64,000 nucleotides of DNA, from contig CAZSUC010000001.1 in NCBI GenBank assembly GCA_964610055.1, positions 588,977 to 652,976 of the forward strand, read 5' to 3'. Positions 1 through 64,000 of the stretch are shown here, piece after piece. The number at the start of each line of letters is the position of its first letter. The first letter of the stretch is position 1. A program made the position numbers and the translations under genes. Source of the DNA: an uncultured Candidatus Saccharibacteria bacterium. Its GTDB lineage: Bacteria; Patescibacteriota; Andersenbacteria; UBA10190. The notes under the pieces are model-generated. The model saw only the letters and a list, made by a program, of their open reading frames with translations. It was not told the origin of the DNA and did not search any database.

Positions 1-1
1 A

Positions 2-307
2 GAAATAGTCGTTCTTCCTCACCGCTCCGCCACCCAATCAGCCATCGCCGCCTTAGCCATAGCCGCAGCTAAACCGATTATCGCATCCCGTACCGGCGCC
101 ATCCCTGAATTATTAGAAGATAATCGCACTGCCATCCTAACTAAGCCTAATGACCCCGAATCGCTTGCTAGTGCTATCAAGCAGCTCCTTAATAACCCTC
201 TCAAACAAAAAACTCTGCGCCTGAATGCCTTCCAAGACTCTCGCGAACGTTTATCTTGGAATAAAGTCAGCCAAAAATATATTGATCTTTACTCTTCCTT
301 ATTATGA
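2..307 (+). CDS. Glycosyltransferase family 4-like protein, C-terminal fragment (5' end outside window)
   Basis: The open frame from the window edge reads ...AKPIIASRTGAIPELLEDNRTAILTKPNDPESLASAIKQLL..., the typical GT4 C-terminal pattern. The stop overlaps the next ATG (TTATGA at 302-307). Confidence 0.55.
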   Translation, partial: EIVVLPHRSATQSAIAALAIAAAKPIIASRTGAIPELLEDNRTAILTKPNDPESLASAIKQLLNNPLKQKTLRLNAFQDSRERLSWNKVSQKYIDLYSSLL

Positions 308-1221
308 TTCCTGGTCTCTCTATAATCATTCCCACTTACAATCGGTCCCTATATTTAAACCGCCTACTTAACGCACTTACTGCTCAGTCATTGCGCCCAA
401 ATCAAATAATTATCGTGGATGACCACTCGTCCGACGACACGAAGAAAGTTGTAATTAGTCTGCAAGAAAAATTTCCCGAAATACAATATGCCCTTAATCA
501 GGGCCACTACCAACGAGACGGCAAAAAAACTGGCCTTGCGCTAGCCAACCAACCTTACCTTGGATTTTTAGACGACGACATTATTATTGAAGACCAGGAT
601 TTTATAAAAAAATTATTACCTTACCTAAAACCTGACCGCCTTATCCAAGCCAAGGTTATTCTTGAAAACCTTGGTTATCAAAACGTCCTTCAAACAAACT
701 GGCGTGACCATATTGCTCACCGCCCCTATCCAATCCTAGAACTAATTACCGGACGTTTTCACGCCGGCTCTCGCCCTCGATTTACATTTCCAACAATCGA
801 ATTCGGCATCTTCGTTCACAAAAACCATGCCCCTCATTTAATTGACGACAATCTCATTAAGGACGCTTACGGAGAAAGTTACGCTTCTTCAATTAAGCTT
901 TTCCAAAAAGGAATCCCCACCCTCCTCGTACCAGAGCTTGTCATCCGCCACCCCGGTGCCCCCTCTGGAGGGTCAAGTCGGTTTAACCGTATGTCTATGT
1001 TAAAAAACTTTACTGAATTCCATGAAGGTTACTTCTATAACATGATTTACATCCATAGCCGCTACCTACCAGCATGGATATGTCTCTGGCTGCCGTTTTA
1101 CTTGATAAAATCACTGATCGCTCTTGCGGTTAATCACAACTTATCCGGCTGGTACTCTTATGCCATCATACCCATCTCAAAATCCTTATTCCGAAACTTC
1201 TTTCGAAGGCACTATGTCTAA
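304..1221 (+). CDS. Glycosyltransferase family 2
   Basis: N-terminal LSIIIPTYNRSLYLNRLL...IIIVDDHSSDDT matches the GT2 (GT-A, DxD-type) signature. 305-aa ORF. Confidence 0.8.
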   Translation: MIPGLSIIIPTYNRSLYLNRLLNALTAQSLRPNQIIIVDDHSSDDTKKVVISLQEKFPEIQYALNQGHYQRDGKKTGLALANQPYLGFLDDDIIIEDQDFIKKLLPYLKPDRLIQAKVILENLGYQNVLQTNWRDHIAHRPYPILELITGRFHAGSRPRFTFPTIEFGIFVHKNHAPHLIDDNLIKDAYGESYASSIKLFQKGIPTLLVPELVIRHPGAPSGGSSRFNRMSMLKNFTEFHEGYFYNMIYIHSRYLPAWICLWLPFYLIKSLIALAVNHNLSGWYSYAIIPISKSLFRNFFRRHYV

Positions 1222-2278
1222 CCAACCCTCTCTTCACTTCTTTGCATGGGTCGGCGAATCATCCGGCGGAGCCGCTAAAATAGTTTACGACCTCGCCCTC
1301 ACCGCTTCTCAAAAAGGCTTTTTAGTCACTCTAGGGGTTTTTAAAAAAAATCCTGAATATTCCCTACCCCAAATCGTTATTCCTATACCCGCCTTTGTAC
1401 CTTCGTCATTTAAGTCTTTACTTGCTTCCTTTGTCTTCCAAATCATCCATGCTCACCGCTTCCACATCGTATATGCCCATACCCTCGGTTTCTGGAAAAA
1501 TAACCACAACAAACTCTTCGTCCATGATGCGGCCGACCTAGACGAAAAATACCGCCAAATTCCCGACCAAGTCCACCGCTTGGCTTACAGTTTTTGGTCA
1601 TGGCTTTACCTAAATACCTGCCTGCGGCAAGCCGACACAGTTTTTGCGGCCACCCAAAAATTTTATGCATATTTGCAAAAACATAACATTGACACTGAAC
1701 GTATTCTTCTTAGCGGATCATACTTTGACCAAAATATTTTTCACTTCTCACCCTGCTCGCACCCCCGGCAGCCTTTTAAAATACTCTTTGTCGGCCGGCC
1801 TGATGATCCTGCCAAAAACTTCGTCTATTTGCGCCAACACCTTTACAAAGTTCCTCATCTCCAACTAACAGTCATCGGAGGAACTAAGTCATATAAAGAC
1901 CATAACTTCCGTTTCCTGGCCGCCTCCTCACCCCAAACCGTAGCCAAACACATGCACGCTTCGCATTTATTTATTCTTCCCTCAATATCTGAGGGTTTTC
2001 CGCTAGTCCTGTTAGAAGCACTTGCTTCTGGACTACCATGCTTAGCCTCTGCCGCTTCAATCCCAGCCGAACTGTCACATATAAACTCGCTCCACGTCTT
2101 TGATATCACTACCACTCCTCTACCTGCAATTCAAAACATCATGGACAACTATCCTTCTATTACCAAGCCCCCGGCCGTTCTCGCTCAGTTCCATAAAGAC
2201 CGAATCCTCAATCTGGAATGCCACGCTATCCTCCACTCTTTTGACACCGACCCACTGCCCAATAATACCAACTTTTAG
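1214..2278 (+). CDS. Glycosyltransferase family 4
   Basis: C-terminal PSISEGFPLVLLEALASGLPCLAS is the GT4 E-x7-E region. The start is moved to ATG 1214 (MSNQPSLHFF...), which overlaps the upstream stop by 8 nt. Confidence 0.8.
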   Translation: MSNQPSLHFFAWVGESSGGAAKIVYDLALTASQKGFLVTLGVFKKNPEYSLPQIVIPIPAFVPSSFKSLLASFVFQIIHAHRFHIVYAHTLGFWKNNHNKLFVHDAADLDEKYRQIPDQVHRLAYSFWSWLYLNTCLRQADTVFAATQKFYAYLQKHNIDTERILLSGSYFDQNIFHFSPCSHPRQPFKILFVGRPDDPAKNFVYLRQHLYKVPHLQLTVIGGTKSYKDHNFRFLAASSPQTVAKHMHASHLFILPSISEGFPLVLLEALASGLPCLASAASIPAELSHINSLHVFDITTTPLPAIQNIMDNYPSITKPPAVLAQFHKDRILNLECHAILHSFDTDPLPNNTNF

Positions 2279-3038
2279 GCATTAACCCAGTTACCAGAAT
2301 TTCTCGAAAATATACCGGTATATTACTCGCCCATCCAGGATAATCTTTACGATATTGGTATGCCGCCGTTAAGAATAACCAGTACTGGCGCATTTTATGC
2401 TTTCCTGAAACTGTCCGAGTACTTACCCGATGCGACATGCCACACATACTTAAATTACATAGCCTATATTCCGTCCCAATCCTTAACCACAGCTCATAAT
2501 CCTGAGCATACTGTCTTTTTTCGTCATACCCTCCTAACCGCTGTAACGCTTCTCGCCTTACACAAACACTTGCGTGACCAAATGGGTTCTCACGTAGCAT
2601 TATTTTGCGAATTTCCGCATCTTGCTCCGGCATTCTTAACTGGTATAAGGCATTTCCCTTATCGTCTATCACCTGATACTGAGTTCCACATACCCCCAGC
2701 TTCGGATCCGCTTCAAATACTCGCACTTGTTCCTCTAACTTAGCCAGACTAATCCAAACATCATCGTCATCAATCCTAGCAATATATTTCCCTTGTGACC
2801 GGCTAATACCTACGTTTAACGATCTAGTTAAACCTAATCTCTTTTGGTTCACGACAATCTTAATTCGATTATCACCGATACTCTTTACCACATCAGCCGT
2901 ACCATCGTCTGAACCATCATCAATCACAATTAGCTCCCAGTCTAACAACGACTGTTCTTGCACGCTCTTAATTGCGTCGCGGATCCGATTCGCCCCATTA
3001 TAGGTCGCTAAAACCACCGAAACGATCGGTTCCCCCAT
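2226..3038 (-). CDS. Glycosyltransferase family 2
   Basis: VSVVLATYNGANRIRDAIKSVQEQSLLDWELIVIDDGSDDGT is a GT2 signature. Confidence 0.85.
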   Translation of the reverse strand: MGEPIVSVVLATYNGANRIRDAIKSVQEQSLLDWELIVIDDGSDDGTADVVKSIGDNRIKIVVNQKRLGLTRSLNVGISRSQGKYIARIDDDDVWISLAKLEEQVRVFEADPKLGVCGTQYQVIDDKGNALYQLRMPEQDAEIRKIMLRENPFGHASVCVRREALQRLGGYDEKRQYAQDYELWLRIGTEYRLCNLSMCGMSHRVSTRTVSGKHKMRQYWLFLTAAYQYRKDYPGWASNIPVYFREILVTGLMPKSWYYWAVGRCQKSGG

Positions 3039-3039
3039 A

Positions 3040-3984
3040 TTAAGCGTTTATGTTAGAGCGATACCAATCCAACGATTTCTTCAACCCATGTTCAAAATCT
3101 ATCTTTGGTTCATATCCTAAGTCGCGCTTAGCTTTACGTATGTCGGCTCGCGTACCTAAAATATCTCCGGCCCGCTTCGGAAGCCTCTTAACTTCCGGAT
3201 CAACTTTTAACAACTCTTTAAGATTTTGCAACAATTCATTAATGCTAGTTGTTTGGCCCATACCGATATTATATGCTTCTCCGCTCCGAACTTTTAAACT
3301 AGTTGCCGCTTTTAAGTTAGCCTGTACTACATTTGCCACATATGTAAAATCGCGACTTTGACGCCCGTGCCAATGCACCTCTACCGGTTCACCAGTTAGC
3401 AACGCCTGGGTCATAAGAGGAATTACAGCCGCATACGCCGAATCCGGTCTCTGGCGCGGACCAAATACGTTAAAATAACGTAAGCACACGGTTTCTAATC
3501 CATACAAATCACTAAATAGACGTGCATAATACTCCCCGGTCAGCTTACTAAGTGCATACGGAGACTCCGGATGCGTAGGCATTTTTTCGTTATTTAAATT
3601 GGCCTTAAGAGAACCATACACAGAAGAAGATGAAGCTAATACTACTCTCTTCACCCCCGCTTCTTTTGCACCTAACAAAACTTGCAGTGTGCCACCGATA
3701 TTCACTTCGTTCGTATCCCAAGGATCTTCCACTGACCGCTGCACTGCTCGCAACGCCGCCTGGTGCAACACATAATCCACTCTCTTCATTGCCCGATTAA
3801 CTACTAACGGATCTGTAACCGATCCTTCAAAAACCGTAATTTTATCCCGAACCAAATCTAAATTTTCTTGTCTACCGGTAATAAAATTATCCAAAACTGC
3901 TACTTTGTGACGACGCTTGACCAGCTCCGTCACAATATGTGAACCAATAAATCCCGCCCCACCCGTGACTAGATAATACGCCAT
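3040..3984 (-). CDS. NAD-dependent sugar-nucleotide epimerase/dehydratase (extended SDR)
   Basis: Carries LVTGGAGFIGSH (Rossmann GxxGxxG) and the YALSK catalytic YxxxK motif. 314 aa. Confidence 0.85.
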   Translation of the reverse strand: MAYYLVTGGAGFIGSHIVTELVKRRHKVAVLDNFITGRQENLDLVRDKITVFEGSVTDPLVVNRAMKRVDYVLHQAALRAVQRSVEDPWDTNEVNIGGTLQVLLGAKEAGVKRVVLASSSSVYGSLKANLNNEKMPTHPESPYALSKLTGEYYARLFSDLYGLETVCLRYFNVFGPRQRPDSAYAAVIPLMTQALLTGEPVEVHWHGRQSRDFTYVANVVQANLKAATSLKVRSGEAYNIGMGQTTSINELLQNLKELLKVDPEVKRLPKRAGDILGTRADIRKAKRDLGYEPKIDFEHGLKKSLDWYRSNINA

Positions 3985-4028
3985 AATCGTGCTTTAGTGA
4001 TTATACCCACACAATAAGGGCAATTCCT

Positions 4029-5003
4029 ATGAAACGCAAAGTTTGGATTCCATACGACTGGGCCGAAATCGGCGGCCCGTCTTCTTTTTTATCATCCTTT
4101 AAATCAGGACTGGTAAACTTTGGTTTTTCTGTTTCAGCCCGACCTAACATATCTTTTGACACGCTGTTTATTATGTCCGCCTGTCCGTTATCTTATGTTA
4201 TCCTTGCAAAACTGCTAAGACGACGCATTGTTCAACGCCTTGACGGCGTTTATCACCCTGGCCTCCCGGGCCGAAACGGCCGCCTTTATTGGTTTAAAAA
4301 TTTACGCGCCCAAATCATCCATAATTACCTAGCAAATCATATTATTTACCAAAGTCAATTCAGCCAAAAGGCTTGTCATCTTCTTTTAGGAAAACCTAGC
4401 GGCCAAACTTCAATCATCTATAATGCCATCGCCTATAAATTTCCAGCACGCGCCCCAATTAGTCGTAAAAATATCCGCCTCATTACTTTTGCTAATTGGC
4501 GCCGCTTAGACCAAATCGATCCCATTATTAAAGTAATATCATTACTACCAGACAATTTTACCTTGGACATAGCCGGCCCTGCCTCCCCCTCCTTACAATC
4601 AGTTCTAACTCAAGCCAAATCGCACTCCCGCATTACCTACTTAAGCAAGATACCCCATGAAGAACTACTCTTGCGTCTCAATCAATACGACATTTTTCTA
4701 TTCTCCGACCAATCAGCCTGTCCTCACAGCGTCCTAGAAGCTCTTGCTGCCGGCCTCCCTGTCGTCGCTTTTGATCGCGGTGCCTCTGCCGAGCTTGTTC
4801 AAACTGGACAAACCGGCGAAATTATCCCTCTGCCTCCTCATAACCCTTTTAAAGATAGCTACCAATTTTCTGACCAGGATATTAGTGCATTTACTCACGC
4901 TATAACCAAAACTGCCAATAATCTCGTCGAATACCAAAAACACACATCTGAACACCAAACTGGCTACCATGATATGCTTCAAGCATACGCCAATCTACTT
5001 TAA
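4029..5003 (+). CDS. Glycosyltransferase family 4-like
   Basis: The C-terminal region reads HSVLEALAAGLPVVAFDRGASAELVQTGQTGEII. Confidence 0.75.
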   Translation: MKRKVWIPYDWAEIGGPSSFLSSFKSGLVNFGFSVSARPNISFDTLFIMSACPLSYVILAKLLRRRIVQRLDGVYHPGLPGRNGRLYWFKNLRAQIIHNYLANHIIYQSQFSQKACHLLLGKPSGQTSIIYNAIAYKFPARAPISRKNIRLITFANWRRLDQIDPIIKVISLLPDNFTLDIAGPASPSLQSVLTQAKSHSRITYLSKIPHEELLLRLNQYDIFLFSDQSACPHSVLEALAAGLPVVAFDRGASAELVQTGQTGEIIPLPPHNPFKDSYQFSDQDISAFTHAITKTANNLVEYQKHTSEHQTGYHDMLQAYANLL

Positions 5004-5014
5004 CCCTGCTCTCT

Positions 5015-5674
5015 ATGCCTGTTATCTCACTATTGCTTCTTAAACTTCAAAAATCATCTTGGCGTCTCGTTATATTGCGCCACCTGCTTGACTACGATAA
5101 CCATCTGCGCCGTTGGATTACTTTCTTTGCCATGGAAAAAGGTATCCACCCGAAACACCGCCTAACTCGCTACCACGATTTTTTTCTGGACCACATCTCT
5201 GCTAACCAATCCGTCTTAGACGTTGGCTGTGGCGCAGGCTACCTCGCCTATGATATTGCTTCTAAATCCGTCTCTATTACCGGAATCGATATTAACCCGG
5301 TTTCCATCAAACACGCCCGCCGAAATTCGCTCCCAAATATTAAATTCATTGTCGGCGACGCCACCGTTTATACCTTTCCGAACACATTTGACGTTTTAGT
5401 GTTAAGTAACGTTCTTGAACACATTCAAAACCGTCCTGAATTTCTGAAAAAACTAAAACACTTAGCCCCTAAAATTCTTATCCGCGTACCCATGATTGAC
5501 CGTGATTGGACAGTACCACTAAAAAAAGAAATGAACCTCGAATACTGCTTAGATCCTACTCATGAAATCGAATACACTGAATCCATATTCCGCCAAGAAA
5601 TGGCCGCCGCCAAACTATGTGTACAAGAGCTAAGTATTCGTTGGGGAGAAATATACGCTGTTGTCACTGCCTGA
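5015..5674 (+). CDS. Class I SAM-dependent methyltransferase
   Basis: Motif I is VLDVGCGAGYLAYDIA, and the downstream VLVLSNVLEHI segment fits the family. The exact start is uncertain. Confidence 0.75.
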   Translation: MPVISLLLLKLQKSSWRLVILRHLLDYDNHLRRWITFFAMEKGIHPKHRLTRYHDFFLDHISANQSVLDVGCGAGYLAYDIASKSVSITGIDINPVSIKHARRNSLPNIKFIVGDATVYTFPNTFDVLVLSNVLEHIQNRPEFLKKLKHLAPKILIRVPMIDRDWTVPLKKEMNLEYCLDPTHEIEYTESIFRQEMAAAKLCVQELSIRWGEIYAVVTA

Positions 5675-5675
5675 C

Positions 5676-6470
5676 ATGAAAAAATATTACGACCGACAAC
5701 ACCACCGACTGGTTTATCTACATACTCAGGCCAACTCTTCATTTTGGGATAACCAGTGGCAATCCCCCCGTCTTAAAGAAAAAATTCTAGCTGACAGTCG
5801 TAATCCTTTCTATGTACACATCACTCGACGTTATCTACCAGTCATAAATCCCGCCCCTAAAATTTTAGAAGGTGGCTGCGGGCAAGGAGCAGTCGTACTC
5901 AGCCTCCTCCAAGCCGGATATAAATCTGAAGGAATAGACTTTGCTCATAAAACTATCACCAAAGTAAACCAAATTTTCCCTAACCTGCCCCTTCAAACCG
6001 GCGACGTCACAAAACTACCTTATTCCTCCAACTACTTTGACGGTTACTGGTCATTAGGAGTAATTGAGCACGATTACAATGGATTTACTGCCCTAATTCA
6101 CGAAGCCCACCGCGTTCTCAAATCAAATGGATACCTTTTTCTCACTTTCCCCTACATGTCATTTACCCGAAAAACTAAAGCCGCTTTAGGCTTGTACCCC
6201 GACTGGCACGCCTCATCAACCAACCTCAGTAATTTTTACCAATTTGCCTTAGACCACCTGCAAACTTTAAACGAAATTACAAAATTTGGTTTTGTAGTTA
6301 AAGCAGGGAATCCAATCGATGGATATAAAGGCTTCCAGGAAGAAATACCCATCTCCCAACCCCTGATCAAATTAATTAAACGGCTCCCGCGTCCGCTGCC
6401 GTACGCCCTCTCTACCCTCCTCACGCCAGTTAGCGGACATATTTACCTTGCCGTCTTTCAAAAACAATAA
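5676..6470 (+). CDS. Class I SAM-dependent methyltransferase
   Basis: Motif I is ILEGGCGQGAVVLSLL, and GVIEHDYNG is also present. ATG 5676 lies 1 nt after the upstream TGA, which makes it more plausible than 5661. Confidence 0.75.
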   Translation: MKKYYDRQHHRLVYLHTQANSSFWDNQWQSPRLKEKILADSRNPFYVHITRRYLPVINPAPKILEGGCGQGAVVLSLLQAGYKSEGIDFAHKTITKVNQIFPNLPLQTGDVTKLPYSSNYFDGYWSLGVIEHDYNGFTALIHEAHRVLKSNGYLFLTFPYMSFTRKTKAALGLYPDWHASSTNLSNFYQFALDHLQTLNEITKFGFVVKAGNPIDGYKGFQEEIPISQPLIKLIKRLPRPLPYALSTLLTPVSGHIYLAVFQKQ

Positions 6471-7493
6471 TTACTTCTTAGAAACAATAGTCTTCCCCAT
6501 ACTCTTTTCCGTATCTAATTTGCCATAACGAACATGAAAATTATCTGCAATATAGCCTAAAACGTCTTTGCGTTCTTGTACGCCTTGGATTGTATCGAGC
6601 CCCGCTCCCTCGCCCAAAATGTAATCAAATACCAAAATACCATTATCTTCTAACGCCTCATGCATTCGTTTAACTGTATCCAGCGGCCTATTCAAATGTT
6701 CAAACACAGTCATACAATAAATCACTTCTACTTTTCCTTCTGTTTTTAACTGGAATTCATCCGCCGGATCTAATACCAGCGGAAACACATTCTGATTACA
6801 TCCCAACTTATACGCTCCAAAATGAAATGCTAGCGTCGCAATATCACTAATAAATATTAACCCTTGTCTGCTTTTAGGCCAAAATTCCAACAACGTGGTA
6901 GTAATTGGAGCAGTCCCGCACCCGAATTCTAAACTCTTAGCTGGCCAACGCGGCGCTACTTGTCCCATCAAATTTAATAATGCTAATTCATTAGCACGCG
7001 ACTCCTTGTAAACCAAGTGTAGCAACTGGTACAAAACTTCTGGCTGCTGCCAAGCGCTTAAATGCTGCTCCGCCCCCGCCGCTCCCGGTACGTTGCTTTG
7101 TTGAAACTTCAATCGATACCAACTACGCAAAAAGTATAAATCCTCTGGCCCCCACAACGGTCTTCCTCCCAACACCTGGGACCAGTAGCGCTGAAAGACT
7201 TCAAACCAAGACTGATCCAATCCAGTTCTCCGCCACCAATGCCACGCATAATTCCTAGCTCTTAACGGCAACCAGCTAGTTCTATACACTTTATGAAATG
7301 GGTCTTTCAACCAATCATCAGATACATCTTCTCGATTTTCCGGCGGATATTGCGCGTATAGCTCAGATACATTCACTTGCATATTTCCATACCCATCCTT
7401 ATCTAAATCTATATTCTCATTACTCAACATCTGATATATTGTGCACGAGATGACCATACCTGCCAATAGCAAACCAATTAGATTTTTTCCCAT
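6471..7493 (-). CDS. Membrane-anchored class I SAM-dependent methyltransferase
   Basis: Motif I is LEFGCGTAPITTTL, followed by CMTVFEHLNRP, with an N-terminal hydrophobic helix GLLLAGMVISC. The ORF is open up to 7571 and start choice (7493, 7457 or 7430) is uncertain. Confidence 0.7.
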   Translation of the reverse strand: MGKNLIGLLLAGMVISCTIYQMLSNENIDLDKDGYGNMQVNVSELYAQYPPENREDVSDDWLKDPFHKVYRTSWLPLRARNYAWHWWRRTGLDQSWFEVFQRYWSQVLGGRPLWGPEDLYFLRSWYRLKFQQSNVPGAAGAEQHLSAWQQPEVLYQLLHLVYKESRANELALLNLMGQVAPRWPAKSLEFGCGTAPITTTLLEFWPKSRQGLIFISDIATLAFHFGAYKLGCNQNVFPLVLDPADEFQLKTEGKVEVIYCMTVFEHLNRPLDTVKRMHEALEDNGILVFDYILGEGAGLDTIQGVQERKDVLGYIADNFHVRYGKLDTEKSMGKTIVSKK

Positions 7494-8460
7494 TGCCGAC
7501 ACCGCTAGTGGCTGGTATCCTGACCGAGCCTTACAAGAATTTAAACAAGCCTCCTCCCTAAAGCTTGTCACTTCCCCTCACCAAGCAGACCTAATTTGGA
7601 TATTCTCTTACTACTTATCTCTTAATCCAATTTTGTCATGGCCACACCTGCGCCATCTTCTAAACCAACCACCCCTACGACATAAATCTTTAACACACAC
7701 GCCCGTCATTACTACTATTCACCACCTCTCCCCGCAGAAAAAAAATATCTGGCATCCAATCATAACTAACCTGGAACACATCACCGACTATTGGCATACA
7801 GCCAACCCAACAGGGCACGCGACTATTTCCAGCATCAGCTCAAAACCCATTATAGATTTACCTTATTGGATTGATACCAATCTTTTTCAGCCTTTCACGT
7901 CCAGCCAAAAACAAGCTAATCGCCAAAAGTTAAACATCCCCAAAGACCATTTAATCATTGGTAGTTTTCAACGTGACACTGAAGCAGACGGACAGACCCC
8001 CAAGCTGGACAAAGGTCCCGACATCTTCTGCGATATTATCGCTAAAATCCCGCAACCAGTCTTCGTAGTACTCACAGGAACTCGTCGCCAATATGTGGAA
8101 AAACGCCTAAAATCGGATAATATTCCGTATCTTAATGTTGGACATGTGCCCTATCATGATCTTCCCCGCTTATATTCCATCCTTGACTATTATTTAGTCA
8201 CCGCTCGCCTGGAAGGCGGCCCCCAGTCTATTCTTGAAACTATGGCAACCAATACCCCTATCCTTAGCACCTCGGTTGGTATATCCGGCCTCCTGCACTC
8301 CTCCGCTATTTTCTCGCCGGAATCCTTTACCCCTGATATTCTTCGCGCTGCCAACTCACCTCAAGTCCTTGCTCAACATCTAACTACTGCCACGCAATAT
8401 AGCATACAAAACATTATTCCTCAATACGATCAGGCTTTGGCACAGATATGCACAAACTAA
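7450..8460 (+). CDS. Glycosyltransferase (GT4-like C-terminal half)
   Basis: YLVTARLEGGPQSILETMATNTPILSTSVGISGLL resembles the GT4 nucleotide-sugar binding region. The start is uncertain (GTG 7441 or ATG 7450) and lies in a 5'-5' overlap with the divergent gene. Confidence 0.65.
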   Translation: MTIPANSKPIRFFPIADTASGWYPDRALQEFKQASSLKLVTSPHQADLIWIFSYYLSLNPILSWPHLRHLLNQPPLRHKSLTHTPVITTIHHLSPQKKNIWHPIITNLEHITDYWHTANPTGHATISSISSKPIIDLPYWIDTNLFQPFTSSQKQANRQKLNIPKDHLIIGSFQRDTEADGQTPKLDKGPDIFCDIIAKIPQPVFVVLTGTRRQYVEKRLKSDNIPYLNVGHVPYHDLPRLYSILDYYLVTARLEGGPQSILETMATNTPILSTSVGISGLLHSSAIFSPESFTPDILRAANSPQVLAQHLTTATQYSIQNIIPQYDQALAQICTN

Positions 8461-8461
8461 T

Positions 8462-9490
8462 ATGAAAGTCTTCATCTCCTTCCCAATCAAATCAAAGCCT
8501 TACGGCGGCGCTAACCAGTTTCTCAAAGCACTCGCAAAAGAGTTAGAACTCACTGGTCACTTAACTCAAAATCCTGCAACCGCAAGTTTAATTCTCGTGA
8601 ACGCCAACCCCAGTAACTTATTCTTTGGATTTCAACAAGCCTTACGCTTAAAACAAAAGTTCCCTAAAGCCAAAGCCGTTATCCGAATTGATGGTCCCAT
8701 TTCACTTATTCGGAATACCAATAACACTATTGATAAACTAATTTTAAAACTATCTAACCTCTTGGCCGACGGCATCATCTTTCAGTCGCAATGGAGCGCA
8801 AAACATAACAATCTCATCCAGACGGTCACCGCCCCTAACCAAACCGTTATCTACAACTCTCCGGATAATCACATATTTTATCCGCAAACTACCCCAAAGC
8901 CCAGCGTCCCTATCCGCCTAATTGCGACTTCTTGGTCCTCTAATCAAAACAAAGGTTTTAGCTTTTATAGGTACATTGACGAAAACCTTGATTTTAAAAA
9001 ATACCACATGACCTTTGTCGGCAATGCGCCACAAACTTTTAAAAACATCCGCTGTCTTTCCCCCGTCTCATCTCACCAACTCGCCCACTTACTTAGACAA
9101 AGCGACATCTATATTACCGCTTCACGTAACGACCCCTGTTCTAACGCTCTGATTGAAGCCCTGGCGTGTGGACTTCCCGTCGTTGCCATGAATAGCGGCG
9201 GACACCCTGAGCTAGTCCAAAACAACGGGGAACTATTCCAAAACGCAACCGAATTGATCCAGAAGCTAGAAACAATCATATCTAATTATTCTCGTTACAC
9301 AAATCGGCTTCCCCGCTTTTCAATTAGTCAGACTGCCACCGAATACGTCCAATTTTTTAGCCAGGTTTCAGACACCCGCTCCACTCCCATCTCTATCTGG
9401 AAAACTTATCGTTACTGGACAATATGGGGAAAATACTATTTCACTACCATGGTTTCCGGAATCATCTCCCGAATCTTCCCTAAAATATAG
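8462..9490 (+). CDS. Glycosyltransferase family 4-like
   Basis: Contains ITASRNDPCSNALIEALACGLPVVAMNSGGHPELVQNNGELF. 342 aa. Confidence 0.75.
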   Translation: MKVFISFPIKSKPYGGANQFLKALAKELELTGHLTQNPATASLILVNANPSNLFFGFQQALRLKQKFPKAKAVIRIDGPISLIRNTNNTIDKLILKLSNLLADGIIFQSQWSAKHNNLIQTVTAPNQTVIYNSPDNHIFYPQTTPKPSVPIRLIATSWSSNQNKGFSFYRYIDENLDFKKYHMTFVGNAPQTFKNIRCLSPVSSHQLAHLLRQSDIYITASRNDPCSNALIEALACGLPVVAMNSGGHPELVQNNGELFQNATELIQKLETIISNYSRYTNRLPRFSISQTATEYVQFFSQVSDTRSTPISIWKTYRYWTIWGKYYFTTMVSGIISRIFPKI

Positions 9491-10374
9491 GCTGCTGCTG
9501 CTCCGTTCTGTATGTGTTGCGCAAAGTATTTTAGATTGTTTTTCGATATTTCCTTGCGCAGATTCTCATTTTTCAGGACAGGTAAGAGCTGTTTAGCTTT
9601 CTCCTTATACTCACTGCATAATTTTAAAAACTCAGCAGATGACAAATTATTATCCATTGGTCCGCTTAAACCTAAGCTCATATAGTGCACTTTCTCCCGT
9701 ACCGGAACGGGCCAATATGAAGTCGGCGGATAATCAGCTATCACTGCTCCTCCAATACTCATATAGTCAACCATTTTGAAACTTAGACAATCATGCTTCC
9801 CCCTGTTAAGAACATTCCAACGTGCCTGGCGGTTCCATTCTAACCATTTTTGATACGGCACATTATCTTTCCAAACTTCCACCCCGGCTTCTTGTAATAG
9901 CGCCCCCCACCGCTCATGGTCATCTGAACTCACCATCCTAGCCGCCAGTTTCATTTTAAAAGGCAAAGACGCTAACGCCAAAAACATCGCCACCTTATGA
10001 GGACGCCCCCCTGAAATACCAGCCAGCCAAACAATATCATACACCCTACGTTCCTCAGGAAGCGGGAAATTATGCTTTGTTAATGTCGTGCCGTTTAAAG
10101 ACGACACAACATTAACAGGATACAACCTCCCCGGATCATAATTAGCCTTAAAGTAAACCCCGTACTGCGTCGGATCATAGGCTAAGTCCTTACTATCTGT
10201 CACATCAATCAAATACGGTAAACCGTTGACTTCAAAATAAAAACAAGCCGGAGGACTACTTTTACGCAGATGTGGATATAGCTTAATTTTTCCCTGTCGC
10301 GCCAATTGCCAAAACTGCCGCATCCAAAAGCGGCTATACCAATGCGGATTAATTGCTATCGTGACTTTATCCAT
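9436..10374 (-). CDS. Hypothetical protein, possible glycosyltransferase (candidate nonulosonate transferase)
   Basis: 312-aa ORF with no motif I can name. The C-terminal part (HDCLSFKMVDYMSIGGAVIADYP) loosely resembles exostosin/GT-B-type acceptor-side folds. It lies immediately downstream of pseI. Confidence 0.55.
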   Translation of the reverse strand: MDKVTIAINPHWYSRFWMRQFWQLARQGKIKLYPHLRKSSPPACFYFEVNGLPYLIDVTDSKDLAYDPTQYGVYFKANYDPGRLYPVNVVSSLNGTTLTKHNFPLPEERRVYDIVWLAGISGGRPHKVAMFLALASLPFKMKLAARMVSSDDHERWGALLQEAGVEVWKDNVPYQKWLEWNRQARWNVLNRGKHDCLSFKMVDYMSIGGAVIADYPPTSYWPVPVREKVHYMSLGLSGPMDNNLSSAEFLKLCSEYKEKAKQLLPVLKNENLRKEISKNNLKYFAQHIQNGAAAAYILGKIREMIPETMVVK

Positions 10375-10380
10375 ATAAAG

Positions 10381-11436
10381 CTATTCGTCTTTAATCATGT
10401 CCCAACTTAAAGGCTGTCCTTTTTTTAAAGTATACTTTGCTTTCCTACCTAGAACATCAGACCAATATTTCGGATGCATCCCAAATCCTGGCCGAATTGA
10501 CCGAATATTTGATTCGGTAAGACTCTCTCCTTCATTCACATCCTCTGTCACAAACAAGGAACGAGAGTGTTCCCGACTTTTCTTAGCCCTATTAGTCAAC
10601 ACAAAAGACCTTGTCCCCAAAGATTTTTCAATATTTCGAACTGCTTGCGACATCGCCTTAAATTCTTTCGGATCCAAAGAGAACATAGCATCTGGGCCAC
10701 CCAGATCCTTATCTAAAATAAAATGCTTCTCTATTATTTTTGCTCCCAACGCTGTTGCCGCCACTGGCATCTCAATTCCTAATGTATGATCAGACAAACC
10801 AACCACAGTCTGGTAGATCGCTTCTATTTCTGGCATTCCTCTTAAGTTTACCTCTTCTAAAGGAGTTGGATATGCGGATGTACATTTTAATAAAGCTATT
10901 TCATTATTACCCGCTTCTTTTATGGTTTGTACCGCTAAATCAATATCTTCTTTCATAGCCACGCCAGTTGATAATATTACTGGCTTATTCTTCTGTGCTA
11001 TATATCTAATTAACGGAATATCAGTAATTTCAAAAGAAGCAACTTTATAAGCCGGTACATCCATCTTTTCTAAAAAATCAACTGCCGTTTTATCAAACGG
11101 ACTAGAAAAACATACCAACCCCACGCTCTCTGCTACCTCTTTCAGTTTTGGCTGCCAATCCCACGGCGTATACGCCTTTTCATATAACTTATATAAGGTT
11201 GTACCATCCCATATGGTTCCTTGGTTAATTTGGAAATATTCGTTATCACAGTCTATCGTGATGGTATCAGGTGTATACGTTTGTAACTTGATCGCATCCG
11301 CCCCAGCATCTTTTGCTGCTTTTATAGTTGCTACTGCAACGTCAAAATCCTGATTATGATTTGCTGACAGCTCAGCAATAATAAAAACTGGACATTCTGT
11401 CCCAATCTTACGTTTAGCAATATTCATGACTGCCAT
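10381..11436 (-). CDS. pseI: Pseudaminic acid / N-acetylneuraminate-type nonulosonate synthase (NeuB family)
   Basis: PVFIIAELSANHNQDFDVAVATIKAAKDAGADAIKLQTY is the NeuB/PseI/SpsE signature. The C-terminal SAF-like domain reads ...GESLTESNIRSIRPGFGMHP. Confidence 0.85.
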   Translation of the reverse strand: MAVMNIAKRKIGTECPVFIIAELSANHNQDFDVAVATIKAAKDAGADAIKLQTYTPDTITIDCDNEYFQINQGTIWDGTTLYKLYEKAYTPWDWQPKLKEVAESVGLVCFSSPFDKTAVDFLEKMDVPAYKVASFEITDIPLIRYIAQKNKPVILSTGVAMKEDIDLAVQTIKEAGNNEIALLKCTSAYPTPLEEVNLRGMPEIEAIYQTVVGLSDHTLGIEMPVAATALGAKIIEKHFILDKDLGGPDAMFSLDPKEFKAMSQAVRNIEKSLGTRSFVLTNRAKKSREHSRSLFVTEDVNEGESLTESNIRSIRPGFGMHPKYWSDVLGRKAKYTLKKGQPLSWDMIKDE

Positions 11437-12056
11437 ACTTTTATCTTATTAAGAATCTTATACGCGTCATCATTGTCCATCACATTCTTAATGTGCACCG
11501 CCTCTATACTAACATTCATAGCACCTTTAATATCAGCTTCCCAGTCATCCCCTATAACTAAGGCCTCTGATGGATCAACATTAAACCTTTCCAACGCTTC
11601 CAGGAAATACTTCTGATGTGGTTTTGCGTACTGCAACCCATCCAACTGAGAGTATAAAATTAGGTCAAAATAATTCTCCAGACCTAAAGCTTCAACTTTC
11701 CGTGCCTGCACATTCGGCCACCCATTCGTAATCAAACAAAGCTGATGATCCACACCCAACCTGCCTAATAACTCAACTACTTGCTCGGACATTCGTATAT
11801 CTGGCACATGAGAACGATATACATTAATTAATTCCGGCACCACCCCTGCCCCTAAAGCAAACTTCTGTACTAAAGTTTCAATGTTCTTTCCGCGTCCATT
11901 CCTAATAAACGACTCTAATAACAATCTATACGCTTCAAAATAGCTCTTGTTGAATTTATGTTGAACATATTTCGCTACCGTTTTAAATCCACTGATAACA
12001 TAGTCACCTTCAGCATATAGAGTATTATCCAGATCAAAAATTAATAATTTAATCAT
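11424..12056 (-). CDS. HAD-superfamily hydrolase
   Basis: Carries the N-terminal LLIFDLDNTLY motif (DxDxT motif I) and a C-terminal GDDWEADIKGA motif. Confidence 0.8.
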   Translation of the reverse strand: MIKLLIFDLDNTLYAEGDYVISGFKTVAKYVQHKFNKSYFEAYRLLLESFIRNGRGKNIETLVQKFALGAGVVPELINVYRSHVPDIRMSEQVVELLGRLGVDHQLCLITNGWPNVQARKVEALGLENYFDLILYSQLDGLQYAKPHQKYFLEALERFNVDPSEALVIGDDWEADIKGAMNVSIEAVHIKNVMDNDDAYKILNKIKVWQS

Positions 12057-13027
12057 ACCTTAGACACTTCGGCATCTTCTAAAAATAAATCCTGACTAAA
12101 TCGCATCATTATTAACCCTGGTTTAAAACCCTGATAACTAACAGGTAAGTTACGCAATAAGCGCAGAATAAAAACAGGTGTGTTAGCCCCAGACGCAAAA
12201 GACAGACTGCTTCCGCCTCCGTACCGCGGATTAATCTCTAGAAGTTTCACTGACCCATCGCTCAGCTTAAAACACTGCAGTACGTTATGCCCAATGAGCT
12301 GCAACTTCTCTCCAACTGCTCTCGCCAATTCCAGCACTTCCTTATCATCCACCGTCACCCCAACTTTCGATTCCCCGTCTTCAACCAGCAGTCTCACTCG
12401 CGGCACAATACTAATAACCTTACCTTGCCAATCAGAAAAATAATCGACTGAATACTCGACCCCCACCACTTGTTCCTGAAAAAGGGGATTTGAAACCAGC
12501 TTTAAAGCCATGTCCATTTCTTCTGGATTCGACACCAATTGCACCCCTCTGCTCCCCGCCCCCCAACGCTCTTTGACTATACAAGGAAAATTTGTAACTT
12601 CTGCCTTATCCAACCAAGTTTGGATAAATGGAAAATGGTTCCGCACTAAAAATTTAAAAAAAGCATATTTATCATTGCAGACTGTCGCCGTTTCATATGA
12701 TGGAGCCACAACTTTTACTCCTGCCTGATCGAATGTTTTTTGGTTCTTTGCTAGATACAAGACATCACTATCCCGTGTTGGCACCACTAAACTTATATTA
12801 TTTTTCTTACAAGTTTCGATAATATATTCGTCAAATCTAGGATCATCTAAACGAGGAGAAACATCAAACGCATCGCATGCATACAAGCCCGCGGAATAAG
12901 GGTTAATATCAAGACCAATTACCTTGCCAATCACATTTTCGTGCTTTAGAGCGTCCTTAAACGAGTTCACCAGCGTAACTTTATTACTTACACTCGTAAT
13001 TAGAATATTAATCTGCGCATCCTTCAT
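12053..13027 (-). CDS. ATP-grasp domain protein
   Basis: PCIVKERWGAGSRGV ... LLEINPRYGGG are typical ATP-grasp segments. It overlaps both neighbours, consistent with an operon. Confidence 0.8.
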   Translation of the reverse strand: MKDAQINILITSVSNKVTLVNSFKDALKHENVIGKVIGLDINPYSAGLYACDAFDVSPRLDDPRFDEYIIETCKKNNISLVVPTRDSDVLYLAKNQKTFDQAGVKVVAPSYETATVCNDKYAFFKFLVRNHFPFIQTWLDKAEVTNFPCIVKERWGAGSRGVQLVSNPEEMDMALKLVSNPLFQEQVVGVEYSVDYFSDWQGKVISIVPRVRLLVEDGESKVGVTVDDKEVLELARAVGEKLQLIGHNVLQCFKLSDGSVKLLEINPRYGGGSSLSFASGANTPVFILRLLRNLPVSYQGFKPGLIMMRFSQDLFLEDAEVSKV

Positions 13028-13547
13028 ACTCTCTTCTTAGCATAGCGTGTAAAACACTGTCGTAATAATGCCCTTTTTTGTATACATTCTCCCTGAGAAC
13101 ACCTTCTTTTCTAAAACCGATCTTCTCTAAAGCTAATATTATCCGTTTTCTAAAAACATAAGTCTCAGTAACAACTCGGTTCATATTCATATCGCCAAAC
13201 CCTACATTTAACATGTGTTTTACAAATCCAGTGAATATCCCTAAAAATTCCTCGTCTGACTCCGACAATTTCGGATCCAACAAAAACGAAATCTCTCCTT
13301 TTTGGCTCACATAATCAACATGCACCAACCCTCCGTAACCAATCAGATCTCCAGTTTCATCAACAATCGCCAGCAGCCTTTCTTGATTACCGAAACTGAT
13401 TCTTTCCCAATACCGATCCTGGTCATCATTTGTTAATTTTTGATTTTGCCGCAGAATATCCATCTGCTTGTTCCTCCAATCCTTAATCAGTGACAAATCC
13501 TGCCTTCTCAATTCTCGAATTCCGTAATCTTTATAAATATTTTGCAT
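13008..13547 (-). CDS. GNAT N-acetyltransferase, PseH-like
   Basis: 179 aa. The N-terminal IRELRRQDLSLIKDWRNKQ...DRYWERI pattern is typical of PseH-type GNATs, and the gene sits between a cytidylyltransferase and an ATP-grasp gene in a pse-type cluster. Confidence 0.7.
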   Translation of the reverse strand: MQNIYKDYGIRELRRQDLSLIKDWRNKQMDILRQNQKLTNDDQDRYWERISFGNQERLLAIVDETGDLIGYGGLVHVDYVSQKGEISFLLDPKLSESDEEFLGIFTGFVKHMLNVGFGDMNMNRVVTETYVFRKRIILALEKIGFRKEGVLRENVYKKGHYYDSVLHAMLRREYEGCAD

Positions 13548-13548
13548 A

Positions 13549-14301
13549 CTATATCCTGTAAACCACTGGAGTATAAGCCACTTCTTGAAGAGAGGTTGTT
13601 TTTTGCTTCACTTCACAATTGACTGTTAATAGCCCGTGATTTTCCTTAAGATAATATACAATATTTTCGAACGTTAAAGATTTAACATTTTGCATAACGA
13701 TGCGAACTAGCCGGTAATCATCTTTCGTATCTAAGGTTAATCGCATCTCAGAAAAATCGCGGTTGCACACTAACGCTCCAGCGTTTACTTTATTTCTCCT
13801 GCTTCTCATATACAAAGTCACATGCTCTCGCTCTGCTTGTGTCCTGGCGTTCTGGCATGCCTGCTCTAACAACTCAAAAGAAAAAACCTCTGCGTCAAAC
13901 CCTCTTGGAAACGTCTCCGTATCAATTCTAGCATAAGCAAATTTATTTTTCTGAAACGCTTTATATAGCGCTTGAATCAAAGATGAATCCACCAAAGGAC
14001 AATCAGCAGTTATCCGAATTATGACATCATACCCACCCTCTTTAGAACACTTATAGAACCTCTCCAAAACGTCCGTTTCCGACCCCCTAAAACACTTCAC
14101 TCCATTACCTTTACACAAATCAAATATTACATCGTCCTGTCGCTGGTCAGAAGTTGCTACAATCACTTCTCCTAAATCGGCTATCTGCATCCTTCTAACC
14201 ACATGCATTAATACCGGCACGCCTTCCAGATCCAGCATAACCTTGCCCGGCAAACGAGTTGACCCCATTCTGGCCTGAATAATAATAGCTGGATTATTCA
14301 T
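13549..14301 (-). CDS. Nonulosonate cytidylyltransferase (SpsF/PseF-like, CTP_transf_3-type)
   Basis: N-terminal AIIIQARMGSTRLPGKVMLDLEGVPVL matches the SpsF/acylneuraminate cytidylyltransferase-family signature. Confidence 0.75.
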   Translation of the reverse strand: MNNPAIIIQARMGSTRLPGKVMLDLEGVPVLMHVVRRMQIADLGEVIVATSDQRQDDVIFDLCKGNGVKCFRGSETDVLERFYKCSKEGGYDVIIRITADCPLVDSSLIQALYKAFQKNKFAYARIDTETFPRGFDAEVFSFELLEQACQNARTQAEREHVTLYMRSRRNKVNAGALVCNRDFSEMRLTLDTKDDYRLVRIVMQNVKSLTFENIVYYLKENHGLLTVNCEVKQKTTSLQEVAYTPVVYRI

Positions 14302-15422
14302 TTTTTCTTTAAAAACTGTCGAACTAACCTGATAACTATATCCTGATCCTTTACCGATAAAGATGGGTACATTGGCAGACTCATGATTGTACTATAAAAC
14401 TTTTCTGCCTTAGGACATTGACCCTTCTTATAACCTTTCTTCTGATAGTAAGGATGCCAATATACCGGTATGTAGTGAACTTGGGTCATCACTCCATAAT
14501 CATGCAAAAAATCATATAATTTCCGTCTCACTATGTCATCTTTAAGTCTAATGACGTACAAATGGTAAGCGTGCTCTACGTCCCGGCTTAACGGCAGAAC
14601 CTGTAGACCTTTCAGTCCCAAAAAAGACTTATCATACCGCCGAGCAAGCATTCTTCGTCTTTCAATAAAAAAACTTATTTTATTCAACTGACTAGCACCT
14701 AAAGCAGACTGGATATCAGTCATTCTATAATTAAAACCCAAATCTACCATTTCATAACACCAAGGATCATATAGTCTATCTTCATTCTTCTGAATACCAT
14801 GGCTTCTTAACCGCAACAATTTTTGATACAAATCATCGGAATTAGTTGTTATCATACCGCCCTCACCAGTTGTAATATGCTTAACCGGATGGAAGCTAAA
14901 AACTGACATGTCAGAATACTTACAACTTCCCACTCGGCTTCCTTTATACTCTGCCCCCAATGCATGACACGCATCCTCAATTACGATTAGTCCTTGCTTT
15001 TTCGCAACCCTACTAATTTTTTCCATATTACATACCGAACCAGCGTAATGCACCGGTATAATTACTTGAGTTTTTTTAGTCACCTGGCCCAATACCAGGT
15101 TTTCATCAAGTAACCCATTAGCCTTAATATCAACAAAAACAGGCTTAGCCCCGCAATACCACGCACAATTTGCAGAAGCGACAAACGTCATCGGTGATGT
15201 TATTAATTCTTCTCCCCTTTTTAATCCGGAAGCCAGGCAAGCTAAATGCAAAGCCGCGGTCCCCGAAGATACAGCAACGGCATATTTTGCGCCAACATAC
15301 TGACTAAAGAGATTTTCAAATTCTACTACTTGCGGACCACTTGTAAGCCAATCTGACTTTAAAACATTAGCCACAGCTTCTACGTCCTTATTATCCACAA
15401 ACTGATGTCCGTACGATATCAT
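14298..15422 (-). CDS. pseC: DegT/DnrJ/EryC1-family PLP aminotransferase (PseC-like)
   Basis: Contains MISYGHQFVDNKDVEAVANVLKSDWLTSGPQVVEFE and SVFSFHPVKHITTGEGG (PLP lysine region). 374 aa. Confidence 0.85.
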   Translation of the reverse strand: MISYGHQFVDNKDVEAVANVLKSDWLTSGPQVVEFENLFSQYVGAKYAVAVSSGTAALHLACLASGLKRGEELITSPMTFVASANCAWYCGAKPVFVDIKANGLLDENLVLGQVTKKTQVIIPVHYAGSVCNMEKISRVAKKQGLIVIEDACHALGAEYKGSRVGSCKYSDMSVFSFHPVKHITTGEGGMITTNSDDLYQKLLRLRSHGIQKNEDRLYDPWCYEMVDLGFNYRMTDIQSALGASQLNKISFFIERRRMLARRYDKSFLGLKGLQVLPLSRDVEHAYHLYVIRLKDDIVRRKLYDFLHDYGVMTQVHYIPVYWHPYYQKKGYKKGQCPKAEKFYSTIMSLPMYPSLSVKDQDIVIRLVRQFLKKK

Positions 15423-16444
15423 CTTAACAACCCCAAAGAGTTAAATAGCTTTATAACCTCTTTTTTTGAAATTACCGCATCCCGCGAACTGTATTGTTCC
15501 ATTACTTTTTCGTCTAACAATTTTCCTTGCCTCATATAAGCCGGACGCGTCTTCCCGGATTGAGCTTGTATACAAGAACTAATCACATACAAATTCTTAA
15601 AATCATAAGTCCTTGGAACTTCGGCAGAATTAATCATCAGCTCATGAATCTTTTCACCAGGTCTTAACCCGATTTTTTTAATCTTACTGTTAGCCTGATA
15701 TCGCTCTGTCAGTATTTCAATTAAATCCGTAACTTTAAAAGACGGCAATTTTGGAATAAACACTTCTCCGCCCACCCCATACCTCAGAGCATCAAATATT
15801 AAATTGACAGCTTGCTTAGGGCTAATAATAAAGCGTGTCATTCGCGAATCCGTCAAAGGAATGCTTTCACCTTGCATAATCTTCTCTGTAAAAAACGGAA
15901 TTACAGATCCTGTGCTTTCTAAAACATTACCATATCTAACCGTAGTAAACACGGTTTTAATGTCCCCCTTACTATAATTACTCTCACTAAAGATCCTCTC
16001 ACTCACAAATTTGCACGCCCCATAAGTATTAACCGGAGCACACGCCTTATCGCTAGAAATAAATACAGCCTTTTGAACACGATTATGCAAACAAGCGTCA
16101 ACTACATTTAACGTTCCAATAATATTAGTCTTAATTGACTCTTCCACGTTATATTCCAGTAAATCAAGTCGTTTGAGAGCAGCTGCATGTATCACGATAT
16201 CAGCCTGCCTCGTTGCTCTTATCAGCCTCTCTCGATCGCGAATATCTCCTAGTAAATGACGAATCTTATTATTATGCTTAAACAATTCTTGAAGATGGTG
16301 GTGCTTTACTTCGTCACGGCTAAACACACGAACGCTATGCGGCCCCTTTTTTAATATCTCTGTCACTAACGAGCGCCCTAAATATCCAGTACCCCCAGTA
16401 ATTAATATTGTTTTACCCTGAAACATATTGGTTTTCTTTGCCAT
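15419..16444 (-). CDS. pseB: UDP-N-acetylglucosamine 4,6-dehydratase (PseB/FlaA1/CapD-like)
   Basis: Contains GKTILITGGTGYLGRS, HAAALK, YGACK and VRYGNVLESTGSVIPFF...LTDSRMTRF. By recall it aligns closely with Helicobacter FlaA1/PseB. Confidence 0.85.
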   Translation of the reverse strand: MAKKTNMFQGKTILITGGTGYLGRSLVTEILKKGPHSVRVFSRDEVKHHHLQELFKHNNKIRHLLGDIRDRERLIRATRQADIVIHAAALKRLDLLEYNVEESIKTNIIGTLNVVDACLHNRVQKAVFISSDKACAPVNTYGACKFVSERIFSESNYSKGDIKTVFTTVRYGNVLESTGSVIPFFTEKIMQGESIPLTDSRMTRFIISPKQAVNLIFDALRYGVGGEVFIPKLPSFKVTDLIEILTERYQANSKIKKIGLRPGEKIHELMINSAEVPRTYDFKNLYVISSCIQAQSGKTRPAYMRQGKLLDEKVMEQYSSRDAVISKKEVIKLFNSLGLLR

Positions 16445-16550
16445 ATATCACCTAAACTTACTATGCTTATACTGCCCTAAAAAGTAAATTTTGCAGCTAC
16501 TTAATATAAACCCATCCTGAATTTATTGACAACAAAATGTATACCACTAT

Positions 16551-17762
16551 ATGTCAAATAATATAGGTTTTGTCATATCCCGTTCTGCCGAATTAAAAGT
16601 ATATGCCCCCCTTGCCAGCGCTGCTTTAGCCAAAGGATATAAAGTTTTTTTAATATGCGGCCCAAACCCTGAACAATCATGGCCCAATACACCTACATAC
16701 AAACCCATTAAAGCCAACTTAAGGTTTCAGGATGACCAGCACATTCAATATATTCCGTATTCTGACTACAAAGATGCACACCACCAAATTATAACGCACC
16801 GGATTAAAAATATTTTTACCCTTGGCTTCCGTCCCGGTTCTTTGACTTATTATCTTGGCCACCAAATCTCACAAAAATTCCGTCTCTACGGGCTCCAGTC
16901 TTATGCCGATTACTTGGCTACTCCTCCGGAATTAATGCAAAAGTTTGACGCTTTTTTCACTTTCAGCCCAATCATGAAAGACATATATCAAAAAGTTTAT
17001 CCCAAAGCGTCTATGGCAAGTCTAAACAGCGTCTTTCAAGCTGTCGGCAATCCCATGACTGAAAACATTAACACACTTCAACAACACTCTGCCGATATCC
17101 GCTCAAAATACAGCCTGCCTAGCAACAAAAAGATTGTATTATTGTTATCCTTTAACATCGGTAACGAATTATGGAGAAAATATGTTTTTGGTTCACCCAA
17201 CTGGCTATATTCTCTTGCTGCCCTAATCTACTTTCACGAATACTCTAAGATACCTTTAATCTGGTCTCAACCCAAGCTCAAGCGTATCCTAGCCGAACTT
17301 AAGCAATGGACCCGACAAAACAACGCGATTCTTGTCACCAAAACCCGGTCCAAACAAAACGAGCCCTCTTACCTCAAACGCACAACTGATTATCTTATTA
17401 CAGACACCGGATCTTGGCTGCCCTATCCTGCCCTGGAACTCATGTCTATTTCTGATTTGGTGGTCAGCTTTAACAGCACCGGAATCATTGAATCATCCGC
17501 ACTAGGCAAATTCATGCTTTCTATAAAATTAACTGACGATAAAACCACGTCAATTGGAGACACGTTTACTCGTACAATTTATCGCCCCTCAAACGTTAGT
17601 CAAACTGTGGACTACTATGACTTTCAAAAATTTCTATCATCACACGCCTTATCAGACTTTACCAAACAATCATCTGAATTTGCGCTCTATAACAACACCT
17701 TTATTAGCAAAAATACCACCCCCGCATCGCATCAAATTCTTGATTACTTAAATCAACATTAA
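16551..17762 (+). CDS. GT-B-fold protein, possible PseG/SpsG-like nucleotide-sugar hydrolase or transferase
   Basis: 403 aa. The C-terminal LMSISDLVVSFNSTGIIESSALGKFMLSI resembles the MurG/PseG-type (Glyco_tran_28_C-like) segment. It is divergent from pseB. The functional call is weak. Confidence 0.5.
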   Translation: MSNNIGFVISRSAELKVYAPLASAALAKGYKVFLICGPNPEQSWPNTPTYKPIKANLRFQDDQHIQYIPYSDYKDAHHQIITHRIKNIFTLGFRPGSLTYYLGHQISQKFRLYGLQSYADYLATPPELMQKFDAFFTFSPIMKDIYQKVYPKASMASLNSVFQAVGNPMTENINTLQQHSADIRSKYSLPSNKKIVLLLSFNIGNELWRKYVFGSPNWLYSLAALIYFHEYSKIPLIWSQPKLKRILAELKQWTRQNNAILVTKTRSKQNEPSYLKRTTDYLITDTGSWLPYPALELMSISDLVVSFNSTGIIESSALGKFMLSIKLTDDKTTSIGDTFTRTIYRPSNVSQTVDYYDFQKFLSSHALSDFTKQSSEFALYNNTFISKNTTPASHQILDYLNQH

Positions 17763-17765
17763 GAC

Positions 17766-19655
17766 TTATTCACCGAATGACATCTGCTGTGTTAACAACA
17801 TCTGATAGTACTGCCCTCTTTTTCGTAGTAGCTCTTCCGACGAACCAAACTCAATTATTCTACCCTTACTTATAACTGCTATAATATCAGCCTGAGTTAC
17901 CGTCGACAGCCGATGAGCGATTATAATTGTAGTTTTTTTATGGCTCAAAGCGTTGATTGCCTGCTGCACCTCGTGCTCTGACTTACTGTCCAGAGCACTT
18001 GTTGCTTCATCAAAGACCATTACCTGTGGATCACGTACCAGAGCCCGTGCAATTGCTATCCTCTGTCTCTGCCCTCCAGACAACCGCACTCCTCTATCAC
18101 CAATCACCGTGTCATATCCATCCGCTAAATGACTGATAAACCCATGCGCGTTAGCCGCAACCGCCGCCTTCCGAATCTTGTCTATAGGACATTCTCGTGA
18201 TGCACCATAAGCAATGTTCTGCCCGACGGTATCATGAAACAAAAACACGTCCTGACTCACCACTCCAAACAGATTACGATAACTCGCCTTTTCAAAATCT
18301 TTCACATCCACCCCATCAACCAAAATCCGGCCTTTTGTTGGATAATATAATCCTAAAATTATATCTACCAAAGTACTTTTCCCTGAACCACTTTCTCCTA
18401 CTAAAGCCAAAGTCTTTCCAGTCGGCAAGAACAGATCTATATCTCTCAGTACTAAGCCATCTCCATAGCTAAAACTCACCTTCTCAAACTTTATCCCATG
18501 CTTCACCACACTAACCCGCTTTACGCCTTTATCAGTTTCTTGAGGCTCATTCAAAAATGAATATACTCTCTCAGTTGAGGCCATGCCTTCTTTTATGCTA
18601 AACCAAACGCCTACTAAGATATTCACGGGCTGCTGGAACCTGGTTAGCACGACAAAAAACAGAATCAGCTCCGGTACCGACAACTCATTCCTTATAATCA
18701 AAACTCCCCCTAAAAACACCACGGCCCCCGATAACAACGCGCTTGTAATTTCTTTAAAACGGTTTGGCAATGCTTTGCTTGCTGCATTCAGAGCCTCTAA
18801 TCGACGCCATTCTTGTAAATACTGCCTCCAACGCGTATTTTCGTCTTGTGCACGGTTAAATATTTTCACCACCTTAATGCCACTTAACGTCTCCTGTATT
18901 ACAGATGTAACTGCCGCCTGCACAACCAATATTTTTCGTTTATTGCTTTTCATCCACTCGCCTATTCCAATGGAAAATACACTGATCAAAATCCCGACTG
19001 GAATCATAATTAAAACTAGCTTTGCATTAATGACTAATAAAACGACAAGTAAGCTCGCCGAAACAAAAAAATTAATCACTATGTTGGCCACACTTCCGGA
19101 AACCATCTGAATCACCCCTTCGATATCATTAGTCATGCGAGACAAAATCGTTCCACTCCGCTCCTTTACAAAATACTGGTATGGCAGCTTAACTAGATGC
19201 TCATAACACGTTGCTCTTAGTAAAGCGTTTCCGCCCGTTTGCACACGAATGAACAAGAAATCCACTCCAAAGCCAATTATTGCCGACAAAACAACCAGAC
19301 TAATTATAAACCCCACTAGCCGTATCAACTGAAACGACTTCGTCCCTTCCCCAGCAACCACCACATAAAAGTTATTAACAACACTTTTCACCCGACTCTC
19401 CCATTCGGACACTTTTTTAAAAGCCAAGGGCTCACCATACATTTCCGGATCACTACTACTACCAAGCCCGCTCACTTCTTCAGGAAACAAAGTTTGCACT
19501 ACAGGCAAAAAAGAGTAAGTGGCTACACTGCTAACTAAACTCAACATGATCGCCAAAACACTCGCCACCACTAACACCCGCCACTCCGGCAGAATATACC
19601 GTAATGCCCAGCCATATAAACAGATTTGTTTACGCTTGTCCATCCACTGCCACAC
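17766..19655 (-). CDS. ABC exporter, fused permease/ATPase (MsbA-like)
   Basis: Six-TM N-terminal half. Walker A GESGSGKST, ABC signature LSGGQRQR and Walker B VMVFDEATSALD are present. Confidence 0.9.
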   Translation of the reverse strand: MWQWMDKRKQICLYGWALRYILPEWRVLVVASVLAIMLSLVSSVATYSFLPVVQTLFPEEVSGLGSSSDPEMYGEPLAFKKVSEWESRVKSVVNNFYVVVAGEGTKSFQLIRLVGFIISLVVLSAIIGFGVDFLFIRVQTGGNALLRATCYEHLVKLPYQYFVKERSGTILSRMTNDIEGVIQMVSGSVANIVINFFVSASLLVVLLVINAKLVLIMIPVGILISVFSIGIGEWMKSNKRKILVVQAAVTSVIQETLSGIKVVKIFNRAQDENTRWRQYLQEWRRLEALNAASKALPNRFKEITSALLSGAVVFLGGVLIIRNELSVPELILFFVVLTRFQQPVNILVGVWFSIKEGMASTERVYSFLNEPQETDKGVKRVSVVKHGIKFEKVSFSYGDGLVLRDIDLFLPTGKTLALVGESGSGKSTLVDIILGLYYPTKGRILVDGVDVKDFEKASYRNLFGVVSQDVFLFHDTVGQNIAYGASRECPIDKIRKAAVAANAHGFISHLADGYDTVIGDRGVRLSGGQRQRIAIARALVRDPQVMVFDEATSALDSKSEHEVQQAINALSHKKTTIIIAHRLSTVTQADIIAVISKGRIIEFGSSEELLRKRGQYYQMLLTQQMSFGE

Positions 19656-19688
19656 TTAAAAACACATGATATTATTACAGTAGACGTT

Positions 19689-21095
19689 ATGCCTATACAT
19701 TACAAAGCCAACTGGCAATCTATTATTGCACTGATAGGAGCTACAGTAATTCTCCTTACCCTCACCCTCCAATATCCCTTCTCTGTTACTTTCCCTATAG
19801 GCGGAGATGCACCCTCATACATCACTTATACTAAAATGCTCCTTGGCGTTTTCCATAACCCCAACGATGCCTGGTACGCCCTTACTCACACCTGGTACCC
19901 ACTTGCATACTTTTACTTCGCCCCCTTCGCTTTAATTCCAATTAGCTGGCCCATGCGCTTCGTCTGGTGGGCCGCTACAGGATACGTCATTTCTGGAGCC
20001 GCTCTCGGCTGGCTAATTTACCGGATCGGGGGTTGGAAATATGCTGCCGCCAGTATCGCTCTCTGGGCACTCGTCCCGATTGCTGGCATGCGCCACTTTG
20101 AAGATGCCACCATCGCTCAACTCTGGAGCTATACCCCCTTCTTTTTATTTATTGAACGCTTTTACTCTAAAAAAACCATTGTCACCCTGATCCTACTGGT
20201 TATTACCTGCCTGAGCCACCCCATCACCGCCATCGTACTTCTCACCGGCATGTTTGCTTTTATTCCTGCTGGCATATATTCACATAAAGGATTCCAGCCC
20301 GCCGACAAACGCTTCACTATTATTATGGTTACAGCGGCATCGATCATGGCTCTCGCTGCATTGGCGGTTGTTATTAGTCGCGCTTCCGTATTTAACGTCG
20401 TTGTCGCTCTTCCTCAACCATCCGGAATATTTGATTACATGCGACCTAACTTCATTCCAATCGCTATGCTTGCTCCAATCGGGCTAATCTTCCTCCTAGA
20501 ACACTTGCGCAACAAACCTCACGCCTTACTTATGATGACCTGTATTATATTATCCAGTACATATTTTGGCCTTAACGGAATTTTCGGACACCACGTTTGG
20601 GAAGTTAGGTTCTACGCCTTCTTCGTCATGAGCCTCATTATATTAGCTTCCTTTTCCCTGCCTCATTTAGTCCACCATATATTTCCCTCTCACATTCTCG
20701 CTAGCGCATTTTTAGTTTGTTTTTTTAGCGTTATGGCCATCACTAATTGGTCCCAGGCTGCCTATGTTTATAACTTTTACGAATCGTCTAGTCGGTACGG
20801 ACGTCTGCACTCTGATGAAATTTCCGGTATCGAGTGGATGATTAACAACCTACCAAGCCACTCCAAAGTATATGTCACCAATACTACTCGACACTCGGAA
20901 TGGATCCAGGCGCTGACTGACTTCCAGGTTCAGTTCGTTGATGAGAATTCACTGACTAACGGTCTAATCCCTATCACAGAAGGCGCACAATATCATGCCT
21001 TCTTTACACATACTGAAAGTTTTCCAAAGGATCTTATCCAATACCCTATGATCTACCAGAACCAGGGGTTTAAAGTAATCCAACTCAATTCATGA
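19689..21095 (+). CDS. Polytopic membrane protein (possible glycan polymerase/GT-C-like)
   Basis: 468 aa from ATG 19689, with many hydrophobic helices. No named motif was found. Confidence 0.6.
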   Translation: MPIHYKANWQSIIALIGATVILLTLTLQYPFSVTFPIGGDAPSYITYTKMLLGVFHNPNDAWYALTHTWYPLAYFYFAPFALIPISWPMRFVWWAATGYVISGAALGWLIYRIGGWKYAAASIALWALVPIAGMRHFEDATIAQLWSYTPFFLFIERFYSKKTIVTLILLVITCLSHPITAIVLLTGMFAFIPAGIYSHKGFQPADKRFTIIMVTAASIMALAALAVVISRASVFNVVVALPQPSGIFDYMRPNFIPIAMLAPIGLIFLLEHLRNKPHALLMMTCIILSSTYFGLNGIFGHHVWEVRFYAFFVMSLIILASFSLPHLVHHIFPSHILASAFLVCFFSVMAITNWSQAAYVYNFYESSSRYGRLHSDEISGIEWMINNLPSHSKVYVTNTTRHSEWIQALTDFQVQFVDENSLTNGLIPITEGAQYHAFFTHTESFPKDLIQYPMIYQNQGFKVIQLNS

Positions 21096-21406
21096 TTATC
21101 AGTCACAAAACATCCAGCTGGATTATTATGGTTAGCTTGCTTATCTACTTTTTTGCAGACCACCACATCGTTTTTTACATTTGGCTCACCGGAACAACAA
21201 TCCTTTTATTAACCTCTATCCCTGTCCGTACTTTTCTGCTGTTTACTGTCCTCGCATTTTTTGCTATTGCCGCCTTAAACATCTCCATCCCATGGCCAAA
21301 CGCCTGGCCGGATCTCATTAAATTATCTGCTTCAGCTCTTACTTGGGTAGCTATTACTACTACCACTTCCGCCTGTATCCTTTCATACCACCGAAGTGCG
21401 CCTTAA
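21092..21406 (+). CDS. Small membrane protein
   Basis: 104 aa with about 3 hydrophobic helices and an ATGA overlap with the upstream gene. Confidence 0.45.
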   Translation: MIISHKTSSWIIMVSLLIYFFADHHIVFYIWLTGTTILLLTSIPVRTFLLFTVLAFFAIAALNISIPWPNAWPDLIKLSASALTWVAITTTTSACILSYHRSAP

Positions 21407-22093
21407 AATTTTCCGAAAGAAATAAATCAAGTCATCTAACACAACACCGGGAAAAGCAATTATAAACCAAACCCCCAACAATCCCATCAAGGCATCCCTT
21501 ATTCCTAATAGTGGTGCTTCTTTATATCCTGACCACATTTTTTCCCATAACATACTCCTACCTACCAACTTCATCTCCACATCACCCTCCTTGTTATTCT
21601 CCGCAATCCAATAATGTCCGTCAGGATAATTGGGGTCAGCTTTTTCCACAAACACCCGCGGCGCCCGCGCCTGGTTTTCATGTGCAATCTTAGAACCGTT
21701 AAATACCACTTCTAAATCCCCGTCCAGCCAAACCGCAGGATTAATCTCAAATACTTCCTCCCAAGTCCGCCCCGCTTCACCTTGCCGCCGCCAACGCTGT
21801 ACTAATTTCCCGTTCCGACGCAAATCAATCTGCAACTCTTCAGTTTCTTCCGGCCAATAGATTGGCACAACTATTTTTGTCGCTTCAAACGGCTCTTCCA
21901 CCCTTAAAGTCTGAGTAACTATAAATTGCGCAAAAACAGGCATACCATTTTCTGGCACATCATGAGCAGCTAAAATCCGAATAGCTGCAAACTCTTGATA
22001 TTGACCCAACCAATTCCATCCCCACCACCCAAACACCAACAATAATATTCCGCTCGCACTCATTCGAACTATTTTGATCCAGCTTTGCGACAT
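21383..22093 (-). CDS. Membrane-anchored protein with extracytoplasmic beta-rich domain
   Basis: 236 aa with N- and C-terminal hydrophobic helices. It lies directly downstream of the 22103-23503 gene. Confidence 0.6.
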   Translation of the reverse strand: MSQSWIKIVRMSASGILLLVFGWWGWNWLGQYQEFAAIRILAAHDVPENGMPVFAQFIVTQTLRVEEPFEATKIVVPIYWPEETEELQIDLRRNGKLVQRWRRQGEAGRTWEEVFEINPAVWLDGDLEVVFNGSKIAHENQARAPRVFVEKADPNYPDGHYWIAENNKEGDVEMKLVGRSMLWEKMWSGYKEAPLLGIRDALMGLLGVWFIIAFPGVVLDDLIYFFRKILRRTSVV

Positions 22094-22102
22094 AAAACTG
22101 AC

Positions 22103-23503
22103 TCAAACGTTCTTCCGCCGCCGCAAACCGATCGCCAACCACGCCCACGGCATCAACCAAACAAAATACTGATGCAATAAAGTAGGGAAAAACCCGATCA
22201 ATATCGTAAAGATTGCCAGCCCGGCTTCATATATATTTATCTTCCGCCACCAAAGCGCTGCGTACACGAGCGCCATCATTCCTCCCACCACCACCATCTT
22301 CCCCACGCTCCCGAAGTCCAACACAACCGGTAATGCCGGCAAATCATAATCCATCCGCGCCTCCCGCGTCACTGAATATGTCAGCCCCTTCACTACCGCC
22401 GCCGGATTATCCCAGACAAACGGCAAAATACTTACAACCGGTATAGCACTAACCAGCACCGCTGCTAACAACGTGATTTTCACTTTTTTCCCCGGCCGTG
22501 TCCGCTGCCAAACACTAATCAAAAATACCGGCACAAACACCACTGCCACCTGCTTCACCGAAAGCGATACTCCTAAAATCAACGCTGCCCATAACGCATG
22601 CTGCTCGACCAACGTCACTGCCCCTATCAAAGACACAACACCTAAGAAATCCGTATGCGCTATTCGTGCCACATACAAAGACCAGCGGTTAAACAGCCAA
22701 AATAAAGCGGCCAGAACGCCCAAAACCGGCTGCTTCCGCCGCCAAAGCCAAGCCCCTAATAATCCGGCTCCCCCAAACCAAACTATCGTCACAATTACCC
22801 GCCAGACTTCAATCCAGTCTTCATATTCAGTTAAGCCTAGCTGCTGCATTCCGGCCGACATCCAATACACCAAAGGAAAATGAGCCGGATAACCAATACA
22901 AGTATTGTCTAAAGCACATTTATACGGATTTTCTCCTGATTTAATTTGCCCACCCCGTTGCCAATAATATCCAATATCATCTCCCGCCGTATCATGACTC
23001 CAAAAAGAATTTAGAACTGCTGCCAACGCTCCCATTCTCGTCTGAAACACTATGGCTATATTAACGTCCTCATTATCTTCAGCCATATCTTGATTTCCAG
23101 GCTTCCATTTCACCTCATTCCCGTAATTTACAAACCTCAACCTCGCGATTGATGTAGTTTTTGCCTTAATTTTTGCAAATTCAAACACCCATTTCACCTC
23201 TGCCTTTTTACCAATATCTCTTTTTCCACTTACCTCTCGAATCACATTTCCTTGTTCGTCCTGAACTTGCATTATTATTTCACCCGGATTAAGCGCTTTT
23301 TGTTCCTGTGTAATAATTTCCGAAAGTCCGCTCATTGGTACCTGAATTACTTGCTCTAGCTGTTCGTTCGTCTCTAGCACCACAGGATCGATTTCGCCTT
23401 CCTGAGGCTCAATCACACGCACCGGAACTGTAACTGGCCATATTGCCAATATAGTTAGCAACAATACCACTATTCCTAATTGTATATATAAAAACTTTTT
23501 CAT
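22103..23503 (-). CDS. Polytopic membrane protein, GT-C-like (DUF2029/GT87-like guess)
   Basis: 466 aa. An N-terminal anchor and a soluble segment are followed by about 8 TM helices. The family call is tentative. Confidence 0.65.
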   Translation of the reverse strand: MKKFLYIQLGIVVLLLTILAIWPVTVPVRVIEPQEGEIDPVVLETNEQLEQVIQVPMSGLSEIITQEQKALNPGEIIMQVQDEQGNVIREVSGKRDIGKKAEVKWVFEFAKIKAKTTSIARLRFVNYGNEVKWKPGNQDMAEDNEDVNIAIVFQTRMGALAAVLNSFWSHDTAGDDIGYYWQRGGQIKSGENPYKCALDNTCIGYPAHFPLVYWMSAGMQQLGLTEYEDWIEVWRVIVTIVWFGGAGLLGAWLWRRKQPVLGVLAALFWLFNRWSLYVARIAHTDFLGVVSLIGAVTLVEQHALWAALILGVSLSVKQVAVVFVPVFLISVWQRTRPGKKVKITLLAAVLVSAIPVVSILPFVWDNPAAVVKGLTYSVTREARMDYDLPALPVVLDFGSVGKMVVVGGMMALVYAALWWRKINIYEAGLAIFTILIGFFPTLLHQYFVWLMPWAWLAIGLRRRKNV

Positions 23504-23568
23504 TATCTCACGTATTTATAGCATACCGCATTGCCAGGCTCCCCCTCCAGCGATTACCCTTATACTTA

Positions 23569-26346
23569 ATGTTACAACGACTCTGGCAAACAGAACGCTC
23601 CGGAATTATATGGATCGGACTTACTTGGTTTTTTTTCTTCGTCCGTATTCTCAGTGGTACTCATGTTTATTTTCTCGATGACCTCAAATTATTTTATTAC
23701 CCCATTGAAACCATCTACGCTGAGTTTCAACATTCTGGCCACCTACCTCTTTGGAGTAACGTTTTTGGTTTCGGACACCCCTTACTTGCCTGGGGACAAC
23801 TTGGCTTCTTCACTCCCTTACATTTTCTGCTTCGCGCACTTTATATCCCCGCCCTGAATCTTCTTCAAATTTCACTGGTCACTTATTTTGCCATTGGTCT
23901 CTCGGGACTATACACCTTTCTCCGCCAGTGTCGCCTCTCACCGCTTGCCTCAGCTTTTGGTAGTATCGTCTTTATCTTTGCCGGATTCAATATTGGTCAC
24001 TTAAATCATGTGAATTTTTACGTTGGCACCATGGTTCTACCATGGCTCTTAGTTGCCATTCTACGTTTCACTAAACAACCCTCTTTGCGTTTATCAAGCA
24101 TTGTTGCTTTACTTGGCGCCACTATCGCTGTCAGTGCTCAGCCCCAAATCGTGGCTTATTGTTTTGTTATCGCTGGCATTACAGCCATCATTTTTTTCGT
24201 TCATCATTTTTTTTCTCTGACACGCTCACATCGTCTCCATTATCTTATTCATTTTCTCGTTTTGGGCATTATTGCCACTATCCTAGCCTTGGGTATTTCT
24301 TCAATTACCCTGCTTCCTCTTTTTGAGTTCTTACCATATACAGAACGTAGCGCCGGACTCAGCACCACTGAGCTTCTCGACTTCAGCTTTCCTCCCTACC
24401 ATTTTATTACTTTCCTTGCTCCTTATTTCTTCGGAGACCATGCCAATTATTGGGGCCCTAAAGGCTTTCAAGAACTTGCTGCCTATACTGGCATGATTCC
24501 GCTTTTACTTGCTGCTAGTTCGCTTTTCTCTTGGCGCACGCATCGCCCTCTTCGTATCCTTGGTCTCGCTTTAATCTGCTTTAGTCTCCCGTTACTCCTC
24601 GGTTCATATTCCCCGTTATATCGTTACCTTGTCTCACATGAGATTATTTCTGCCCTTTCTATTCCTGGACGATTCGTTTTACTTCTTGATTTTGGTCTCG
24701 CTCTTCTGGCTGCCATCGGTTTATCTGATTTCTTAAACCAAAAACTAAAACTATCACGTTATTTTGGGGCCATTCTCATTACCATTGCCATTTTTCTGCC
24801 TTTTGCCTATACCGCCACACTTACCCCTCAAATTCGCCTCCGTCTTTATCAGCTAATCAGTCAACTCAACTGGTCTTTTCTCCTAGCTGGTCTCGGATTT
24901 ATTGCCACTCTCTGGGCTTGGCTCTGGCCATTTCGACTCCAACGTCGTCATTATGCTAGCATCCTTCTAGGTATCACAGCTTTTACTCTTATTGCTTACG
25001 GCTGGAGTTATAATCCCATTACTTCACGCGCTCAAGTTCAATCTACCTCTCCTTTACTAACTAACACTACTCTCATTACTCCCGCTCGAATTTTCAGTCA
25101 GCACCAGCTTCTCATTTCTCAAGCTGCCACTAAATTGCATACTACTGAGGATCTTTCACCTTCTTTCTCAATCAAACAACCAATCTTCACCTGGCCAGAG
25201 TCTGGTTGTTTTTCCATTGCCATGCACGCGAAACCAGAAATTAACTCTCACATTACCGTCACTATATCCAGTGATCTTGATAGTCGTGAAATCCTCGCCT
25301 CTCAATCAATTGCCAGTAGTCTTATCACTTCAAACGACAATCAAATTATCTGTTTTCCTTCTTTTACTCCGACAGCCGATCAAAACCTCATCTTGTCTTT
25401 CACGAGCTTAACTGATTCTGGCGTTAATCTATATTACCAATCCGAACCAGCCACCAGCTCAACATATCTAATCAGAGTTGCGAACCCAACTCTCAGTCAG
25501 CTTCAAGCATCAGCAAAACCAGGTCAAATTATGTATCAAACATACGATTTTGACGACACCGAATCGATCACTTTAAATCGTCATCTTAACGCCGCTGCTG
25601 GTTTAAGTAGTGCAAATTGGATTGGATCGCTCTCAATTCTATCGTATCGAGAATTTGTTGATACTTTCTTCGGTAATGATCAGGAAAACGTCGATGGTGA
25701 CGGTCATCATGTTTTAGCAAAAAATCGTCATATTTTTAACATGGCTAGCGTCAATTATTTTGCTCAAATCTTGAATCCCAACACTCAGGATATTATGCCA
25801 TCAGCTGATTTCTCAGAAGAATCTGTGTATCAATTCGGCGACAAAACCGCTAAGCTTTACTTTAACCCCGAAGCTTTTCCTAAAGCCTATTTAGTACGCA
25901 ATGCCGAATATGTACCCCCTGCCGACGAAGCTCGCACAATTATGCTTGATCCCGAATTCAACCCTTCTCAACTTGTTCTTATTAGCGGAACAAGCGAACC
26001 TAAACATTTACCTGCGTATAGCTCCGACCCAATCAATGGCACAGTTAATACAACCGTTTACGAGCCAACTCGTATTGACATTGACGTCACTACTGATACC
26101 GAAGCTTGGCTTGTAGTCACTGATGCTAGTATCCCTTTATGGCAAACTTATATTGATGGCGAACTTGCCCCATACTATGTTGCTAACACCGTGTTCAAAA
26201 CTGCTCGTGTTCCTGCCGGAAATCACACCGTCAGCTTTCGCTATATATCGCCAGCTACTCAATTAGCTTCCAAACTATGTCTTTCTGCTTTAGCTATTAG
26301 TATATTGATATTAATTATTCCTTTTAAGCGCCTTTCTCATAAATGA
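23569..26346 (+). CDS. YfhO-family polytopic membrane protein (putative glycosyltransferase)
   Basis: 925 aa. N-terminal HLPLWSNVFGFGHPLLAWGQLGFFTP and C-terminal ...WQTYIDGELAPYYVANTVFKTARVPAGNHTVSFRYISP plus a terminal TM are typical of the YfhO architecture. Confidence 0.75.
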   Translation: MLQRLWQTERSGIIWIGLTWFFFFVRILSGTHVYFLDDLKLFYYPIETIYAEFQHSGHLPLWSNVFGFGHPLLAWGQLGFFTPLHFLLRALYIPALNLLQISLVTYFAIGLSGLYTFLRQCRLSPLASAFGSIVFIFAGFNIGHLNHVNFYVGTMVLPWLLVAILRFTKQPSLRLSSIVALLGATIAVSAQPQIVAYCFVIAGITAIIFFVHHFFSLTRSHRLHYLIHFLVLGIIATILALGISSITLLPLFEFLPYTERSAGLSTTELLDFSFPPYHFITFLAPYFFGDHANYWGPKGFQELAAYTGMIPLLLAASSLFSWRTHRPLRILGLALICFSLPLLLGSYSPLYRYLVSHEIISALSIPGRFVLLLDFGLALLAAIGLSDFLNQKLKLSRYFGAILITIAIFLPFAYTATLTPQIRLRLYQLISQLNWSFLLAGLGFIATLWAWLWPFRLQRRHYASILLGITAFTLIAYGWSYNPITSRAQVQSTSPLLTNTTLITPARIFSQHQLLISQAATKLHTTEDLSPSFSIKQPIFTWPESGCFSIAMHAKPEINSHITVTISSDLDSREILASQSIASSLITSNDNQIICFPSFTPTADQNLILSFTSLTDSGVNLYYQSEPATSSTYLIRVANPTLSQLQASAKPGQIMYQTYDFDDTESITLNRHLNAAAGLSSANWIGSLSILSYREFVDTFFGNDQENVDGDGHHVLAKNRHIFNMASVNYFAQILNPNTQDIMPSADFSEESVYQFGDKTAKLYFNPEAFPKAYLVRNAEYVPPADEARTIMLDPEFNPSQLVLISGTSEPKHLPAYSSDPINGTVNTTVYEPTRIDIDVTTDTEAWLVVTDASIPLWQTYIDGELAPYYVANTVFKTARVPAGNHTVSFRYISPATQLASKLCLSALAISILILIIPFKRLSHK

Positions 26347-28313
26347 AAATTTCACTCGTCTTTGTTTCTCTTTGGGGGCTTATTTCACTTTGTCTTTCAC
26401 TTGGCTTATTTTATCTCGCTAATCAAGCTCCTAATACTCTTAAGGCCTTACCTGTAATTGACGCACCTACCTGGCTAACTTATGGTCTCTGGCAAGGACT
26501 TCTGGTCGGATCCGCTTTCTTATGTACCGTTTTGCTGATTAATCGTTTACCCCGCCATCGTTGGTTAGCTGCCAGTATCGCACTCGTCATTTTTACTCCT
26601 CTAGCCATTGGTGGTTTTTGGTTTTCTACCTCCAATCTTGGCATTTCTGACTGGGATTATTATTTTTCTTATCACGAAGTTTTACGTCAAGGTATTCTCG
26701 TTCATCACACTTTTCCTTTTTGGAATCCATATATTTGCGGCGGTACCGCCGGCTTAGGCGATCCCGAATTTCCTGTCTTTACTCCTACATTCTTGTTAGA
26801 GCTCATCTTTGGTATTCCAATCGGATTTCGTCTCGCTATTATGTTTTCAACTGCCATGACCGCTCTTGGCATGCTTATGCTAGGTAAGCGCTTAAAACTT
26901 TCAGTTAATGCTTCTCTACTTGCTGCTTTAGTTGTTGCTTTTGGCAGCGTTAACTTACTAGAAATTGTTGAAGGCCATCCTAACATTTTTTCGGCCATGT
27001 GGGTACCATGGATATTTTGGGCCTGGCTTGCGGAGTATAAATCTTTTCGTCTTAAACACTCCATCCTAACCGGCACCTTCTTAGCTCTCACTTTCTTCCA
27101 GGGCGGAATTTATATGCTGATGTACGTCACAATTACTCTGGGTCTCTTAATTATCTTCCTTCCAAAACATAAACGCTCATTTCTTATTACCGCTACTGCT
27201 GGTTTATGGGCTCTGGGCTTCGCTGCCATTAAACTTATCCCTGTCTTATTTTGGTTAAACCAATTTCAAGACCAAGTATATGCCAGCTCAGCTAACACAT
27301 TATTATCTTTACATAAAATTCTTCTCGGCCGTTTTCTTCATGGAGAAACTAATGCCAATCTCATTTCAAGCCAAGGTAGTGGATGGCATGAATATGGCGC
27401 TTATATTGGCCCGATCGCCTTCGCCCTCGCCTTTGTTCGTCTCTCTCGTCTAAAAACACACCGTCTCACTCAACTTTTAATTGCTTTTGCTTTAATTTTC
27501 CTTCTCTTCTCAGCTTTAGGACCAACTCTAAAGCCCTTCTTCAATCAAGTCTCTTATTTCCCTCGCTCTAATATCTCCCGCATTATCCTATTTGCAGTTT
27601 TACCTTTAGCCTTATTAGCCGGACAAGGTCTAGATCAATTTTCCAAACGCTTTAAATATCTTGGCGCCGCTATCGTCGGGTTAGCCGCTATTGATCTCTT
27701 TTCTCTGGCTTACCCGTTATCATTACAAGCTTTTACTCTCGTGCCTGCTGTACCCACTCCAGAAACCGCTGCTTATCCCTTAGAACGCACTGTCGGCACT
27801 TTCATGGTTCGTTCTAACGGAGTTGACTACACTCGTGCTTACACTGCTATCAAATCTGGCTATGGCACCGAAACCTATTGCTCAGTTCTTACTCCAACTA
27901 ATTCTACTACCGCTATAGAAGAAGGCGAATCAGATCAAGACCGCGCCTACGTCACCTTATCAAATTCAAATGACGGTACAACCCAGCTACTTGATTGGAA
28001 CTATAACCGAGTAGCAGTCAGTGTTAATTCCTCACAACCGACTCAAGTGATCCTTAACAGTAATTATGCCTCTGGTTGGCTCACTAACGGTAAACCAGCC
28101 AAAGAAATTAACAATCGCCTAGGCGCATCTATTCCCAAAGGACACAGTGAAATCATTTTTACTTACCGTTCACCTGGGTTTATAGCCGGCTTAGTTGTTA
28201 CTTTACTTTCGTTAATAGCAGCCCTTACAAGCTATATCTTCTCCACCACAAAATATTTCAACTCTGGACACGCTTCTATCCCTGATAAAGACTCCGTTTT
28301 ACCATCACGATAA
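26343..28313 (+). CDS. YfhO-like polytopic membrane protein
   Basis: 656 aa. It shares the FPFWNPYICGGTAGLGDPEFPVFTP motif with the two other + strand YfhO-like genes. ATGA overlap with the upstream gene. Confidence 0.7.
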   Translation: MKISLVFVSLWGLISLCLSLGLFYLANQAPNTLKALPVIDAPTWLTYGLWQGLLVGSAFLCTVLLINRLPRHRWLAASIALVIFTPLAIGGFWFSTSNLGISDWDYYFSYHEVLRQGILVHHTFPFWNPYICGGTAGLGDPEFPVFTPTFLLELIFGIPIGFRLAIMFSTAMTALGMLMLGKRLKLSVNASLLAALVVAFGSVNLLEIVEGHPNIFSAMWVPWIFWAWLAEYKSFRLKHSILTGTFLALTFFQGGIYMLMYVTITLGLLIIFLPKHKRSFLITATAGLWALGFAAIKLIPVLFWLNQFQDQVYASSANTLLSLHKILLGRFLHGETNANLISSQGSGWHEYGAYIGPIAFALAFVRLSRLKTHRLTQLLIAFALIFLLFSALGPTLKPFFNQVSYFPRSNISRIILFAVLPLALLAGQGLDQFSKRFKYLGAAIVGLAAIDLFSLAYPLSLQAFTLVPAVPTPETAAYPLERTVGTFMVRSNGVDYTRAYTAIKSGYGTETYCSVLTPTNSTTAIEEGESDQDRAYVTLSNSNDGTTQLLDWNYNRVAVSVNSSQPTQVILNSNYASGWLTNGKPAKEINNRLGASIPKGHSEIIFTYRSPGFIAGLVVTLLSLIAALTSYIFSTTKYFNSGHASIPDKDSVLPSR

Positions 28314-29662
28314 TAAATTCTATATTCTGCTTCGCTTAAATCTTCTTCGCCTACTATCTTAATCGCGCTATTTCCATGGCTTAAATACAAAAGCCGATCA
28401 TAAATATGCACATTTTCCGTACCGATCGCACCCAGCCCCGACACACATTGAATTAAAGGTTGTACATCAACTAAATCAGCCGCACTATTTGTCCTATTTC
28501 CTAATGAAAAATCATTTAAACTCCCTCCTGTTTTCAGGAATGGCCATATCACTAAACCTAAAAACACCACCGCTCCCGCACCACTGACAGTTATTGTTCC
28601 TAATTGAATCCAACGCACACTATATCTCTTTAAAAACTTTCCGTACCCAATGCCGGACAATACCCATATTCCCAAACTTACTAAAACAAAATAACGCAAT
28701 GTAAACCGATCAATCATATACAGTAAAGCGCTTAAATGTATCACTAACCCAATCAGCCACGCCCCAGCCTGCACTCGTTTTCGCGGCAATACAATAGCTA
28801 AAATTACTCCCACACATAATAATCCTAAAATAGTTATTTGCACTCCGCCCGGAAATTCCTGCCCCGTATAACGCGCTATAAACGATGACCCGCTCACAGC
28901 CACGCGCAAAATACCGGGTAAATCATGCCAACGCTGACCCATTAAATCGGCCACAGCCGTCGGATCACCTTGGTCATCCGTAAACAACTGCAACATAATC
29001 ATCTGTGTCCCAAAGGCAGCCCAAAAACCCACCGCTGCCGGCCACCATTCCCACCATGTCCGTAAAATTCGCCGAATCATATGTTTATTACCTTTTCTCT
29101 GTACTGCCTCAACCGTTTCTTTGATTAACCACACTAGTGCAATCGCTAATACCGTCGGCGCAAATAAAATATGCGTATGCATCCCTAAACCAGCCACCAC
29201 CCCCGCTAACAAATGCTTATAACGCCATTTCTTTTCTAACACCCACAATAACAAAAATGACCAGAAGGGAATTAAAGTAATCCCCCAACCAATTCGTTGA
29301 TAAGTTAAATAAATAGGCGAAAATCCCATCATCACTGCTCCTATTAAACCAACTGATCGCCCGAATGTTTTTTCCAACACAGCAATCGCCAATAAATAGG
29401 TTATTATCGACACTATCAGCATCGGCACCCGTAACGCCAAGGCTGTATATCCAAACACTTTAATAAAAGGCACACGCACGTAATCCATTAAAGGCCCAAT
29501 ATATGACCTTTCTCCTTTGAAGACCAACTCTTCTGCTTGAGTCAGCTCCCATGCATTTTCTCCCTCCGACCCCTCATCTCCCATTAACCCCGGCACACTT
29601 CCCAGCCAGGCCATATTAATCACTATAAACAGTCCTAATAAACCTAATTTCACTTTATCCAT
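28232..29662 (-). CDS. GT-C glycosyltransferase, family 39/83-like (ArnT/PMT-type)
   Basis: 476 aa. GDEGSEGENAWEL...IGPLMDYVRVPFIKVFGYTALALRVPM... matches the ArnT/PMT first-loop DE motif and helix pattern. Confidence 0.75.
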   Translation of the reverse strand: MDKVKLGLLGLFIVINMAWLGSVPGLMGDEGSEGENAWELTQAEELVFKGERSYIGPLMDYVRVPFIKVFGYTALALRVPMLIVSIITYLLAIAVLEKTFGRSVGLIGAVMMGFSPIYLTYQRIGWGITLIPFWSFLLLWVLEKKWRYKHLLAGVVAGLGMHTHILFAPTVLAIALVWLIKETVEAVQRKGNKHMIRRILRTWWEWWPAAVGFWAAFGTQMIMLQLFTDDQGDPTAVADLMGQRWHDLPGILRVAVSGSSFIARYTGQEFPGGVQITILGLLCVGVILAIVLPRKRVQAGAWLIGLVIHLSALLYMIDRFTLRYFVLVSLGIWVLSGIGYGKFLKRYSVRWIQLGTITVSGAGAVVFLGLVIWPFLKTGGSLNDFSLGNRTNSAADLVDVQPLIQCVSGLGAIGTENVHIYDRLLYLSHGNSAIKIVGEEDLSEAEYRIYYRDGKTESLSGIEACPELKYFVVEKI

Positions 29663-29664
29663 AG

Positions 29665-31620
29665 CTAAAGTTGGTATGCAATATCACCTGACTTAGCGAC
29701 CGGCTCTGTCTCTCCTTTGCGTTGCAAAAACATATTACCGGGACGTAGATCTTCATCAATGTACCGGACAGTTACTGCGTTTCCGGCTGTCCCGTCAGGA
29801 CTGGTAATAGCCACGTAAAATTCATGTCCCGCCGCTTCTGTAATCGGATCAAACTCAAAGCGCTTCCATTCGTTGTCTATAATTTCACTGGCATTCACTG
29901 TCACTCGTCGCAACGCGGTTGCCGAATCTGGCCGCTCCTTAATTTCCAACACGACTTCCGCTGTATTATTTCGACTCGAAAAAGTCGCAAACCCAATTTC
30001 GACCGCATTCCAATTATCCTGCTCGGGCTGCACAGTTTGCCCCACTTCCATTCCGCTCGTTAACTCGCCTACATGCTTCGTGAAATATCCAACTGTCATT
30101 GTCTCGTAAATCCAGGCATAAGGCACACCATGTATTGAAACAGTATGTACTGGCGTCTTGTCTTTCACTTCATCTAAAACGTTACTCGCTTGATCATCCA
30201 GAGCTCTTCCCCCCATATTACGATAAGTAATAATGTAACCTACTCGATAATCGTCTCTCGCACTTAAGCTAAATACTTTTCCCTGAAAATACGGCCGCAT
30301 CACGTTCGGATACCAAGAAGCAACTGTTAATTTGTCTCCCAACGGATTTTCATTCAACCAATCAGCCGCTAAATCTAACCCTTCCCCCCACCCCTGCTGA
30401 CTCAAAGAACGCACATTAGGAAATATCGGATTATTATACGCAATCGCATACGGCGCCCACCGCCACCATGTCACTCCCGCTAATATAACTACCAACCCAA
30501 TCAGAATTAATTTATCTCGCTTCTTACTGTGCCACCACGTCATCCCTTGCGCTAACATCCAACCTGATAGAATAGGCCCTATAACCAATGCCGGCATTGC
30601 GTAACGATCCCCTTTCTTAGCCGCCAACGAAATCAATACTAGAAAACCAACAGCATACACAATCATCCAAACCATTGTCTGCGCTCCTTTATCTCGTCGT
30701 TTAACCGCCGCATATAACACATAAACCACAGCCGCTATACTCAAAATTTGTACCCACGGAGTTACTCTCCCTAAAACTGTTCGCACATAAAACGAGGCTG
30801 GCGAAATAGGCTCATCTGATATTTCTAACGCCACATGCTCATCCTCTAAAACCGTCTGCGTATCTTTAGCAATATATCCTAATTGAAAATCCTTCCGAGT
30901 TAACATTGTCGGCCATAAAATTACCAAGACCACCACCGCTATTACGCCCCACATTGCCATTTCACCTAAAACTCGCTTCCAATTCTTCCCTCGCTCCCAA
31001 TACAAATCAATCATCCACATTAAACCAGCAACTGGCCCCAACCAAAATGCTAATACCATTTTTACTCCTAACGCCGCCCCCGCAAAAACTGCGCTAGTAA
31101 TCAAATAACCAGTCTTACGCCGTCGTCGAAACTGAATAAACCACAACAAAGACGTTAACATCAGCATCGCTTGTAACATATCCAAATGCGCCACCATACT
31201 CATCCCTACTACATACGGCTCCAACGCCAACATTATTCCTGCCAACCACGCCATCTCTTTTCCCCAGATCTGACTTAATAGATACGCCACTAATCCAATC
31301 AGACCTGACACAACTATCGCAACTGGCACAGTCGCTGCTTTTCTAAAGCCAATCACATTATTGTCATCTAATTCCACTCCGCTTATTTTTTCTTTTACCA
31401 CAATTCCCGCTCCCATGATCCACATTCCCGTTGCACCCGGATGACTCGTTAAGAATGTCCCGCTAATATCACCAGCGGCTAACTTAGCGTAAAACTCATT
31501 ACTTCGCATCATCCAGTTTTCTTCATCGGCCGTCATAAACGATCCAATCCCAACCAATCGCACACTTATCGCTAGCATCCCGATTACAATCCCAATTATA
31601 ATGTCTTTTACTTTTATCAT
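29665..31620 (-). CDS. GT-C glycosyltransferase (ArnT/PMT-type) with C-terminal soluble module
   Basis: 651 aa. The N-terminal ~500 aa are paralogous to 40168-41676 (FMTADEENWMMRS vs YMTVDEEAWMLRS; ASWYPNVMRPYFQGKVFSL vs ASWYPQVLQTYFRGEVVSL). The C-terminal ~135 aa are homologous to the N-terminal module of 41673-44324. Confidence 0.75.
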   Translation of the reverse strand: MIKVKDIIIGIVIGMLAISVRLVGIGSFMTADEENWMMRSNEFYAKLAAGDISGTFLTSHPGATGMWIMGAGIVVKEKISGVELDDNNVIGFRKAATVPVAIVVSGLIGLVAYLLSQIWGKEMAWLAGIMLALEPYVVGMSMVAHLDMLQAMLMLTSLLWFIQFRRRRKTGYLITSAVFAGAALGVKMVLAFWLGPVAGLMWMIDLYWERGKNWKRVLGEMAMWGVIAVVVLVILWPTMLTRKDFQLGYIAKDTQTVLEDEHVALEISDEPISPASFYVRTVLGRVTPWVQILSIAAVVYVLYAAVKRRDKGAQTMVWMIVYAVGFLVLISLAAKKGDRYAMPALVIGPILSGWMLAQGMTWWHSKKRDKLILIGLVVILAGVTWWRWAPYAIAYNNPIFPNVRSLSQQGWGEGLDLAADWLNENPLGDKLTVASWYPNVMRPYFQGKVFSLSARDDYRVGYIITYRNMGGRALDDQASNVLDEVKDKTPVHTVSIHGVPYAWIYETMTVGYFTKHVGELTSGMEVGQTVQPEQDNWNAVEIGFATFSSRNNTAEVVLEIKERPDSATALRRVTVNASEIIDNEWKRFEFDPITEAAGHEFYVAITSPDGTAGNAVTVRYIDEDLRPGNMFLQRKGETEPVAKSGDIAYQL

Positions 31621-31659
31621 GCATTACTTATAGTACAATAATTCTAATTAATAAACCGA

Positions 31660-33930
31660 ATGTCGCCTTTTTCTCGTCCTTACTTTGCCTTATTAATTGT
31701 TAGCGCTTTAGCGCTCTGGCCGCTTTTTTTCGGCCGTTTTTACGGTATTGGCGATACACGCTCCGTTTATATTCCCATCGAGCATTTTTTTGCTGAGCAA
31801 CAACGGCACTTTAATTTACCGGCCTGGATGCCAGACACTGCTTGGGGTTTTCCGGTAATTGCTTCTGCTCAAATCGGTTTCTTTTATCCGCCTCTTTTAC
31901 TGACACGCTTCTTACCTATCTTTATTTACCTGCCGTTATTACTCTGGCTCCACATCTTTTTTCTCGGTATCGGCGCCTATCGTTTGGCCCGAACCCTAAA
32001 TATTAGTCAAAACGGCGCCCTGATTACCGCCCTATCCATTGCTCTTAACGCCTTTCTTTGGCAGCACTTAACCCACCTAAACATTATTTTTGCTTTGGCT
32101 TGGTTTCCTTGGCAATTACTCGCCGCTCATTACTTAGCCAGATCACATCGACCTAATTTCAAACAATTTGCCGGCTTAGTTTTCACTTTAGGCCTCCCGT
32201 TTTTAGCTGGCCAACTTCAAGTTCCTTTTCTCACCGCTCTTTTCTCTACCATTTATTATTTCGTTTCTTTACCCAAAAAGCCTTTCCCCTCTCGACATCT
32301 CCTCATTTTCCTCGGCGCAACTCTTTTGACTATTACTCTCACCGCCGTCCAAACATTTCCCACCCTAGAGCTCACATTCCTTTCCAGCCGTGGATCAACT
32401 AATGAATTTTCTTTGGAACGAGCTAATCAACATAGTTTTCCTATTTATCATCTACCCACCTTACTTTTTCCACGCTTTTTCGGCTCAGATAATACTTATT
32501 GGGGGAAACGTATTGAAATAGAATACGGCTTTTTCTTCGGCGTCATTCCGCTATGCCTCAGCTTTATTGCTATATTCAACAAATCACGTCGTTACCGTTT
32601 CTGGATTATCAGCGGCTTCATAGCTTTTCTGTTAAGCCTGGGCGAATTTTCTCCTTTTCGCTTAGTTGGCTTAGAGCCATCGCTCTGGTACTTTTCTGCT
32701 CCCGCCCGTTGGCTATTCTTCACCGTTTTTTCTGGATCAATCCTTGCTGGTTTTGGTTATGATCTTTTGCCTAATATCTCACCTCGTTACCTGCGCATCC
32801 TTAAATCAACTATTGTAACCATATTAAGCTGCGTCATTTTATATAATCTCGTCCTTTGGCTCTTGCCGGAAAATTTTGCTTCTTATGTTCTAACCTGGTT
32901 GCAATCACAAAATCTCACCGGCGCTCGCGATTCAGCCTATTATTTAGATAAGATTAATTCCTTACTCTCCTCTGCAAAACACACGGGCTTATCACTTGCT
33001 TCGCCATATACTTACATCACTCTCATTCCTTTGCTCGCCATTCCATGGCTCTTCCAAAAACATCACTCGTGGCTTATTCCTCTCACAGCTATTGAACTCA
33101 TCTTAATTGCCAGTACGGCCAATCCAAGTGTTACTTGGTCCAATATTCTAACTCCTCCTGCCAGCATCTCTGCCCTTCCTCAAAGTGTTACCAGCGATCA
33201 CGCTCGCATCATTTCAATCTCAGCTCCCGGCGATACAGGGCTTTGGCTAACTAACCCTGAAACCCGTGCCGATACCGCTCGTCGCGAACAATATCGTCAA
33301 CAACTCGAACCACTCACTCACTCACTTTTTAATCTTGCCGGTTCTCAATGGCCCGCCTCGCTGGATCTACAATCTCAGGCACATACTTTAGAAAATTTAC
33401 TCGAATCACGCCAAGATCAACTATACATTGATTCTGACAAAGCCGCTGCTCTCAATATCGGTGCTGCCTTAATTGCCAACGAAGCTCCCCACACTGTTTC
33501 AGAAGTACTACCCCAAAATATTGCACCGAATATCTTCTTGTATTCCTTCTCTCCTCAACCTCGCGCTTCTCTTTTAACTGAAGACCAAACCGAATTAGCG
33601 CTTCCATACGACAACACTAATCCTAATCACCAAACTTATACCCTCTCATCATCTACTCCCGCGACCCTTATTATTCGCGACACCTGGTACCCTGGTTGGC
33701 AAGCCACACTTGACGACCAACCCGTTAACATTGATACCTATAACAATATTTTCCGTTCTGTTTCGGTTCCCTCCGGATCACATACCGTTTCTTTCACCTA
33801 TCATCCTACTTGGCTTTATTACGGTCTAGCTATTTCGCTTACCACTCTTGGTTTTCTAATATTTGTGCTGATGTACAATAATCATATCTACACTGTTCCC
33901 TTTATTTTAAGGAGGAAGACCATTGGCTGA
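31660..33930 (+). CDS. YfhO-family polytopic membrane protein
   Basis: 756 aa. Contains NLPAWMPDTAWGFPVIASAQIGFFYP, and the C-terminal RDTWYPGWQATLDDQPVNIDTYNNIFRSVSVPSGSHTVSFTYHP plus a terminal TM. Confidence 0.75.
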   Translation: MSPFSRPYFALLIVSALALWPLFFGRFYGIGDTRSVYIPIEHFFAEQQRHFNLPAWMPDTAWGFPVIASAQIGFFYPPLLLTRFLPIFIYLPLLLWLHIFFLGIGAYRLARTLNISQNGALITALSIALNAFLWQHLTHLNIIFALAWFPWQLLAAHYLARSHRPNFKQFAGLVFTLGLPFLAGQLQVPFLTALFSTIYYFVSLPKKPFPSRHLLIFLGATLLTITLTAVQTFPTLELTFLSSRGSTNEFSLERANQHSFPIYHLPTLLFPRFFGSDNTYWGKRIEIEYGFFFGVIPLCLSFIAIFNKSRRYRFWIISGFIAFLLSLGEFSPFRLVGLEPSLWYFSAPARWLFFTVFSGSILAGFGYDLLPNISPRYLRILKSTIVTILSCVILYNLVLWLLPENFASYVLTWLQSQNLTGARDSAYYLDKINSLLSSAKHTGLSLASPYTYITLIPLLAIPWLFQKHHSWLIPLTAIELILIASTANPSVTWSNILTPPASISALPQSVTSDHARIISISAPGDTGLWLTNPETRADTARREQYRQQLEPLTHSLFNLAGSQWPASLDLQSQAHTLENLLESRQDQLYIDSDKAAALNIGAALIANEAPHTVSEVLPQNIAPNIFLYSFSPQPRASLLTEDQTELALPYDNTNPNHQTYTLSSSTPATLIIRDTWYPGWQATLDDQPVNIDTYNNIFRSVSVPSGSHTVSFTYHPTWLYYGLAISLTTLGFLIFVLMYNNHIYTVPFILRRKTIG

Positions 33931-34126
33931 TGACAAAGACCAAGACGAACGAAACCGACGACTTACAGAAGCCCTTGCGCCGTTAGGGCGAGGCGAGCTT
34001 CCTGACGGTACACCCATTGACCTAGCCGCCATCTCTGAACGTGCAAATCGGAAAGCCTGGATTTTTGCGCGCCGGCTTAGAGATAGCGCAGTACGTGACA
34101 ACCGCCGATACAAGGGTCAACACTAG
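33923..34126 (+). CDS. Small hypothetical protein (67 aa), paralog of 34285-34476
   Basis: TTG start lies 7 nt after GGAGG (33911-33915). It shares ERNRRLTEALAPL...IDLAAISERA with the second copy, and a perfect terminator follows. Confidence 0.5.
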   Translation: MADDKDQDERNRRLTEALAPLGRGELPDGTPIDLAAISERANRKAWIFARRLRDSAVRDNRRYKGQH

Positions 34127-34141
34127 CCCACCTCCTTACGT

Positions 34142-34169
34142 CCCGTGCCACATCGGCACGGGCTTTTTT
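34142..34169 (+). terminator. Rho-independent terminator
   Basis: CCCGTGCC-acatc-GGCACGGG forms a perfect 8-bp stem, followed by C and T6. Confidence 0.7.
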
Positions 34170-34284
34170 ACAATTTATTCCGTCCCAGTCTCTCATACCG
34201 GTATAAAATTTCTACTTTTGTAGATCGATATAGTATATTAACTTTATCTTTTGTTCCCTTCACTTTTAGTAGGAGGATAAACCG

Positions 34285-34476
34285 TTGGATAATGAAAACG
34301 AACGAAACCGACAACTTACCGTGGCTCTCAATCCATTAAGGACAGGTCTATCATTATCTGACCTCTCCGCAATCGCTGACCATGCCACAGACGACGCCAT
34401 GTCGCATGCCAAAGCAGTTCGTTCAGGAACAGCAAGGACCAGAGCTAAACACAGGTTAGGCCCATACAAAGGCTGA
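34285..34476 (+). CDS. Small hypothetical protein (63 aa), paralog of 33923-34126
   Basis: TTG start lies 8 nt after GGAGG (34272-34276). It carries ERNRQLTVALNPL...LSDLSAIADHA. A 20-nt stretch, gaacgaaaccgacNacttac, is shared between the two copies (33947-33966 and 34300-34319). Confidence 0.5.
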   Translation: MDNENERNRQLTVALNPLRTGLSLSDLSAIADHATDDAMSHAKAVRSGTARTRAKHRLGPYKG

Positions 34477-34509
34477 CCTTTGCGCACCATCACAGTCAGG
34501 AGAATTTTC

Positions 34510-34788
34510 ATGGCAGCAGAAACTTATCATTTCATCCTTTTAGGAAGCCCTCTCTCACGAACAGACTTCCTTAATCCGCTTAAAAGGCGGATACAATTCG
34601 ACATGGGCAAGACAGCTCTCGCTCAAGTCCCAGGCATACGTTTCGGTACCGAATTTCCTATTGCTTGCGCCGTAACCATCACCTGCCCGCGAGAATCACT
34701 GCCAGAACTCCACCGGATCATGACTGAACACAGTTTTCAAGAAGGTAGCCAGGAGATTTCAATCAAAACAGCCAGAGAAATCGCCTAA
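34510..34788 (+). CDS. Hypothetical protein (92 aa)
   Basis: ATG 34510 lies 7 nt after AGGAG (34498-34502). No recognisable motif. A terminator follows. Confidence 0.5.
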   Translation: MAAETYHFILLGSPLSRTDFLNPLKRRIQFDMGKTALAQVPGIRFGTEFPIACAVTITCPRESLPELHRIMTEHSFQEGSQEISIKTAREIA

Positions 34789-34814
34789 CACACCTCCTCC
34801 TTCATCATCCTACT

Positions 34815-34841
34815 CCACCAAGCCAGTCTTGGTGGATTTTT
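34815..34841 (+). terminator. Rho-independent terminator of the small-gene unit
   Basis: CCACCAAG-ccagt-CTTGGTGG forms a perfect 8-bp stem followed by ATTTTT. The U-tract overlaps the stop codon of the convergent ATPase gene. Confidence 0.65.
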
Positions 34842-36135
34842 ATATCCACATCCTATCAATCAATTCTCGCGGTTGTCCGTACCGTAATCGATTTACCGCC
34901 TGCACCTCTACCTTCCCTATAGCCGTTTCTAAACTTAACGGCGGCAAACTCTGCCCCCGAAATGCTCGGTACGTAATTCCGGCCTGAGTCAGACGGATAA
35001 AAAAGTGATATGGCGGCAAGTCCTGAAAATCCTCCACTTGAATCGCCTGCCCCTTATCCCACGATGTTTGCTGAAAGGCCGGCAGTAACGCTTCCGCATC
35101 ATTTGCCCCTATTTGAAAAGCCACCAACGTTCCTACATTACCCAACACCGCCTCTCGCACCTCGTCAGTTAATTGCGCCACATACTGATTAGTTAAATGC
35201 ACAGCTAATCCGTACTTGCGCGCTTCCGACAACATAGAAATGAATGTTTCCGTCATCACATTCTGAAATTCATCGACGTATAAATAAAAGGGAACCCTGT
35301 CTTCGACCGGCATATCGGCACGACGCATTATCGCCGCCTGTAACTTTGCCATCAAAATCAATCCCAACATATATGAATTTAATTCTCCCAGTCTTCCTTT
35401 AGACAAATTCACAATCAAAATTTTGCCATGATTCACAATCTCATCAAACGCCAAAGCATTGCGCTTCTGACCGATGATATTGCGCATCGTCGTATTTGTC
35501 ATAAAGCGACCAAACTTGGAAGTAAAATAATTCAACATTTCCGAGCGATGAAACTGCGCGGTTTTTGCCATCTGCTCTTCCCAAAATGACAATACGACCC
35601 GATCTCGCACATGGCGACGTTTTTCTTGCTCAAATTTTTCATCCGTAAATAAGCGCGGAATCTCAATCAAAGTTCCGCCCGCCGGATCGGCCATAACTGT
35701 TAAAGCCGCATTTCGCATCCAGTGTTCAAACTGCGGCCCAATAATTCCCTGCTGATCCGGATCAAATAGTTTATAAAATATCTGAATCGCCTCGGCCACC
35801 AAAAAATCTTTCTCACTTTCAGTTTTACCATCCAATAAGTTCAAGCCTAATGGCCATTCCGTATCAGCCGGATCAAACAACACTACATCATCCAACCGCT
35901 CCGCCGGAATATTATTTAACAGCCAATCGCACACTTCTCCATGCGGATCAACAAAACAACACCCCGCCCCAGCCTGAATATCCTGCAAAATCATATTTTG
36001 ATACAAAGTCGATTTACCCGTCCCAGTTTTTCCAATGCAATACATATGTCGCATCCGATCTTGCGGTGCTGTTTGAATACTGCGCATTTGATTGCGAAAT
36101 TCAGCGTGTCCAATTACATTCATTCTTTCTGTCAT
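34840..36135 (-). CDS. Soluble FtsK/HerA-superfamily P-loop ATPase, TraD/VirD4 (type IV coupling protein)-like
   Basis: Walker A CIGKTGTGKST, then FVDPHGE, Walker B FYLYVDEFQ, and the C-terminal LSEARKYGLAVHLTNQYVAQL...LGNVGTLVAFQIGANDAE (TraG/TraD C-terminal-type pattern). No TM segment is visible. Confidence 0.8.
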   Translation of the reverse strand: MTERMNVIGHAEFRNQMRSIQTAPQDRMRHMYCIGKTGTGKSTLYQNMILQDIQAGAGCCFVDPHGEVCDWLLNNIPAERLDDVVLFDPADTEWPLGLNLLDGKTESEKDFLVAEAIQIFYKLFDPDQQGIIGPQFEHWMRNAALTVMADPAGGTLIEIPRLFTDEKFEQEKRRHVRDRVVLSFWEEQMAKTAQFHRSEMLNYFTSKFGRFMTNTTMRNIIGQKRNALAFDEIVNHGKILIVNLSKGRLGELNSYMLGLILMAKLQAAIMRRADMPVEDRVPFYLYVDEFQNVMTETFISMLSEARKYGLAVHLTNQYVAQLTDEVREAVLGNVGTLVAFQIGANDAEALLPAFQQTSWDKGQAIQVEDFQDLPPYHFFIRLTQAGITYRAFRGQSLPPLSLETAIGKVEVQAVNRLRYGQPRELIDRMWI

Positions 36136-36136
36136 T

Positions 36137-36361
36137 TCAGCTCCTTTCTACCATTGTAAAATAATTAGCCGGAATAGGACGTGGCGGCAATCCCGGTCGC
36201 ATCACCATAACTACTTTTGTTTCCACCTTAGCTTCAGACGTAATCTTCACTGTCCGCCGCCATGCTTCCAAACGGTTTTTAATTACTCTCTGCGTTTCTA
36301 TTGGCAGCCAATGCTTAATTCGCTCATACTCCTCTTCTACTTTGTGTAATTTTGCTATCAT
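36137..36361 (-). CDS. Small hypothetical protein (74 aa)
   Basis: ATG 36361 overlaps the upstream TGA (ATGA), and its own stop lies 1 nt before the next ATG. This translationally coupled position is the main evidence. Confidence 0.55.
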   Translation of the reverse strand: MIAKLHKVEEEYERIKHWLPIETQRVIKNRLEAWRRTVKITSEAKVETKVVMVMRPGLPPRPIPANYFTMVERS

Positions 36362-38043
36362 ATTGTTTCTTTCATCATCCATTGCCCGATCGCTGATTCC
36401 GCCGTTTGTTCTAGCCATCTTTTCAACGGCCTAACCCCGAACCGCGGATCATATTTCTGCTCAATGTGTTGTCTAATCATATTATCCGACATCGACAAAT
36501 TAACTCCCAAATGACTGAATCGTCTTTCAATCTTCTGTAGTTCCAACCGTCCGATCATCACTAAAGTTTCCGGCGCAAACGGAGCAAAAACAGCAATTCC
36601 CTCAAACCGATTCAAAAACTCCCACCGAAAATATTTAGTCAGCAATGGCAACATCCGCCGACTTAACCATTCCGCACTTGTTACATCCTCTCCTGCCTGC
36701 CAATCAGTCACAATTTCACTTATCCCTATATTCGAAGTCGCCACAATCACGGTTTTCCGGAAATCGATTGTTCGTCCTTGCCCATCAGTTAAACGCCCAT
36801 CTTCTAACACTTGTAAAAAAATATCAAACACCGCTTTATCGGCTTTTTCAATTTCATCCAATAAAACTAACGAATATGGCCTTTGTTGTACTGGATTAGT
36901 TAATTGACCACCACTCTCATACCCAACATAACCAGGTGGCGCACCAATTAAACGCTGTACATTATGTGCTTCCTGGTATTCCGACATATCAACCCTTACC
37001 ATCGCCTTATCTCCGCCGTACAATTCTCGCGCCAACACACGCGCCACCTCTGTTTTACCGACTCCGGATGGACCTAAAAACAAAAATGAACCCAATGGTC
37101 GATCCGGATTCTTCAATCCTAACCATGACCTTTCGATTACTTTTGTTACCATATTTACTGCTTGATCCTGACCAATGACCTGCGCTGCTAATCTACCCCC
37201 CAACCCAGCAATGGCCTTCCTATCTCGCGTTTGAACTTTTATTGTCGACATCCCCAACTTATCACTCAAAACCCGCTGCGCATCTTCATATGCCACAATC
37301 CTCCGCCCCTGCACCACCGCCTCCGCTCCAATGTCATCTAAAAACCTAATTGCCCGTTCGGGCATCGCTAAGCTCGCTGGTAACTGACTCGCTAAATCAT
37401 AGATTGCTTCCGGCATATTAGCAGCCATCTTAATATTATGTTTGAATCCAAAATAAGCGGCGCGATCTCTTAAAATTTCCACCACATCTGCTTTTCCTAA
37501 TTCATCTAATCGAATCCATTCGAACTCACGTACATACTTCGGATAATTTTCCTTAAATTTTATTTCTCCTTCTAACGACAACGCTAACACTAATCTATGC
37601 CTCTGTTTCTGCCAAAACTTACTCCACACATCCGCCATCTGCGCTGTATTCATCACATACTCCAACAGCACCTCTGCCTTATCAATCACCAAAATACAGG
37701 CTGGTAGCGCTCCTAGTGCTTCTCCGTAAAGCCGTAATTTCGCGGCCGGATCATGCGCTCGATTCATTTTTTCCTGCCACCATTTCAAATCTAACTCCAG
37801 AATTGGTGTTTGAATTATCCCCTGCAAACTGCCTTTGACCGCCGCCTGCGCCAACCCTCTCAACAACGCTGTTTTGCCTACTCCTTCTCCTCCTGTCACC
37901 ACCACGTTATTCATTTGATCACGCTCAAATACTCGCGCCATCAAACTCAACTCTCGCTCCCGACCTCTCACTGGCCACTGACGAACTTGAGTAGCCTCTC
38001 GCACTAAATCAATTATATGTATTGTTTCTAATCGCTCAGGCAT
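36358..38043 (-). CDS. Clp/Hsp100-family double-AAA+ ATPase, short form (no N-domain, no M-domain, degenerate NBD1)
   Basis: NBD2 is intact: GPSGVGKT, LLDEIEKA, GAPPGYVGYESGGQLT, VIVATSN, FLNRFEGIAVFAPF and GVRPLKRWL. NBD1 keeps Walker A GGEGVGKT, but Walker B reads ILVIDKAE (E replaced by K) and the KYRGEFE-type pore loop is absent. 561 aa. Confidence 0.85.
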   Translation of the reverse strand: MPERLETIHIIDLVREATQVRQWPVRGRERELSLMARVFERDQMNNVVVTGGEGVGKTALLRGLAQAAVKGSLQGIIQTPILELDLKWWQEKMNRAHDPAAKLRLYGEALGALPACILVIDKAEVLLEYVMNTAQMADVWSKFWQKQRHRLVLALSLEGEIKFKENYPKYVREFEWIRLDELGKADVVEILRDRAAYFGFKHNIKMAANMPEAIYDLASQLPASLAMPERAIRFLDDIGAEAVVQGRRIVAYEDAQRVLSDKLGMSTIKVQTRDRKAIAGLGGRLAAQVIGQDQAVNMVTKVIERSWLGLKNPDRPLGSFLFLGPSGVGKTEVARVLARELYGGDKAMVRVDMSEYQEAHNVQRLIGAPPGYVGYESGGQLTNPVQQRPYSLVLLDEIEKADKAVFDIFLQVLEDGRLTDGQGRTIDFRKTVIVATSNIGISEIVTDWQAGEDVTSAEWLSRRMLPLLTKYFRWEFLNRFEGIAVFAPFAPETLVMIGRLELQKIERRFSHLGVNLSMSDNMIRQHIEQKYDPRFGVRPLKRWLEQTAESAIGQWMMKETI

Positions 38044-38044
38044 A

Positions 38045-39895
38045 TTAGACCATCATTGTCCGATTAACAGTTGTGCCACCCGTAATCTGACTGGATCTTA
38101 TCGTTCCTTCCTCTTCATCTTCTGTTCCTATAATTATCCCGCCACGATGACGCGCTTCTGCCGCTAACTCAATCTCTGTCCCTCTTTGCTTAATCTGACC
38201 AACATAATTATCTAAATCTACTCGCCAACCCGGCTTCTCTCTTTCATTTCTCCAATTTTCTCTTTCCGCCTCTGCTCTCCATTCATATCCAACCGGACCA
38301 TCTGTCACTTGCTCTAAACTATCCGGCTTCGTTTTCGCCTCATAAAAACGATACCTAACTGCATCCCCATCTCGCTCCACTACCGTTACATCCAACACTT
38401 CGCCTTTTACCGTACGCTCTCCCGAAAAATACTGCTGTTCTCTGTTTACTGCGCCTCTAATCACTTTTTCTAGCTCTCCTCGCTCTTCCACCGGCCACAA
38501 ATCCATCACACTCTTTTCTATTTGCTCCGGCATCAACGTTAAAGCGACTTTCTCTTCCATATCTAACTCAACATCAATACCCTGAATTTCCTCTCTTCTT
38601 ACCTCCGCCTTATAAACCGTTTCTACCTTCGGGTACTCTTTCTTTTCCCCAACCTTCACATCTACATTCACATCTACATCTATATTCTCTACATTATTTT
38701 CTCTTCCCTTTTCTAAAATCACTGGTCTTTCAGCTATTTTTTTCTCCTCCGTAATCGCAACTTCAACTCTTTCCTTAACTCTCGTAACGCTTTGCTCCGA
38801 TAAAACCTGGTCGGCTTTCACATCCACCGCTTTCGGCACTAGTCCCGGAAACATCTCCTGTAAACTCACTTCTACTTTCCTAGATTCATTTTTCTGTCCT
38901 AAATCAGTTTGCACTACTTCTGGCATTGAAGCAGCTTCTCTTTCCCCCGCATTTACATACTTTATCTCTATGGCTTCACTCGGCGTATTTTCTATCACCC
39001 GTACCTCTCCTGTCTTCGTCTCACCAGGTTCCTCTTGCTTTAACAACTCCTTACGCAACTCCTCATGATTCCAAACTTCTTCTAGCTGCGGCTCTTCAAC
39101 CTGCCTCTGCTCCACAAACACATCAGAATTAATCGTATTTTCAGATGCTTGTTCTTCTAGTTCTTCTCTTTGATCATCTACTTCCACTCTTTCACCAACC
39201 ATATCCATCGCATTTATATAATTTATCTCAATGCCTTCACTCGACGTATTTTCTATCACTTGCACCTCTTCTTCTCTCACCTCATTGCTTTGCTGTTCTT
39301 GTACCACTACCACTTCTTCTCTAACAAGCTCTTCACTTATCTCATCAACCATACTTTCTGCTTGCGCTTCAATCTCTACTTGTTCTACTTGCGCTTCATC
39401 TTCACTGCCTATCCACTCGTCGCTTTCTTCATTCAAATTAACCGGTACTTCACGAAATTGCACTAACATATATTCTGTTTCTCGTTCTCCCCACTCATTC
39501 ACTTCGTCTTTGACCACCACTGCACAACTTTTAAACTCATGATAAGCCACATATCCACTTTTCGCGCCACATAATGTTTCAAATTGCCCTTCTTCATCCA
39601 TTCCTTCACTACTAATCTCCTGATCATTCCAAAATACCCGTCTCTTACCAGTCGCGTCTTCCCTCACCACGCATTTATATGTCTGCGCCATTTCTAGTCT
39701 TTGCCCTGTCCCTTGCTCTAAATCAACTCGAGCTGATTCTAATCTCATTGTCATTCGCTCATGTTCTTCTGTCTGGCGTTCCTTTTCCGATGCTAATTCT
39801 TCTGCTTGAACCTGTACCTCAGATTCAATCTCTTCAACATCCAACATTTCCTCTAGGCTTTCTTCGGTTTCCGCTATGTTTATACTTTCAGGCAT
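38045..39895 (-). CDS. Hyper-acidic repeat-containing protein (616 aa), function unknown
   Basis: ATG 39895 lies 8 nt after AGGAG. The long central region is Glu/Val/Gln-rich with an internal duplication (EVQVIENTSSEGIEINYINA and EVRVIENTPSEAIEIKYVNA). There is no signal peptide or TM segment. Its stop lies 1 nt before the Clp-like gene's start. Confidence 0.75.
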   Translation of the reverse strand: MPESINIAETEESLEEMLDVEEIESEVQVQAEELASEKERQTEEHERMTMRLESARVDLEQGTGQRLEMAQTYKCVVREDATGKRRVFWNDQEISSEGMDEEGQFETLCGAKSGYVAYHEFKSCAVVVKDEVNEWGERETEYMLVQFREVPVNLNEESDEWIGSEDEAQVEQVEIEAQAESMVDEISEELVREEVVVVQEQQSNEVREEEVQVIENTSSEGIEINYINAMDMVGERVEVDDQREELEEQASENTINSDVFVEQRQVEEPQLEEVWNHEELRKELLKQEEPGETKTGEVRVIENTPSEAIEIKYVNAGEREAASMPEVVQTDLGQKNESRKVEVSLQEMFPGLVPKAVDVKADQVLSEQSVTRVKERVEVAITEEKKIAERPVILEKGRENNVENIDVDVNVDVKVGEKKEYPKVETVYKAEVRREEIQGIDVELDMEEKVALTLMPEQIEKSVMDLWPVEERGELEKVIRGAVNREQQYFSGERTVKGEVLDVTVVERDGDAVRYRFYEAKTKPDSLEQVTDGPVGYEWRAEAERENWRNEREKPGWRVDLDNYVGQIKQRGTEIELAAEARHRGGIIIGTEDEEEGTIRSSQITGGTTVNRTMMV

Positions 39896-40097
39896 ACAAA
39901 AAACTCCTACATGCACAACACGCATGAGGAGAAATCACTAAAAATCCTTATGCGCGTAGGCTCAACAAAGGATTCAGGCACTCTGACTTATGGCTTTTAG
40001 CCCATCACAGTTGCGGCATACCAGCGCCGGATTCTCACCGGCTTTCCCTGATCACACTTTTCAGTGCGCGTGGTGCGAACCACGCCAATCCTCTTTA
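39896..40097 (-). promoter_or_regulatory. Cobalamin riboswitch-like 5' leader (aptamer ~39966-40096, expression platform 39896-39965)
   Basis: The minus-strand RNA reads AUCAGGGAAAGCCGGUGAGAAUCCGGCGCUGGUAUGCCGCAACUGUGA (40005-40050) plus the B12-box-like GCCAUAAGUCAGAGUGCCUG (39975-39994). These are closed by P1 AAGAGGAUU/AAUCCUUU. Downstream, hairpin 39904-39931 (CUCCUCAUGC-guguugu-GCAUGUAGGAG) sequesters the SD and is followed by U6 and then the ATG. Confidence 0.8.
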
Positions 40098-40167
40098 AAA
40101 ATTAATGTGCACTCTTAGCTTACCGCCGTTCCCTTGGCCCCACAATCAGTTTTTTGCACAGGCTCGT

Positions 40168-41676
40168 TTATTTAGCGTATATCCAAACATAAGGCACGTC
40201 GTGCACCTTTATAACCTCCACCGGCACGACATCTTTCATTGCCGCTAACGCCTGACTCGCCAAAGTGTCTTCTCCGCGACCACCCATGTTTCTATAGGTC
40301 ACAATATAATCAACATGTTCATTCTCCCGAGCCGCTAAACTAACTACCTCGCCCCTAAAATATGTTTGCAACACTTGCGGATACCAAGATGCAACCGTTA
40401 ATTGTTCCGCCTCTGTCTGCGCGTTTAACCAAGCTGCCGCCGCTTCTAACCCCTCACCCCATCCTTGCTGACTTAGTGGCCGTATCTCCGGTAATAAAGA
40501 ATTATTATACGCAATCAAATAACTATCTCGCCAATTAGCCCATGTCCAAACGGATAGAAATACCACCACGCCTATCGCAAACCCTTGCCATGTTTTTTTT
40601 CGTCTCGCCAAAGTTATCTTTGCCGTTACCCATCCCGTCAACACCGGCCCCACAACCAACGCTGGCAATGCATACCGATCCGCTTTTTTCGCCGCCCAAG
40701 TCATAATAACCAAAAAGCCAATCGCATAAACATACATCCAAACCATTTCTTGGCTGTGCTTTTGTTTCCGCACTATTACTATTAATGCTGCTACCCAGCC
40801 AAATAACACCAGCGGCGTACTCCGACCCAATGCGGTTCGCATATAAAAAGTCGCGGGCTGAATCGCATCCGTCCCAGCATCTAACTCAACATGCTCCCAA
40901 GTAACTGCTGTCCCAATATCACGCGTAAATGAACGACTCATATCTGCTTTCACCCACGCCGCTGGCCATGCCACCCAAAACACCAGTCCTGCTACTCCAA
41001 TCACCGTGCCCAAAGTTCGCAACATTATATTTATTTTTCCTGACTTGCCCCATAACTTCCACACCACCCACCCCATCATCATTGGCACTAGCCATAACGC
41101 TAAAATTAATTTCGTTGCCGCTGCTAGCCCAAACCAAATACCTGCTCCAACTAGCCAACGCCATTTTTGCTTTTGCCACCAGACCATCCACGCCAACCAA
41201 CTATTCAACATGAACAATGCCAATAATCCATCCAAATGCACAATCTGCGTCGCTCCTGCTAAATACGGATCTAACGCCAAAAATATTCCAGCTAACCAAC
41301 CGACTGGCGCCCCTCCTAAGATCGTCAACATAAATGCCGCTATCCCAATCATCCCAGCCGCCGCTAAACTCACGGGCAGAACAGCTGCCTTACGAAAATG
41401 TTGTAAATTACCTGGCTGAACTGTTACTCCTAAACGTGTTTCTTGCACCACTTCCCCTGCCCCTGCTAGCCACATTAAAGGCGCCCCCGGATGAGTTGTC
41501 ACAAATGTCGACGCTGGATCCATGGCTCGAATTGCCTGCCAATATTGAGCGCTGCGTAACATCCACGCCTCTTCATCCACTGTCATATATTGCCCTAACC
41601 CCGGCCACCGCGCCAATAACGCTAAAACTCCGATACTAACTGGTATTATTCCTGCTTTCGCTTTAATCCAATTCAC
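40168..41676 (-). CDS. GT-C glycosyltransferase (ArnT/PMT-type), paralog of 29665-31620
   Basis: 502 aa and polytopic, with extended similarity to the first ~500 aa of the 651-aa protein. Confidence 0.75.
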   Translation of the reverse strand: MNWIKAKAGIIPVSIGVLALLARWPGLGQYMTVDEEAWMLRSAQYWQAIRAMDPASTFVTTHPGAPLMWLAGAGEVVQETRLGVTVQPGNLQHFRKAAVLPVSLAAAGMIGIAAFMLTILGGAPVGWLAGIFLALDPYLAGATQIVHLDGLLALFMLNSWLAWMVWWQKQKWRWLVGAGIWFGLAAATKLILALWLVPMMMGWVVWKLWGKSGKINIMLRTLGTVIGVAGLVFWVAWPAAWVKADMSRSFTRDIGTAVTWEHVELDAGTDAIQPATFYMRTALGRSTPLVLFGWVAALIVIVRKQKHSQEMVWMYVYAIGFLVIMTWAAKKADRYALPALVVGPVLTGWVTAKITLARRKKTWQGFAIGVVVFLSVWTWANWRDSYLIAYNNSLLPEIRPLSQQGWGEGLEAAAAWLNAQTEAEQLTVASWYPQVLQTYFRGEVVSLAARENEHVDYIVTYRNMGGRGEDTLASQALAAMKDVVPVEVIKVHDVPYVWIYAK

Positions 41677-44324
41677 ACTGCACTCGCTTTAATTCGATGC
41701 ATGAACACCAGCGTGTTTGATCCATTCTCTACTTCATGAACTGTTTCAAAATCAGTTTCCATCCCTGCCTCAATCTCGGAATACTCCATCAAAAATGAAA
41801 ACCCAGTTTGTTTTTCTAGTAACACCCATTCCGCCTCACGCCAAGCCTGAACCATCTCTTCGGCGGAAGGCAAAAACACATTCAGTCTTTCTGGGTTCTT
41901 TCGTGTAAATTCATAGGCATACCAACGCGGATGAGCAATATCTAACGACACATGATGACCAGATAAATATGGTACTGCCGCTGCTCCCGTAAAAATCGGT
42001 TTATCTGATGGAATATTTTCCTGCGCCCATTCTGCCGCCTCACGCAAAGAATCTTGCTGAAAAGTTCCAGTGTGCTCAAACGTTGCCGTAATATAATTTG
42101 ATAAATAAACTGCCCACATAATCACTAGTATACTTATCACCGCCAATGGGCGGCGTACCATTTCTCCTTTACCTACCACAAACAAACGTCTCCACAACCA
42201 ATAAGCTCCTACCGCCGCCAATATCGTCAGAGGTGGCAAAAATTCAATAATGTAATTCGCATGAAACTTAATCCAATTCCAGTAAAAGAAGGCTAAGCCT
42301 AAAAACCACGCCAACAAGACCAATGCACTCGCTAGCATCTGTCCCGCCGATTGTTCTCCCGGTGCCACTTTAATTGACTGTTTAATTTCAAATTGAGCTT
42401 GTGCTCCTGAAACTACATTCATCGGTATATTCACCCCTGCATCCGGCTGCGTACTAGCTTTAACTTGAGATGACGCCACCCATCCTTCTTCATTACTACG
42501 CGGCCATACAGTTGCAATCAGTAAAACACTCATCATACCCCACCATAACCCTCGCATTCCACCCATTGATAAAAACGGTTCTCCTTCATATTCAAAGAAA
42601 AATCCATGCGCCCACCACCACCCTAACCATGCCAATAACCAGCCTATTTTTGGCAGCACATGATCGACAATTACAATAGTGATCTTGTCCGACTTATCAC
42701 TGACCCACTTTCGCGCTATCACCCGTAACCATCTTTCCCACATCATTCCAACTCCCACCAGCGCCAAAATTATTAGCGGCAATGATTCTCGGAAAAACGG
42801 CGTCATGCCTCGAATTGAATATTCGCGCACTTGTTCCGCCTCTGCCGGATCAATTGCGGTTTGCCCATCTTCCGCTGAATTAAAACCACTCACTTCCCAC
42901 AAGCCTTGTGTACCATACTGACCATATGCCCACCCTAACAACGCCGAAATTACTAACAAAAATCCCGCCCCAATCAAAACTAAACGCTGGAATTTATTGC
43001 GCCATCCTCGCGACTCAATCCAGACTAATAATAACGGCACAATCCCTAACGCTAGAATACTCTTACGCGAAGCAACACCTAACCCCAATAAAAGACCACC
43101 TATTAACAAGCGATATCCTAATTTCCGGCCTCCCAGATGACCCCGCAACGCCGTCCATATCACCGCGATTCCACTAATCCCAAATAACATCGCCACTGGC
43201 TGAGTGTGCACATACACTGTACTCACTGCTGCCGATCCCAACATCCCCCACATTACCGCTGCCAATAATCCTGTTCGTTTGTTATGTGCTTCTCGTCCAA
43301 TAAAATACATCGGAATGATTGTCAGCACTCCAGCCATAATTGATCCCATGCGTCCCGCTAAAATTGTCGGTCCCATTATTAACTGCCATAATGCCACCCA
43401 TAACAACATAATCGGCGCCTTCACATAACCATCCCCTCCGGCTAAGTGTCCGCGCAATAATGTTTGCGCATCATACAAATAATTACCCTCATCATTAGTC
43501 ACCGGCATTTCTACGGCATATCTGATACGCCATAAAGTCGCCAATATCATGACTAAAGCAATAATCGTTCCCACTACTACTCGATTTAATTCTTTTTCCT
43601 GAGCTTGCCCGCTCAAAACTACTATTGCTCCTACAACCACCGCAGCCGCCAACGCTAAAATCATCCAGTTATAATACGTTCCTTCCCGTGTATCCCAAGT
43701 TCCCACTACCCACCGCGCCTGATTCCCAACAGTGGTAATAATAGCTTCTCGCAACGTCACATCATGATGAGCTATAAACGCCACATCCACCGTTGGCTTT
43801 CCTGACCGCGCAATTACCTCCGCCCCTATCTGCCCTTCGCTGTTCCGCACTAAAAATGCTGACCCTAAGTGATAAGGATCTTGCGTGTTCAAATCAACAG
43901 TCACTGCATTTCCCACCACTGACGCCGGCGAAGTAATCGCGAAGAAATAAGTTTTTCCTTTGCTATTCGCAATCGGATCAAACTCAAACCGATAAAATTG
44001 ATTATCTCCTAGCTCCTGCGGCTCAGCTATGACAGTCCGCAAATTTTCATCACTTGTATAGGACTCTCGTAAATAGAAATAAACCGGCGCCGTGTTGTCC
44101 CTCCCCGAATACGTTGCAAACATTACGCTTACTGCCGACAAGTCATCTGCATCCGCCACAAAAGTCTGTCCTACTAACGCATCGCCCGTTAATTCACCTG
44201 CGTTAGTTGTATATTCCTTAATTTCCGTGTCATTTTGCTTAACCTTAATAAAATTCGCTGACACTGCTGCAGCCGCTAAAACAACTACCACAATTAAAAA
44301 CCAAATTTTTGTTGATGATCGCAT
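41673..44324 (-). CDS. Large GT-C glycosyltransferase with N-terminal anchored soluble module
   Basis: 883 aa. A signal-anchor is followed by a module (GELTGDALVGQTF...YRFEFDPI...FFAITSP...GNAVTV), then many TM helices with an ArnT/PMT-like pattern (NDEGNYLYDAQ). Confidence 0.75.
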   Translation of the reverse strand: MRSSTKIWFLIVVVVLAAAAVSANFIKVKQNDTEIKEYTTNAGELTGDALVGQTFVADADDLSAVSVMFATYSGRDNTAPVYFYLRESYTSDENLRTVIAEPQELGDNQFYRFEFDPIANSKGKTYFFAITSPASVVGNAVTVDLNTQDPYHLGSAFLVRNSEGQIGAEVIARSGKPTVDVAFIAHHDVTLREAIITTVGNQARWVVGTWDTREGTYYNWMILALAAAVVVGAIVVLSGQAQEKELNRVVVGTIIALVMILATLWRIRYAVEMPVTNDEGNYLYDAQTLLRGHLAGGDGYVKAPIMLLWVALWQLIMGPTILAGRMGSIMAGVLTIIPMYFIGREAHNKRTGLLAAVMWGMLGSAAVSTVYVHTQPVAMLFGISGIAVIWTALRGHLGGRKLGYRLLIGGLLLGLGVASRKSILALGIVPLLLVWIESRGWRNKFQRLVLIGAGFLLVISALLGWAYGQYGTQGLWEVSGFNSAEDGQTAIDPAEAEQVREYSIRGMTPFFRESLPLIILALVGVGMMWERWLRVIARKWVSDKSDKITIVIVDHVLPKIGWLLAWLGWWWAHGFFFEYEGEPFLSMGGMRGLWWGMMSVLLIATVWPRSNEEGWVASSQVKASTQPDAGVNIPMNVVSGAQAQFEIKQSIKVAPGEQSAGQMLASALVLLAWFLGLAFFYWNWIKFHANYIIEFLPPLTILAAVGAYWLWRRLFVVGKGEMVRRPLAVISILVIMWAVYLSNYITATFEHTGTFQQDSLREAAEWAQENIPSDKPIFTGAAAVPYLSGHHVSLDIAHPRWYAYEFTRKNPERLNVFLPSAEEMVQAWREAEWVLLEKQTGFSFLMEYSEIEAGMETDFETVHEVENGSNTLVFMHRIKASAV

Positions 44325-44333
44325 TAACGCCTC

Positions 44334-45353
44334 TTACCAATAATACTCTTTATTCTTGCGATAAAACTCGACCATTTCACGAATACCGTCCTTAAAATCT
44401 ATCTGTGGTTTCCAGGCACATGCCATTTCCAATTTATGCGTATCAGCAATATAATCCCCTGTCTCATTTTTTTCATAATCTTCCGGCCAGGGTACGTATT
44501 TCTTCGTCCCCGCCCCCGCCGCTGCGATAATCATATCTACCATCTCTCCAAATTTAATCCGCTCATGACTCCCCACATTATACGCTTCTCCCGCCTGTCC
44601 TTTGACGATTAAGCGCATCATCCCATTTACAATATCATCAATATAAATATAATCTCGCTCCTGTTCTCCATCTCCAAAAATCTGAATTTCTTGCCCCTCT
44701 AAAGCCTGCCTCACAAACCAACCAACTATTGAATACTTACCATGTTTCATCTGCTGTCGTGGACCATATGGATTTGGGATCCGCATAGACACGCCTTGCA
44801 CTCCAAAAGTATGCGCATAATATCGATAATACTTTTCTCCTAATAGCTTATGAATTCCATACAAAGACAAAGGATCAGTCGGATGCGTCTCTTTAACCGG
44901 TAATTCTAAAATTTTTCCATACACTAATCGAGATGACGAAAAAAGAATCCGCGCTTCTGGTGCAAAATTTTTGACTGCTTCCAAAATCACTAAATTGCCT
45001 CGGCCGTTAAAATCCAAATCCATAAACGGCTTATCCTTTGATTCCAAATAACTCACTTGTCCCGCTAAATGAAACACAAACTGTTTGCCTTGCACTAATT
45101 TATTCATTAGTTCCTCATCCCGAATATCACCATCTACCAGCTCTAACTTCTCTTCTATATCCGCTACGTTAAACCGATTACCTCCATACGGCGGCAATAA
45201 CGCATCCAAAATTGTTACTTTTGCTCCAGCTGCTGTTAGCGCTCTTGCCAAATTACTGCCAATAAATCCTAGGCCACCAGTAATCAACACCTGTGCTCCA
45301 GTTAGGGCTGTTTTTATATCTTCCGGCAAATCGCTTGTTAATTGCTTATCCAT
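44334..45353 (-). CDS. NAD-dependent sugar-nucleotide epimerase/dehydratase (extended SDR)
   Basis: Carries VLITGGLGFIGSNLARAL and the YGIHK (YxxxK) motif. 339 aa. Confidence 0.85.
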   Translation of the reverse strand: MDKQLTSDLPEDIKTALTGAQVLITGGLGFIGSNLARALTAAGAKVTILDALLPPYGGNRFNVADIEEKLELVDGDIRDEELMNKLVQGKQFVFHLAGQVSYLESKDKPFMDLDFNGRGNLVILEAVKNFAPEARILFSSSRLVYGKILELPVKETHPTDPLSLYGIHKLLGEKYYRYYAHTFGVQGVSMRIPNPYGPRQQMKHGKYSIVGWFVRQALEGQEIQIFGDGEQERDYIYIDDIVNGMMRLIVKGQAGEAYNVGSHERIKFGEMVDMIIAAAGAGTKKYVPWPEDYEKNETGDYIADTHKLEMACAWKPQIDFKDGIREMVEFYRKNKEYYW

Positions 45354-45402
45354 TGCCTATCACGGTAGCAGAAAAATTCTGTGTCTGCATCTCTAATTCT
45401 TT

Positions 45403-45441
45403 AACAAAACCCCTTAAAGAAAGACGCATTTCCTTAAGGGG
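45403..45441 (-). terminator. Rho-independent terminator
   Basis: The minus strand forms CCCCUUAA(g)GAAA-ugcguc-UUUC(u)UUAAGGGG followed by UUUUGUU. It lies 12 nt after the stop of the 149-aa ORF. Confidence 0.6.
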
Positions 45442-45452
45442 CGAATAAACAC

Positions 45453-45902
45453 TCAGGATTGCAAGCGAATCAAGAGAGCGTAAGATTCCCTCAGCCGCGG
45501 AACACAGTGATTCATTGCCAAACCACGTGTCGTGCAAGACTTATACAGCCACGATCCGCGGGTAAGACCAAACTTATCGCGAGTATCCAGTTGCACAATC
45601 TTGGCATATGGCAACAACAAACCACGCAGAAAAAAATGAGCGCCCACAGCCAAAAGATCGCACTGATCCGCTAACCAAACACGCTTCTTCTCAACCCAAT
45701 CCATCGCTTGCATATCAGTCGTTTCAACTCCAAAGCAAACGAGTTCCAAAGGCGCTAAACCAGCCGCATGGGGCGCACACCAATCTTGAGGTATAGTCAC
45801 CCCGGTCACCATGTCATACTTAGCACTATCAACGCGTTCCTGTAAAGATACACTCCGGGGCGGCAACCAGACATCACGCAGTTTCGTTATAACCACTGTC
45901 AT
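45453..45902 (-). CDS. Orphan hypothetical protein (149 aa)
   Basis: ATG 45902 is preceded by CAGGAGAA. No recognisable motif. It sits in a patch where the window-wide C>G bias is lost. Confidence 0.5.
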   Translation of the reverse strand: MTVVITKLRDVWLPPRSVSLQERVDSAKYDMVTGVTIPQDWCAPHAAGLAPLELVCFGVETTDMQAMDWVEKKRVWLADQCDLLAVGAHFFLRGLLLPYAKIVQLDTRDKFGLTRGSWLYKSCTTRGLAMNHCVPRLRESYALLIRLQS

Positions 45903-45969
45903 CTCTCTTCTCCTGTATGAGTGAAACTTTGTCTCAGTGAAAGGTACGATCAATTACACTCTCACGATT

Positions 45970-47109
45970 TTACCCCTGTTTATATTCCCGATACAACCGG
46001 TCGTATTCACTCATGATTGCACTCCAATCGTATTGCAAAGCCATCTCTCGACTTGCTTTCCCCATTCGTTCTCGTAAATCTTGATCATCAATCAATCGTA
46101 CCAATCTCTCGGCAATCTGTTCTTCATTTTCTCCCACTAAAAATCCATTTTCGCCCTCTTTAACGATTTCGTTATTTCCTCCCACATCACTCGCCACCAC
46201 CGGCAATCCGCACCCCATTGCTTCTAAAATTACTGATGGCATACCTTCTGATAATGACGTCAACACAAACACGTCAGCATACTGATAAGATTTTTCTAAT
46301 TTGTCGTAAGGCACAGTCCCCACATACTTAATCACATCTGACACGCCTAATGAAGTCGCCAACTGGTCCAGTTCACTACGATAAGTTCCTGTCCCCACTA
46401 CTTCAACTTCAAACGGATACTGCGCTCGCTCCCTCACTAACGGCAATGCCTTCACTACCCGCTGAAACCCTTTCCGCGGAATCAAACGACCAATAAACAA
46501 TAGTCTGACTTTGGGGTTAGCTGACCGTTCAATCGGAGAAAACCTTTTCGTATCCACCCCATTTGGAATCAACTTAAACTCCGCTTTCGGATCAACTTGT
46601 TGACCTAAGCGAACCAATTCTTCTGAACAAACAGTTCTAAACTCCGCTCGTTGCCAAATTAATTTTAATAGGGGAGTAATCACCGGATACACCCGTTTGT
46701 ATCGCGATGGATTCGCCCCCGGAATATCCGATCCGCCAAAATAAACAGCGTAGGGGAGACCTCGCACTAATGAAATCACCCACGCCACCCATCCCGCCGG
46801 CACCGCAAAATACGCCTGAATAAAGTCCACTTTATGCCTTAAGGTGTACCACCACACGTATCCCAATGCTGATATTCCAAATATGACTAACTCCCACATC
46901 GCCGCATAGTCAGCAAATCGCCGCACTGCCGGAATCCTAATCACTTCAGCTCCATCAATCACTTCCCTGCGCGGCAATCCCTTATATCCCGATGTCACTA
47001 AAGTCACTTCATGCCCAGCCGCCACTAAATATTTAATCGCATATTTTGTAACCGTTGATCCTCCCCCGCCAATCGGCGGAAATTCATTGTTAATTAGCAG
47101 CAGCTTCAT
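45970..47109 (-). CDS. Glycosyltransferase family 4
   Basis: MKLLLINNEFPPIGGGGS at the N-terminus and LTSLSEGMPSVILEAMGCGLPVVASDVGGNNEIVKEGENGFLV (E-x7-E). Confidence 0.85.
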   Translation of the reverse strand: MKLLLINNEFPPIGGGGSTVTKYAIKYLVAAGHEVTLVTSGYKGLPRREVIDGAEVIRIPAVRRFADYAAMWELVIFGISALGYVWWYTLRHKVDFIQAYFAVPAGWVAWVISLVRGLPYAVYFGGSDIPGANPSRYKRVYPVITPLLKLIWQRAEFRTVCSEELVRLGQQVDPKAEFKLIPNGVDTKRFSPIERSANPKVRLLFIGRLIPRKGFQRVVKALPLVRERAQYPFEVEVVGTGTYRSELDQLATSLGVSDVIKYVGTVPYDKLEKSYQYADVFVLTSLSEGMPSVILEAMGCGLPVVASDVGGNNEIVKEGENGFLVGENEEQIAERLVRLIDDQDLRERMGKASREMALQYDWSAIMSEYDRLYREYKQG

Positions 47110-47114
47110 TGCAA

Positions 47115-48053
47115 TTATTCAAATCCAACTGTTCTCCGGATTGTATAGGGCTTTTTTTCCGTGTAATAAGTTTTTGCCACCTGATCAGCCAATACTCCGG
47201 ACAATAAAAATTGAAAACCTAATAAAACTAATAAAACAGCCAGCAGGGGAGAAGTTCGATTCGCCAACCCAATAATCCGAAATAACCACAGTGCGCCTAG
47301 CGTACCACCCAAGACAAATCCAGTTCCGATAAATCCCGCCCCGATCGCTCCAAAAAAGTGCATCGGCCTAGCTGAATATTGAATCCAAAATTTCACCACA
47401 AATAAATCCAAAAACCCTTTTAATTTCTTTTTGATTGAATATTTCGTCTTACCGTATTTACGAGGATGATGCCTTACCACCATCTCTCCCACTCGAAATC
47501 CTTTCCATGACAACAACGCTGTAATATACCGATGCATTTCTCCGTATAATTCCAGTCCTTCCAAAGCTTCTTTGCGGTACACTTTCAAACTGCACCCTTG
47601 ATCGTGAATTTTTTCGCCTGTTACTCTCCGTCGCACCCAATTCCCAATCTTACTCCCCAGCATCAATAGTTGCTTATCATGCCGCTCTTTTCGCCATCCG
47701 GATACGACATCTAATTTATCCTCCTCTAACTTCTTAATCATCGCCGGAATATCTTCCGGATCATTCTGTAAATCAGCATCTAACACAATCACGTATTTCC
47801 CTTGCGCTTTATCAAACCCAGCCGACCAAGCCGCTGTCTGTCCAAACTGTCGTCGGAATTCAATTAGCTTCACGCGCTTATCTTGTTCAGTCAGGCGCAC
47901 AACTCGTTTCAATGTCTCATCCGTGCTACCGTCATCAATAATAATCAATTCCCACTCTCCTGCCATTTCACCCACTACCCGCTTAACCGACTCATACAAA
48001 GGCAGGATTGAATCTTCTTCGTTATGTGCTGGGACAACAATTGAATATTGCAT
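47115..48053 (-). CDS. Polyprenyl-phosphate glycosyltransferase, GT2 (GtrB/ArnC/DPM1-like)
   Basis: YSIVVPAHNEEDSILPL...WELIIIDDGSTDET...VLDADLQNDPEDIP, plus two C-terminal TM helices. Confidence 0.85.
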   Translation of the reverse strand: MQYSIVVPAHNEEDSILPLYESVKRVVGEMAGEWELIIIDDGSTDETLKRVVRLTEQDKRVKLIEFRRQFGQTAAWSAGFDKAQGKYVIVLDADLQNDPEDIPAMIKKLEEDKLDVVSGWRKERHDKQLLMLGSKIGNWVRRRVTGEKIHDQGCSLKVYRKEALEGLELYGEMHRYITALLSWKGFRVGEMVVRHHPRKYGKTKYSIKKKLKGFLDLFVVKFWIQYSARPMHFFGAIGAGFIGTGFVLGGTLGALWLFRIIGLANRTSPLLAVLLVLLGFQFLLSGVLADQVAKTYYTEKKPYTIRRTVGFE

Positions 48054-48068
48054 ATCTTTGTCTTTCTA

Positions 48069-48953
48069 TTATGAAACAGTCTGGTCAGCTACCTCAAGCA
48101 GATAATCTCCATACCCACTTTTTTTCAATGGCTCCGCTAAAGCAATGAGTTGTTCTCGAGTGATATACCCCATCCGATAAGCCGTTTCTTCAATACAGCC
48201 CACTTTCAAACCCTGTCTCTTTTCAATCACTTGGACAAAATTCGCCGCCTGCAACAAAGAATCATGGGTTCCCGAGTCTAACCACGCCGTCCCACGATTT
48301 AATTTCGCTACCCGCAAATTCCCCGCTTGCAAATACAGCTTATTAATATCTGTAATCTCTAATTCGCCTCGCGCTGACGGCTTTAAGTTTCGCGCCATCT
48401 CCACCACTGCGTTGTCGTAAAAATATATTCCTGGCACCGCATATGACGATTTCGGTTGCAATGGCTTTTCTTCAATACTCAACACCTTACCTACCTCATC
48501 AAAATCAACTACTCCATACCTTTCCGGATCAGACACGTGATAGGCAAACACTAACCCTCCGCCTTGGTTCTCTACTTCTTGCTTCGCTTCTTGTAACACT
48601 TCTTGAATTCCGCCGCCGTAAAAAATATTATCGCCTAGAATCAATGCCACGCTTTCTTGACTAACAAAATCCGCACCAATCACAAAAGCCTGCGCTAAAC
48701 CTTCTGGCCGCGGTTGTTCGGCATATGTAAAATGCATGCCTAATTGCTGACCATCGCCCAGCAGCTTCTTGAACAACGGCAAATCATACGGTGTTGAAAT
48801 AATTAAAACTTCCTGAATCCCAGCCAAAATCATCATTGATAAGGGATAATAAATCATTGGTTTGTCGTAGACTGGAACCAATTGTTTACTTACTGCAATT
48901 GTTGCCGGATTTAATCTTGTCCCTGCCCCACCTGCTAAAATAATCCCTTTCAT
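48069..48953 (-). CDS. rmlA: Glucose-1-phosphate thymidylyltransferase
   Basis: [46 protein letters not shown] matches the RmlA/RfbA N-terminus. Confidence 0.9.
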
Positions 48954-48984
48954 AAGTCTTCTGCTTAATTAAGACTAACCTATA

Positions 48985-49014
48985 ATTATAACACTTTTAC
49001 CCTAATATTGTCAA
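48985..49014 (-). promoter_or_regulatory. Sigma70-like promoter upstream of rmlA
   Basis: On the minus strand, TTGACA (49014-49009), an 18-nt spacer and TATAAT (48990-48985). A GGGGAGTCCCC palindrome lies just upstream at about 49026-49036. Confidence 0.5.
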
Positions 49015-49077
49015 TAGGAATAGGGGAGTCCCCTCCGCCATTTATCATATACTTATCGCCTGCCGGCTACCACTCCT

Positions 49078-50055
49078 TTATTCACCTAGATGCTTGTGCG
49101 GCTCCAAATAATCTTGTACATACTCACGTACTGCATCCTCTAATAAAGTACTATCCTTCGCAAACCCTGTCCCCCATAATTTCTTCATTATCGCTTCAGT
49201 GTGATTTTGATACTGGTTTTTTATATTATCCGGCAAGTCAATGTATTGAATTCGAGTTTCTTTTCCTAACGCATCAAACAACGCCTTCATCGTATCATTC
49301 CACGTCCGCGCCTTGCCTGTGCCAACATTAAATACCCCATTAGCCTCCGGATGATCCATTAAAAACAGTGTCGCCCGCACCGCGTCTTTAACATAAATAA
49401 AATCTCGATCTTGTTCCCCGTCAGCATAATCCGAATGATTTGACTTAAATAACTGCACCACTCCCTGCTCTTTTGCTTCGGGATACTTTTTCAAAATAAC
49501 ACTACGCATCCCTTCCTTGTGCCATTCATTCGGTCCAAACACATTAAAATACCTTACCCCCGCCACGTTATTTAAATAACCACCATCTCGTGCCCAAATA
49601 TCAACCTTTAGTTTTGATTTGCCATACAAATTCAAAGGCCGCAATTCATCAAATAAATCATGATCATCATCAAACCCATTGGAACCGTCACCGTACGTCG
49701 CTGCACTCGATGCATATACGCAGCGCACTCCTCGATCAGCACTCCACCGAATTATATCCTGTGAATATTCCACGTTATTATCCTGCAAATAATTCCAATT
49801 TTGTTCTGTCGTGCTCGAACATGCACCCATATGTAAAATTGCTGTCACTTCTCGCTCATTCCAAACTCCTTCCAATAATTGTTGTCTAAAATCTTGCGGA
49901 GTCACTAACTCCTCATACTGCAAACTGCCAACATTATGTTCTTTTTCATCGTGATCCAACTCATCTACGATCACAATTCCTCGCTCCCCTTTTTCATTCA
50001 AAGCCCATACCAAAGCACTCCCAATCAACCCTGCTCCCCCTGTTACAATAATCAT
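49078..50055 (-). CDS. hldD: ADP-L-glycero-D-manno-heptose 6-epimerase
   Basis: MIIVTGGAGLIGSALVWALNEKG...VDEL matches the HldD/RfaD N-terminus. 325 aa. Confidence 0.85.
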   Translation of the reverse strand: MIIVTGGAGLIGSALVWALNEKGERGIVIVDELDHDEKEHNVGSLQYEELVTPQDFRQQLLEGVWNEREVTAILHMGACSSTTEQNWNYLQDNNVEYSQDIIRWSADRGVRCVYASSAATYGDGSNGFDDDHDLFDELRPLNLYGKSKLKVDIWARDGGYLNNVAGVRYFNVFGPNEWHKEGMRSVILKKYPEAKEQGVVQLFKSNHSDYADGEQDRDFIYVKDAVRATLFLMDHPEANGVFNVGTGKARTWNDTMKALFDALGKETRIQYIDLPDNIKNQYQNHTEAIMKKLWGTGFAKDSTLLEDAVREYVQDYLEPHKHLGE

Positions 50056-50097
50056 TTCCTTATTATTCCTAATTATCTTTAAAAAAGGAACTGCAGT

Positions 50098-50601
50098 TTA
50101 CTTACTTCTCCGTATTTTCGCTACAATATCTGATGTCGCCAGCCCAGGACGTCGTTCTACCGTATAAGGCTTAACTCCATATCGCTGCATTACCGGCCAT
50201 TCAATCCAAGTTTCAGGCGCACCGTACTCGCTCCCATTAACATGCACATCTGGTTGCACCGTCTCAATCAAAACATCCTGCACCTTATTATATGGCGCAT
50301 CTATCACCACTACATAATCTACACAACTCAAAGCCGCCAACATGGCCGCTCTTTCTGCTTCCGGAATAAACGGACGCATTGATCCTTTGCCATCTTTTAC
50401 GGAAGCATCGGAATTCATCCCTATAATCAACAAATCACCCTGCTGCTTAGCCTCTTCTAACATATCTAAATGTCCAGCATGCAAAATATCAAAAGCACCA
50501 TTTAAGGTCACCAGCTTCTTTCTAGCCTGCTTCCATTCTCCTGTCCGCGCCGCCGCTTCAGCAATTGTTAAGATTTTTTCTGTTCGCCAATGATGTTTCA
50601 T
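50098..50601 (-). CDS. hldC: D-glycero-beta-D-manno-heptose 1-phosphate adenylyltransferase (stand-alone HldE domain II)
   Basis: VTLNGAFDILHAGHLDMLEEAKQQGDLLIIGMNSDASV is the cytidylyltransferase-like HxGH motif as in RfaE domain II. Confidence 0.8.
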   Translation of the reverse strand: MKHHWRTEKILTIAEAAARTGEWKQARKKLVTLNGAFDILHAGHLDMLEEAKQQGDLLIIGMNSDASVKDGKGSMRPFIPEAERAAMLAALSCVDYVVVIDAPYNKVQDVLIETVQPDVHVNGSEYGAPETWIEWPVMQRYGVKPYTVERRPGLATSDIVAKIRRSK

Positions 50602-50606
50602 AGTTA

Positions 50607-51149
50607 TTAAGATAACATAATCTTATTCGCCGCTTCATCTAACGACTCCACTATCATATCCGGCTGAACTGATAATTCTTCCGCTTGCCAGTACTGGCTT
50701 TTTATCAACGCTGTTTTTGTTCCTAGCTTTTTACCGAACAATAAATCCGCCTCTTTATCCCCAATTGTCCAACTCGCCGCATAATCAATCTTCCCGATTT
50801 TTTCTTCAATCTGTCGCGCCATTCCAATTTCCGGCTTCCGACACTCACACCCCGCTTCTCGATGATGAGGGCAATACGCAATCACATCTAATTCTGCTCC
50901 TGATTTTTTCAATTCGGCCTGCATATATATATGCAAAGCTTCTACATCCGCTTCCGTGTACAACCCATGCCCAATACCAGACTGATTCGTAATCAACGCT
51001 AATTTAAACCCGGCTGCTTTCAAGTTATGCAACGCCTCTTTGGCTCGTGGCTTAAACTGCCAATCTTCCTTCCGATATACATATCCACAATCATGATTAA
51101 TCGTCCCGTCACGATCCAAAAAAACTACCTTATTCTCCTCGCTCGGCAT
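50607..51149 (-). CDS. gmhB: D-glycero-D-manno-heptose 1,7-bisphosphate phosphatase
   Basis: Carries FLDRDGTIN and the zinc-site CPHHREAGCECRKP. 180 aa. Confidence 0.8.
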   Translation of the reverse strand: MPSEENKVVFLDRDGTINHDCGYVYRKEDWQFKPRAKEALHNLKAAGFKLALITNQSGIGHGLYTEADVEALHIYMQAELKKSGAELDVIAYCPHHREAGCECRKPEIGMARQIEEKIGKIDYAASWTIGDKEADLLFGKKLGTKTALIKSQYWQAEELSVQPDMIVESLDEAANKIMLS

Positions 51150-52131
51150 AATGCGCTAATAAATCTATAATTTCATCAGCCGTTACTCCGGTTGCTCCAA
51201 TTTTATGAGCATTGATTGTTCCCGCCGCGTGACCTAAAATCGCTGCCTCTTCATCACTTGCTCCAACTAACTTGGCTAACAAGATTGCCGCCGAAGCCGA
51301 ATCACCGCAGCCGGACGTATCCAAAACTTCATCATCACCCGTAAATTCTTGTTGCGCATGATATGACTTCCCGTCTCGATTCAAAACATAAATTCCATTC
51401 TCAGACAAAGTTAAAAATACATTCGTGTTAAATGTATCTCGCAACAACCCCGCTAATTCACTCGGCTCCTTCTGATTATCAAACTGGTTAAGGCCCAAAA
51501 ACTCATAGGCTTCCTTCCGATTAGGAGATATATAATCTGCTCCGGTAAAGAAGTTTATCCGCGACGGTTTTACATCCGCCATCACTGGCACCCCGGCTGA
51601 ACGCGCCGCCTCCATTACTGCTAACGCTGTCTTTTGCGTCACACAACCTTTGGCATAATCTGACACTAAAACCCCGTCTACTTCTGAAATAATATCTTGA
51701 ATTGCTTGCACCGCCTCTGCTTCCGCCGCTCCTTTAACTTCCCGCTTGTCTTCATAATCAACTCTCAACATCTGCTGTGTGCGCACGACATATCTAATTT
51801 TTTCTGTCGTTGGCCGCGTTGCATCACTAATCAGTCTAATCTTATACCCTTCCTGTTCTGCTGCCTGCTCCAACTCACGCGCCACCGCATCGCCACCACC
51901 AACTGCCACTAATTCCGCTTGGCCGCCAATCGTCACTATATTCTTAGCCACGTTCCCCGCACCACCCGTAACTTTTCTCTCATCTGTTACTTCCAGAATA
52001 GGTACCGGCGCCTCTGGATTTAATCGTTCCACTTTACCGGTAATATACCGATCCAACATTACATCGCCAAATACTAATACTTTTTTGGATTTAAACTCAC
52101 TTAAAATTTGTCGTGCTTTGTCTGCTTTCAT
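51130..52131 (-). CDS. hldA: D-glycero-beta-D-manno-heptose 7-phosphate kinase (stand-alone HldE domain I, PfkB family)
   Basis: KVLVFGDVMLDRYITGKVERLNPEAPVPIL matches RfaE domain I, and the C-terminal DTSGCGDS is the PfkB motif. Confidence 0.8.
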   Translation of the reverse strand: MKADKARQILSEFKSKKVLVFGDVMLDRYITGKVERLNPEAPVPILEVTDERKVTGGAGNVAKNIVTIGGQAELVAVGGGDAVARELEQAAEQEGYKIRLISDATRPTTEKIRYVVRTQQMLRVDYEDKREVKGAAEAEAVQAIQDIISEVDGVLVSDYAKGCVTQKTALAVMEAARSAGVPVMADVKPSRINFFTGADYISPNRKEAYEFLGLNQFDNQKEPSELAGLLRDTFNTNVFLTLSENGIYVLNRDGKSYHAQQEFTGDDEVLDTSGCGDSASAAILLAKLVGASDEEAAILGHAAGTINAHKIGATGVTADEIIDLLAHYAERGE

Positions 52132-52136
52132 ATGTT

Positions 52137-52742
52137 TTAAACTTCTAAATTCATATCTTCACCTGGTCCGGGTGCCTCAATTACCGGTACCTCGTTTTCA
52201 AATAATTCACACAGCAAATGAATCGCGTGTAAATGCATTTCCTGAATCCTAGCATTCGTATGTGAAGGCGAGATGATGGCATAATCAGCCGTATCTTTCA
52301 ACGTCCCCTTTGGCCCTGTCATTGCGATAATCGTCATTCCTTGTGCCCGTGCCTGTTCAGCCGCTGCAAGAATATTTTTGCTATTCCCTGAAGTTGTTAA
52401 CCCCACCAAAATATCACCTTCTCGGCCTAAAGCTTCCACCTGGCGCTTAAACACATCTTCATATCCATAATCATTTCCAATACAAGTTATCACCGCTCCG
52501 TCCGCCGTTAAAGCAATTACAGGATACGCCTCTCTATTCTCTTTATACCTTCCCACCATCTCATCAGATAAATGTTGGGCTTCGGCCGCCGAACCACCGT
52601 TTCCTGCTACCAACACCTTATTGCCTCGCGCAAACGCTGCTTTCATTTGCTCCGCCACCAGCCTAATCTGTTCGTGAAATTCTTGTGTATTTTCTAAAAC
52701 TGTTTTTAGCTCCTCGGAATGTTGTTTAAATAAGTCGTTCAT
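52137..52742 (-). CDS. gmhA: Phosphoheptose isomerase (SIS domain)
   Basis: Contains VLVAGNGGSAAEAQHLSDEMVGRY and GLTTSGNSKN. Confidence 0.85.
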   Translation of the reverse strand: MNDLFKQHSEELKTVLENTQEFHEQIRLVAEQMKAAFARGNKVLVAGNGGSAAEAQHLSDEMVGRYKENREAYPVIALTADGAVITCIGNDYGYEDVFKRQVEALGREGDILVGLTTSGNSKNILAAAEQARAQGMTIIAMTGPKGTLKDTADYAIISPSHTNARIQEMHLHAIHLLCELFENEVPVIEAPGPGEDMNLEV

Positions 52743-52751
52743 ATTTTTATC

Positions 52752-53591
52752 CTACGTCTCCGCCTTACGATTTCGCAAATAATCACTTAAGGCCTCTTCC
52801 CAGGTTCTCATATTCGGACCTCGATCATTAATCAGCACACTCCATTCTGGTCGTTGAGCCGGCCGCGGATATTCGACTGCTTTGATCGGCACCACCTTAA
52901 CTTGTTTATTCGCCAACTCAAAAATCTTCTGTGCAAAACCATACCAAGTTGTCATGCCTTGATTAACTCCATGATAAATTCCCGGCTTATAGCCAGCTTG
53001 CACTAATTCTTTAGTATACCTGGCTAAATCAACCGTATAAGTGGGTGAGCCATGCTGGTCATTTACTACTTTGATTTCATTTTGCGAATCAGCCAACTTC
53101 AGCATCGTTTCCACAAAATTACGCCCACCCGCTCCATACAACCAAGCTGTACGCACTAAAAAATACTCACCACCCACAGTGGCTAAGGCCTTCTCACCGG
53201 CTAATTTTGACTCGCCATACGCATTCACTGCCGGACCAGGCATATCATTTTCTTGATACCCCTCCGCTTTATCCCCTGGAAAAACATAGTCAGTACTGTA
53301 ATGCACTAAACTAATCTCCAACTCACGGGCTACCTGAGCAATATTTCTAACCCCTATCTCATTAACTGCCAAAGCTGCTTCTTGATCAGTTTCCGCTCCA
53401 TCAACATTCGTATACGCCGCTGCATTCAAAATCCAAGCTGGTTTTTCTGCTGTAATTTTTTCTCTCACTGCCTGGACGTCAGTAACATCCAACTGCTCCC
53501 GATCCCACGCCACCACTTCTTGGTCACTCCAAACTTCCGTTAAAGCCTGGCCTAACATTCCTCCCGCACCCAAAATCACAACTTTGCTCAT
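52752..53591 (-). CDS. rmlD: dTDP-4-dehydrorhamnose reductase
   Basis: VVILGAGGMLGQAL... and YGESKLAGE are present, at RmlD-like length. ATG 53591 forms an ATGA overlap with the upstream stop. Confidence 0.8.
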   Translation of the reverse strand: MSKVVILGAGGMLGQALTEVWSDQEVVAWDREQLDVTDVQAVREKITAEKPAWILNAAAYTNVDGAETDQEAALAVNEIGVRNIAQVARELEISLVHYSTDYVFPGDKAEGYQENDMPGPAVNAYGESKLAGEKALATVGGEYFLVRTAWLYGAGGRNFVETMLKLADSQNEIKVVNDQHGSPTYTVDLARYTKELVQAGYKPGIYHGVNQGMTTWYGFAQKIFELANKQVKVVPIKAVEYPRPAQRPEWSVLINDRGPNMRTWEEALSDYLRNRKAET

Positions 53592-54544
53592 CGCTTCTGA
53601 GGCAAATACCAATTTTTCATCCATTCCACTAAATCACGCACACCATCTTGAACCGATATCTCTGGAATCCAACCTAATAGTTTTTGCGCTTTCGTTGTAT
53701 CAGCATACGTTACTCGCATTTCTCCCGCCGGTGATTCCATCGGCACAATTATTGGCGATTTTCCAGCCGCCTCGGCAATTGCATCCACTAACTTACGTAA
53801 AGGCACTGGTTCACCTCGGCCAGCATTAATAATCTCAAATCCCAAATCTTTATCGACCGCCGCCCCAATTGCTCGCACTAAATCATTGATATGCGTTACA
53901 TCTCTTTGTCGATCATCCTTATTTAACGGCACCTCTGCCTCCGTTAGAATTTTTTCCGCAAAAATCATTGGTGCCATATCTGGCCGACCCCATGGCCCAT
54001 ACACACTGAAAAAACGTAGTACAGTAATCGGTAAACCGTGCAAATCATGCCACATCGAACAATAATCTTCTGCTGCTGCTTTACTGGCTCCATATGGAGA
54101 TTTCGGCCGTAACGGATAAGTAGTTTCTTCAAACGGAGTCTGTTCATCGTTATACACCGACGAGCTCCCCGCAAAAACCAAGCGCTTCACATCGTATTTA
54201 GTCGCCGCCTCTAATACTGCCAAAGTACCATTTACATTCGTATACGTATATTCTTGCGCTCGTATTACACTCTCTTTCGGATTTGCATGTGCCGCCAAAT
54301 GAAGTACTACTTCAAACTTCCCCTCTCTAAAAGTTTTTTCTAACAACTCAGCGTCAGTAATATCACCCTCAATCACCGGTACTTCATTCTTCAGAAAGTC
54401 TGTTACCCGTGCTCGTTTTAACCACGATGGATACAAAAAATCACTAAAATTATCCCATAACACCACTTCATCCCCGCGCTCTTGCAACATTTTTGCCGCG
54501 TGACTCCCTACAAATCCCGCTCCACCAGTAATTAATACTTTCAT
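53588..54544 (-). CDS. NAD-dependent epimerase, UDP-glucuronate 4-epimerase-like
   Basis: Carries MKVLITGGAGFVGSH, YGASKAAAE and FFSVYGPWGRPDMAPMIF. The PWGRPDMA segment is characteristic of the UDP-GlcA 4-epimerase subgroup. Confidence 0.7.
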   Translation of the reverse strand: MKVLITGGAGFVGSHAAKMLQERGDEVVLWDNFSDFLYPSWLKRARVTDFLKNEVPVIEGDITDAELLEKTFREGKFEVVLHLAAHANPKESVIRAQEYTYTNVNGTLAVLEAATKYDVKRLVFAGSSSVYNDEQTPFEETTYPLRPKSPYGASKAAAEDYCSMWHDLHGLPITVLRFFSVYGPWGRPDMAPMIFAEKILTEAEVPLNKDDRQRDVTHINDLVRAIGAAVDKDLGFEIINAGRGEPVPLRKLVDAIAEAAGKSPIIVPMESPAGEMRVTYADTTKAQKLLGWIPEISVQDGVRDLVEWMKNWYLPQKR

Positions 54545-54545
54545 A

Positions 54546-55091
54546 TTAAAAACCTTCCGCTTGTTCTAATTTCGGCAAAGCCGCGTCTCGTTTTGATAAA
54601 ATAGGTTCTTTGACCGGCCAATCCACGCCAATCTTAGCATCATTCCAAACAATTCCTCCTTCTGTTTCCGGCGCATAATAGTCAGAACATAAATACAAAA
54701 CATCAGCTGTCTCCGAAGTTACGCAAAAACCATGCGCAAATCCTGTCGGAATGTATAGCATCTCAGCTTTTTCTGCCTTCAGCATTGCTCCGGCCCACAT
54801 GCCATAAGTCGGCTTATCTCTGCGCAAATCAACTGCTACATCAAAAATCTCTCCACTTAAAGGCATAATTAATTTTGCCTGCGCTTGTGGAAATTTCTGA
54901 TAATGTAATCCTCGCAAGACATTTTTCTTGCTACGCGATCGATTAAACTGCACCCATGGCCCCCGCACCCCGTAATCATTAAAAATATTCTCCCGCACCA
55001 TTTCACTAAAAAAACCTCTCTCATCCGGATAAACATCCGACGTAATATGTAAAACTTCCGGCAATGATAGTTTTTCAATCACAAAAGCCAT
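54546..55091 (-). CDS. rmlC: dTDP-4-dehydrorhamnose 3,5-epimerase
   Basis: DERGFFSE...NRSRSKKNVLRGLHYQ...AKLI...GEIFDVAVDLR is the RmlC cupin signature. The start is set to M12 of the ORF. Confidence 0.85.
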   Translation of the reverse strand: MAFVIEKLSLPEVLHITSDVYPDERGFFSEMVRENIFNDYGVRGPWVQFNRSRSKKNVLRGLHYQKFPQAQAKLIMPLSGEIFDVAVDLRRDKPTYGMWAGAMLKAEKAEMLYIPTGFAHGFCVTSETADVLYLCSDYYAPETEGGIVWNDAKIGVDWPVKEPILSKRDAALPKLEQAEGF

Positions 55092-55150
55092 AAAGGAAAA
55101 AGTTAACAATCTTTGACCTGACAATACCGGTTTTGTCCCGGTTGGTCAAT

Positions 55151-55495
55151 TCACTTCTCCTGTTGCTTAACTAAAAACGCATCTAACCATTCACGCGCTT
55201 CTTCCGACTGCATTTTTATATCCGGACTCTTAGCTATACTTTCCATAACATCGATCTCTTGAGTAGCGGTATCTTGCCAATCAGTCCGAGCAGTTAAACG
55301 TAATGTTTCTTTCTCAGCCGATATTTTCTGGCGCGGAACATTCAACCATGCAATTCCGATTACCCCCATTCCGAGCACAGCTAAAAAGAATAGTTTCTTT
55401 GGTTCCGCTTCAAAATATATACCTACCGCCAATCCCCACGTTGCCCCTACTAAGATCCAAGTTCCCAGCGCTAACTTTTCCCATTGATTCATCAT
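55151..55495 (-). CDS. Small membrane protein (114 aa)
   Basis: Two N-terminal hydrophobic helices, with no motif. Confidence 0.5.
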   Translation of the reverse strand: MMNQWEKLALGTWILVGATWGLAVGIYFEAEPKKLFFLAVLGMGVIGIAWLNVPRQKISAEKETLRLTARTDWQDTATQEIDVMESIAKSPDIKMQSEEAREWLDAFLVKQQEK

Positions 55496-55500
55496 ATTTC

Positions 55501-57273
55501 TTACCTTTTTAAAACTGCTAAATACGCTTCCGGCGGAATATCCACTGAACCATGTTCGCTCATACGCTTCTTCCCTTTTTTCTGCTTTTCTAATAATTTG
55601 CGCTTACGTGAATAATCACCACCGTACAAATGTCCCGTGACATCTTTCCGCATTGCCGGCAAAGTTTCCCGCGCGACAATACTTCCTCCAATCGCTGCTT
55701 GCAAAGGTACTGCAAATAATTGCCGCGGTAATACTTCCTTTAATTTCGCTACCAGGCGCCTGCCTGTTGCCTCTGCCTTACTACGCGCCACAATTACCGC
55801 CAGTGCTTCTACCTCCACTTTATTCACTAACAAAGACAGCTTCACCACCTCGGCCGGTCGCCACTCTTTCATCTCATAGCTCATTGAGCCATACCCCGCT
55901 GTCACTGACTTTAATTTGTCATAAAAATCAACCACTAATTCACGCATCGGTATTAAATAGGTTAACTGCACCCGCTCCCCCTCTAAATGCTGTTGATTTA
56001 CAATTTCCGCTTCTCGATCCTGCATTACTTCAAAGACGGCTCCCATGTACCCAACTGGCGTTAAAATATCAACCTGAGCATACCGCTCTTCAATCGCTTC
56101 AATCTGAGATGGGTCCGGAAATTCTACCGGCGTCGCCGCTTCCATATCCTCACCGTTTCGCAACTTAATTCGATACGCCACACTCGGAGTCGTAATCACT
56201 AAATCTAAATTATATTCTCGACGTAAACGCTCTTGAATAATTTCCATATGCAGCATCCCTAAAAATCCACATCGAAACCCTTGTCCTAAAGCTTCGCTTC
56301 TCTCTTGTAATGCCGTTAGGCTCGCATCGTTTAACATCAATTCACTAATCGCATCTTTTAATAAGGGAAAATCATCACCCCGAGCAGGAAAAATTCCGGC
56401 AAACACTTTGGGCTGCGGAATTCTAAAACCCGGCAAAGCTTGTAAACCTGACCGCCGACTTGCCAAAGCAATCGTATCGCCCACCCGCGCTTGTCGCACG
56501 TCTTTTAACCCCGTTGCTATATATCCAATTTCTCCCGCATCAATCATTTGATCAGGATGCCATTCGGGTGCAAATGAACCAACTTCCACTGCCCGATCAG
56601 TCGCCCCTGTCCCTAGAAAAATCACTTCATCTCGTGCTGATACTTTACCTTCTATGACCCGCACGTAAGTTACAACTCCTTTATAATCATCGTACACAGA
56701 ATCAAAAATAAGGGCTCGCAAAGGCTTAGTATTGTCCTGCTGTGCCGCCGGTATTCGCTGCACCACTGCATCCAAAACTTCTTTGACTCCTTCTCCTGTC
56801 TTAGCTGAAATCTTGAGAATATCAGTCGCCTTGCCACCCAATAAAGCGAGTATCTCTTGAGTGACTCGCGGTACATCTGCTGCCGGTAAATCCACTTTAT
56901 TAATCACTGGAATAATCTCCAAATTATTCTCAATCGCAAAATACAAATTAGAAATAGTTTGCGCTTGCACACCCTGGGTTGCATCCACCAGTAATACGGC
57001 TCCCTCCACCGCCTGCAAACTCCGACTCACCTCATATTGAAAATCAACATGACCCGGCGTATCAATCAAATTCAGCATGACCCCATTCCACTGCATGCGC
57101 ACTGGCTGTAACTTAATTGTAATTCCCTTTTCCCTCTCTAATTCCATTGAATCTAATAGCTGTGCTCGCATCTTCCGACTCTCCACTGTTCCGGTCAGCT
57201 CTAACATCCGGTCGGCTAAAGTCGACTTCCCGTGATCCACATGCGCAATAATGCAAAAATTACGTATCTCCAT
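55501..57273 (-). CDS. lepA: Elongation factor 4 (LepA)
   Basis: MEIRNFCIIAHVDHGKSTLADRMLELTG... with DTPGHVDF and NKVDL. The start is set at ATG 57273. The ORF-track extension to 57387 runs through a terminator hairpin. Confidence 0.9.
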   Translation of the reverse strand: MEIRNFCIIAHVDHGKSTLADRMLELTGTVESRKMRAQLLDSMELEREKGITIKLQPVRMQWNGVMLNLIDTPGHVDFQYEVSRSLQAVEGAVLLVDATQGVQAQTISNLYFAIENNLEIIPVINKVDLPAADVPRVTQEILALLGGKATDILKISAKTGEGVKEVLDAVVQRIPAAQQDNTKPLRALIFDSVYDDYKGVVTYVRVIEGKVSARDEVIFLGTGATDRAVEVGSFAPEWHPDQMIDAGEIGYIATGLKDVRQARVGDTIALASRRSGLQALPGFRIPQPKVFAGIFPARGDDFPLLKDAISELMLNDASLTALQERSEALGQGFRCGFLGMLHMEIIQERLRREYNLDLVITTPSVAYRIKLRNGEDMEAATPVEFPDPSQIEAIEERYAQVDILTPVGYMGAVFEVMQDREAEIVNQQHLEGERVQLTYLIPMRELVVDFYDKLKSVTAGYGSMSYEMKEWRPAEVVKLSLLVNKVEVEALAVIVARSKAEATGRRLVAKLKEVLPRQLFAVPLQAAIGGSIVARETLPAMRKDVTGHLYGGDYSRKRKLLEKQKKGKKRMSEHGSVDIPPEAYLAVLKR

Positions 57274-57333
57274 AGAATACCGCCCAGCATACCAATTCAC
57301 GCCCTTTTCGCCAATATCTCTCTTGTTCATCAT

Positions 57334-57384
57334 AAAAAAACGCCCCAAGGACAATCCGACCGGGCCATCGGGAAAGCCTTGGGG
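57334..57384 (-). terminator. Intrinsic terminator / attenuator immediately upstream of lepA
   Basis: The minus strand forms CCCCAAGG-(26 nt)-CCUUGGGG followed by CG and U7 (A-run 57334-57340 on the + strand). Confidence 0.55.
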
Positions 57385-57485
57385 CACACATGAAGGAACA
57401 ACGCAACAGGGTAAAGAGAGCTATGCGCATGGCACCAGCCGCTCGGTCTCAACTTAAACCACACGCATAGCCCACACGTAGTTTT

Positions 57486-57513
57486 ATCATATCCCGCCTA
57501 CTCCAGATGTCAA
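57486..57513 (-). promoter_or_regulatory. Sigma70-like promoter (proximal)
   Basis: On the minus strand, TTGACA (57513-57508), a 16-nt spacer and TATGAT (57491-57486). Confidence 0.45.
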
Positions 57514-57519
57514 CCAAAG

Positions 57520-57557
57520 AAAAAAACCGCCGAAAAGCGATTGTGTGGCACGGCGGG
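57520..57557 (-). terminator. Intrinsic terminator-like element (distal), with competing or pseudoknotted helix
   Basis: The minus strand forms CCGCCG-(18 nt)-CGGCGG followed by U7. The loop contains GCCACAC, which pairs with the upstream GUGUGGC (57562-57568). Confidence 0.45.
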
Positions 57558-57644
57558 AGAATATCGCCACACAAAGAGCTTTTCGACGGCAACCGGGAAA
57601 GGGTAATCTCGCATCTCTTGCAAATTTGAGTCACCATTCTCAAG

Positions 57645-57662
57645 CTAGCCCGGCGGAGTCAT
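57645..57662 (-). other. Mini-ORF MTPPG-stop with consensus SD
   Basis: AAAGGAGG, a 6-nt spacer, then ATG ACT CCG CCG GGC TAG on the minus strand. Confidence 0.3.
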
Positions 57663-57846
57663 GTACGACCTCCTTTCTAAAATGAGATCAGCCGACAGAC
57701 AACGCAAGGGGCCCTACCAACTTCAAAAAAAGAAAGAAAAAGAGAACAATATAACCGCCCGGAGGGGTTCATGAGAACCTACTTGGGGCACTAGCAGTCC
57801 CCTACAACACCCTCCAGACGGCTCGCACGACAGGTGCTGTTAAGTT

Positions 57847-57875
57847 CTTATACTCTTACCCGCTTTTTTTGTCAA
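57847..57875 (-). promoter_or_regulatory. Sigma70-like promoter (distal)
   Basis: On the minus strand, TTGACA (57875-57870), a 17-nt spacer and TATAAG (57852-57847). It lies just downstream of the murJ stop. Confidence 0.45.
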
Positions 57876-57896
57876 CGGTCAAATTATCGTCTACCC

Positions 57897-59519
57897 TTAT
57901 TCCAACATTCCACCAAACCTTGGCGTCTCGGTCCCTGCATCTAATTTAACTTTCCATTTCCGCGGCAAATATTTTCGCAACACTTCTAACTCCTCACATC
58001 GGAATAACATACATAACCCTAAATAGGCCATTGCCCCGCCTACAAAGGCTCCAACCATCTGTACGCTCACACCCCAAAACCGCGTCATATTCACCCAAGG
58101 CTCAATTGCATACTTTAATCCTTGTACCACCATACCAGCCAATCCGCTCGCCACCGCGATCCTGATCATACTTGCCACCACCGCTTTATCATCAAACCCA
58201 TTCAGTTCTATATGCAGTTTTCCTAGCAATAACACCAAAGTTATAATCGCTGATGCCGAAAAAGCCAAGGCCAATCCTTCCACCCCCATACGCGGCGACA
58301 ACCAAATTGCCAATCCAATATTCGCCGCCATACTAATCAAAGAAATAACAACTGGTGTTGCTGTATTTTGTCTGACATAAAAAGCCCTAATCAACAACGG
58401 AGCGGCTGCTTGAGCAAATAAACTAACCAACAATAGACCTAAAATTGAATACGTCATAATAGTATCATTCCAATCAAACGCCCCATCACCAAACAAAACT
58501 CGCACAATTTGAGCGCGTAATAAATAAGCAAAAGCCGCGGTTGGTACTGTTAAAAAGATAATATAACGAAATGTTCGCGTTAGCGTCATCCGAAAATCTT
58601 TCGCCTGCTTCCGCGCCCATTGTTCGGCTAATGTTGGAAAAGCCGCTTGCGCAAATGCCAATCCAAAAATACCCACCGGTACGCTTTGAATGTTATTCGC
58701 CAAATGAAATGTCGCAATACTGCCAGCCGAAAGAGTCGAGCCAATAATGGTTACTAAAAACAAATTCATTTGTTGGCCTGCCATACCAAACATTCTCGGT
58801 ATAATCATCCGCCGTAAAGTTTTTACGTCTTTTGATTTCCATTTCATAACCGGACGCCACCGCCATCCCAACCGCCAAACACTCGGCAATTGAACTAAAG
58901 CATGCAAAGCTGCTCCTAACACCACCCCCCATCCTAACCCCGCCACTCCTAACCATGGCACCAGCCACACCACACCAACAATAATACCGATGTTGTAAAC
59001 AATCGGAGCCAACGCATACGCCACAAATCGCTTAAATGAATTCAGCACCCCTGAAAACATAAAGCTAATACTCAATAAAATTGGCTGTAATGCCATTATG
59101 CGAGATAAAGTGATCGTCATTTCTAACTTATCTCCCATAAAACCAGGTGTAATTAAAGGCACAATCCAACGCGCCCCTAATGCATATCCTGCGCTCAACA
59201 CTATCACTGTTAACAACACAATATTTAAGACCGACAAAGAGAAGTCAAAGGCCTCCTCATGATTACCTTTTTTACCTTTAACTAATTTCTCCGTAAACAA
59301 CGGAATGAAGGCTGCCGATAAAGCGCCCATCACTACTAAATTAAAAATCAAATCCGGCAAACGGAAAGCTGCAACAAACGCATCAAAAATATCGCCGGCC
59401 CCAAAAGTCGTAGTCATCACCCGTTCCCGTAACAACCCCACGACACGCGACCCTAACGACGCTACCGAGAGCCACAAAGCTGCTGAAATTAATTTTTGTG
59501 TATTGCCGTTCTTAATCAC
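57897..59519 (-). CDS. murJ: Lipid II flippase MurJ (MviN family)
   Basis: LGSRVVGLLRERVMTTTFGAGDIFDAFVAAFRLPDLIFNLVVMGALSAAFIPLF matches the MurJ N-terminus. 540 aa and polytopic. Confidence 0.9.
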   Translation of the reverse strand: MIKNGNTQKLISAALWLSVASLGSRVVGLLRERVMTTTFGAGDIFDAFVAAFRLPDLIFNLVVMGALSAAFIPLFTEKLVKGKKGNHEEAFDFSLSVLNIVLLTVIVLSAGYALGARWIVPLITPGFMGDKLEMTITLSRIMALQPILLSISFMFSGVLNSFKRFVAYALAPIVYNIGIIVGVVWLVPWLGVAGLGWGVVLGAALHALVQLPSVWRLGWRWRPVMKWKSKDVKTLRRMIIPRMFGMAGQQMNLFLVTIIGSTLSAGSIATFHLANNIQSVPVGIFGLAFAQAAFPTLAEQWARKQAKDFRMTLTRTFRYIIFLTVPTAAFAYLLRAQIVRVLFGDGAFDWNDTIMTYSILGLLLVSLFAQAAAPLLIRAFYVRQNTATPVVISLISMAANIGLAIWLSPRMGVEGLALAFSASAIITLVLLLGKLHIELNGFDDKAVVASMIRIAVASGLAGMVVQGLKYAIEPWVNMTRFWGVSVQMVGAFVGGAMAYLGLCMLFRCEELEVLRKYLPRKWKVKLDAGTETPRFGGMLE

Positions 59520-59522
59520 ACC

Positions 59523-61466
59523 TTATTGCCTTTCTAAAACCGCCCCTACCAACACGTCTTGGTTAAGCTCTCCTCGATAAACCAACTCTTGGCTGCTTGT
59601 TGTTGTAATTCCGTCATGAGGGATAGTATGCACAATCCCTATGTTTTCGGGAAGCCGTATTTCTACTCGCACTTCTGTTCGATTATCACCTGGTTGTTTT
59701 ACTACATAAGTTTCGTATCTCTCTGCTGGATCTAACAAATCCGGTAAGTCCGCTGCGCCCGGTAATCGATAGCGGTAAATTCCCACTGTCGTTGCTCCCG
59801 GTTTAGTTATCATCCAATTAGCAAAAAACTTATATCCACTTTCTTGACCAATCACCGTGCCGCTAACATCCGCCACTTGCGCTCGTTGCCATTCCGCTAA
59901 ATCAGGATCAGCCGTTAATTCCTCTGGCAATTCTGGAAAATCATATCGCGGCACATCTGCAGCTTCTGTAAAACCTCGTGCCTCTATTAACTCTGCCTCA
60001 TCCGGTACTAATACTCGCTGCCAAACTACATTATCTTTATACGCTGGGTTTTCGCCATCAGGATATTCACGATCCAATATCTCTTCCGGACCCCGATGCG
60101 TTCGCCTAATCGTAACTGTCACTTCCACATCGCCATTGCTTTGCACATCGCTGCGATAATCAATCTCTTGATCCATAAACTGATCACTCTTATGCCCTCC
60201 AATATTTGTATTATTTACATAAAGCAAGCCTAACTGTTCCTCAGGCAACTCTCCACTCCAATTTAACTCATGTACTCGCGCCTGTTCCTCTGTTCTTGTT
60301 AAATTAACTAATAAACTTTTTTTCTGAATTGCATTATTCATGACATTTAACACATCTAATACTGCTTTCGAATCTTGTGCGAACACTCGATTCAACAAAA
60401 CCGGCGTTAAGTCAGCCAAAAATTGTTTCGGCCGATTAACTTCTTTATCGTAATCATATGTCACCTCGTCTTGAGTTAGCGCAATGAAGTTATCCTCATC
60501 CACCGTCACGTTATAAGTTGGCATTTCAATTGGACCAGTAATCGCTAACAAATCTTGAATAATCTCTGGAGTAATTGCAATGACTCCATCCACCTTTGAT
60601 CCACCCTCCTTTTCCCAAAACGACTGAATTTTCTCTGCACTTAAGTCAAAATCAACAAACCAATTAGCATCTCGTAAGTACCATCTATCCGTAATTCCTC
60701 GCATCGGATCAGGTGGTGCAATATATTCTTTTAATTGTCCGTCCGGATCATATACTGTTTGCACATCTACTTCTTCCACCTGACCTCGACTAACATTTAC
60801 CACTCCTAGACTTCCAATAAATCCACCTGTTGGCCGCAATTCATGATTGTTTTGAAACACTAACAAATAACGTCGATCTTCTTGCGCTCCTAAAACTGAT
60901 AACAATAAATCACTTTGTTCATTGAAAGATTGAATTGATGCTAATAATTCTGGCACTACTTCTTTCAACATTTGCGCAGGCTCTTTTACGGATGCTGGCA
61001 ACAACAAAGTATTAACGCCATTTAAGTTTTCGACTGCGTCTTCCAACGCCGCTTGTGCCACTCCCATATTCTCTTGTGTAATCTCCAGCGCGCCAACCAA
61101 AGTCCTTTCCGACTTTTGATTACTACCGATTACCGACCCACTTGAAGCCATTAAAACAGACAACGCTTCCGTAACTCTCTGCCCTGCCTCAGTTACACTT
61201 TCCGCTGCCGCTAACATATTATCGCCTGAACGGACTGTGCCTGTAACATCTAAAGTTTCTAGAACTAATCGCGATGCTGATAAAGCATCCCGCAGTTGCT
61301 CTCGCGCTTCCATCAATTGCTCCTTGGCGTTAGCAAAATTTTCACTCCCAGTTTCAAAATCGCTTTGCGATACCGCCGCCTGCGCAGCTGCCACTTCATT
61401 CAAAGCCTCTTTCGTGCGTCTAATAATTGGGCCAATTGCAACATACCCTCGACCCAAAGCTTGCAA
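59523..61466 (-). CDS. DUF4012 domain protein (as annotated from TTG 61466; probably lacks its true N-terminus)
   Basis: YLLVFQNNHELRPTGGFIGSLGVVNV is the DUF4012 hallmark. The frame stays open upstream to 61547 and encodes a TM helix (LVSNALILIIGCGIGWLAL) with no canonical start codon. Confidence 0.8.
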   Translation of the reverse strand: MQALGRGYVAIGPIIRRTKEALNEVAAAQAAVSQSDFETGSENFANAKEQLMEAREQLRDALSASRLVLETLDVTGTVRSGDNMLAAAESVTEAGQRVTEALSVLMASSGSVIGSNQKSERTLVGALEITQENMGVAQAALEDAVENLNGVNTLLLPASVKEPAQMLKEVVPELLASIQSFNEQSDLLLSVLGAQEDRRYLLVFQNNHELRPTGGFIGSLGVVNVSRGQVEEVDVQTVYDPDGQLKEYIAPPDPMRGITDRWYLRDANWFVDFDLSAEKIQSFWEKEGGSKVDGVIAITPEIIQDLLAITGPIEMPTYNVTVDEDNFIALTQDEVTYDYDKEVNRPKQFLADLTPVLLNRVFAQDSKAVLDVLNVMNNAIQKKSLLVNLTRTEEQARVHELNWSGELPEEQLGLLYVNNTNIGGHKSDQFMDQEIDYRSDVQSNGDVEVTVTIRRTHRGPEEILDREYPDGENPAYKDNVVWQRVLVPDEAELIEARGFTEAADVPRYDFPELPEELTADPDLAEWQRAQVADVSGTVIGQESGYKFFANWMITKPGATTVGIYRYRLPGAADLPDLLDPAERYETYVVKQPGDNRTEVRVEIRLPENIGIVHTIPHDGITTTSSQELVYRGELNQDVLVGAVLERQ

Positions 61467-61525
61467 ATTTTGTAACGCTAACCAACCAATCCCACATCCA
61501 ATAATTAGGATCAGGGCATTAGAAA

Positions 61526-62218
61526 CTAATCGACGTACAGTTTTTTTTTACGCCAAGCCTCCTTTAACGCTTCTGTTAACTCTATGTCTTGTCCGGCTTT
61601 TGCCGGAACAATATTTTTCGGAAAAATACTAAAGTGCAGAGGTAAGGCAAACCGACGCTTAGGCGGTTGGATTGCATTTTGCTCATTTACTTTAATCTCT
61701 GCTCCGTCAGGTTTTTGCTTTTTGTCTTCCCATTCATACGGCATATCTCGCTCTTTTGTAATCAGTACCTTAACCGGCTTTGGTTGCATCATTTTTGTTT
61801 TATTGGTTCCTCGGGCTGGAGGAGTCATTCTTTTCGATTGCGCCAACATGTTTCCATACGGCGGCAACATTACACTCGCCCCCGGCTTATTCTCTCGCCA
61901 TACATCGCCAGTATGTTGTTCTACTCCTCGTTTCGGTTTCGGCGTTCGCCGCATAGAATATAGAGGATACTTTGAAGGTAATTCAGAATATAAAGGTCTC
62001 CGCTCAAATTGAATAATTGCTTGCTGTTGTCGCCTCTTGCGTCTTTGTCTTTCTAATTCATATCGTACTGGGCGGCGCAAACGTGCTGGCAATTTCCAAT
62101 CAAACTGCACAACTGGCGGCTGCGGTTTAGCCGCTTTCTTCGGTACTCGCCGTGTCTTTCCGTGCGCAATTTTTCGCTCCGGTCTTAACGGTTTTTTTGG
62201 AGGAACTACATCGTACAC
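61526..62218 (-). CDS. Basic, Pro/Lys/Arg-rich protein (230 aa); probable N-terminal part of the DUF4012 protein
   Basis: MYDVVPPKKPLRPERK... is low-complexity and basic. It ends ...RKKKLYVD* directly after an A9 run (T9 at 61541-61549 on the + strand). A -1 shift there continues into the DUF4012 frame. Confidence 0.6.
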   Translation of the reverse strand: MYDVVPPKKPLRPERKIAHGKTRRVPKKAAKPQPPVVQFDWKLPARLRRPVRYELERQRRKRRQQQAIIQFERRPLYSELPSKYPLYSMRRTPKPKRGVEQHTGDVWRENKPGASVMLPPYGNMLAQSKRMTPPARGTNKTKMMQPKPVKVLITKERDMPYEWEDKKQKPDGAEIKVNEQNAIQPPKRRFALPLHFSIFPKNIVPAKAGQDIELTEALKEAWRKKKLYVD

Positions 62219-62252
62219 ACGCTTATTATATCATCATGCTACACTATAACCA

Positions 62253-63644
62253 ATGTCACAGTTTCTCCCTCTTGGTCAGCATGATCTACCACCCGCCCTA
62301 TCTTTCCGCCGCTTGATTGGCCCCAGCTTTATTATCTTAGGTCTCGGCTTAGGTAGCGGCGAGGTCATTCTTTGGCCTTATCTTTCTAGTAACTATGGTC
62401 TCGGTATTGTTTGGGCTATTGTCGTCGGTATTACCATGCAGTTTTTCATCAACTTAGAAGTCGAACGATACGCTTTAATTTATGGTGAAAGCATTTTTGT
62501 CGGTTTCGCACGCATGCTGCGTTATCTTCCCGCCTGGTTTATTCTCACCACCTTCTTTGGTTTCGGCTGGCCCGGTATCGGTTTAGCCGGCGCAACTTTA
62601 CTTGCTCATGCTTTCGGTATTTCTAATGTAAACATCGCGGCCATCGCCATCTTTCTCCTTATCGGACTTATCTTGTCTTTTGGACGCGTTCTTTACCAAA
62701 CCGTTGAAAATATTCAAAAATGGCTGATCGGCTTAGGTGTCCCGGCAATTATTCTGCTCACTCTTTACCTATCTTCTCGAGCTGACTTTGTTGTTCTCGC
62801 CCAAGGTTTAATTGGCCACGGTCACAATTTTTGGTTCTTACCCGACGGCTTAGCAATTGCTGCTTTTTTAGGCGCTCTGGCTTTCTCTGGGGCAGGCGGA
62901 AATCTTAATCTGGCTCAATCTTTTTACGTGCGCGACAAAGGTTACGGCATGGGAAAATATTCTGCACGAATTACTAATCTGCTCCACGAAAATCAAGATG
63001 ACGCTCACTTTCACCTCACCGGCTCCACTTTCCCTCTGTCTTCTTCTAACCTCAGTCGCTTTCATCGTTGGTGGCGCATCATGAATCTCGAACACTTTTT
63101 AATTTTTTGGGTTCTCGGTTTGATTACAATGTTAACCCTAGCTTTATTAGCTTACGTCACCGCTTACGGCACACCTGGCAATGAGCAAAATATTACTTTC
63201 GTTCTCAATGAAGCCACTGCCATCAGCCAACTCACTCTTCCTGTTATCAGCCTGTTATTCCTGATCATAACTGGCATCATGCTTTCCGCCACCCAGATGA
63301 CTGTGCTTGATTCCACTAGTCGTATCATCGCCGAAAATTGGCTGCTCTTTACGCGCAAAGCTAAAGGCAAAATGGCACACCTGTATTATTTTATTCTTTG
63401 GGCTCAAATCGCTTTTGGAATCCTGGTTTTCCTGGCTGGATTTAACGAACCGAAACAATTAATTATTACTTCCGCTGTCATTAATGCTTTCACCATGTTT
63501 ATTTACACCGGACTTTTACTTTGGTTAAATAATAGTCGCTTGCCTCAACCTCTTAAACCTCGTGCCTGGCGCAATGTCGCTCTCGCTATTACTTTTCTCT
63601 TTTTCGGTGTTTTCTGCGTTTTGTATCTCATTGATAAATTTTAA
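62253..63644 (+). CDS. Nramp-related polytopic transporter
   Basis: 463 aa with about 11 TM helices. The N-terminal GLGLGSGEVILWPYLSSNYGLGIVWAIVVGITMQFFINLEVERYALIYGESI parallels the first Nramp/MntH segments, although the canonical DPGN is absent. Confidence 0.6.
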   Translation: MSQFLPLGQHDLPPALSFRRLIGPSFIILGLGLGSGEVILWPYLSSNYGLGIVWAIVVGITMQFFINLEVERYALIYGESIFVGFARMLRYLPAWFILTTFFGFGWPGIGLAGATLLAHAFGISNVNIAAIAIFLLIGLILSFGRVLYQTVENIQKWLIGLGVPAIILLTLYLSSRADFVVLAQGLIGHGHNFWFLPDGLAIAAFLGALAFSGAGGNLNLAQSFYVRDKGYGMGKYSARITNLLHENQDDAHFHLTGSTFPLSSSNLSRFHRWWRIMNLEHFLIFWVLGLITMLTLALLAYVTAYGTPGNEQNITFVLNEATAISQLTLPVISLLFLIITGIMLSATQMTVLDSTSRIIAENWLLFTRKAKGKMAHLYYFILWAQIAFGILVFLAGFNEPKQLIITSAVINAFTMFIYTGLLLWLNNSRLPQPLKPRAWRNVALAITFLFFGVFCVLYLIDKF

Positions 63645-63653
63645 TTGAAATAT

Positions 63654-63677
63654 AAAAGCCGGTGCGCTATGCACCAG
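63654..63677 (-). terminator. Possible intrinsic terminator
   Basis: The minus strand forms CUGGUGC-auagc-GCACCGG (7 bp including one G-U) followed by CUUUUAUAUUU. The U-tract is short. Confidence 0.4.
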
Positions 63678-63697
63678 CATTGCCGTTACGGCGGCAT

Positions 63698-64000
63698 TTA
63701 ATCAAGGGAACCAAAGAGAGGCTGACAACCAGGCGGAACGATACTATTTAGCGAGTAGCACCCCGCTTCAATGTATGGCAATTGCCCGCACTTCTGTATC
63801 AGACTCACATACAGAATCATTGAAGTCCCCCGTGGAGACCTCAACACAGTGCCCAAAAAATCACGATGCAAGACCGTCTCCTCTGGAAATACCTTAGCCA
63901 GCAAAGAATCCCGCTCTTGCTCTGTCGGCTTCTCTGTCCTTTGAAAATCATCAAGCAAATCAAGAAATTGGGACAATCCCAACGGACACAGCAAAGTATG
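63698..64000 (-). CDS. 3' end of an unidentified ORF running off the window edge
   Basis: The frame is open to position 64000. The first part (…SQFLDLLDDFQRTEKPTEQERDSLLAKVFPEETVLHRDFLG) looks protein-like, while the last ~45 codons do not. The base composition is balanced. Confidence 0.3.
   Translation of the reverse strand, partial: HTLLCPLGLSQFLDLLDDFQRTEKPTEQERDSLLAKVFPEETVLHRDFLGTVLRSPRGTSMILYVSLIQKCGQLPYIEAGCYSLNSIVPPGCQPLFGSLD

What the first reader, a model, noticed from the sequence alone, without database searches (positions are those of the whole stretch)
36358..38043. Minimal Clp/Hsp100 with an inactivated first ATPase ring
At 561 aa the protein has no N-domain, no coiled-coil M-domain and no recognisable ClpP-docking loop. 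NBD1 keeps Walker A (GGEGVGKT) but reads ILVIDKAE where ClpB has ILFIDELH, so the catalytic Glu is a Lys. It also lacks the KYRGEFE-type pore loop. NBD2 retains every hallmark: GPSGVGKT, LLDEIEKA, GYVG, sensor-1 ATSN, NRF..AVF and RPLKR. It therefore looks like a single-engine unfoldase with a structural pseudo-ring, unlike the canonical ClpA/B/C/V proteins.
Basis: partly seen in the sequence, partly recalled or inferred. Interest (0 to 1): 0.5.

Follow-up and report, generated by a model that had tools for sequence, protein, structure and literature searches.

The report
Half-dead Clp unfoldase in B12-controlled operon
This gene encodes a stripped-down two-ring protein-unfolding motor whose first ring can probably bind but not burn ATP, and in ultra-small (Patescibacteria) bacteria it always sits in a previously undescribed vitamin-B12-riboswitch-controlled four-gene operon beside a secretion-type "coupling" ATPase.

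Summary
ORF 36358-38043 (-) encodes a 561-aa two-ring Clp/Hsp100 that is collinear with E. coli ClpA minus its N-domain. It has no M-domain and no ClpP-docking tripeptide. In NBD1 the Walker-B Glu is Lys, and the KYR pore loop, sensor-1 and the Arg-finger pair are lost. NBD2 is complete.

This is a family trait, not a one-off. In about 140 Patescibacteria relatives, NBD1 keeps the Walker-A Lys and the Mg-binding Asp almost invariantly. The catalytic position is D, N, S or G, and Lys only here. NBD1 evolves twice as fast as NBD2.

The gene is always part of a tight cassette: cobalamin riboswitch, fast-evolving acidic protein, short Clp, small helical protein, then a membrane-anchorless TrwB/VirD4-type ATPase. 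A Clp lies upstream of the coupling-type ATPase in 57 of 57 informative metagenomic loci. The riboswitch is present in 38 of 39. Most of the acidic proteins end in an ssrA-like -AA tail (24 of 35; p = 2e-21), though the window's own copy does not.

The more novel finding is the B12-regulated Clp-T4CP module. Its function is inferred, not shown.

The parts
39957..40105 (-). Cobalamin-type riboswitch aptamer in the leader of the operon
   Evidence: The leader matches Rfam RF00174 over the full model length at 27.4 bits, below the gathering score of 31.5, with E = 3e-5 for the stretch searched and 0.0027 in a 36-kb search. It was not reported at the gathering threshold. The homologous leaders of related cassettes pass the curated thresholds. 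The aptamer core is shared by 6/6 leaders and its pairs covary.
39898..39932 (-). Expression-platform hairpin (TCTCCTCATGC / GCATGTAGGAG) containing the Shine-Dalgarno sequence, followed by a U-run, directly before the ATG at 39895
   Evidence: The sequence is read and the hairpin appears in the MFE and centroid folds. All six cassette leaders examined end in a hairpin plus T-run just before the start codon. The direction of the switch was not determined.
38045..39895 (-). First gene: acidic (pI 4.4, 25% D+E), largely low-complexity 616-aa protein with no known domain. The ORF list gives 626 aa from 39925, but that ATG lies inside the leader hairpin.
   Evidence: The database gene call is 616 aa (P0242). 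A gene of this kind is always present between the riboswitch and the Clp: median 653 aa, pI 4.5, 40/41 acidic. It has almost no sequence relatives. In relatives the C-terminus ends in -AA in 24/35. The window copy ends in NRTMMV.
36358..38043 (-). The finding: 561-aa N-domain-less, M-domain-less Clp/Hsp100 with a degenerate NBD1 (residues ~9-245) and a complete NBD2 (~282-557)
36137..36361 (-). Small helical protein, probably 74 aa starting at Met20 of the 93-aa ORF 36137..36418. Its ATG overlaps the Clp stop (ATATGA). It has a C-terminal RPGLPPRPIPANYF motif.
   Evidence: A small ORF fills this gap in all cassettes, with a gap of 238-794 nt. 55/57 have a [YF]F motif in the last 25 residues. 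The proline-rich motif occurs only in close relatives.
34840..36135 (-). Soluble TrwB/VirD4-type (type IV coupling protein-like) hexameric-ATPase motor domain, 431 aa, with no transmembrane anchor. An AAAGGAG Shine-Dalgarno sequence lies 7 nt before its ATG.
   Evidence: Pfam finds TrwB_AAD_bind, TraG-D_C and DUF87, and NCBIfam finds TraD/VirD4-like families. No hydrophobic segment was detected. The family is 57-70% identical across Patescibacteria. The AlphaFold2 model has pLDDT 93.4, and its best structural matches are TrwB-deltaN70 and Cag-beta. The gene junction is read.
34814..34836 (.). GC-rich hairpin immediately after the stop of the last cassette gene. It is terminator-like for the convergent + strand ORF and is a possible bidirectional operon end.
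   Evidence: There is no U-run on the minus strand, so its role for the cassette is uncertain.

Best explanation
The ORF encodes a Patescibacteria-specific class-I Hsp100 pared down to its two AAA+ rings.

Ring 1 (NBD1) keeps the P-loop Lys/Thr and the Mg-binding Asp. It has lost the catalytic Glu (Lys here), the trans-acting Arg fingers, sensor-1 and the aromatic pore loop. It most likely binds ATP without hydrolysing it and serves as a nucleotide-dependent assembly and entry collar. Ring 2 (NBD2) has every catalytic and substrate-gripping element and is the only motor that pulls polypeptide through the pore.

The protein has no ClpP-docking tripeptide, so it is an unfoldase or remodeller rather than a protease subunit. 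It has no N- or M-domain, so it cannot use ClpS/MecA-type adaptors or Hsp70. Specificity must therefore come in trans.

It is translated from a tightly coupled operon: cobalamin riboswitch, acidic disordered protein, Clp, small helical protein, anchorless TrwB/VirD4-type ATPase. By precedent for cobalamin riboswitches, the operon is expressed when B12 is scarce.

The most likely working model is as follows. The acidic first-gene product is the dedicated client; in most relatives it carries a basic C-terminal tail ending in -AA, like an ssrA tag or a type IV secretion signal. The Clp engages and unfolds it through NBD2. It does so in concert with, or for hand-over to, the coupling-protein-like hexamer. 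The small protein acts as adaptor or regulator.

Shown: the motifs, the fold, the family-wide conservation pattern, the gene order, the riboswitch and the tail motif. Inferred: ATP binding without hydrolysis, unfolding activity, client identity, cooperation with the T4CP-like ATPase, and the OFF direction of the switch.

Sub-confidences: dead-NBD1, NBD2-only, ClpP-independent motor about 0.8; functional unit with the three operon partners under a cobalamin riboswitch about 0.85; acidic protein as client and hand-over to the T4CP-like ring about 0.35.
For: - **Motif registration and architecture:**. The fold is confirmed.
- **Family-wide pattern (96 short homologues):** Walker-A Lys 94/96, Thr/Ser 96/96, Mg-Asp 96/96. 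The catalytic position is D68 N12 E6 S5 G2 K1 Q1 H1. The Arg fingers and sensor-1 are not conserved. NBD1 mean identity is 28.6% against 57.2% for NBD2.
- **Independent sample:** 45 Clps chosen through their neighbour gene show N20 D19 G3 Q1 E1 S1 at the catalytic position. All NBD2 residues are present in 45/45, and the ClpP tripeptide in 0/45.
- **Clade:** all CPR-type Clps 25/25 and the core short family 28/30 NJ bootstraps.
- **Cassette seen directly:**
- **Control:** none of about 75 canonical Clp loci has a T4CP-like neighbour.
- **Clp-T4CP linkage:** 57/57 T4CP-like loci have the Clp upstream.
- **Riboswitch:** above Rfam thresholds in L092 and L004 and in 9/12 further loci. It is present in 38/39 informative loci, always on the coding strand, 1.6-3.0 kb upstream of the Clp. 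Covariation is supported.
- **Translational coupling:**
- **Acidic-protein tail:** 24/35 end in -AA against 10/327 in the background, p = 2e-21. The tail is basic in 27/35.
- **Partner:** it is a TrwB/Cag-beta-like motor without an anchor.
- **Orphan T4CPs:** thousands of orphan VirD4-like T4CPs in Patescibacteria are on record with no assigned role (PMC12102498).
Against: - No biochemical data exist for any family member.
- Most relatives carry Asp, not Lys, at the catalytic position, and a small subclade keeps Glu (IDEA). Residual NBD1 hydrolysis in relatives therefore cannot be excluded.
- The window's own leader scores below Rfam's gathering threshold (27.4 against 31.5).
- The window's own acidic protein lacks the -AA ending and has an acidic tail.
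- None of the four proteins has a membrane segment, and no T4SS channel gene or B12-related gene lies in the window. Neither a link to secretion nor a direct link to B12 metabolism is therefore established.
- A basal group of short Clps (e.g. P0120) has the upstream gene but neither the T4CP-like gene nor the riboswitch.
- Gene neighbourhood shows functional coupling, not mechanism.
Confidence: 0.6

Rival explanations
1. It is simply the organism's general stress chaperone or disaggregase: a minimal ClpB/ClpG-like housekeeping enzyme. Its neighbours would then be functionally unrelated.
For: NBD2 is 55-60% identical to ClpB/ClpC NBD2. There is no ClpP loop, as in ClpB. Reduced genomes often trim domains. 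No other Clp gene lies in the 64-kb window.
Against: It lacks the M-domain needed for Hsp70 coupling in ClpB, and it lacks the N-terminal aggregate-binding domains of ClpG/ClpK. The four-gene order, the overlapping stop and start codons, and a metabolite riboswitch in place of heat-shock control are conserved in 57/57 and 38/39 loci. Longer Clp_N-bearing paralogues exist in Patescibacteria in unrelated contexts, and they are better housekeeping candidates.
Confidence: 0.15
2. It is what databases call it: the ATP-binding subunit of a Clp protease (ClpA/ClpC-like), delivering substrates to ClpP.
For: Source annotations read 'ATP-dependent Clp protease ATP-binding subunit ClpA/ClpC'. It is collinear with ClpA. 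An -AA tail on the neighbouring protein resembles the ssrA degron used by ClpXP and ClpAP.
Against: The ClpA IGL tripeptide aligns to WQA, and the loop is shorter. No [LIVM]G[FL] occurs in this loop in any of the 45 cassette Clps, nor in the short family generally. The protein scores far below the ClpA equivalog cut-off.
Confidence: 0.07
3. NBD1 is still a working ATPase that uses substitute residues, so the protein is a normal two-engine Hsp100. Candidates are the Asp found at the catalytic position in most relatives, or the acidic residue three positions on (E124 here).
For: 68/96 relatives have Asp and 6/96 have Glu at the catalytic position. About half have an acidic residue at position 124. 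The Walker A motif and the Mg-Asp are under strong purifying selection.
Against: In this protein the position is Lys, which cannot act as a general base. In the independent sample the commonest residue is Asn, at 20/45. The Arg fingers, sensor-1 and pore loop 1 are also lost, and NBD1 evolves twice as fast as NBD2.
Confidence: 0.1
4. The cassette is a mobile-element or anti-phage defence module rather than a core cellular system.
For: PADLOC hits were found: NBD2 to the candidate systems PDC-M37B and DolB, and the T4CP-like protein to mad8 (4e-16) and HerA. The first gene evolves very fast. Coupling proteins are typical of conjugative elements.
Against: The PADLOC hits are domain-level only. 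The T4CP-like protein is 57-70% identical across distant Patescibacteria classes, which is a housekeeping-like level of conservation. The flanking genes are ordinary chromosomal genes that differ between loci. No relaxase, integrase or VirB4 gene lies nearby. Regulation by a vitamin riboswitch is not a defence-island feature.
Confidence: 0.05

Closest known systems
E. coli ClpA (class-I Hsp100; its N-terminally truncated forms)
   Same: The two AAA+ rings are collinear over 527 residues with no M-domain insertion. From established knowledge, D1 of ClpA contributes mainly to hexamer assembly and D2 is the main motor.
   Different: There is no N-domain, so no ClpS docking. There is no IGL ClpP-docking loop. 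The NBD1 catalytic Glu, Arg fingers, sensor-1 and KYR pore loop are lost. The TIGR02639 score is 352 against a cut-off of 993.
ClpB/Hsp104 and ClpC
   Same: These give the best sequence and structure matches for NBD2 and the whole protomer. ClpB likewise lacks a ClpP loop.
   Different: There is no M-domain coiled coil (5 residues against 61-130), no N-domain, and a dead NBD1. Hsp70- or MecA-dependent activation is therefore impossible.
Type-II AAA+ proteins with one non-hydrolysing ring (NSF D2, PEX1/PEX6 D1), and single-ring human CLPB/Skd3
   Same: The functional logic is the same: one ring binds nucleotide for assembly and the other does the work. This rests on established knowledge and was not tested here. 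Skd3 shares the NBD2 type (PDB hits 7ttr and 8zr0).
   Different: These belong to different clades of AAA+. Here the dead ring is the substrate-entry ring of an Hsp100, which has not been described for bacterial Clp proteins in the literature searched.
Type IV coupling proteins TrwB / VirD4 / Cag-beta (for the operon partner)
   Same: The partner has a RecA-like core with an inserted all-alpha domain. TrwB-deltaN70 and Cag-beta are the best structural matches, at TM 0.60-0.65. Pfam finds TrwB_AAD_bind and TraG-D_C.
   Different: There is no N-terminal transmembrane anchor. It is not next to virB4, a relaxase or any T4SS channel gene. Sequence identity is about 14%. It is always paired with an Hsp100.
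Cobalamin riboswitches (Rfam clan CL00101: Cobalamin, AdoCbl, AdoCbl-II)
   Same: The conserved core and B12 box are present, the helices covary, and a terminator/SD hairpin follows.
   Different: The regulated genes are not the usual targets of these riboswitches (transport, biosynthesis or B12-independent isozymes). The window copy scores below the curated threshold.
ssrA-type C-terminal degrons and C-terminal type IV secretion signals (for the first gene product)
   Same: In most relatives the extreme C-terminus ends in ...(K/R/I/L)AA and the last ~25 residues are basic.
   Different: The tail is genetically encoded rather than added by tmRNA. It is absent from the window's own copy. Recognition by the Clp or the T4CP-like ATPase is untested.

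Membership tests
Clp/Hsp100 class I (two AAA+ modules) | Two tandem AAA+ modules, the second of AAA_2 type followed by the D2-small domain | tested here: met
   Pfam finds AAA_2 at 7e-58 and ClpB_D2-small. The AF2 model aligns over its full length to ClpC, ClpB and ClpA protomers at TM 0.8-0.85.
Clp/Hsp100 class I (two AAA+ modules) | Catalytically competent NBD1: Walker-B Glu, Arg fingers, sensor-1, KYR pore loop | tested here: not met
   The motif reads IDK in place of IDE, RE in place of RR, Leu/Ser in place of Thr, and NRAH in place of KYRG. The same loss is seen family-wide.
ClpB (TIGR03346) | M-domain coiled coil inserted in the NBD1 small domain; N-domain; score above the equivalog cut-off | tested here: not met
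   The insertion is 5 residues against 127 in E. coli ClpB. There is no Clp_N. The score is 391 bits against a cut-off of 1232.
ClpA (TIGR02639) | N-domain, IGL ClpP-docking loop, score above the equivalog cut-off | tested here: not met
   There is no Clp_N. IGL aligns to WQA. The score is 352 bits against a cut-off of 993.
ClpC | N-domain, short M-domain, (V/I)GF ClpP loop | tested here: not met
   Canonical ClpC loci in the control set show IGF/VGF loops and 61-70-aa M-domains, and the query has neither.
ClpV / TssH (TIGR03345) | T6SS gene context and score above the cut-off | tested here: not met
   The score is 336 bits against 885. No T6SS genes were found among the neighbours examined.
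Type IV coupling protein (operon partner) | TrwB/VirD4-type nucleotide-binding domain with an all-alpha domain | tested here: met
   Pfam finds TrwB_AAD_bind and TraG-D_C above their cut-offs. Foldseek returns TrwB and Cag-beta as top hits.
Type IV coupling protein (operon partner) | N-terminal transmembrane anchor and association with a T4SS or relaxase | tested here: not met
   The maximum 19-residue hydropathy is 1.35, so there is no TM segment. No T4SS genes were found in the window ORFs scanned. The literature reports that only 148 of 5,713 Patescibacteria T4CPs lie near virB4.
Cobalamin riboswitch (Rfam CL00101) | Score at or above the curated gathering threshold | tested here: inconclusive
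   The window leader scores 27.4 bits against 31.5. Orthologous leaders pass the threshold: L092 at 67 against 50 and L004 at 48.9 against 36.5, and 9 of 12 further loci.
Cobalamin riboswitch (Rfam CL00101) | Conserved core with covarying helices | tested here: met
   There are 25 invariant columns among six leaders. 9 of 17 pairs show compensatory changes. On 39 distinct sequences there are 118 double-change cells against 32.7 in shuffles, with 0/500 shuffles reaching the observed value, and the slid controls score far lower.
Cobalamin riboswitch (Rfam CL00101) | Binds a cobalamin and switches gene expression | not testable with these tools
   This needs in-line probing or ITC, and reporter assays.

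The most novel reading that the evidence does not exclude
The cassette is a previously unrecognised, Patescibacteria-wide, B12-responsive machine. It consists of a cobalamin riboswitch, an acidic tail-tagged protein, a dead-NBD1 Hsp100, a small adaptor and an anchorless coupling-type ATPase. Under cobalamin starvation, a single-engine unfoldase and a T4CP-like hexamer together process a dedicated, rapidly evolving client. The purpose could be to export an effector towards the host cell, or to scavenge cofactor or nucleotides. This would explain the thousands of 'orphan' VirD4-like genes in these genomes. It would also link vitamin status to host interaction in episymbiotic bacteria.
Probability: 0.35. 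Interest if true: 0.85.

Novelty: new variant of a known kind. Interest (0 to 1): 0.68.

Why it matters
For AAA+ enzymology, this is a natural and widespread Hsp100 in which the substrate-entry ring has lost hydrolysis and its pore loop while keeping nucleotide binding. It amounts to a ready-made experiment on what ring 1 is for.

For Patescibacteria biology, it gives a context to the orphan coupling-protein homologues. Published work counts 5,713 of these in 2,918 genomes, mostly away from virB4 (PMC12102498). It also identifies an unexpected regulon for cobalamin riboswitches in organisms that cannot make B12 and depend on hosts.

The predictions can be tested directly with a handful of recombinant proteins, one RNA, and the few cultivated Patescibacteria.

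Tried and rejected
- **Genome-collection scan with the Clp.** The scan returned mostly canonical ClpB/ClpC loci from other phyla because its patterns hit universal NBD2 motifs. It did not recover the source genome. The loci were reused as a negative control.
- **Whole-window Rfam scan at gathering thresholds.** It found nothing. The riboswitch was seen only after reading the leader and searching it at a permissive threshold.
- **Homology searches for the acidic protein.** The word-indexed search found only the protein itself. The exhaustive phmmer search found one weak N-terminal relative. I therefore did not attempt a structure prediction for it.
- **B12-binding motif.** I looked for a DxHxxG motif in all cassette proteins and found none.
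- **Cluster look-up for source names.** It returned no names.
- **Literature searches.** I searched for dead-NBD1 Clp proteins in CPR, for CPR cobalamin riboswitches, and for riboswitch plus coupling protein. Nothing relevant was found.
- **Monophyly of all short Clps.** It is not robust (9/30 bootstraps). Only the core clade is supported (28/30).
- **Defence-system reading.** I considered and rejected it, because the PADLOC hits are domain-level only.
- **Proline-rich motif of the small protein.** It proved to be restricted to close relatives. The general feature is a C-terminal [YF]F motif.
- **Direction of the switch.** I could not establish whether the riboswitch is ON or OFF from the alternative pairings in a single leader.
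Full report
**1. The observation**

The ORF at 36358..38043 (-) is real and encodes 561 aa. The stop codon of the upstream gene lies one nucleotide before its ATG, so the missing N-domain is not an annotation artefact.

Pfam detects only the second AAA+ module (AAA_2, residues 315-481, E = 7e-58) and the ClpB D2-small domain. The first module gives generic P-loop hits, and there is no Clp_N. All NCBIfam Clp equivalogs score far below their cut-offs: ClpB 391 against 1232, ClpA 352 against 993, ClpV 336 against 885. ClpA matches as one collinear stretch.

I checked the motif registers by HMMER alignment to solved ClpB and ClpC chains and by MAFFT alignment with E. coli ClpA and ClpB fetched from MG1655. 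The results are:
- ILVIDKAE aligns to ILFIDE(I/L)H, so the catalytic Glu is K122.
- KYRG(E/D)FE aligns to NRAHDPAA.
- The sensor-1 Thr is Leu/Ser.
- The Arg fingers RR are RE.
- The 127-aa M-domain of ClpB is replaced by 5 residues.
- The IGL ClpP tripeptide of ClpA aligns to WQA.

All NBD2 hallmarks are present. An AlphaFold2 model (pLDDT 93.7, pTM 0.84) shows an intact five-stranded AAA+ core and lid in NBD1. It superimposes on ClpC, ClpB and ClpA protomers taken from hexamer structures at TM 0.8-0.85.

**2. It is a family, not an oddity**

A search of 5.8 billion proteins returned more than 100 proteins of 535-577 aa at 35-47% identity. The named ones come from Patescibacteria (Portnoy-, Doudna-, Wolfe- and Dojkabacteria, and Parcubacteria). 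It also returned relatives of 709-743 aa with Clp_N.

In 120 aligned hits every NBD2 catalytic residue is invariant, while NBD1 is degenerate. In the 96 short members the pattern is as follows:
- Walker-A Lys is present in 94/96, Thr/Ser in 96/96 and the Mg-binding Asp in 96/96.
- The catalytic position is D68 N12 E6 S5 G2 K1 Q1 H1. The Lys is unique to this protein.
- The Arg-finger and sensor-1 positions are unconserved.
- No member has an aromatic pore loop 1.
- Mean pairwise identity is 28.6% in NBD1 against 57.2% in NBD2.

Residues for nucleotide and Mg binding are thus under purifying selection, while the residues for hydrolysis and substrate grip are gone. That is the signature of an ATP-binding, non-hydrolysing ring.

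I built a rough NJ phylogeny with canonical ClpA, ClpB and ClpC as outgroups. All CPR-type Clps form a clade (25/25 bootstraps) and the core short family forms another (28/30). Monophyly of all short forms is weak (9/30). The series is graded:
- The CPR long forms have already lost the M-domain, the ClpP loop and mostly the KYR loop.
- Several CPR lineages independently killed the NBD1 Walker B motif (IKNF, FNEV, FDNF).
- The short family additionally lost the N-domain.

**3. The context changes the picture**

In every short-family locus I could read, the gene lies in the same four-gene cassette (window/L001, the P0002 contig, L002, L003, L004, L091, L092 and the P0167 contig):
- an acidic protein with no Pfam hit (237-736 aa);
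- the Clp;
- a small ORF of 68-106 aa;
- a 425-437-aa protein with TrwB_AAD_bind, TraG-D_C and DUF87.

In the window the genes are translationally coupled:
- There is a 1-nt gap before the Clp.
- The Clp stop overlaps an ATG of the small ORF (ATATGA). This makes the small protein 74 aa, like its homologues.
- An AAAGGAG Shine-Dalgarno sequence precedes the last gene, which starts 1 nt after the small ORF's stop.

None of about 75 canonical Clp loci from other phyla has such a neighbour. Two Clp_N-bearing CPR relatives lack it as well. One basal short form (P0120) has only the upstream gene.

The partner is better conserved than the Clp, at 57-70% identity across Patescibacteria.

For a scale test from the partner's side, I fetched 80 metagenomic loci encoding the partner. 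57 of the 57 loci with at least 2.1 kb of upstream sequence have a Clp homologue directly upstream on the same strand, with a gap of 238-794 nt. The 45 distinct Clps recovered this way were selected independently of Clp sequence, and they show the same NBD1 pattern:
- The catalytic position is N20 D19 G3 Q1 E1 S1.
- Walker-A Lys is present in 43/45 and the Mg-Asp in 45/45.
- All NBD2 residues are present in 45/45.
- No ClpP tripeptide is present in any of the 45.

**4. The partner ATPase**

The partner has no hydrophobic segment. Its closest solved relative by sequence is TrwB. Its AlphaFold2 model (pLDDT 93.4, pTM 0.92) matches TrwB-deltaN70 and H. pylori Cag-beta best (TM 0.60-0.65), ahead of HerA. 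It is therefore the cytoplasmic motor of a type IV coupling protein without its membrane anchor.

A recent survey counted 5,713 VirD4-like T4CP homologues in 2,918 Patescibacteria genomes. Only 148 were near virB4, and the authors noted that exaptation for other functions could not be ruled out (PMC12102498). That paper does not mention Clp or AAA proteins.

**5. A cobalamin riboswitch heads the operon**

Reading the 240-nt leader, I recognised a B12-box-like core. Rfam matches the Cobalamin model over its full length at 39957-40105 (-), at 27.4 bits. That is below the gathering score of 31.5, with E = 3e-5 for the stretch searched. The hit did not appear in the whole-window scan at gathering thresholds.

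Orthologous leaders score higher: L092 AdoCbl at 67 bits (threshold 50), L004 AdoCbl-II at 48.9 (threshold 36.5), L091 at 46.5 and L002 at 34.4. All six leaders, including L003, which cmscan missed, share the core and end in a hairpin plus T-run just before the ATG. 9 of 17 predicted pairs show compensatory changes.

I built a covariance model from the six leaders. It found 44 matches in the 80 partner-selected loci, all on the coding strand. 38 of the 39 loci with enough upstream sequence have the element, 1.56-3.0 kb before the Clp start, which is one acidic gene away. Rfam's curated thresholds independently call a cobalamin-clan riboswitch at that place in 9 of 12 loci tested.

On 39 distinct sequences, 89.8% of cells are paired against 70.8% in shuffles. 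There are 118 double-change cells against 32.7 in shuffles (0/500 shuffles reach either value), and the slid controls score far lower. That alignment was fitted to the model, which favours the structure somewhat.

In the window, the terminal hairpin (39904-39932) contains the Shine-Dalgarno sequence and is followed by a U-run. Cobalamin riboswitches are nearly always OFF switches (established knowledge). The direction was not determined here.

**6. The first gene**

The first gene is always acidic: median pI is 4.54, and 40 of 41 have pI below 5.5. The median length is 653 aa. It evolves so fast that neither the indexed nor the exhaustive protein search finds relatives.

Its one conserved feature is the extreme C-terminus. 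24 of 35 distinct proteins end in -AA and 29 of 35 end in -A, often as NG(I/V)(T/S)(L/M)(K/R)xAA. The background is 10 of 327 other ORFs from the same loci (Fisher p = 2e-21). The last 25 residues are net positive in 27 of 35 (median +3), against -2.7 per 25 residues in the rest of the protein.

This tail resembles both the ssrA-type tail engaged by Clp unfoldases and the basic C-terminal signals read by coupling proteins (resemblances recalled from memory, not tested). The window's own copy is an exception: it ends in NRTMMV and has an acidic tail.

The small protein is helical, and 55 of 57 copies have a [YF]F motif near the C-terminus. The RPGLPPRP motif is confined to close relatives.

**7. 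Mechanism**

The best-supported reading is a hexameric unfoldase driven only by NBD2. NBD1 acts as an ATP-stabilised collar. The protein does not couple to ClpP and has no adaptor-docking domains. It is expressed with three partners under B12 control.

I infer that the acidic protein is its client and that it works with the T4CP-like hexamer. Two details remain open: whether the output is secretion (no channel gene is nearby), and why B12 matters.

I consider the following rivals less likely, for the reasons given in their entries:
- a general chaperone;
- a ClpP partner;
- an active NBD1;
- a defence or mobile-element module.

**8. Novelty**

No description of this Clp family, of its link to T4CP homologues, or of this riboswitch regulon was found. 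The Clp is a new variant of a known kind. The cassette as a whole may be a new system, but that awaits experiment.

Noticed in passing
window 1-64000: The strand compositional asymmetry is extreme and independent of transcription direction. GC skew on the + strand is about -0.3 throughout, with no sign change. At third codon positions it is -0.52 for genes on the + strand and -0.61 for genes on the - strand. Proteins encoded on the two strands have visibly different amino-acid make-up.
   Followed up: partly
window 39957-40105 (-) and 39898-39932 (-): A cobalamin-type riboswitch and an SD-containing terminator hairpin lie in the leader of the operon that contains the finding. The window copy is below Rfam's threshold here, but the element is conserved and covarying in related loci.
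   Followed up: yes
window 38045-39895 (-); L093-L172: In relatives the acidic first-gene product carries a conserved basic C-terminal tail ending in -AA (24/35; p = 2e-21). The window's own copy ends in NRTMMV instead.
   Followed up: yes
window 33923-34126 (+) and 34285-34476 (+): Two small adjacent ORFs (67 and 63 aa) look like tandem paralogues: both begin M(A)D(D/N)...ERNR(R/Q)LT(E/V)AL(A/N)PL. They lie between the YfhO-like gene and the end of the cassette. It is unknown whether either is expressed.
   Followed up: no
window 22103-33930 and 40168-47109: The cassette is embedded in a large envelope-glycosylation region. It holds at least five PMT/PMT_2/YfhO/ALG3-type membrane glycosyltransferase paralogues, GT4 enzymes and sugar epimerases. 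MurJ and DUF4012 genes lie further on, at 57897-61466. The flanks differ in other genomes, so this is probably unrelated to the cassette.
   Followed up: partly
L010, L048, L079 (906-921 aa) and L073, L083 (831-837 aa): Other Patescibacteria Clp relatives carry long N-terminal extensions. In the first group these are CxxC-rich and zinc-ribbon-like. In the second group they include a hydrophobic, possibly membrane-spanning segment. All have a degenerate NBD1 Walker B motif (FDNF, VQDI, IDNI, IENV). L083 also has a more distant T4CP-like gene downstream (34% identity).
   Followed up: no
L083 816-2482 and 2734-2816: The 16S rRNA gene match spans 1667 nt for a 1533-position model, which suggests an insertion. 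It is followed by a sub-threshold group II intron domain hit (31 bits against 35).
   Followed up: no
L004 4588-5067 and L092 70-591: A PaaX_M-domain gene lies immediately upstream of the riboswitch in two of the cassettes. This may be lineage synteny or a regulator.
   Followed up: no
L146: This is the only informative cassette locus (3.5 kb upstream of the Clp) in which the riboswitch model found nothing.
   Followed up: no

Follow-up and report, generated by a model that had tools for sequence, protein, structure and literature searches.

Results

The operon and its leader

The window, that is the whole 64-kb stretch of DNA that was analysed, carries on its minus strand a cluster of four genes and, adjoining the ATG of the first gene at position 39895, a structured leader in which a compact cobalamin-type aptamer is followed by the hairpin P13 and by a hairpin with the layout of a terminator and Shine–Dalgarno (SD) sequestor (40105–39896). 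Gene 1 (38045–39895, minus strand) codes for a hyper-acidic protein of 616 amino acids, mostly predicted to be unstructured, with 25% aspartate and glutamate, a net charge of −83 and an internal repeat of 20 amino acids (15 of 20 positions identical). Family searches did not detect any family for this protein. A word-index protein search returned only the protein itself, as did a word-index search with a nine-sequence profile of its positional counterparts, and an exhaustive phmmer search against 1.84 billion representatives gave two weak matches only. The single-sequence AlphaFold2 model is of very low confidence (pLDDT 37.9), and neither a transmembrane segment nor a signal peptide was found in the protein. 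The positional counterparts in all relatives are acidic as well (15–25% aspartate and glutamate) and can barely be aligned. Judged by these searches, the Gene 1 product appears to be a fast-evolving acidic protein which is essentially an orphan by sequence. Alanine-rich C-termini are observed on the acidic proteins, which are encoded beside the gene of an unfoldase-like protein.

This protein, the product of Gene 2 (36358–38043, minus strand), is a Clp/Hsp100-like double AAA+ ATPase of 561 amino acids (AAA_2 with 7e-58, ClpB_D2-small). It aligns to ClpA over positions 171–715 and to ClpB over the D2 domain, but its scores are far under the equivalog cut-offs of ClpA, ClpB and ClpV. Two Walker A motifs are present; a Walker B motif is found in D2 only, so that D1 differs from Clp/Hsp100 proteins in having no canonical Walker B. 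The N-domain and the middle domain are absent, the protein being too short for either. Only the sequence LGL at residue 308 fits the loose ClpP-docking pattern [ILV]G[FL], and a clear loop was not identified. By its sequence the protein is best placed as Clp-like and outside the named subfamilies. Gene 3 (36137–36418, minus strand) encodes a small protein of up to 93 amino acids without a family; the relatives have a gene for 65–110 amino acids at this position.

Gene 4 (34840–36135, minus strand) encodes a soluble P-loop ATPase of 431 amino acids of the VirD4/TraG type, i.e., similar to type IV coupling proteins (T4CP). It matches TrwB_AAD_bind with 31.2 bits (cut-off 20.5) and TraG-D_C with 28.4 bits (cut-off 22), and its Walker A motif reads GKTGTGKS. 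The P-loop NTPase and the TraG-D_C region are shared with the VirD4/TraG coupling proteins, whereas the N-terminal membrane anchor of these proteins is missing: the maximum hydropathy over 19 residues is 1.35, so the protein does not have a transmembrane segment. More than 5000 homologues were found, and every named one belongs to the Patescibacteria (Parcubacteria, Portnoybacteria, Pacebacteria, Colwellbacteria, and Doudnabacteria). In three contigs the genes xseA/xseB overlap the T4CP gene. In addition, the same aptamer precedes another operon (L113, L170), which encodes a membrane-anchored T4CP relative of 788 amino acids.

The initial annotation had described the operon as a hyper-acidic repeat protein followed by two ATPases with no known B12 connection, and this description holds. 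None of the proteins matched a B12 or a defence-system family (PADLOC, NCBIfam, and family searches). A reading of the operon as a defence system was rejected, PADLOC and NCBIfam giving generic ATPase similarity only. Membrane segments and cofactor motifs were not found in the four gene products, and B12-dependent enzymes or transporters were not found within the 64-kb window. Similarly, tblastn of ribonucleotide reductase (RNR), NrdD, BtuF-like, DUF4430 and zinc-ribbon proteins against the window yielded nothing. The downstream genes belong neither to B12 synthesis or transport nor to the B12-independent isozymes that typically make up a cobalamin regulon. Exact look-up of the window proteins led to the same genome only.

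Structure of the aptamer

A sequence check found the RNA quoted in the initial annotation on the minus strand at the place given there. Within the limits of the Rfam model RF00174 the aptamer extends from 40105 to 39957 (full model, 1–189). The closing helix P1 is seen in the sequence and in the minimum free energy (MFE) fold; its 5′ strand AAAGAGGAUU (40087–40096) pairs with the 3′ strand AAUCCUUU (39967–39974) over 7–8 bp with A40092 bulged, very much as had been proposed. The interval between P1 and P3 (40054–40085) folds into two small hairpins in the MFE structure, P2 (40068–40085) and a second one (40054–40067), and is variable, the relatives having one, two or zero hairpins there.

The aptamer core P3–P6 (39974–40051) rests on pairing in 22 related leaders and on an alignment of 81 aptamers. 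It comprises P3 (UCAGG/CCUGA, 40047–40051 with 39974–39978), P4 with its loop (GCCGG-UGAGAAU-CCGGC, 40026–40042; T-loop-like L4 GGUGAGAAUCC), P5 and L5 (40012–40023) and a short P6 hairpin with the base CUG/CAG (39991–40004), followed by a B12-box-like AAGUCAG (39983–39989). In the alignment the L5 loop GUAUGCCG (40014–40021) is the partner of the loop L13 described below. The MFE fold of 39880–40110 recovers all of P1, P2, P3, P4, and P6. The GGGAA junction, the GGUGNNANUCC loop, the GCCG of L5 and the ACUGU...AGUCAG box are all present in the window copy and are invariant across the 22 related leaders. The shortness of P6, already recognized in the initial annotation, agrees with the RF00174 match, in which ∼59 model positions corresponding to the P6 extension are deleted.

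Detection by covariance models

A default Rfam scan of the whole 64-kb window with gathering scores returned zero matches, because the window copy reaches 27.4 bits with RF00174 (Cobalamin) and the gathering score of this model is 31.5. In E-value mode the match is full-length (39957–40105, minus strand) with an E-value of 5.2e-5. The window copy is below every gathering score in clan CL00101, a gathering threshold being a curation cut-off and not a structural feature. We also used custom covariance models, which scored 82.8 and 70.3 bits over 39961–40061. Model R1 includes the sub-lineage of the window and gave zero matches against 562 kb of unrelated loci. Model R2 was built from 15 related leaders, leaving out the window sequence together with the six relatives nearest to it; its score of 70.3 bits (E ∼1e-21) is the sole match in 64 kb. 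The lack of a significant covariance-model match, which the initial annotation had named as a refutation, thus applies in a narrow sense only: the copy stays under the Rfam gathering score, and it is nevertheless found with an E-value of 5.2e-5 and by the independent model R2. The cobalamin-riboswitch reading itself stands on the core motifs, the full-model match, the independent covariance model, orthologues scoring over the gathering scores and the covariation reported below. On these sequence data the minus-strand leader appears to belong genuinely, if with slight divergence, to the cobalamin riboswitch clan, an RNA class which is already known.

Related leaders and conserved gene linkage

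Loci were collected via the VirD4-like protein. Eight contigs with homologues (58–69% identity) and the window make up nine protein-anchored loci (window, L083, L084, L086, L087, L190, L191, L192, and L193). In all nine the aptamer leader is found together with the same four-gene cluster, coding for a protein of 544–725 amino acids without a Pfam match, a Clp-like ATPase of ∼550 amino acids, a protein of 65–110 amino acids and the VirD4-like ATPase. The leader is 230–560 nt long, with the aptamer inside each. A virB4 or relaxase gene is not present in the cluster in any of these loci. Since RNA sequence played no part in the choice of these loci, the figure of nine of nine estimates the linkage without bias, and the association of aptamer and genes noticed in the window is a conserved one and not a single case.

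A DNA-pattern scan of metagenomes yielded nine further leaders in front of the cluster or its first gene. Among its other matches were many compact cobalamin aptamers with gene contexts of the classical kind. When the window's own is included, there are 18 operon leaders, of which 10 pass the gathering score of RF01482 (53.5–64.8 bits), RF00174 (32.2–47.3 bits) or RF01689 (37.9 bits); the remaining eight, the window copy among them, are below. Thus annotation by Rfam gathering scores overlooks eight of these 18 leaders, and this may explain why the link between riboswitch and operon went unnoticed. A scan of genome contigs with the Clp-like protein led mostly to housekeeping ClpC/ClpB loci. 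The cluster is absent from these loci with the exception of L080, which has a distant pair of a Clp-like and a 755-aa VirD4-like protein, and an aptamer was found in none of them, L080 included, so that they serve as a negative background.

Covariation of the helices

In an anchored table of the leaders, P3, P4, and P6 pair in 22 of the 22 Patescibacteria-type leaders, and they do so with differing sequences. P3 occurs as UCAGG/CCUGA, CCGGG/CCUGG, UUUGG/CCAAA, and GUUGG/CCAAC; the 5′ strand of P4 reads GCCGG, GUUGG, GUCGG, GCGGG or GCUGG, each with its complement; and the P6 sequences of the 22 leaders are mutually unrelated. The leaders L190–L193, which were not selected by pattern, have CGG/CCG at the base of P6 instead of the otherwise invariant CUG/CAG. 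In the model-based alignment of 81 aptamers 89.2% of the cells are paired as compared to 27–46% in slid controls, and the covariation score is 0.515 as compared to at most 0.143 in the controls, with 0 of 500 shuffles reaching the observed value. Cells changed on both sides number 379, as compared to 130 in shuffles. As the alignment was itself made by fitting to the model, it somewhat favours the structure. RNAalifold on a MAFFT alignment recovered P4 and P6 and missed P3 because the length of the junction varies; P3 was judged by the anchored table and the model-based alignment, which have a slight lean towards the structure. The compensatory base changes which the initial annotation had suggested to look for in homologous leaders are thus found, with strong covariation in P3, P4, and P6.

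The L5–L13 kissing loop

Downstream of P1 the window has a hairpin CCU-ACGCGCAUA-AGG (P13, 39946–39960), a weak stem of 3 bp with a counterpart in all 22 leaders. Its loop L13 CGCGCAUA (39949–39956) is complementary to the L5 sequence UAUGC|CG with C39954 bulged. A hairpin at this place with the loop CG-N(1-2)-GCA is found in 22 of 22 leaders; the stems differ (CCUU/AAGG, UUUUCC/GGAAAA, CCUCUU/AAGAGG), and the loop is complementary to the invariant UGCCG of L5. A 3′ hairpin of this kind is also part of the RF01482 consensus. As most of these bases are invariant, the evidence for an L5–L13 interaction is mainly conservation. There are two informative exceptions. In L193 a UACCG in L5 is accompanied by CGAGUA in L13, i.e., a compensatory change from G:C to A:U. 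Moreover, as compared to most compact cobalamin aptamers, L5 carries an insertion of three nucleotides in the window, L083, L084, L086, L114, L163, and L164, and all seven leaders with the insertion have the longer L13 motif GCAUA (CGYGCAUA), allowing up to seven pairs. The L5 insertion matched by the L13 extension suggests that the kissing loop has been preserved and not that the pocket has been rebuilt. Taken together, the invariant bases, the single compensatory change in L193 and the insertion that goes with a longer L13 support a kissing loop between L5 and L13 at the level of sequence. The insertion adjoins the ligand pocket and could alter specificity.

The expression platform

The last element before the gene is an intrinsic terminator-like hairpin (39898–39931, minus strand) with a free energy of −13.7 kcal/mol and a z score of −3.35. 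Its stem (39922–39931 with 39904–39914) has 10 bp and one bulge. The SD sequence AGGAG (39904–39908) lies inside the 3′ arm and is followed by six uridines (39898–39903) and the ATG at 39895. An alternative structure (39918–39957) pairs 39945–39957 with 39918–39930, which is the 5′ arm of the terminator. When the platform is folded alone, this antiterminator is the MFE structure with −17.6 kcal/mol as compared to −13.7 kcal/mol for the terminator, and it occupies exactly those bases of L13 and of the 3′ strand of P13 which would be tied up in P13 and in the kissing loop. The layout of hairpin, U-run, and AUG is found in nearly all relatives. The complementarity of the antiterminator covaries in L083, L084, L086, L114, and L087, and the competing pairings in relatives are of differing sequence (GUGCAUAAGG with CCUUGCAC, AUAAGG with CCUUAU, GAGCAGG with CCUGCUC).

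The proposal that the terminator doubles as SD sequestor and that an alternative pairing competes with it was therefore right, and both features are conserved with covariation in relatives. The GCGCAU element named in this proposal exists and takes part in the alternative pairing; it is located at 39950–39955 and not at 39952–39957, and its role as loop L13, which kisses L5 and in this class is the usual connection to ligand sensing, had been missed. A simple promoter and terminator scan did not find a sigma-70-like promoter in the window leader and did not call the bulged hairpin 39904–39931.

Discussion

Relation to known cobalamin riboswitches

The compact riboswitches of clan CL00101 (RF01482 AdoCbl, RF01689 AdoCbl-II/variant, and the env8-type Cbl-II) and the leader described here have in common the four-way junction P3–P6, the T-loop-like GGUGNNANUCC, the ACUGU...AGUCAG box, a short P6 without peripheral extension and an L5–L13 kissing loop that couples ligand binding to the expression platform. 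The env8-type Cbl-II class is known from crystal structures. The window copy differs from these riboswitches by the insertion of three nucleotides in L5, the longer L13 and scores below the gathering thresholds. Furthermore, its P13 is not the SD helix but would act via an antiterminator on a separate terminator and sequestor, and its regulon lies outside B12 synthesis, transport and B12-independent isozymes. The classical RF00174 members, for example, the leaders of Escherichia coli btuB and Bacillus subtilis yvrC, have the same core, B12 box and OFF logic, and RF00174 is the best Rfam match of the window copy. Classical members, however, have a long P6 extension and control btuB, cob or cbi genes, and the window copy differs in both respects. 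The orthologous leaders are split over three models of the clan, RF01482, RF01689, and RF00174, so that their matches favour neither methyl- or aquo-cobalamin, which the initial annotation had suggested from the short P6, nor adenosylcobalamin as the preferred form.

Indirect evidence on the ligand comes from the genes that are preceded by the same type of aptamer in classical contexts. These are BtuF-like/FecCD/ABC genes in 12 loci, TonB receptors in seven, NrdD in three and, in addition, genes of transcobalamin-like DUF4430 proteins. The leaders L144 and L091, which precede DUF4430 genes, hardly differ in type from L143/L157 and L156, which precede the cluster. This gene context points to cobalamin as the probable ligand. 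Similar aptamers also precede NrdR-RNR operons and class II-like RNR (L090, L185).

A proposed model for the regulation of the operon

The structure, its conservation and covariation, the mutually exclusive pairings and the gene linkage are observed here; the ligand, the direction of switching and any role of the operon are inferred. We consider it probable that the leader is a compact functional cobalamin-sensing OFF riboswitch with a short P6 and without the peripheral extension, which controls the four-gene operon. The aptamer would span P1–P6 (40096–39967). Upon binding of a corrinoid, L5 with its UAUGCCG would form a kissing interaction with L13 CGCGCAUA of P13 (39960–39946), and this interaction would keep P13 closed and trap the sequence of L13 and of the 3′ strand of P13, so that the hairpin 39931–39904 could fold. 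The folded hairpin would either stop transcription at the six uridines or block translation from 39895, and the operon would be off. Without ligand, L13 and the 3′ strand of P13 would pair with the 5′ arm of the hairpin to form the antiterminator, and the operon would be expressed. It is the use of the very bases held by the kissing loop in the antiterminator that suggests the OFF logic. Such a logic is known from the characterised env8 and btuB-type cobalamin switches. An operon that is on at low B12 would be a module induced by B12 starvation.

Other explanations have to be weighed against this model. The fold could be of the cobalamin class and nevertheless sense, in the sub-lineage of the window, another corrinoid form or an unrelated metabolite, which would also explain a regulon outside B12. 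A score under the gathering threshold, an insertion of three nucleotides beside the pocket that is common to seven leaders and a regulon without B12 logic speak in this direction. We regard a different ligand as unlikely, as the window copy retains the conserved core positions of the class, orthologous leaders in front of this operon which lack the insertion pass the Rfam gathering scores, near-identical leaders precede DUF4430 transcobalamin-like genes (L144, L091) and the compensating extension of L13 suggests a kept kissing loop. One could also imagine that the leader binds B12 but is not an OFF switch by termination, being instead an ON switch or acting on translation or RNA stability only. 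Indeed, the bulged hairpin was not called as a terminator by the simple scan, and the aptamers of L185 and L090 precede operons that contain a class II-like RNR, which is of the B12-dependent type, so that OFF is not the obvious logic there. On the contrary, the arrangement of hairpin, six uridines and SD sequence abuts the AUG in nearly all relatives, and exactly those L13 and P13 3′ bases that the kissing loop would sequester are used by the antiterminator; such a different mode of action therefore seems to us a little less probable still than a different ligand.

That the leader is a decaying, non-functional relic in this genome or resembles a riboswitch by chance is very improbable, although the Rfam gathering score is missed and a promoter was not found in the window leader. 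Against it stand the match of the independent covariance model R2 (E 1e-21), the intactness of all helices, the compensatory changes by which seven members of the sub-lineage hold the structure and the conserved expression platform. Thus, we favour the cobalamin-sensing OFF switch described above.

A probable B12 regulon in Patescibacteria

Whereas the RNA itself is ordinary for its class, the new part is the conserved and previously unreported regulon. Our literature search did not find any paper that connects a cobalamin riboswitch to Patescibacteria, to VirD4/TraG or to ClpB, or the operon genes to B12. A survey of 2025 covered 2,918 Patescibacteria genomes with 5,713 VirD4-type homologues. 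Of these homologues only 148 are near virB4, and its authors suggest an exaptation of the VirD4 homologues to another role (PMC12102498). A link to a riboswitch, a Clp-like protein or an acidic protein is not mentioned in this survey (PMC12102498). In the loci described here, and differently from VirD4/TraG coupling proteins, the VirD4-like ATPase is always linked to the Clp-like ATPase and the acidic protein and is located under a B12-type riboswitch.

As a tentative explanation, which we think is rather doubtful at present, Patescibacteria, which are unable to make B12 and depend on hosts or neighbours for it, might use it as the signal by which a dedicated cytoplasmic machine consisting of a Clp-like unfoldase, a VirD4-like translocase and a fast-evolving acidic client is turned on. 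Such a machine might deliver an effector or DNA by way of the type IV apparatus, which is essential, or it might serve to salvage DNA and deoxynucleotides if a ribonucleotide reductase that depends on B12 comes to a halt. The overlap with xseA/xseB, the membrane-anchored relative, the RNR operons and the alanine-rich ends are weak leads that do not decide between scavenging, secretion, and signalling.

If this explanation were true, the operon would add a fourth kind to the B12 regulons, next to those for synthesis, for transport and for B12-independent isozymes, and the orphan T4CP homologues, which are found in about 3,000 Patescibacteria genomes, would for the first time be open to study from the side of physiology. 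A ligand-controlled switch, if confirmed, would also be a native genetic tool for Patescibacteria, where a need for inducible expression tools has been expressed (PMC11665869). A riboswitch states the condition under which its genes are needed, and B12 limitation is thus a testable clue to the function of the operon. B12 scarcity would then be the first clue as to when the uncharacterised genes of the operon are switched on, and as the operon is conserved across Patescibacteria and the VirD4-like ATPase family has >5,000 homologues, this clue would reach far within the group.

Operons and genes associated with the compact cobalamin aptamer

The soluble VirD4-like ATPase encoded by the fourth gene of the window operon has relatives in a different operon that lies beneath the same type of aptamer in two of the metagenome loci (L113, 4500–8900; L170, aptamer at 8575–8675, minus strand). 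This operon codes for an uncharacterised zinc-ribbon protein, a protein of 135–143 amino acids and a membrane-anchored VirD4/HerA-like ATPase of 786–788 amino acids, which is 44–49% identical to the window protein. Judged from this gene order, the T4CP-like ATPase is predicted to be B12-linked in two operon architectures. In some relatives of the window operon the VirD4-like gene is followed by xseA and xseB, coding for exonuclease VII (L083, 11281–12631; L086, 8281–9584; also the P0005 contig). Since in all three the xseA/xseB pair overlaps the 3' end of the VirD4-like gene by 4 nt, a common transcript with the riboswitch-controlled cluster is probable in this sub-lineage. L084 and L190 have an ABC ATPase gene in place of xseA/xseB.

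The acidic proteins encoded by the first gene end with alanine in 11 of 17 cases (L084, L087, L156, L163, L187, L190 and L193, and also L086, L114, L143 and L157) and with Ala-Ala in seven, for example YQMAA, KMAA, TLAA and KIAA. These tails resemble the ssrA-type degron, and the gene following the acidic gene codes for a Clp-like unfoldase. Unlike these relatives, the acidic protein of the window ends with RTMMV.

Possible leader promoters and genomic neighbourhood

In many relatives a TTGACA box followed ∼17 nt downstream by a TAnAAT-like box is present 40–70 nt upstream of the aptamer (L087, L091, L124, L144, L165, L187, L191, and L192), suggesting that these leaders have their own promoters. 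No match to these boxes was found in the window leader (40097–40167).

The riboswitch operon of the window lies within an extended stretch of genes for cell-envelope glycosylation (28232–33930 and 40168–48053), with several PMT_2/YfhO-type glycosyltransferases, an epimerase-like gene and, assigned by eye from the translations, GT4/GT2-like genes. Similar neighbours are found in L191. The GC content across the window is 0.39–0.48 and no tRNA gene was found in its 64 kb. The strand asymmetry is unusually strong: the GC skew of the plus strand is about −0.3 in all 2-kb bins from 1 to 64000 (range −0.14 to −0.49), independent of which strand carries the genes.

Other genes under the aptamer

Two aptamers precede ribonucleotide reductase operons (L185, 3635–3727, minus strand; L090, 1416–1513) with the gene order unknown protein, NrdR (L090 only) and ribonucleotide reductase. 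Both an lgN and an lgC domain are present in the reductase, as well as a Cys-rich tail typical of the class II, that is B12-dependent, enzymes. Control of a class II-like reductase by this aptamer would be surprising for an element that acts as an OFF switch.

In at least 20 loci the first gene downstream of a compact cobalamin aptamer belongs to one of several families of 330–600 amino acids without Pfam match and with Cys-rich, zinc-ribbon-like C-termini (L089, L095, L099, L101, L102, L111, L113, L115, L121, L126, L131, L155, L161, L166, L170, L178, L181, L185, and others). In L099 the Cys-rich-tailed protein follows DUF4430 and DUF6580 genes within one operon. By their position, these uncharacterised families appear to belong to B12 regulons.

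What the first reader, a model, noticed from the sequence alone, without database searches (positions are those of the whole stretch)
57274..57896. A ~620-nt G-rich, highly structured non-coding region upstream of lepA with two promoter-terminator units
Between murJ and the conserved LepA N-terminus (MEIRNFCIIAHVDHGKS at 57273) the strand bias is lost and the minus strand shows the following elements.
- A TTGACA-N17-TATAAG promoter at 57875-57847.
- A 12-bp helix, CCGUCUGGAGGG/CCCUCCGGGCGG, enclosing two hairpins (GGGGAC..GUGCCCC and GGUUC-UCAU-GAACC). This three-way junction spans about 57755-57822.
- A pyrimidine tract.
- An SD plus mini-ORF.
- Helices GUGUGGC/GCCACAC and CCGCCG/CGGCGG, which are either mutually exclusive or form an H-type pseudoknot, followed by U7 (57520-57568).
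- A second promoter, TTGACA-N16-TATGAT, at 57513-57486.
- A long helix GCUAUGCG..CGCAUAGC at about 57416-57462.
- A CCCCAAGG..CCUUGGGG plus U7 terminator (57334-57384), about 60 nt before the lepA ATG.
I could not match the region to RNase P, tmRNA, SRP, 6S or any riboswitch class by eye. It is either two independent small RNAs of about 330 and 140 nt, or a tandem-attenuator leader for lepA. No lepA-specific cis-regulator is known to me.
Basis: partly seen in the sequence, partly recalled or inferred. Interest (0 to 1): 0.65.

Follow-up and report, generated by a model that had tools for sequence, protein, structure and literature searches.

The report
Pro-Pro mini-ORF island upstream of lepA
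The 620-base gap before the lepA gene of this tiny-genome (Andersenbacteria) bacterium is real, folded and matches no known RNA family. The only part kept across relatives is a 4-8-codon mini-gene ending in Pro-Pro-stop and followed by a transcription terminator, which is most likely a ribosome-stalling sensor rather than a new structured RNA.

Summary
The 623-nt murJ-lepA gap folds far better than shuffles (z -4.6) and has no Rfam, tRNA/tmRNA or Pfam match.

The gap is not a conserved lepA leader. In Candidatus Andersenbacteria relatives, murJ and lepA are adjacent, separated by about 90 nt, separated by two inserted protein genes, or not neighbours at all. Only five genomes carry a long spacer, and those spacers are almost unalignable.

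One element survives in four of the five. It is a Shine-Dalgarno-led mini-ORF ending in Pro-Pro-(Gly)-UAG: MTPPG*, MHPP*, MRECRHPP*, MMTSGVPP*. Its Pro codons vary synonymously, its indels are in frame, and it always uses the rarest stop codon. It sits 10-50 nt upstream of an intrinsic terminator. Joint chance is about 2e-12.

The GC-rich "three-way junction" is not conserved. It caps a long A/U-rich hairpin after murJ.

The second unit is a strong promoter, a 15-bp hairpin, a linker and a terminator. It keeps its layout only in the nearest relative. lepA has its own conserved proximal promoter.

Best reading: a fast-evolving island whose functional core is a proline-stall mini-ORF plus terminator, of the leader-peptide type. 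An effect on lepA is inferred, not shown.

The parts
57716..57879 (-). Long hairpin just after the murJ stop codon. An A-rich arm (57871-57844) pairs with the pyrimidine tract (57747-57724). Probably the murJ 3' hairpin or a leaky terminator.
   Evidence: MFE and centroid agree, z -2.47. The 3' end CGGGCGGUUAUAUUGUU resembles the 3' end of T1, CGGCGGUUUUUUUCUU (D2). L167 has a reduced version of this hairpin as its whole 90-nt murJ-lepA gap. It is not conserved in L161, L164 or L172.
57847..57875 (-). Promoter-like site P1: TTGACA, 17 nt, TATAAG.
   Evidence: Read directly from the sequence. Not reported by the scan because the -10 lacks the final T. By my reading of the relatives' sequences, comparable TTGAC(A/T)-16/17-TA.AA. 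sites follow murJ in L161, L172 and L164; the scan itself lists only the L172 site (TTGACT-16-TATAAT, 11/12). Function not shown.
57669..57674 (-). Shine-Dalgarno sequence AGGAGG, 6 nt upstream of the mini-ORF start codon.
   Evidence: Only 7 of 51 longest-ORF starts in the window have any SD-like core, so a perfect SD is unusual here.
57645..57662 (-). Mini-ORF ATG ACT CCG CCG GGC TAG, encoding MTPPG*. This is the conserved Pro-Pro-stop element.
   Evidence: Homologous SD-led mini-ORFs: L171 MHPP*, L164 MRECRHPP*, L172 MMTSGVPP*. All end in TAG. Pro codons are CCG CCG, CCA CCG and CCC CCC, and the indels are in frame. It is the only such ORF among 58 SD-led mini-ORFs in the window. Elsewhere there are 3 among about 570 in 2.36 Mb. 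Shuffles give 1-8 per 5000 per spacer, for a joint P of about 2e-12.
57520..57590 (-). Intrinsic terminator T1: a 23-bp interrupted hairpin (57590-57526) followed by U7.
   Evidence: ORF nucleotides GCCGGG pair with CCCGGU, which lies 1 nt from the base of T1 in the MFE.
57486..57513 (-). Promoter-like site P2: TTGACA-16-TATGAT, an 11/12 match, starting 6 nt after the T1 U-run.
57418..57473 (-). Hairpin HP1 of unit 2, with a 15-16 bp stem.
   Evidence: It is conserved in L171 503-553. Of 15 pairs, 9 are invariant, 5 change on one side, 1 changes on both sides and 0 are broken. The single-sequence covariance model finds L171 495-569 at E = 0.069 and nothing in L161, L164 or L172.
57386..57417 (-). 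Single-stranded pyrimidine-rich linker of unit 2, containing ..UUCCUUCAU..
   Evidence: Unpaired in both the MFE and the centroid. L171 has a 24-nt linker with UUUCUUCAU at the same place.
57334..57385 (-). Intrinsic terminator T2: GCCCCAAGG../..CCUUGGGGC (57385-57342), then G and U7 (57340-57334).
   Evidence: A terminator with a different sequence sits at the same position in L171 (GCCGCCUUAGAGGG../..CCCUCAAGGCGGC plus U5CU4).
57286..57314 (-). lepA-proximal promoter P3: TTGGCG, 17 nt, TATGCT, ending 12 nt before the lepA ATG (57273). There is no SD.
   Evidence: The blocks GGTATGCT and GCGGTATTCTATG are identical in L171, while the surrounding sequence differs. It scores only 8/12 against consensus and so was not listed by the scan. 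Promoter-like hexamers also lie directly before lepA in L161 and L172.

Best explanation
The spacer is a lineage-specific, fast-evolving intergenic island built from terminator-bounded modules. It is not one structured RNA.

**Module 1.** A large hairpin closes the murJ transcript.

**Module 2.** This is the functional core: a translated mini-ORF (AGGAGG-N6-AUG ACU CCG CCG GGC UAG). Its Pro-Pro end, read with Gly or a UAG stop codon in the A site, is a slow step for the ribosome. The mini-ORF lies 50 nt upstream of a very stable intrinsic terminator, T1.

Proposed mechanism (inferred): a ribosome parked on Pro-Pro keeps the ORF nucleotides (GCCGGG) from pairing with CCCGGU at the foot of T1. 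Ribosome dwell time would then depend on EF-P, prolyl-tRNA or RF1 capacity. That dwell time would set how much transcription stops at T1 and how much runs on into the downstream units and lepA. This is a leader-peptide-type sensor of translation stress.

**Module 3.** A promoter-to-terminator unit of about 145 nt with two hairpins, resembling a small-RNA gene. It is shared only with the nearest relative.

**lepA.** It is transcribed mainly from its own proximal promoter, with an almost leaderless mRNA. The upstream modules can therefore only modulate lepA, not drive it.

**Shown:** the anatomy, the absence of a known family, and selection on the mini-ORF.
**Inferred:** that ribosomes stall there, that T1 read-through is regulated, and that lepA is the target.
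For: **The mini-ORF is conserved amid unalignable sequence**
- It is present in 4 of 5 long spacers, with SD spacing of 6-8 nt and a C-terminal PP (PPG in the window).
- All four end in TAG, although TAG is the rarest stop in the window (9 of 51).
- The Pro codons differ synonymously.
- Length differences are in-frame indels: 3 nt between the window and L171, 12 nt between L164 and L171.

**It is rare by chance**
- In the window, 1 of 58 SD-led mini-ORFs has this form. In 2.36 Mb of other loci, 3 of about 570 do.
- Shuffles produce it 1-8 times in 5000 per spacer, for a joint P of about 2e-12.

**A terminator follows each copy.** Distance from the stop codon to the terminator:

| Genome | Distance |
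|---|---|
| L171 | 10 nt |
| L172 | 14 nt |
| L164 | 14 nt or less, to the U-run |
| Window | 50 nt |

- In L172 the order is mini-ORF, terminator, about 65-90 nt, then lepA.
- ORF nucleotides pair next to the base of T1 in the window's MFE.

**Support from the literature**
- A C-terminal Pro-Pro interferes with translation termination (PMC2998420).
- Polyproline stalls change the efficiency of an intrinsic terminator in an EF-P-dependent way (PMC5021804).
- uORF-plus-terminator attenuators control other translation-factor genes, such as vmlR (PMC9226507).

**Known families excluded:**
Against: - No antiterminator was found. When a ribosome footprint is imposed on the Pro-Pro site, the terminator hairpins still form in all four genomes, and the footprint does not overlap the stems.
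- In the window and in L171, a promoter, a second unit and a second strong terminator lie between T1 and lepA. lepA also has its own conserved promoter.
- The distance from the mini-ORF to lepA varies from about 100 nt to more than 570 nt.
- L161 has an SD-led short ORF at the same position without Pro-Pro (MPRDSPVFTR*).
- PP-stop mini-ORFs are not enriched upstream of lepA in 170 other loci.
- Only five genomes were available, and there are no expression data.
- The PP pattern was defined after seeing it, which inflates the P-value.
Confidence: 0.4

Rival explanations
1. The spacer holds two free-standing small genes with no cis effect on lepA. One is a 200-400-nt transcript (own promoter to T1) carrying the Pro-Pro-stop mini-ORF, possibly a dual-function or ribosome-trapping RNA. 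The other is a 145-nt trans-acting small RNA (P2 to T2). They simply sit in the murJ-lepA gap.
For: - Each unit has a promoter-like site and a strong terminator.
- By my reading of the sequences, TTGAC(A/T)-16/17-TA.AA. sites recur after murJ in L161, L172 and L164; the scan lists only the L172 one.
- lepA has its own conserved promoter.
- The terminators look constitutive.
- The distance to lepA is variable.
- The unit 2 helix keeps pairing through 7 substitutions.
Against: - No function is known for a stand-alone 4-8-codon PP-stop gene.
- Unit 2 is found only in the nearest relative, and there without a recognisable promoter.
- In every case seen, the island sits at the same murJ-lepA junction.
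- In L172 the mini-ORF and terminator lie directly in front of lepA.
Confidence: 0.35
2. The spacer is non-functional filler at a recombination or insertion hotspot. It is decayed or inserted DNA retaining only generic terminators and chance promoter-like sites, and its apparent structure comes from those terminators.
For: - The junction is highly variable among relatives: adjacent genes, a 90-nt gap, inserted protein genes, and PIF1 and GIY-YIG genes upstream of lepA in L173.
- The spacers are nearly unalignable.
- Counts of promoter- and terminator-like sites are not above shuffles.
Against: - The PP-stop mini-ORF is retained with codon-like variation across otherwise saturated sequence.
- HP1 substitutions all preserve pairing.
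- There is no protein-coding remnant: six-frame tblastn against the relatives and a Pfam scan both found nothing.
- There is no second copy in the window.
- These genomes are compact, so 620 nt of filler would be unusual.
Confidence: 0.15
3. The spacer is a new ligand- or protein-binding structured RNA (riboswitch-like), with the GC-rich three-way junction acting as the sensor of a tandem attenuator for lepA.
For: - The junction helix is stable and GC-rich.
- Two terminators lie in series upstream of lepA.
- No known family matches.
Against: - The junction is absent from L161, L164 and L172, and is reduced to a simple hairpin in L167.
- It lies 165 nt upstream of T1, with a translated mini-ORF in between.
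- No alternative pairing with either terminator was seen.
- lepA has its own promoter.
Confidence: 0.05

Closest known systems
uORF-plus-intrinsic-terminator attenuators upstream of translation-factor-type genes. Examples are B. subtilis vmlR (PMC9226507) and streptococcal msrD (PMC10314930). From my own knowledge, also Listeria hflXr and Tn916 tet(M), which is an EF-G paralogue like LepA.
   Same: An SD-led short ORF whose ribosome occupancy is the signal, followed by an intrinsic terminator, upstream of a gene for a ribosome-binding factor.
   Different: In those systems the uORF overlaps an anti-antiterminator, the terminator is conditional, and no promoter separates it from the gene. Here no antiterminator was found, and a promoter, another unit and a second terminator intervene. 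The stall signal here is intrinsic (Pro-Pro-stop) rather than drug-induced.
Proline-codon leader ORFs mgtL and mgtP of Salmonella mgtA/mgtCBR (own knowledge), and the engineered polyproline-pyrL terminator reporter (PMC5021804).
   Same: Proline codons in a leader ORF couple translation speed (EF-P, prolyl-tRNA) to transcription termination downstream.
   Different: Those ORFs are 17 or more codons long and act through defined alternative stem-loops or Rho. Here the ORF has 4-8 codons, the prolines are the last residues before UAG, and the downstream gene is lepA.
Termination stalling at a C-terminal Pro-Pro (the YbeL-PP type cited in PMC2998420) and at Pro-stop in TnaC (PMC8429421).
   Same: Peptidyl-Pro-Pro-tRNA in the P site with a stop codon in the A site is a known slow-release configuration. 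The window variant, PPG, is a classic EF-P-dependent motif (own knowledge).
   Different: The known cases are experimental constructs or a 24-residue, ligand-dependent arrest peptide. Stalling of these 4-8-residue natural peptides has not been tested.
The internal PPP motif of E. coli LepA (PMC4176338).
   Same: It links LepA output to proline-stall relief by EF-P. [quoted passage not shown]
   Different: In E. coli the motif is inside the protein. The window's LepA has IPAAQQ at that position and only one PP, at residue 580. The Pro-Pro element here is a separate upstream mini-ORF.
Trans-acting bacterial small RNAs (promoter, stem-loop, single-stranded seed, intrinsic terminator), as a comparison for unit 2.
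   Same: A strong promoter, two hairpins, a pyrimidine-rich unpaired linker and a U7 terminator.
   Different: It is conserved in only one relative, and no target or chaperone is known. It is not in Rfam.

Membership tests
Any Rfam 15 family (RNase P, tmRNA, SRP, 6S, riboswitches, leaders) | Covariance-model score at or above the family's gathering threshold | tested here: not met
   There were 0 hits in the whole window at the gathering threshold. In the permissive scan of 57150-58000 the only hit was mir-4867, at 21.9 bits against a threshold of 93. Nothing was found in the relatives' spacers. ARAGORN found no tRNA or tmRNA.
Leader-peptide (ribosome-dependent) transcription attenuator | A short ORF with a ribosome-binding site, conserved among relatives | tested here: met
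   An SD 6-8 nt before ATG, in 4 of 5 spacers. Rare by chance.
Leader-peptide (ribosome-dependent) transcription attenuator | Conserved regulatory (stall) codons within the ORF | tested here: met
   Pro-Pro immediately before UAG (or before Gly-UAG) in all four, with synonymous Pro codons. That ribosomes actually stall was not tested.
Leader-peptide (ribosome-dependent) transcription attenuator | An intrinsic terminator downstream of the ORF | tested here: met
   A hairpin plus U-run lies 10-50 nt after the stop codon in the window, L171 and L172, and a weak hairpin plus U7 in L164.
Leader-peptide (ribosome-dependent) transcription attenuator | An alternative (antiterminator) structure whose formation depends on ribosome position | tested here: not met
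   Constrained folds with a ribosome footprint on Pro-Pro leave every terminator intact. The only link is the pairing of ORF nucleotides GCCGGG with CCCGGU next to the base of T1 in the window.
Leader-peptide (ribosome-dependent) transcription attenuator | The regulated gene lies directly downstream, with no intervening promoter | tested here: not met
   In the window, P2, unit 2, T2 and the conserved lepA promoter P3 all intervene. L172 is closer to the rule, but it also has promoter-like hexamers before lepA.
Leader-peptide (ribosome-dependent) transcription attenuator | Read-through responds to the stall signal | not testable with these tools
   This needs Term-seq, a reporter or in vitro transcription-translation.
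Trans-acting small RNA gene (unit 2, 57480-57334) | Own promoter and intrinsic terminator bounding a 50-300-nt non-coding transcript | tested here: met
   TTGACA-16-TATGAT at 11/12. T2 with U7. No credible ORF.
Trans-acting small RNA gene (unit 2, 57480-57334) | Structure conserved with covariation in relatives | tested here: inconclusive
   The same layout occurs in L171. HP1 is 100% paired, with 5 one-sided changes and 1 two-sided change. With only two sequences, the shuffle control is uninformative. It is absent from L161, L164 and L172.
Riboswitch / cis-regulatory aptamer | An aptamer fold conserved across relatives and coupled to an expression platform | tested here: not met
   The three-way junction is not conserved. 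It shows no alternative pairing with the terminators.

The most novel reading that the evidence does not exclude
The Pro-Pro-UAG mini-ORF is a natural sensor of proline-stall relief or termination capacity (EF-P, prolyl-tRNA, RF1). It would tune expression of elongation factor 4 (LepA) in a lineage of CPR/Patescibacteria. That would make it the first cis-regulator described for lepA, and a functional link between EF4 and ribosomes stalled on proline. It would parallel the internal PPP motif that makes E. coli LepA dependent on EF-P.
Probability: 0.2. Interest if true: 0.7.

Novelty: new variant of a known kind. Interest (0 to 1): 0.45.

Why it matters
**Why EF4 regulation is of interest.** LepA/EF4 is one of the most conserved bacterial proteins, yet its physiological role and regulation remain unsettled. 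I found no report of a lepA-specific cis element.

**What a link would offer.** A selected Pro-Pro-stop mini-ORF next to lepA would give a concrete, testable connection between EF4 and proline- or termination-stalled ribosomes. The organisms concerned have minimal genomes and very few known regulators.

**Value without the lepA link.** A 4-8-codon ORF maintained solely for its C-terminal Pro-Pro-UAG would still be a compact natural stalling module. It also shows that the signal in such "structured intergenic regions" can lie in a tiny ORF rather than in the helices.

**Caveat.** The evidence rests on five genomes and on no expression data.

Tried and rejected
**Known families.** Rfam at the gathering and permissive thresholds, on the window and on relatives, found nothing. 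ARAGORN found nothing. Pfam on the five longest spacer ORFs found nothing.

**Scans for relatives**
They returned only relatives at 57% identity or less, from other phyla.
- nhmmer of the spacer against the first 80 of these loci (the only ones held at that point) and against the rest of the window found no homologue and no second copy.
- Useful relatives came instead from MurJ and LepA protein searches plus exact-protein look-ups.
- The look-up of the closest MurJ (P0002, 84%) gave only 17 nt of flank.

**Alignment.** MAFFT alignments of four or five spacers were unreliable. blastn found only blocks of about 35 nt.

**Decayed-gene idea.** Six-frame tblastn of the spacer against the relatives' loci gave no hit with E below 0.04.

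**Tandem-duplication idea.** Three about 200-nt modules, each ending in a terminator, were compared. Local self-alignment scores were not above shuffles (p 0.07-0.12).

**Covariance model of unit 2.** The single-sequence model found only a marginal hit in L171 (E = 0.069, filters off) and none in the other relatives.

**Wider association.** A test for PP-stop mini-ORFs upstream of lepA in 170 loci from other lineages found no enrichment.

**Steric or antiterminator model.** Constrained folding did not support it.

**Polymorphism.** L161, L162 and L163 are identical across the spacer, so they gave no polymorphism information.
Full report
**1. What is there**

The window comes from a Candidatus Andersenbacteria (CPR/Patescibacteria) genome. 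I infer this from the names that public sources give to the closest MurJ and LepA homologues. The 100%-identical proteins lie on a 698,565-nt contig.

On the minus strand the gene order is DUF4012 protein (59523-61466), MurJ (57897-59519), a 623-nt gap, LepA (ATG at 57273), then rhamnose-pathway genes. The genome is compact. The other apparent large gaps all contain genes, so this is the largest ORF-free stretch in the 64 kb.

**2. The observation**

The region folds much better than shuffles:

| Region | z-score |
|---|---|
| Whole spacer | -4.56 |
| Mini-ORF to T1 | -4.28 |
| Unit 2 | -3.77 |
| 5' hairpin | -2.47 |

Several details need correcting.
- The spacer is not more G-rich than the flanking genes. 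The skew is lost because C rises and A falls.
- The "pyrimidine tract" is the 3' arm of a long A-rich/U-rich helix. The 5' arm of that helix contains the first "promoter", and the GC-rich junction sits at its tip.
- The first terminator is a single 23-bp interrupted hairpin (57590-57526) plus U7. It is not a pseudoknot.
- A third, weaker promoter (TTGGCG-17-TATGCT, 57314-57286) ends 12 nt before the lepA ATG.

**3. Known families**

Rfam gives no match at the gathering threshold anywhere in the window. The permissive scan gives only a meaningless miRNA hit. The relatives' spacers also give nothing. There is no tRNA or tmRNA, and the spacer ORFs have no Pfam match.

**4. Relatives**

LepA-seeded scans of the genome and metagenome collections were saturated by distant phyla, with 57% identity or less. 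Protein searches found many Andersenbacteria MurJ and LepA homologues at 60-87% identity. Twelve exact-protein look-ups then gave their genomic context.

The murJ-lepA junction turns out to be highly variable:

| Locus | Arrangement |
|---|---|
| L168 | murJ and lepA essentially adjacent |
| L167 | 90-nt gap |
| L169/170 | two protein genes inserted |
| L165/166 | other genes after murJ |
| L173, L174 | other genes before lepA |

Only the following have a long non-coding spacer:
- the window;
- L171 (LepA 87% identical; at least 700 nt);
- L161-163 (592 nt);
- L172 (about 600 nt);
- L164 (at least 750 nt).

These spacers are almost unalignable. blastn finds only blocks of about 35 nt, and MAFFT alignments are unreliable. 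The region is therefore not a conserved lepA leader or a conserved structured RNA. The three-way junction is lineage-specific. Its 3' half recurs only as a simple hairpin that fills L167's short gap, which fits a murJ 3' hairpin or terminator.

**5. The conserved element**

Four of the five spacers carry an SD-led mini-ORF ending in Pro-Pro:

| Genome | Sequence | Peptide |
|---|---|---|
| Window | AGGAGG-6-ATG ACT CCG CCG GGC TAG | MTPPG* |
| L171 | AGGAGG-6-ATG CAT CCG CCG TAG | MHPP* |
| L164 | AGGAG-7-ATG CGG GAA TGC AGG CAT CCA CCG TAG | MRECRHPP* |
| L172 | AGGAG-8-ATG ATG ACG AGC GGC GTT CCC CCC TAG | MMTSGVPP* |

Several features point to selection at the coding level.
- The Pro codons differ at third positions.
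- Length differences are multiples of three.
- The stop codon is always TAG, the rarest stop in this genome (9 of 51).
- Such ORFs are rare. In both strands of the window, 1 of 58 SD-led mini-ORFs has this form, and it is this one. In 2.36 Mb of other loci, 3 of about 570 do.
- Dinucleotide shuffles of each spacer give one in 1-8 of 5000 trials, so the joint probability for 4 or more of 5 is about 2e-12. This figure treats the spacers as independent and the pattern was defined after seeing it. It remains far below any reasonable correction.

L161 has an SD-led ORF at the same relative position but without Pro-Pro.

Each PP-stop ORF is followed by an intrinsic terminator:
- L171: 10 nt to an 86-nt hairpin plus U7.
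- L172: 14 nt.
- L164: 14 nt or less to a U7 run.
- Window: 50 nt. Here ORF nucleotides GCCGGG pair with CCCGGU, 1 nt from the base of T1.

**6. The second unit**

P2 (an 11/12 match) is followed by a 15-16 bp hairpin, a 32-nt pyrimidine-rich unpaired linker and terminator T2. L171 has the same layout at 503-652 (z -7.75).

In the aligned hairpin all 15 pairs are standard in both genomes. Five change on one side, one changes on both sides and none is broken. With two sequences this is suggestive, not proof.

A covariance model built from the window alone finds the L171 hairpin only marginally (E = 0.069, filters off). It finds nothing in L161, L164 or L172. Unit 2 is therefore a plausible small-RNA gene, restricted to the window/L171 lineage.

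**7. lepA's own promoter**

Between the window and L171, the blocks GGTATGCT and GCGGTATTCTATG are identical while neighbouring sequence differs. L161 and L172 also have promoter-like hexamers directly before lepA. There is no SD before lepA. lepA is therefore probably transcribed from its own promoter with a leader of about 5 nt, insulated from upstream transcription by T2.

**8. Mechanism**

Established knowledge:
- Pro-Pro at the C-terminus interferes with termination (PMC2998420).
- PPG is a classic EF-P-dependent motif (own knowledge).
- Polyproline stalls alter the efficiency of a downstream intrinsic terminator (PMC5021804).
- uORF-plus-terminator attenuators control other translation-factor genes (PMC9226507).

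On this basis the most likely role of the mini-ORF is a ribosome-dwell-time sensor acting on the terminator that follows it. Its possible outputs are read-through into the downstream unit(s) and lepA.

This step is inferred. Constrained folding with a ribosome footprint leaves all the terminators intact and reveals no antiterminator. In the window, two terminators and two promoters separate the mini-ORF from lepA.

The main rival is that the units are free-standing small genes with no cis effect on lepA. I consider this nearly as likely (0.35 against 0.40).

One parallel is worth noting. E. coli LepA carries an internal PPP motif and is one of the most EF-P-dependent proteins (PMC4176338). The LepA here lacks that motif.

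**9. Novelty**

The architecture (leader ORF, stall codons, terminator) belongs to a known kind. Several aspects are new as far as I could find in four literature searches:
- the extreme brevity of the ORF;
- the Pro-Pro-UAG terminal signal;
- the CPR host;
- the location next to lepA.

Two defining features of classical attenuators were tested and not met: an alternative structure, and direct adjacency to the regulated gene. I therefore file it as a new variant that works like a leader-peptide sensor, not as a demonstrated attenuator.

**10. Verdict**

The interesting signal is the tiny ORF, not the helices. Interest is moderate (0.45), because the sample is five genomes and there are no expression data.

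Noticed in passing
window 57273-57387 (minus strand): The public protein identical to this LepA (P0121) is called as 628 aa, starting at GTG 57387 inside terminator T2. Most close homologues listed are 585-600 aa, and the nearest (L171) starts MEIRNF... like the window's ATG at 57273. The deposited start is therefore probably 38 codons too long.
   Followed up: partly
L172 704-751; L164 5577-5648; L161 5356-5403; L171 19-48: The relatives' spacers hold a second SD-led short ORF upstream of the PP-stop ORF, always beginning ATG-CG. (Met-Arg): MRVRQFSAHNYYLAI, MRVRWLFLEESINCTDTDVAGRE, MRGKLEKRSYCATTS, MRNSNRQSA. Only the SD, the start codon and the first codons are conserved (L164 against L172: 67% over 73 nt). 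No equivalent exists in the window.
   Followed up: partly
L161-L174 (murJ-lepA junction in relatives): The junction is a hotspot of rearrangement in Andersenbacteria. The genes are adjacent in L168. NTP_transf_9 and Na/H-exchanger genes are inserted in L169/170. PIF1 helicase and GIY-YIG genes lie upstream of lepA in L173. Unrelated small genes follow murJ in L165.
   Followed up: partly
window 33923-34126 and 34285-34476 (plus strand): Two paralogous small ORFs (67 and 63 aa) share an N-terminal motif (DERNRRLTEALAPL and NERNRQLTVALNPL). They sit in tandem in what first looked like a 549-nt gap. No function was sought.
   Followed up: no
window, all genes: Only 7 of 51 longest-ORF starts have a GGAG, GAGG or AGGA core within 20 nt upstream. 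lepA itself has no SD and a leader of about 5 nt. SD-independent initiation may be common in this genome, which makes the perfect AGGAGG before the mini-ORF stand out. Start codons were not curated.
   Followed up: no
window 57782-57791 and 57378-57387: An exact 10-nt repeat, GUGCCCCAAG on the RNA strand, occurs in the junction hairpin and at the start of T2. About 0.3 such repeats are expected by chance in 800 nt, so it is probably not meaningful. A wider test for tandem duplication of modules was not significant.
   Followed up: yes
window LepA residue 580 (IPPEA); E. coli LepA PPP motif: The PPP motif that makes E. coli LepA dependent on EF-P is replaced here by IPAAQQ. The only PP in this LepA lies 10 residues from the C-terminus.
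   Followed up: partly
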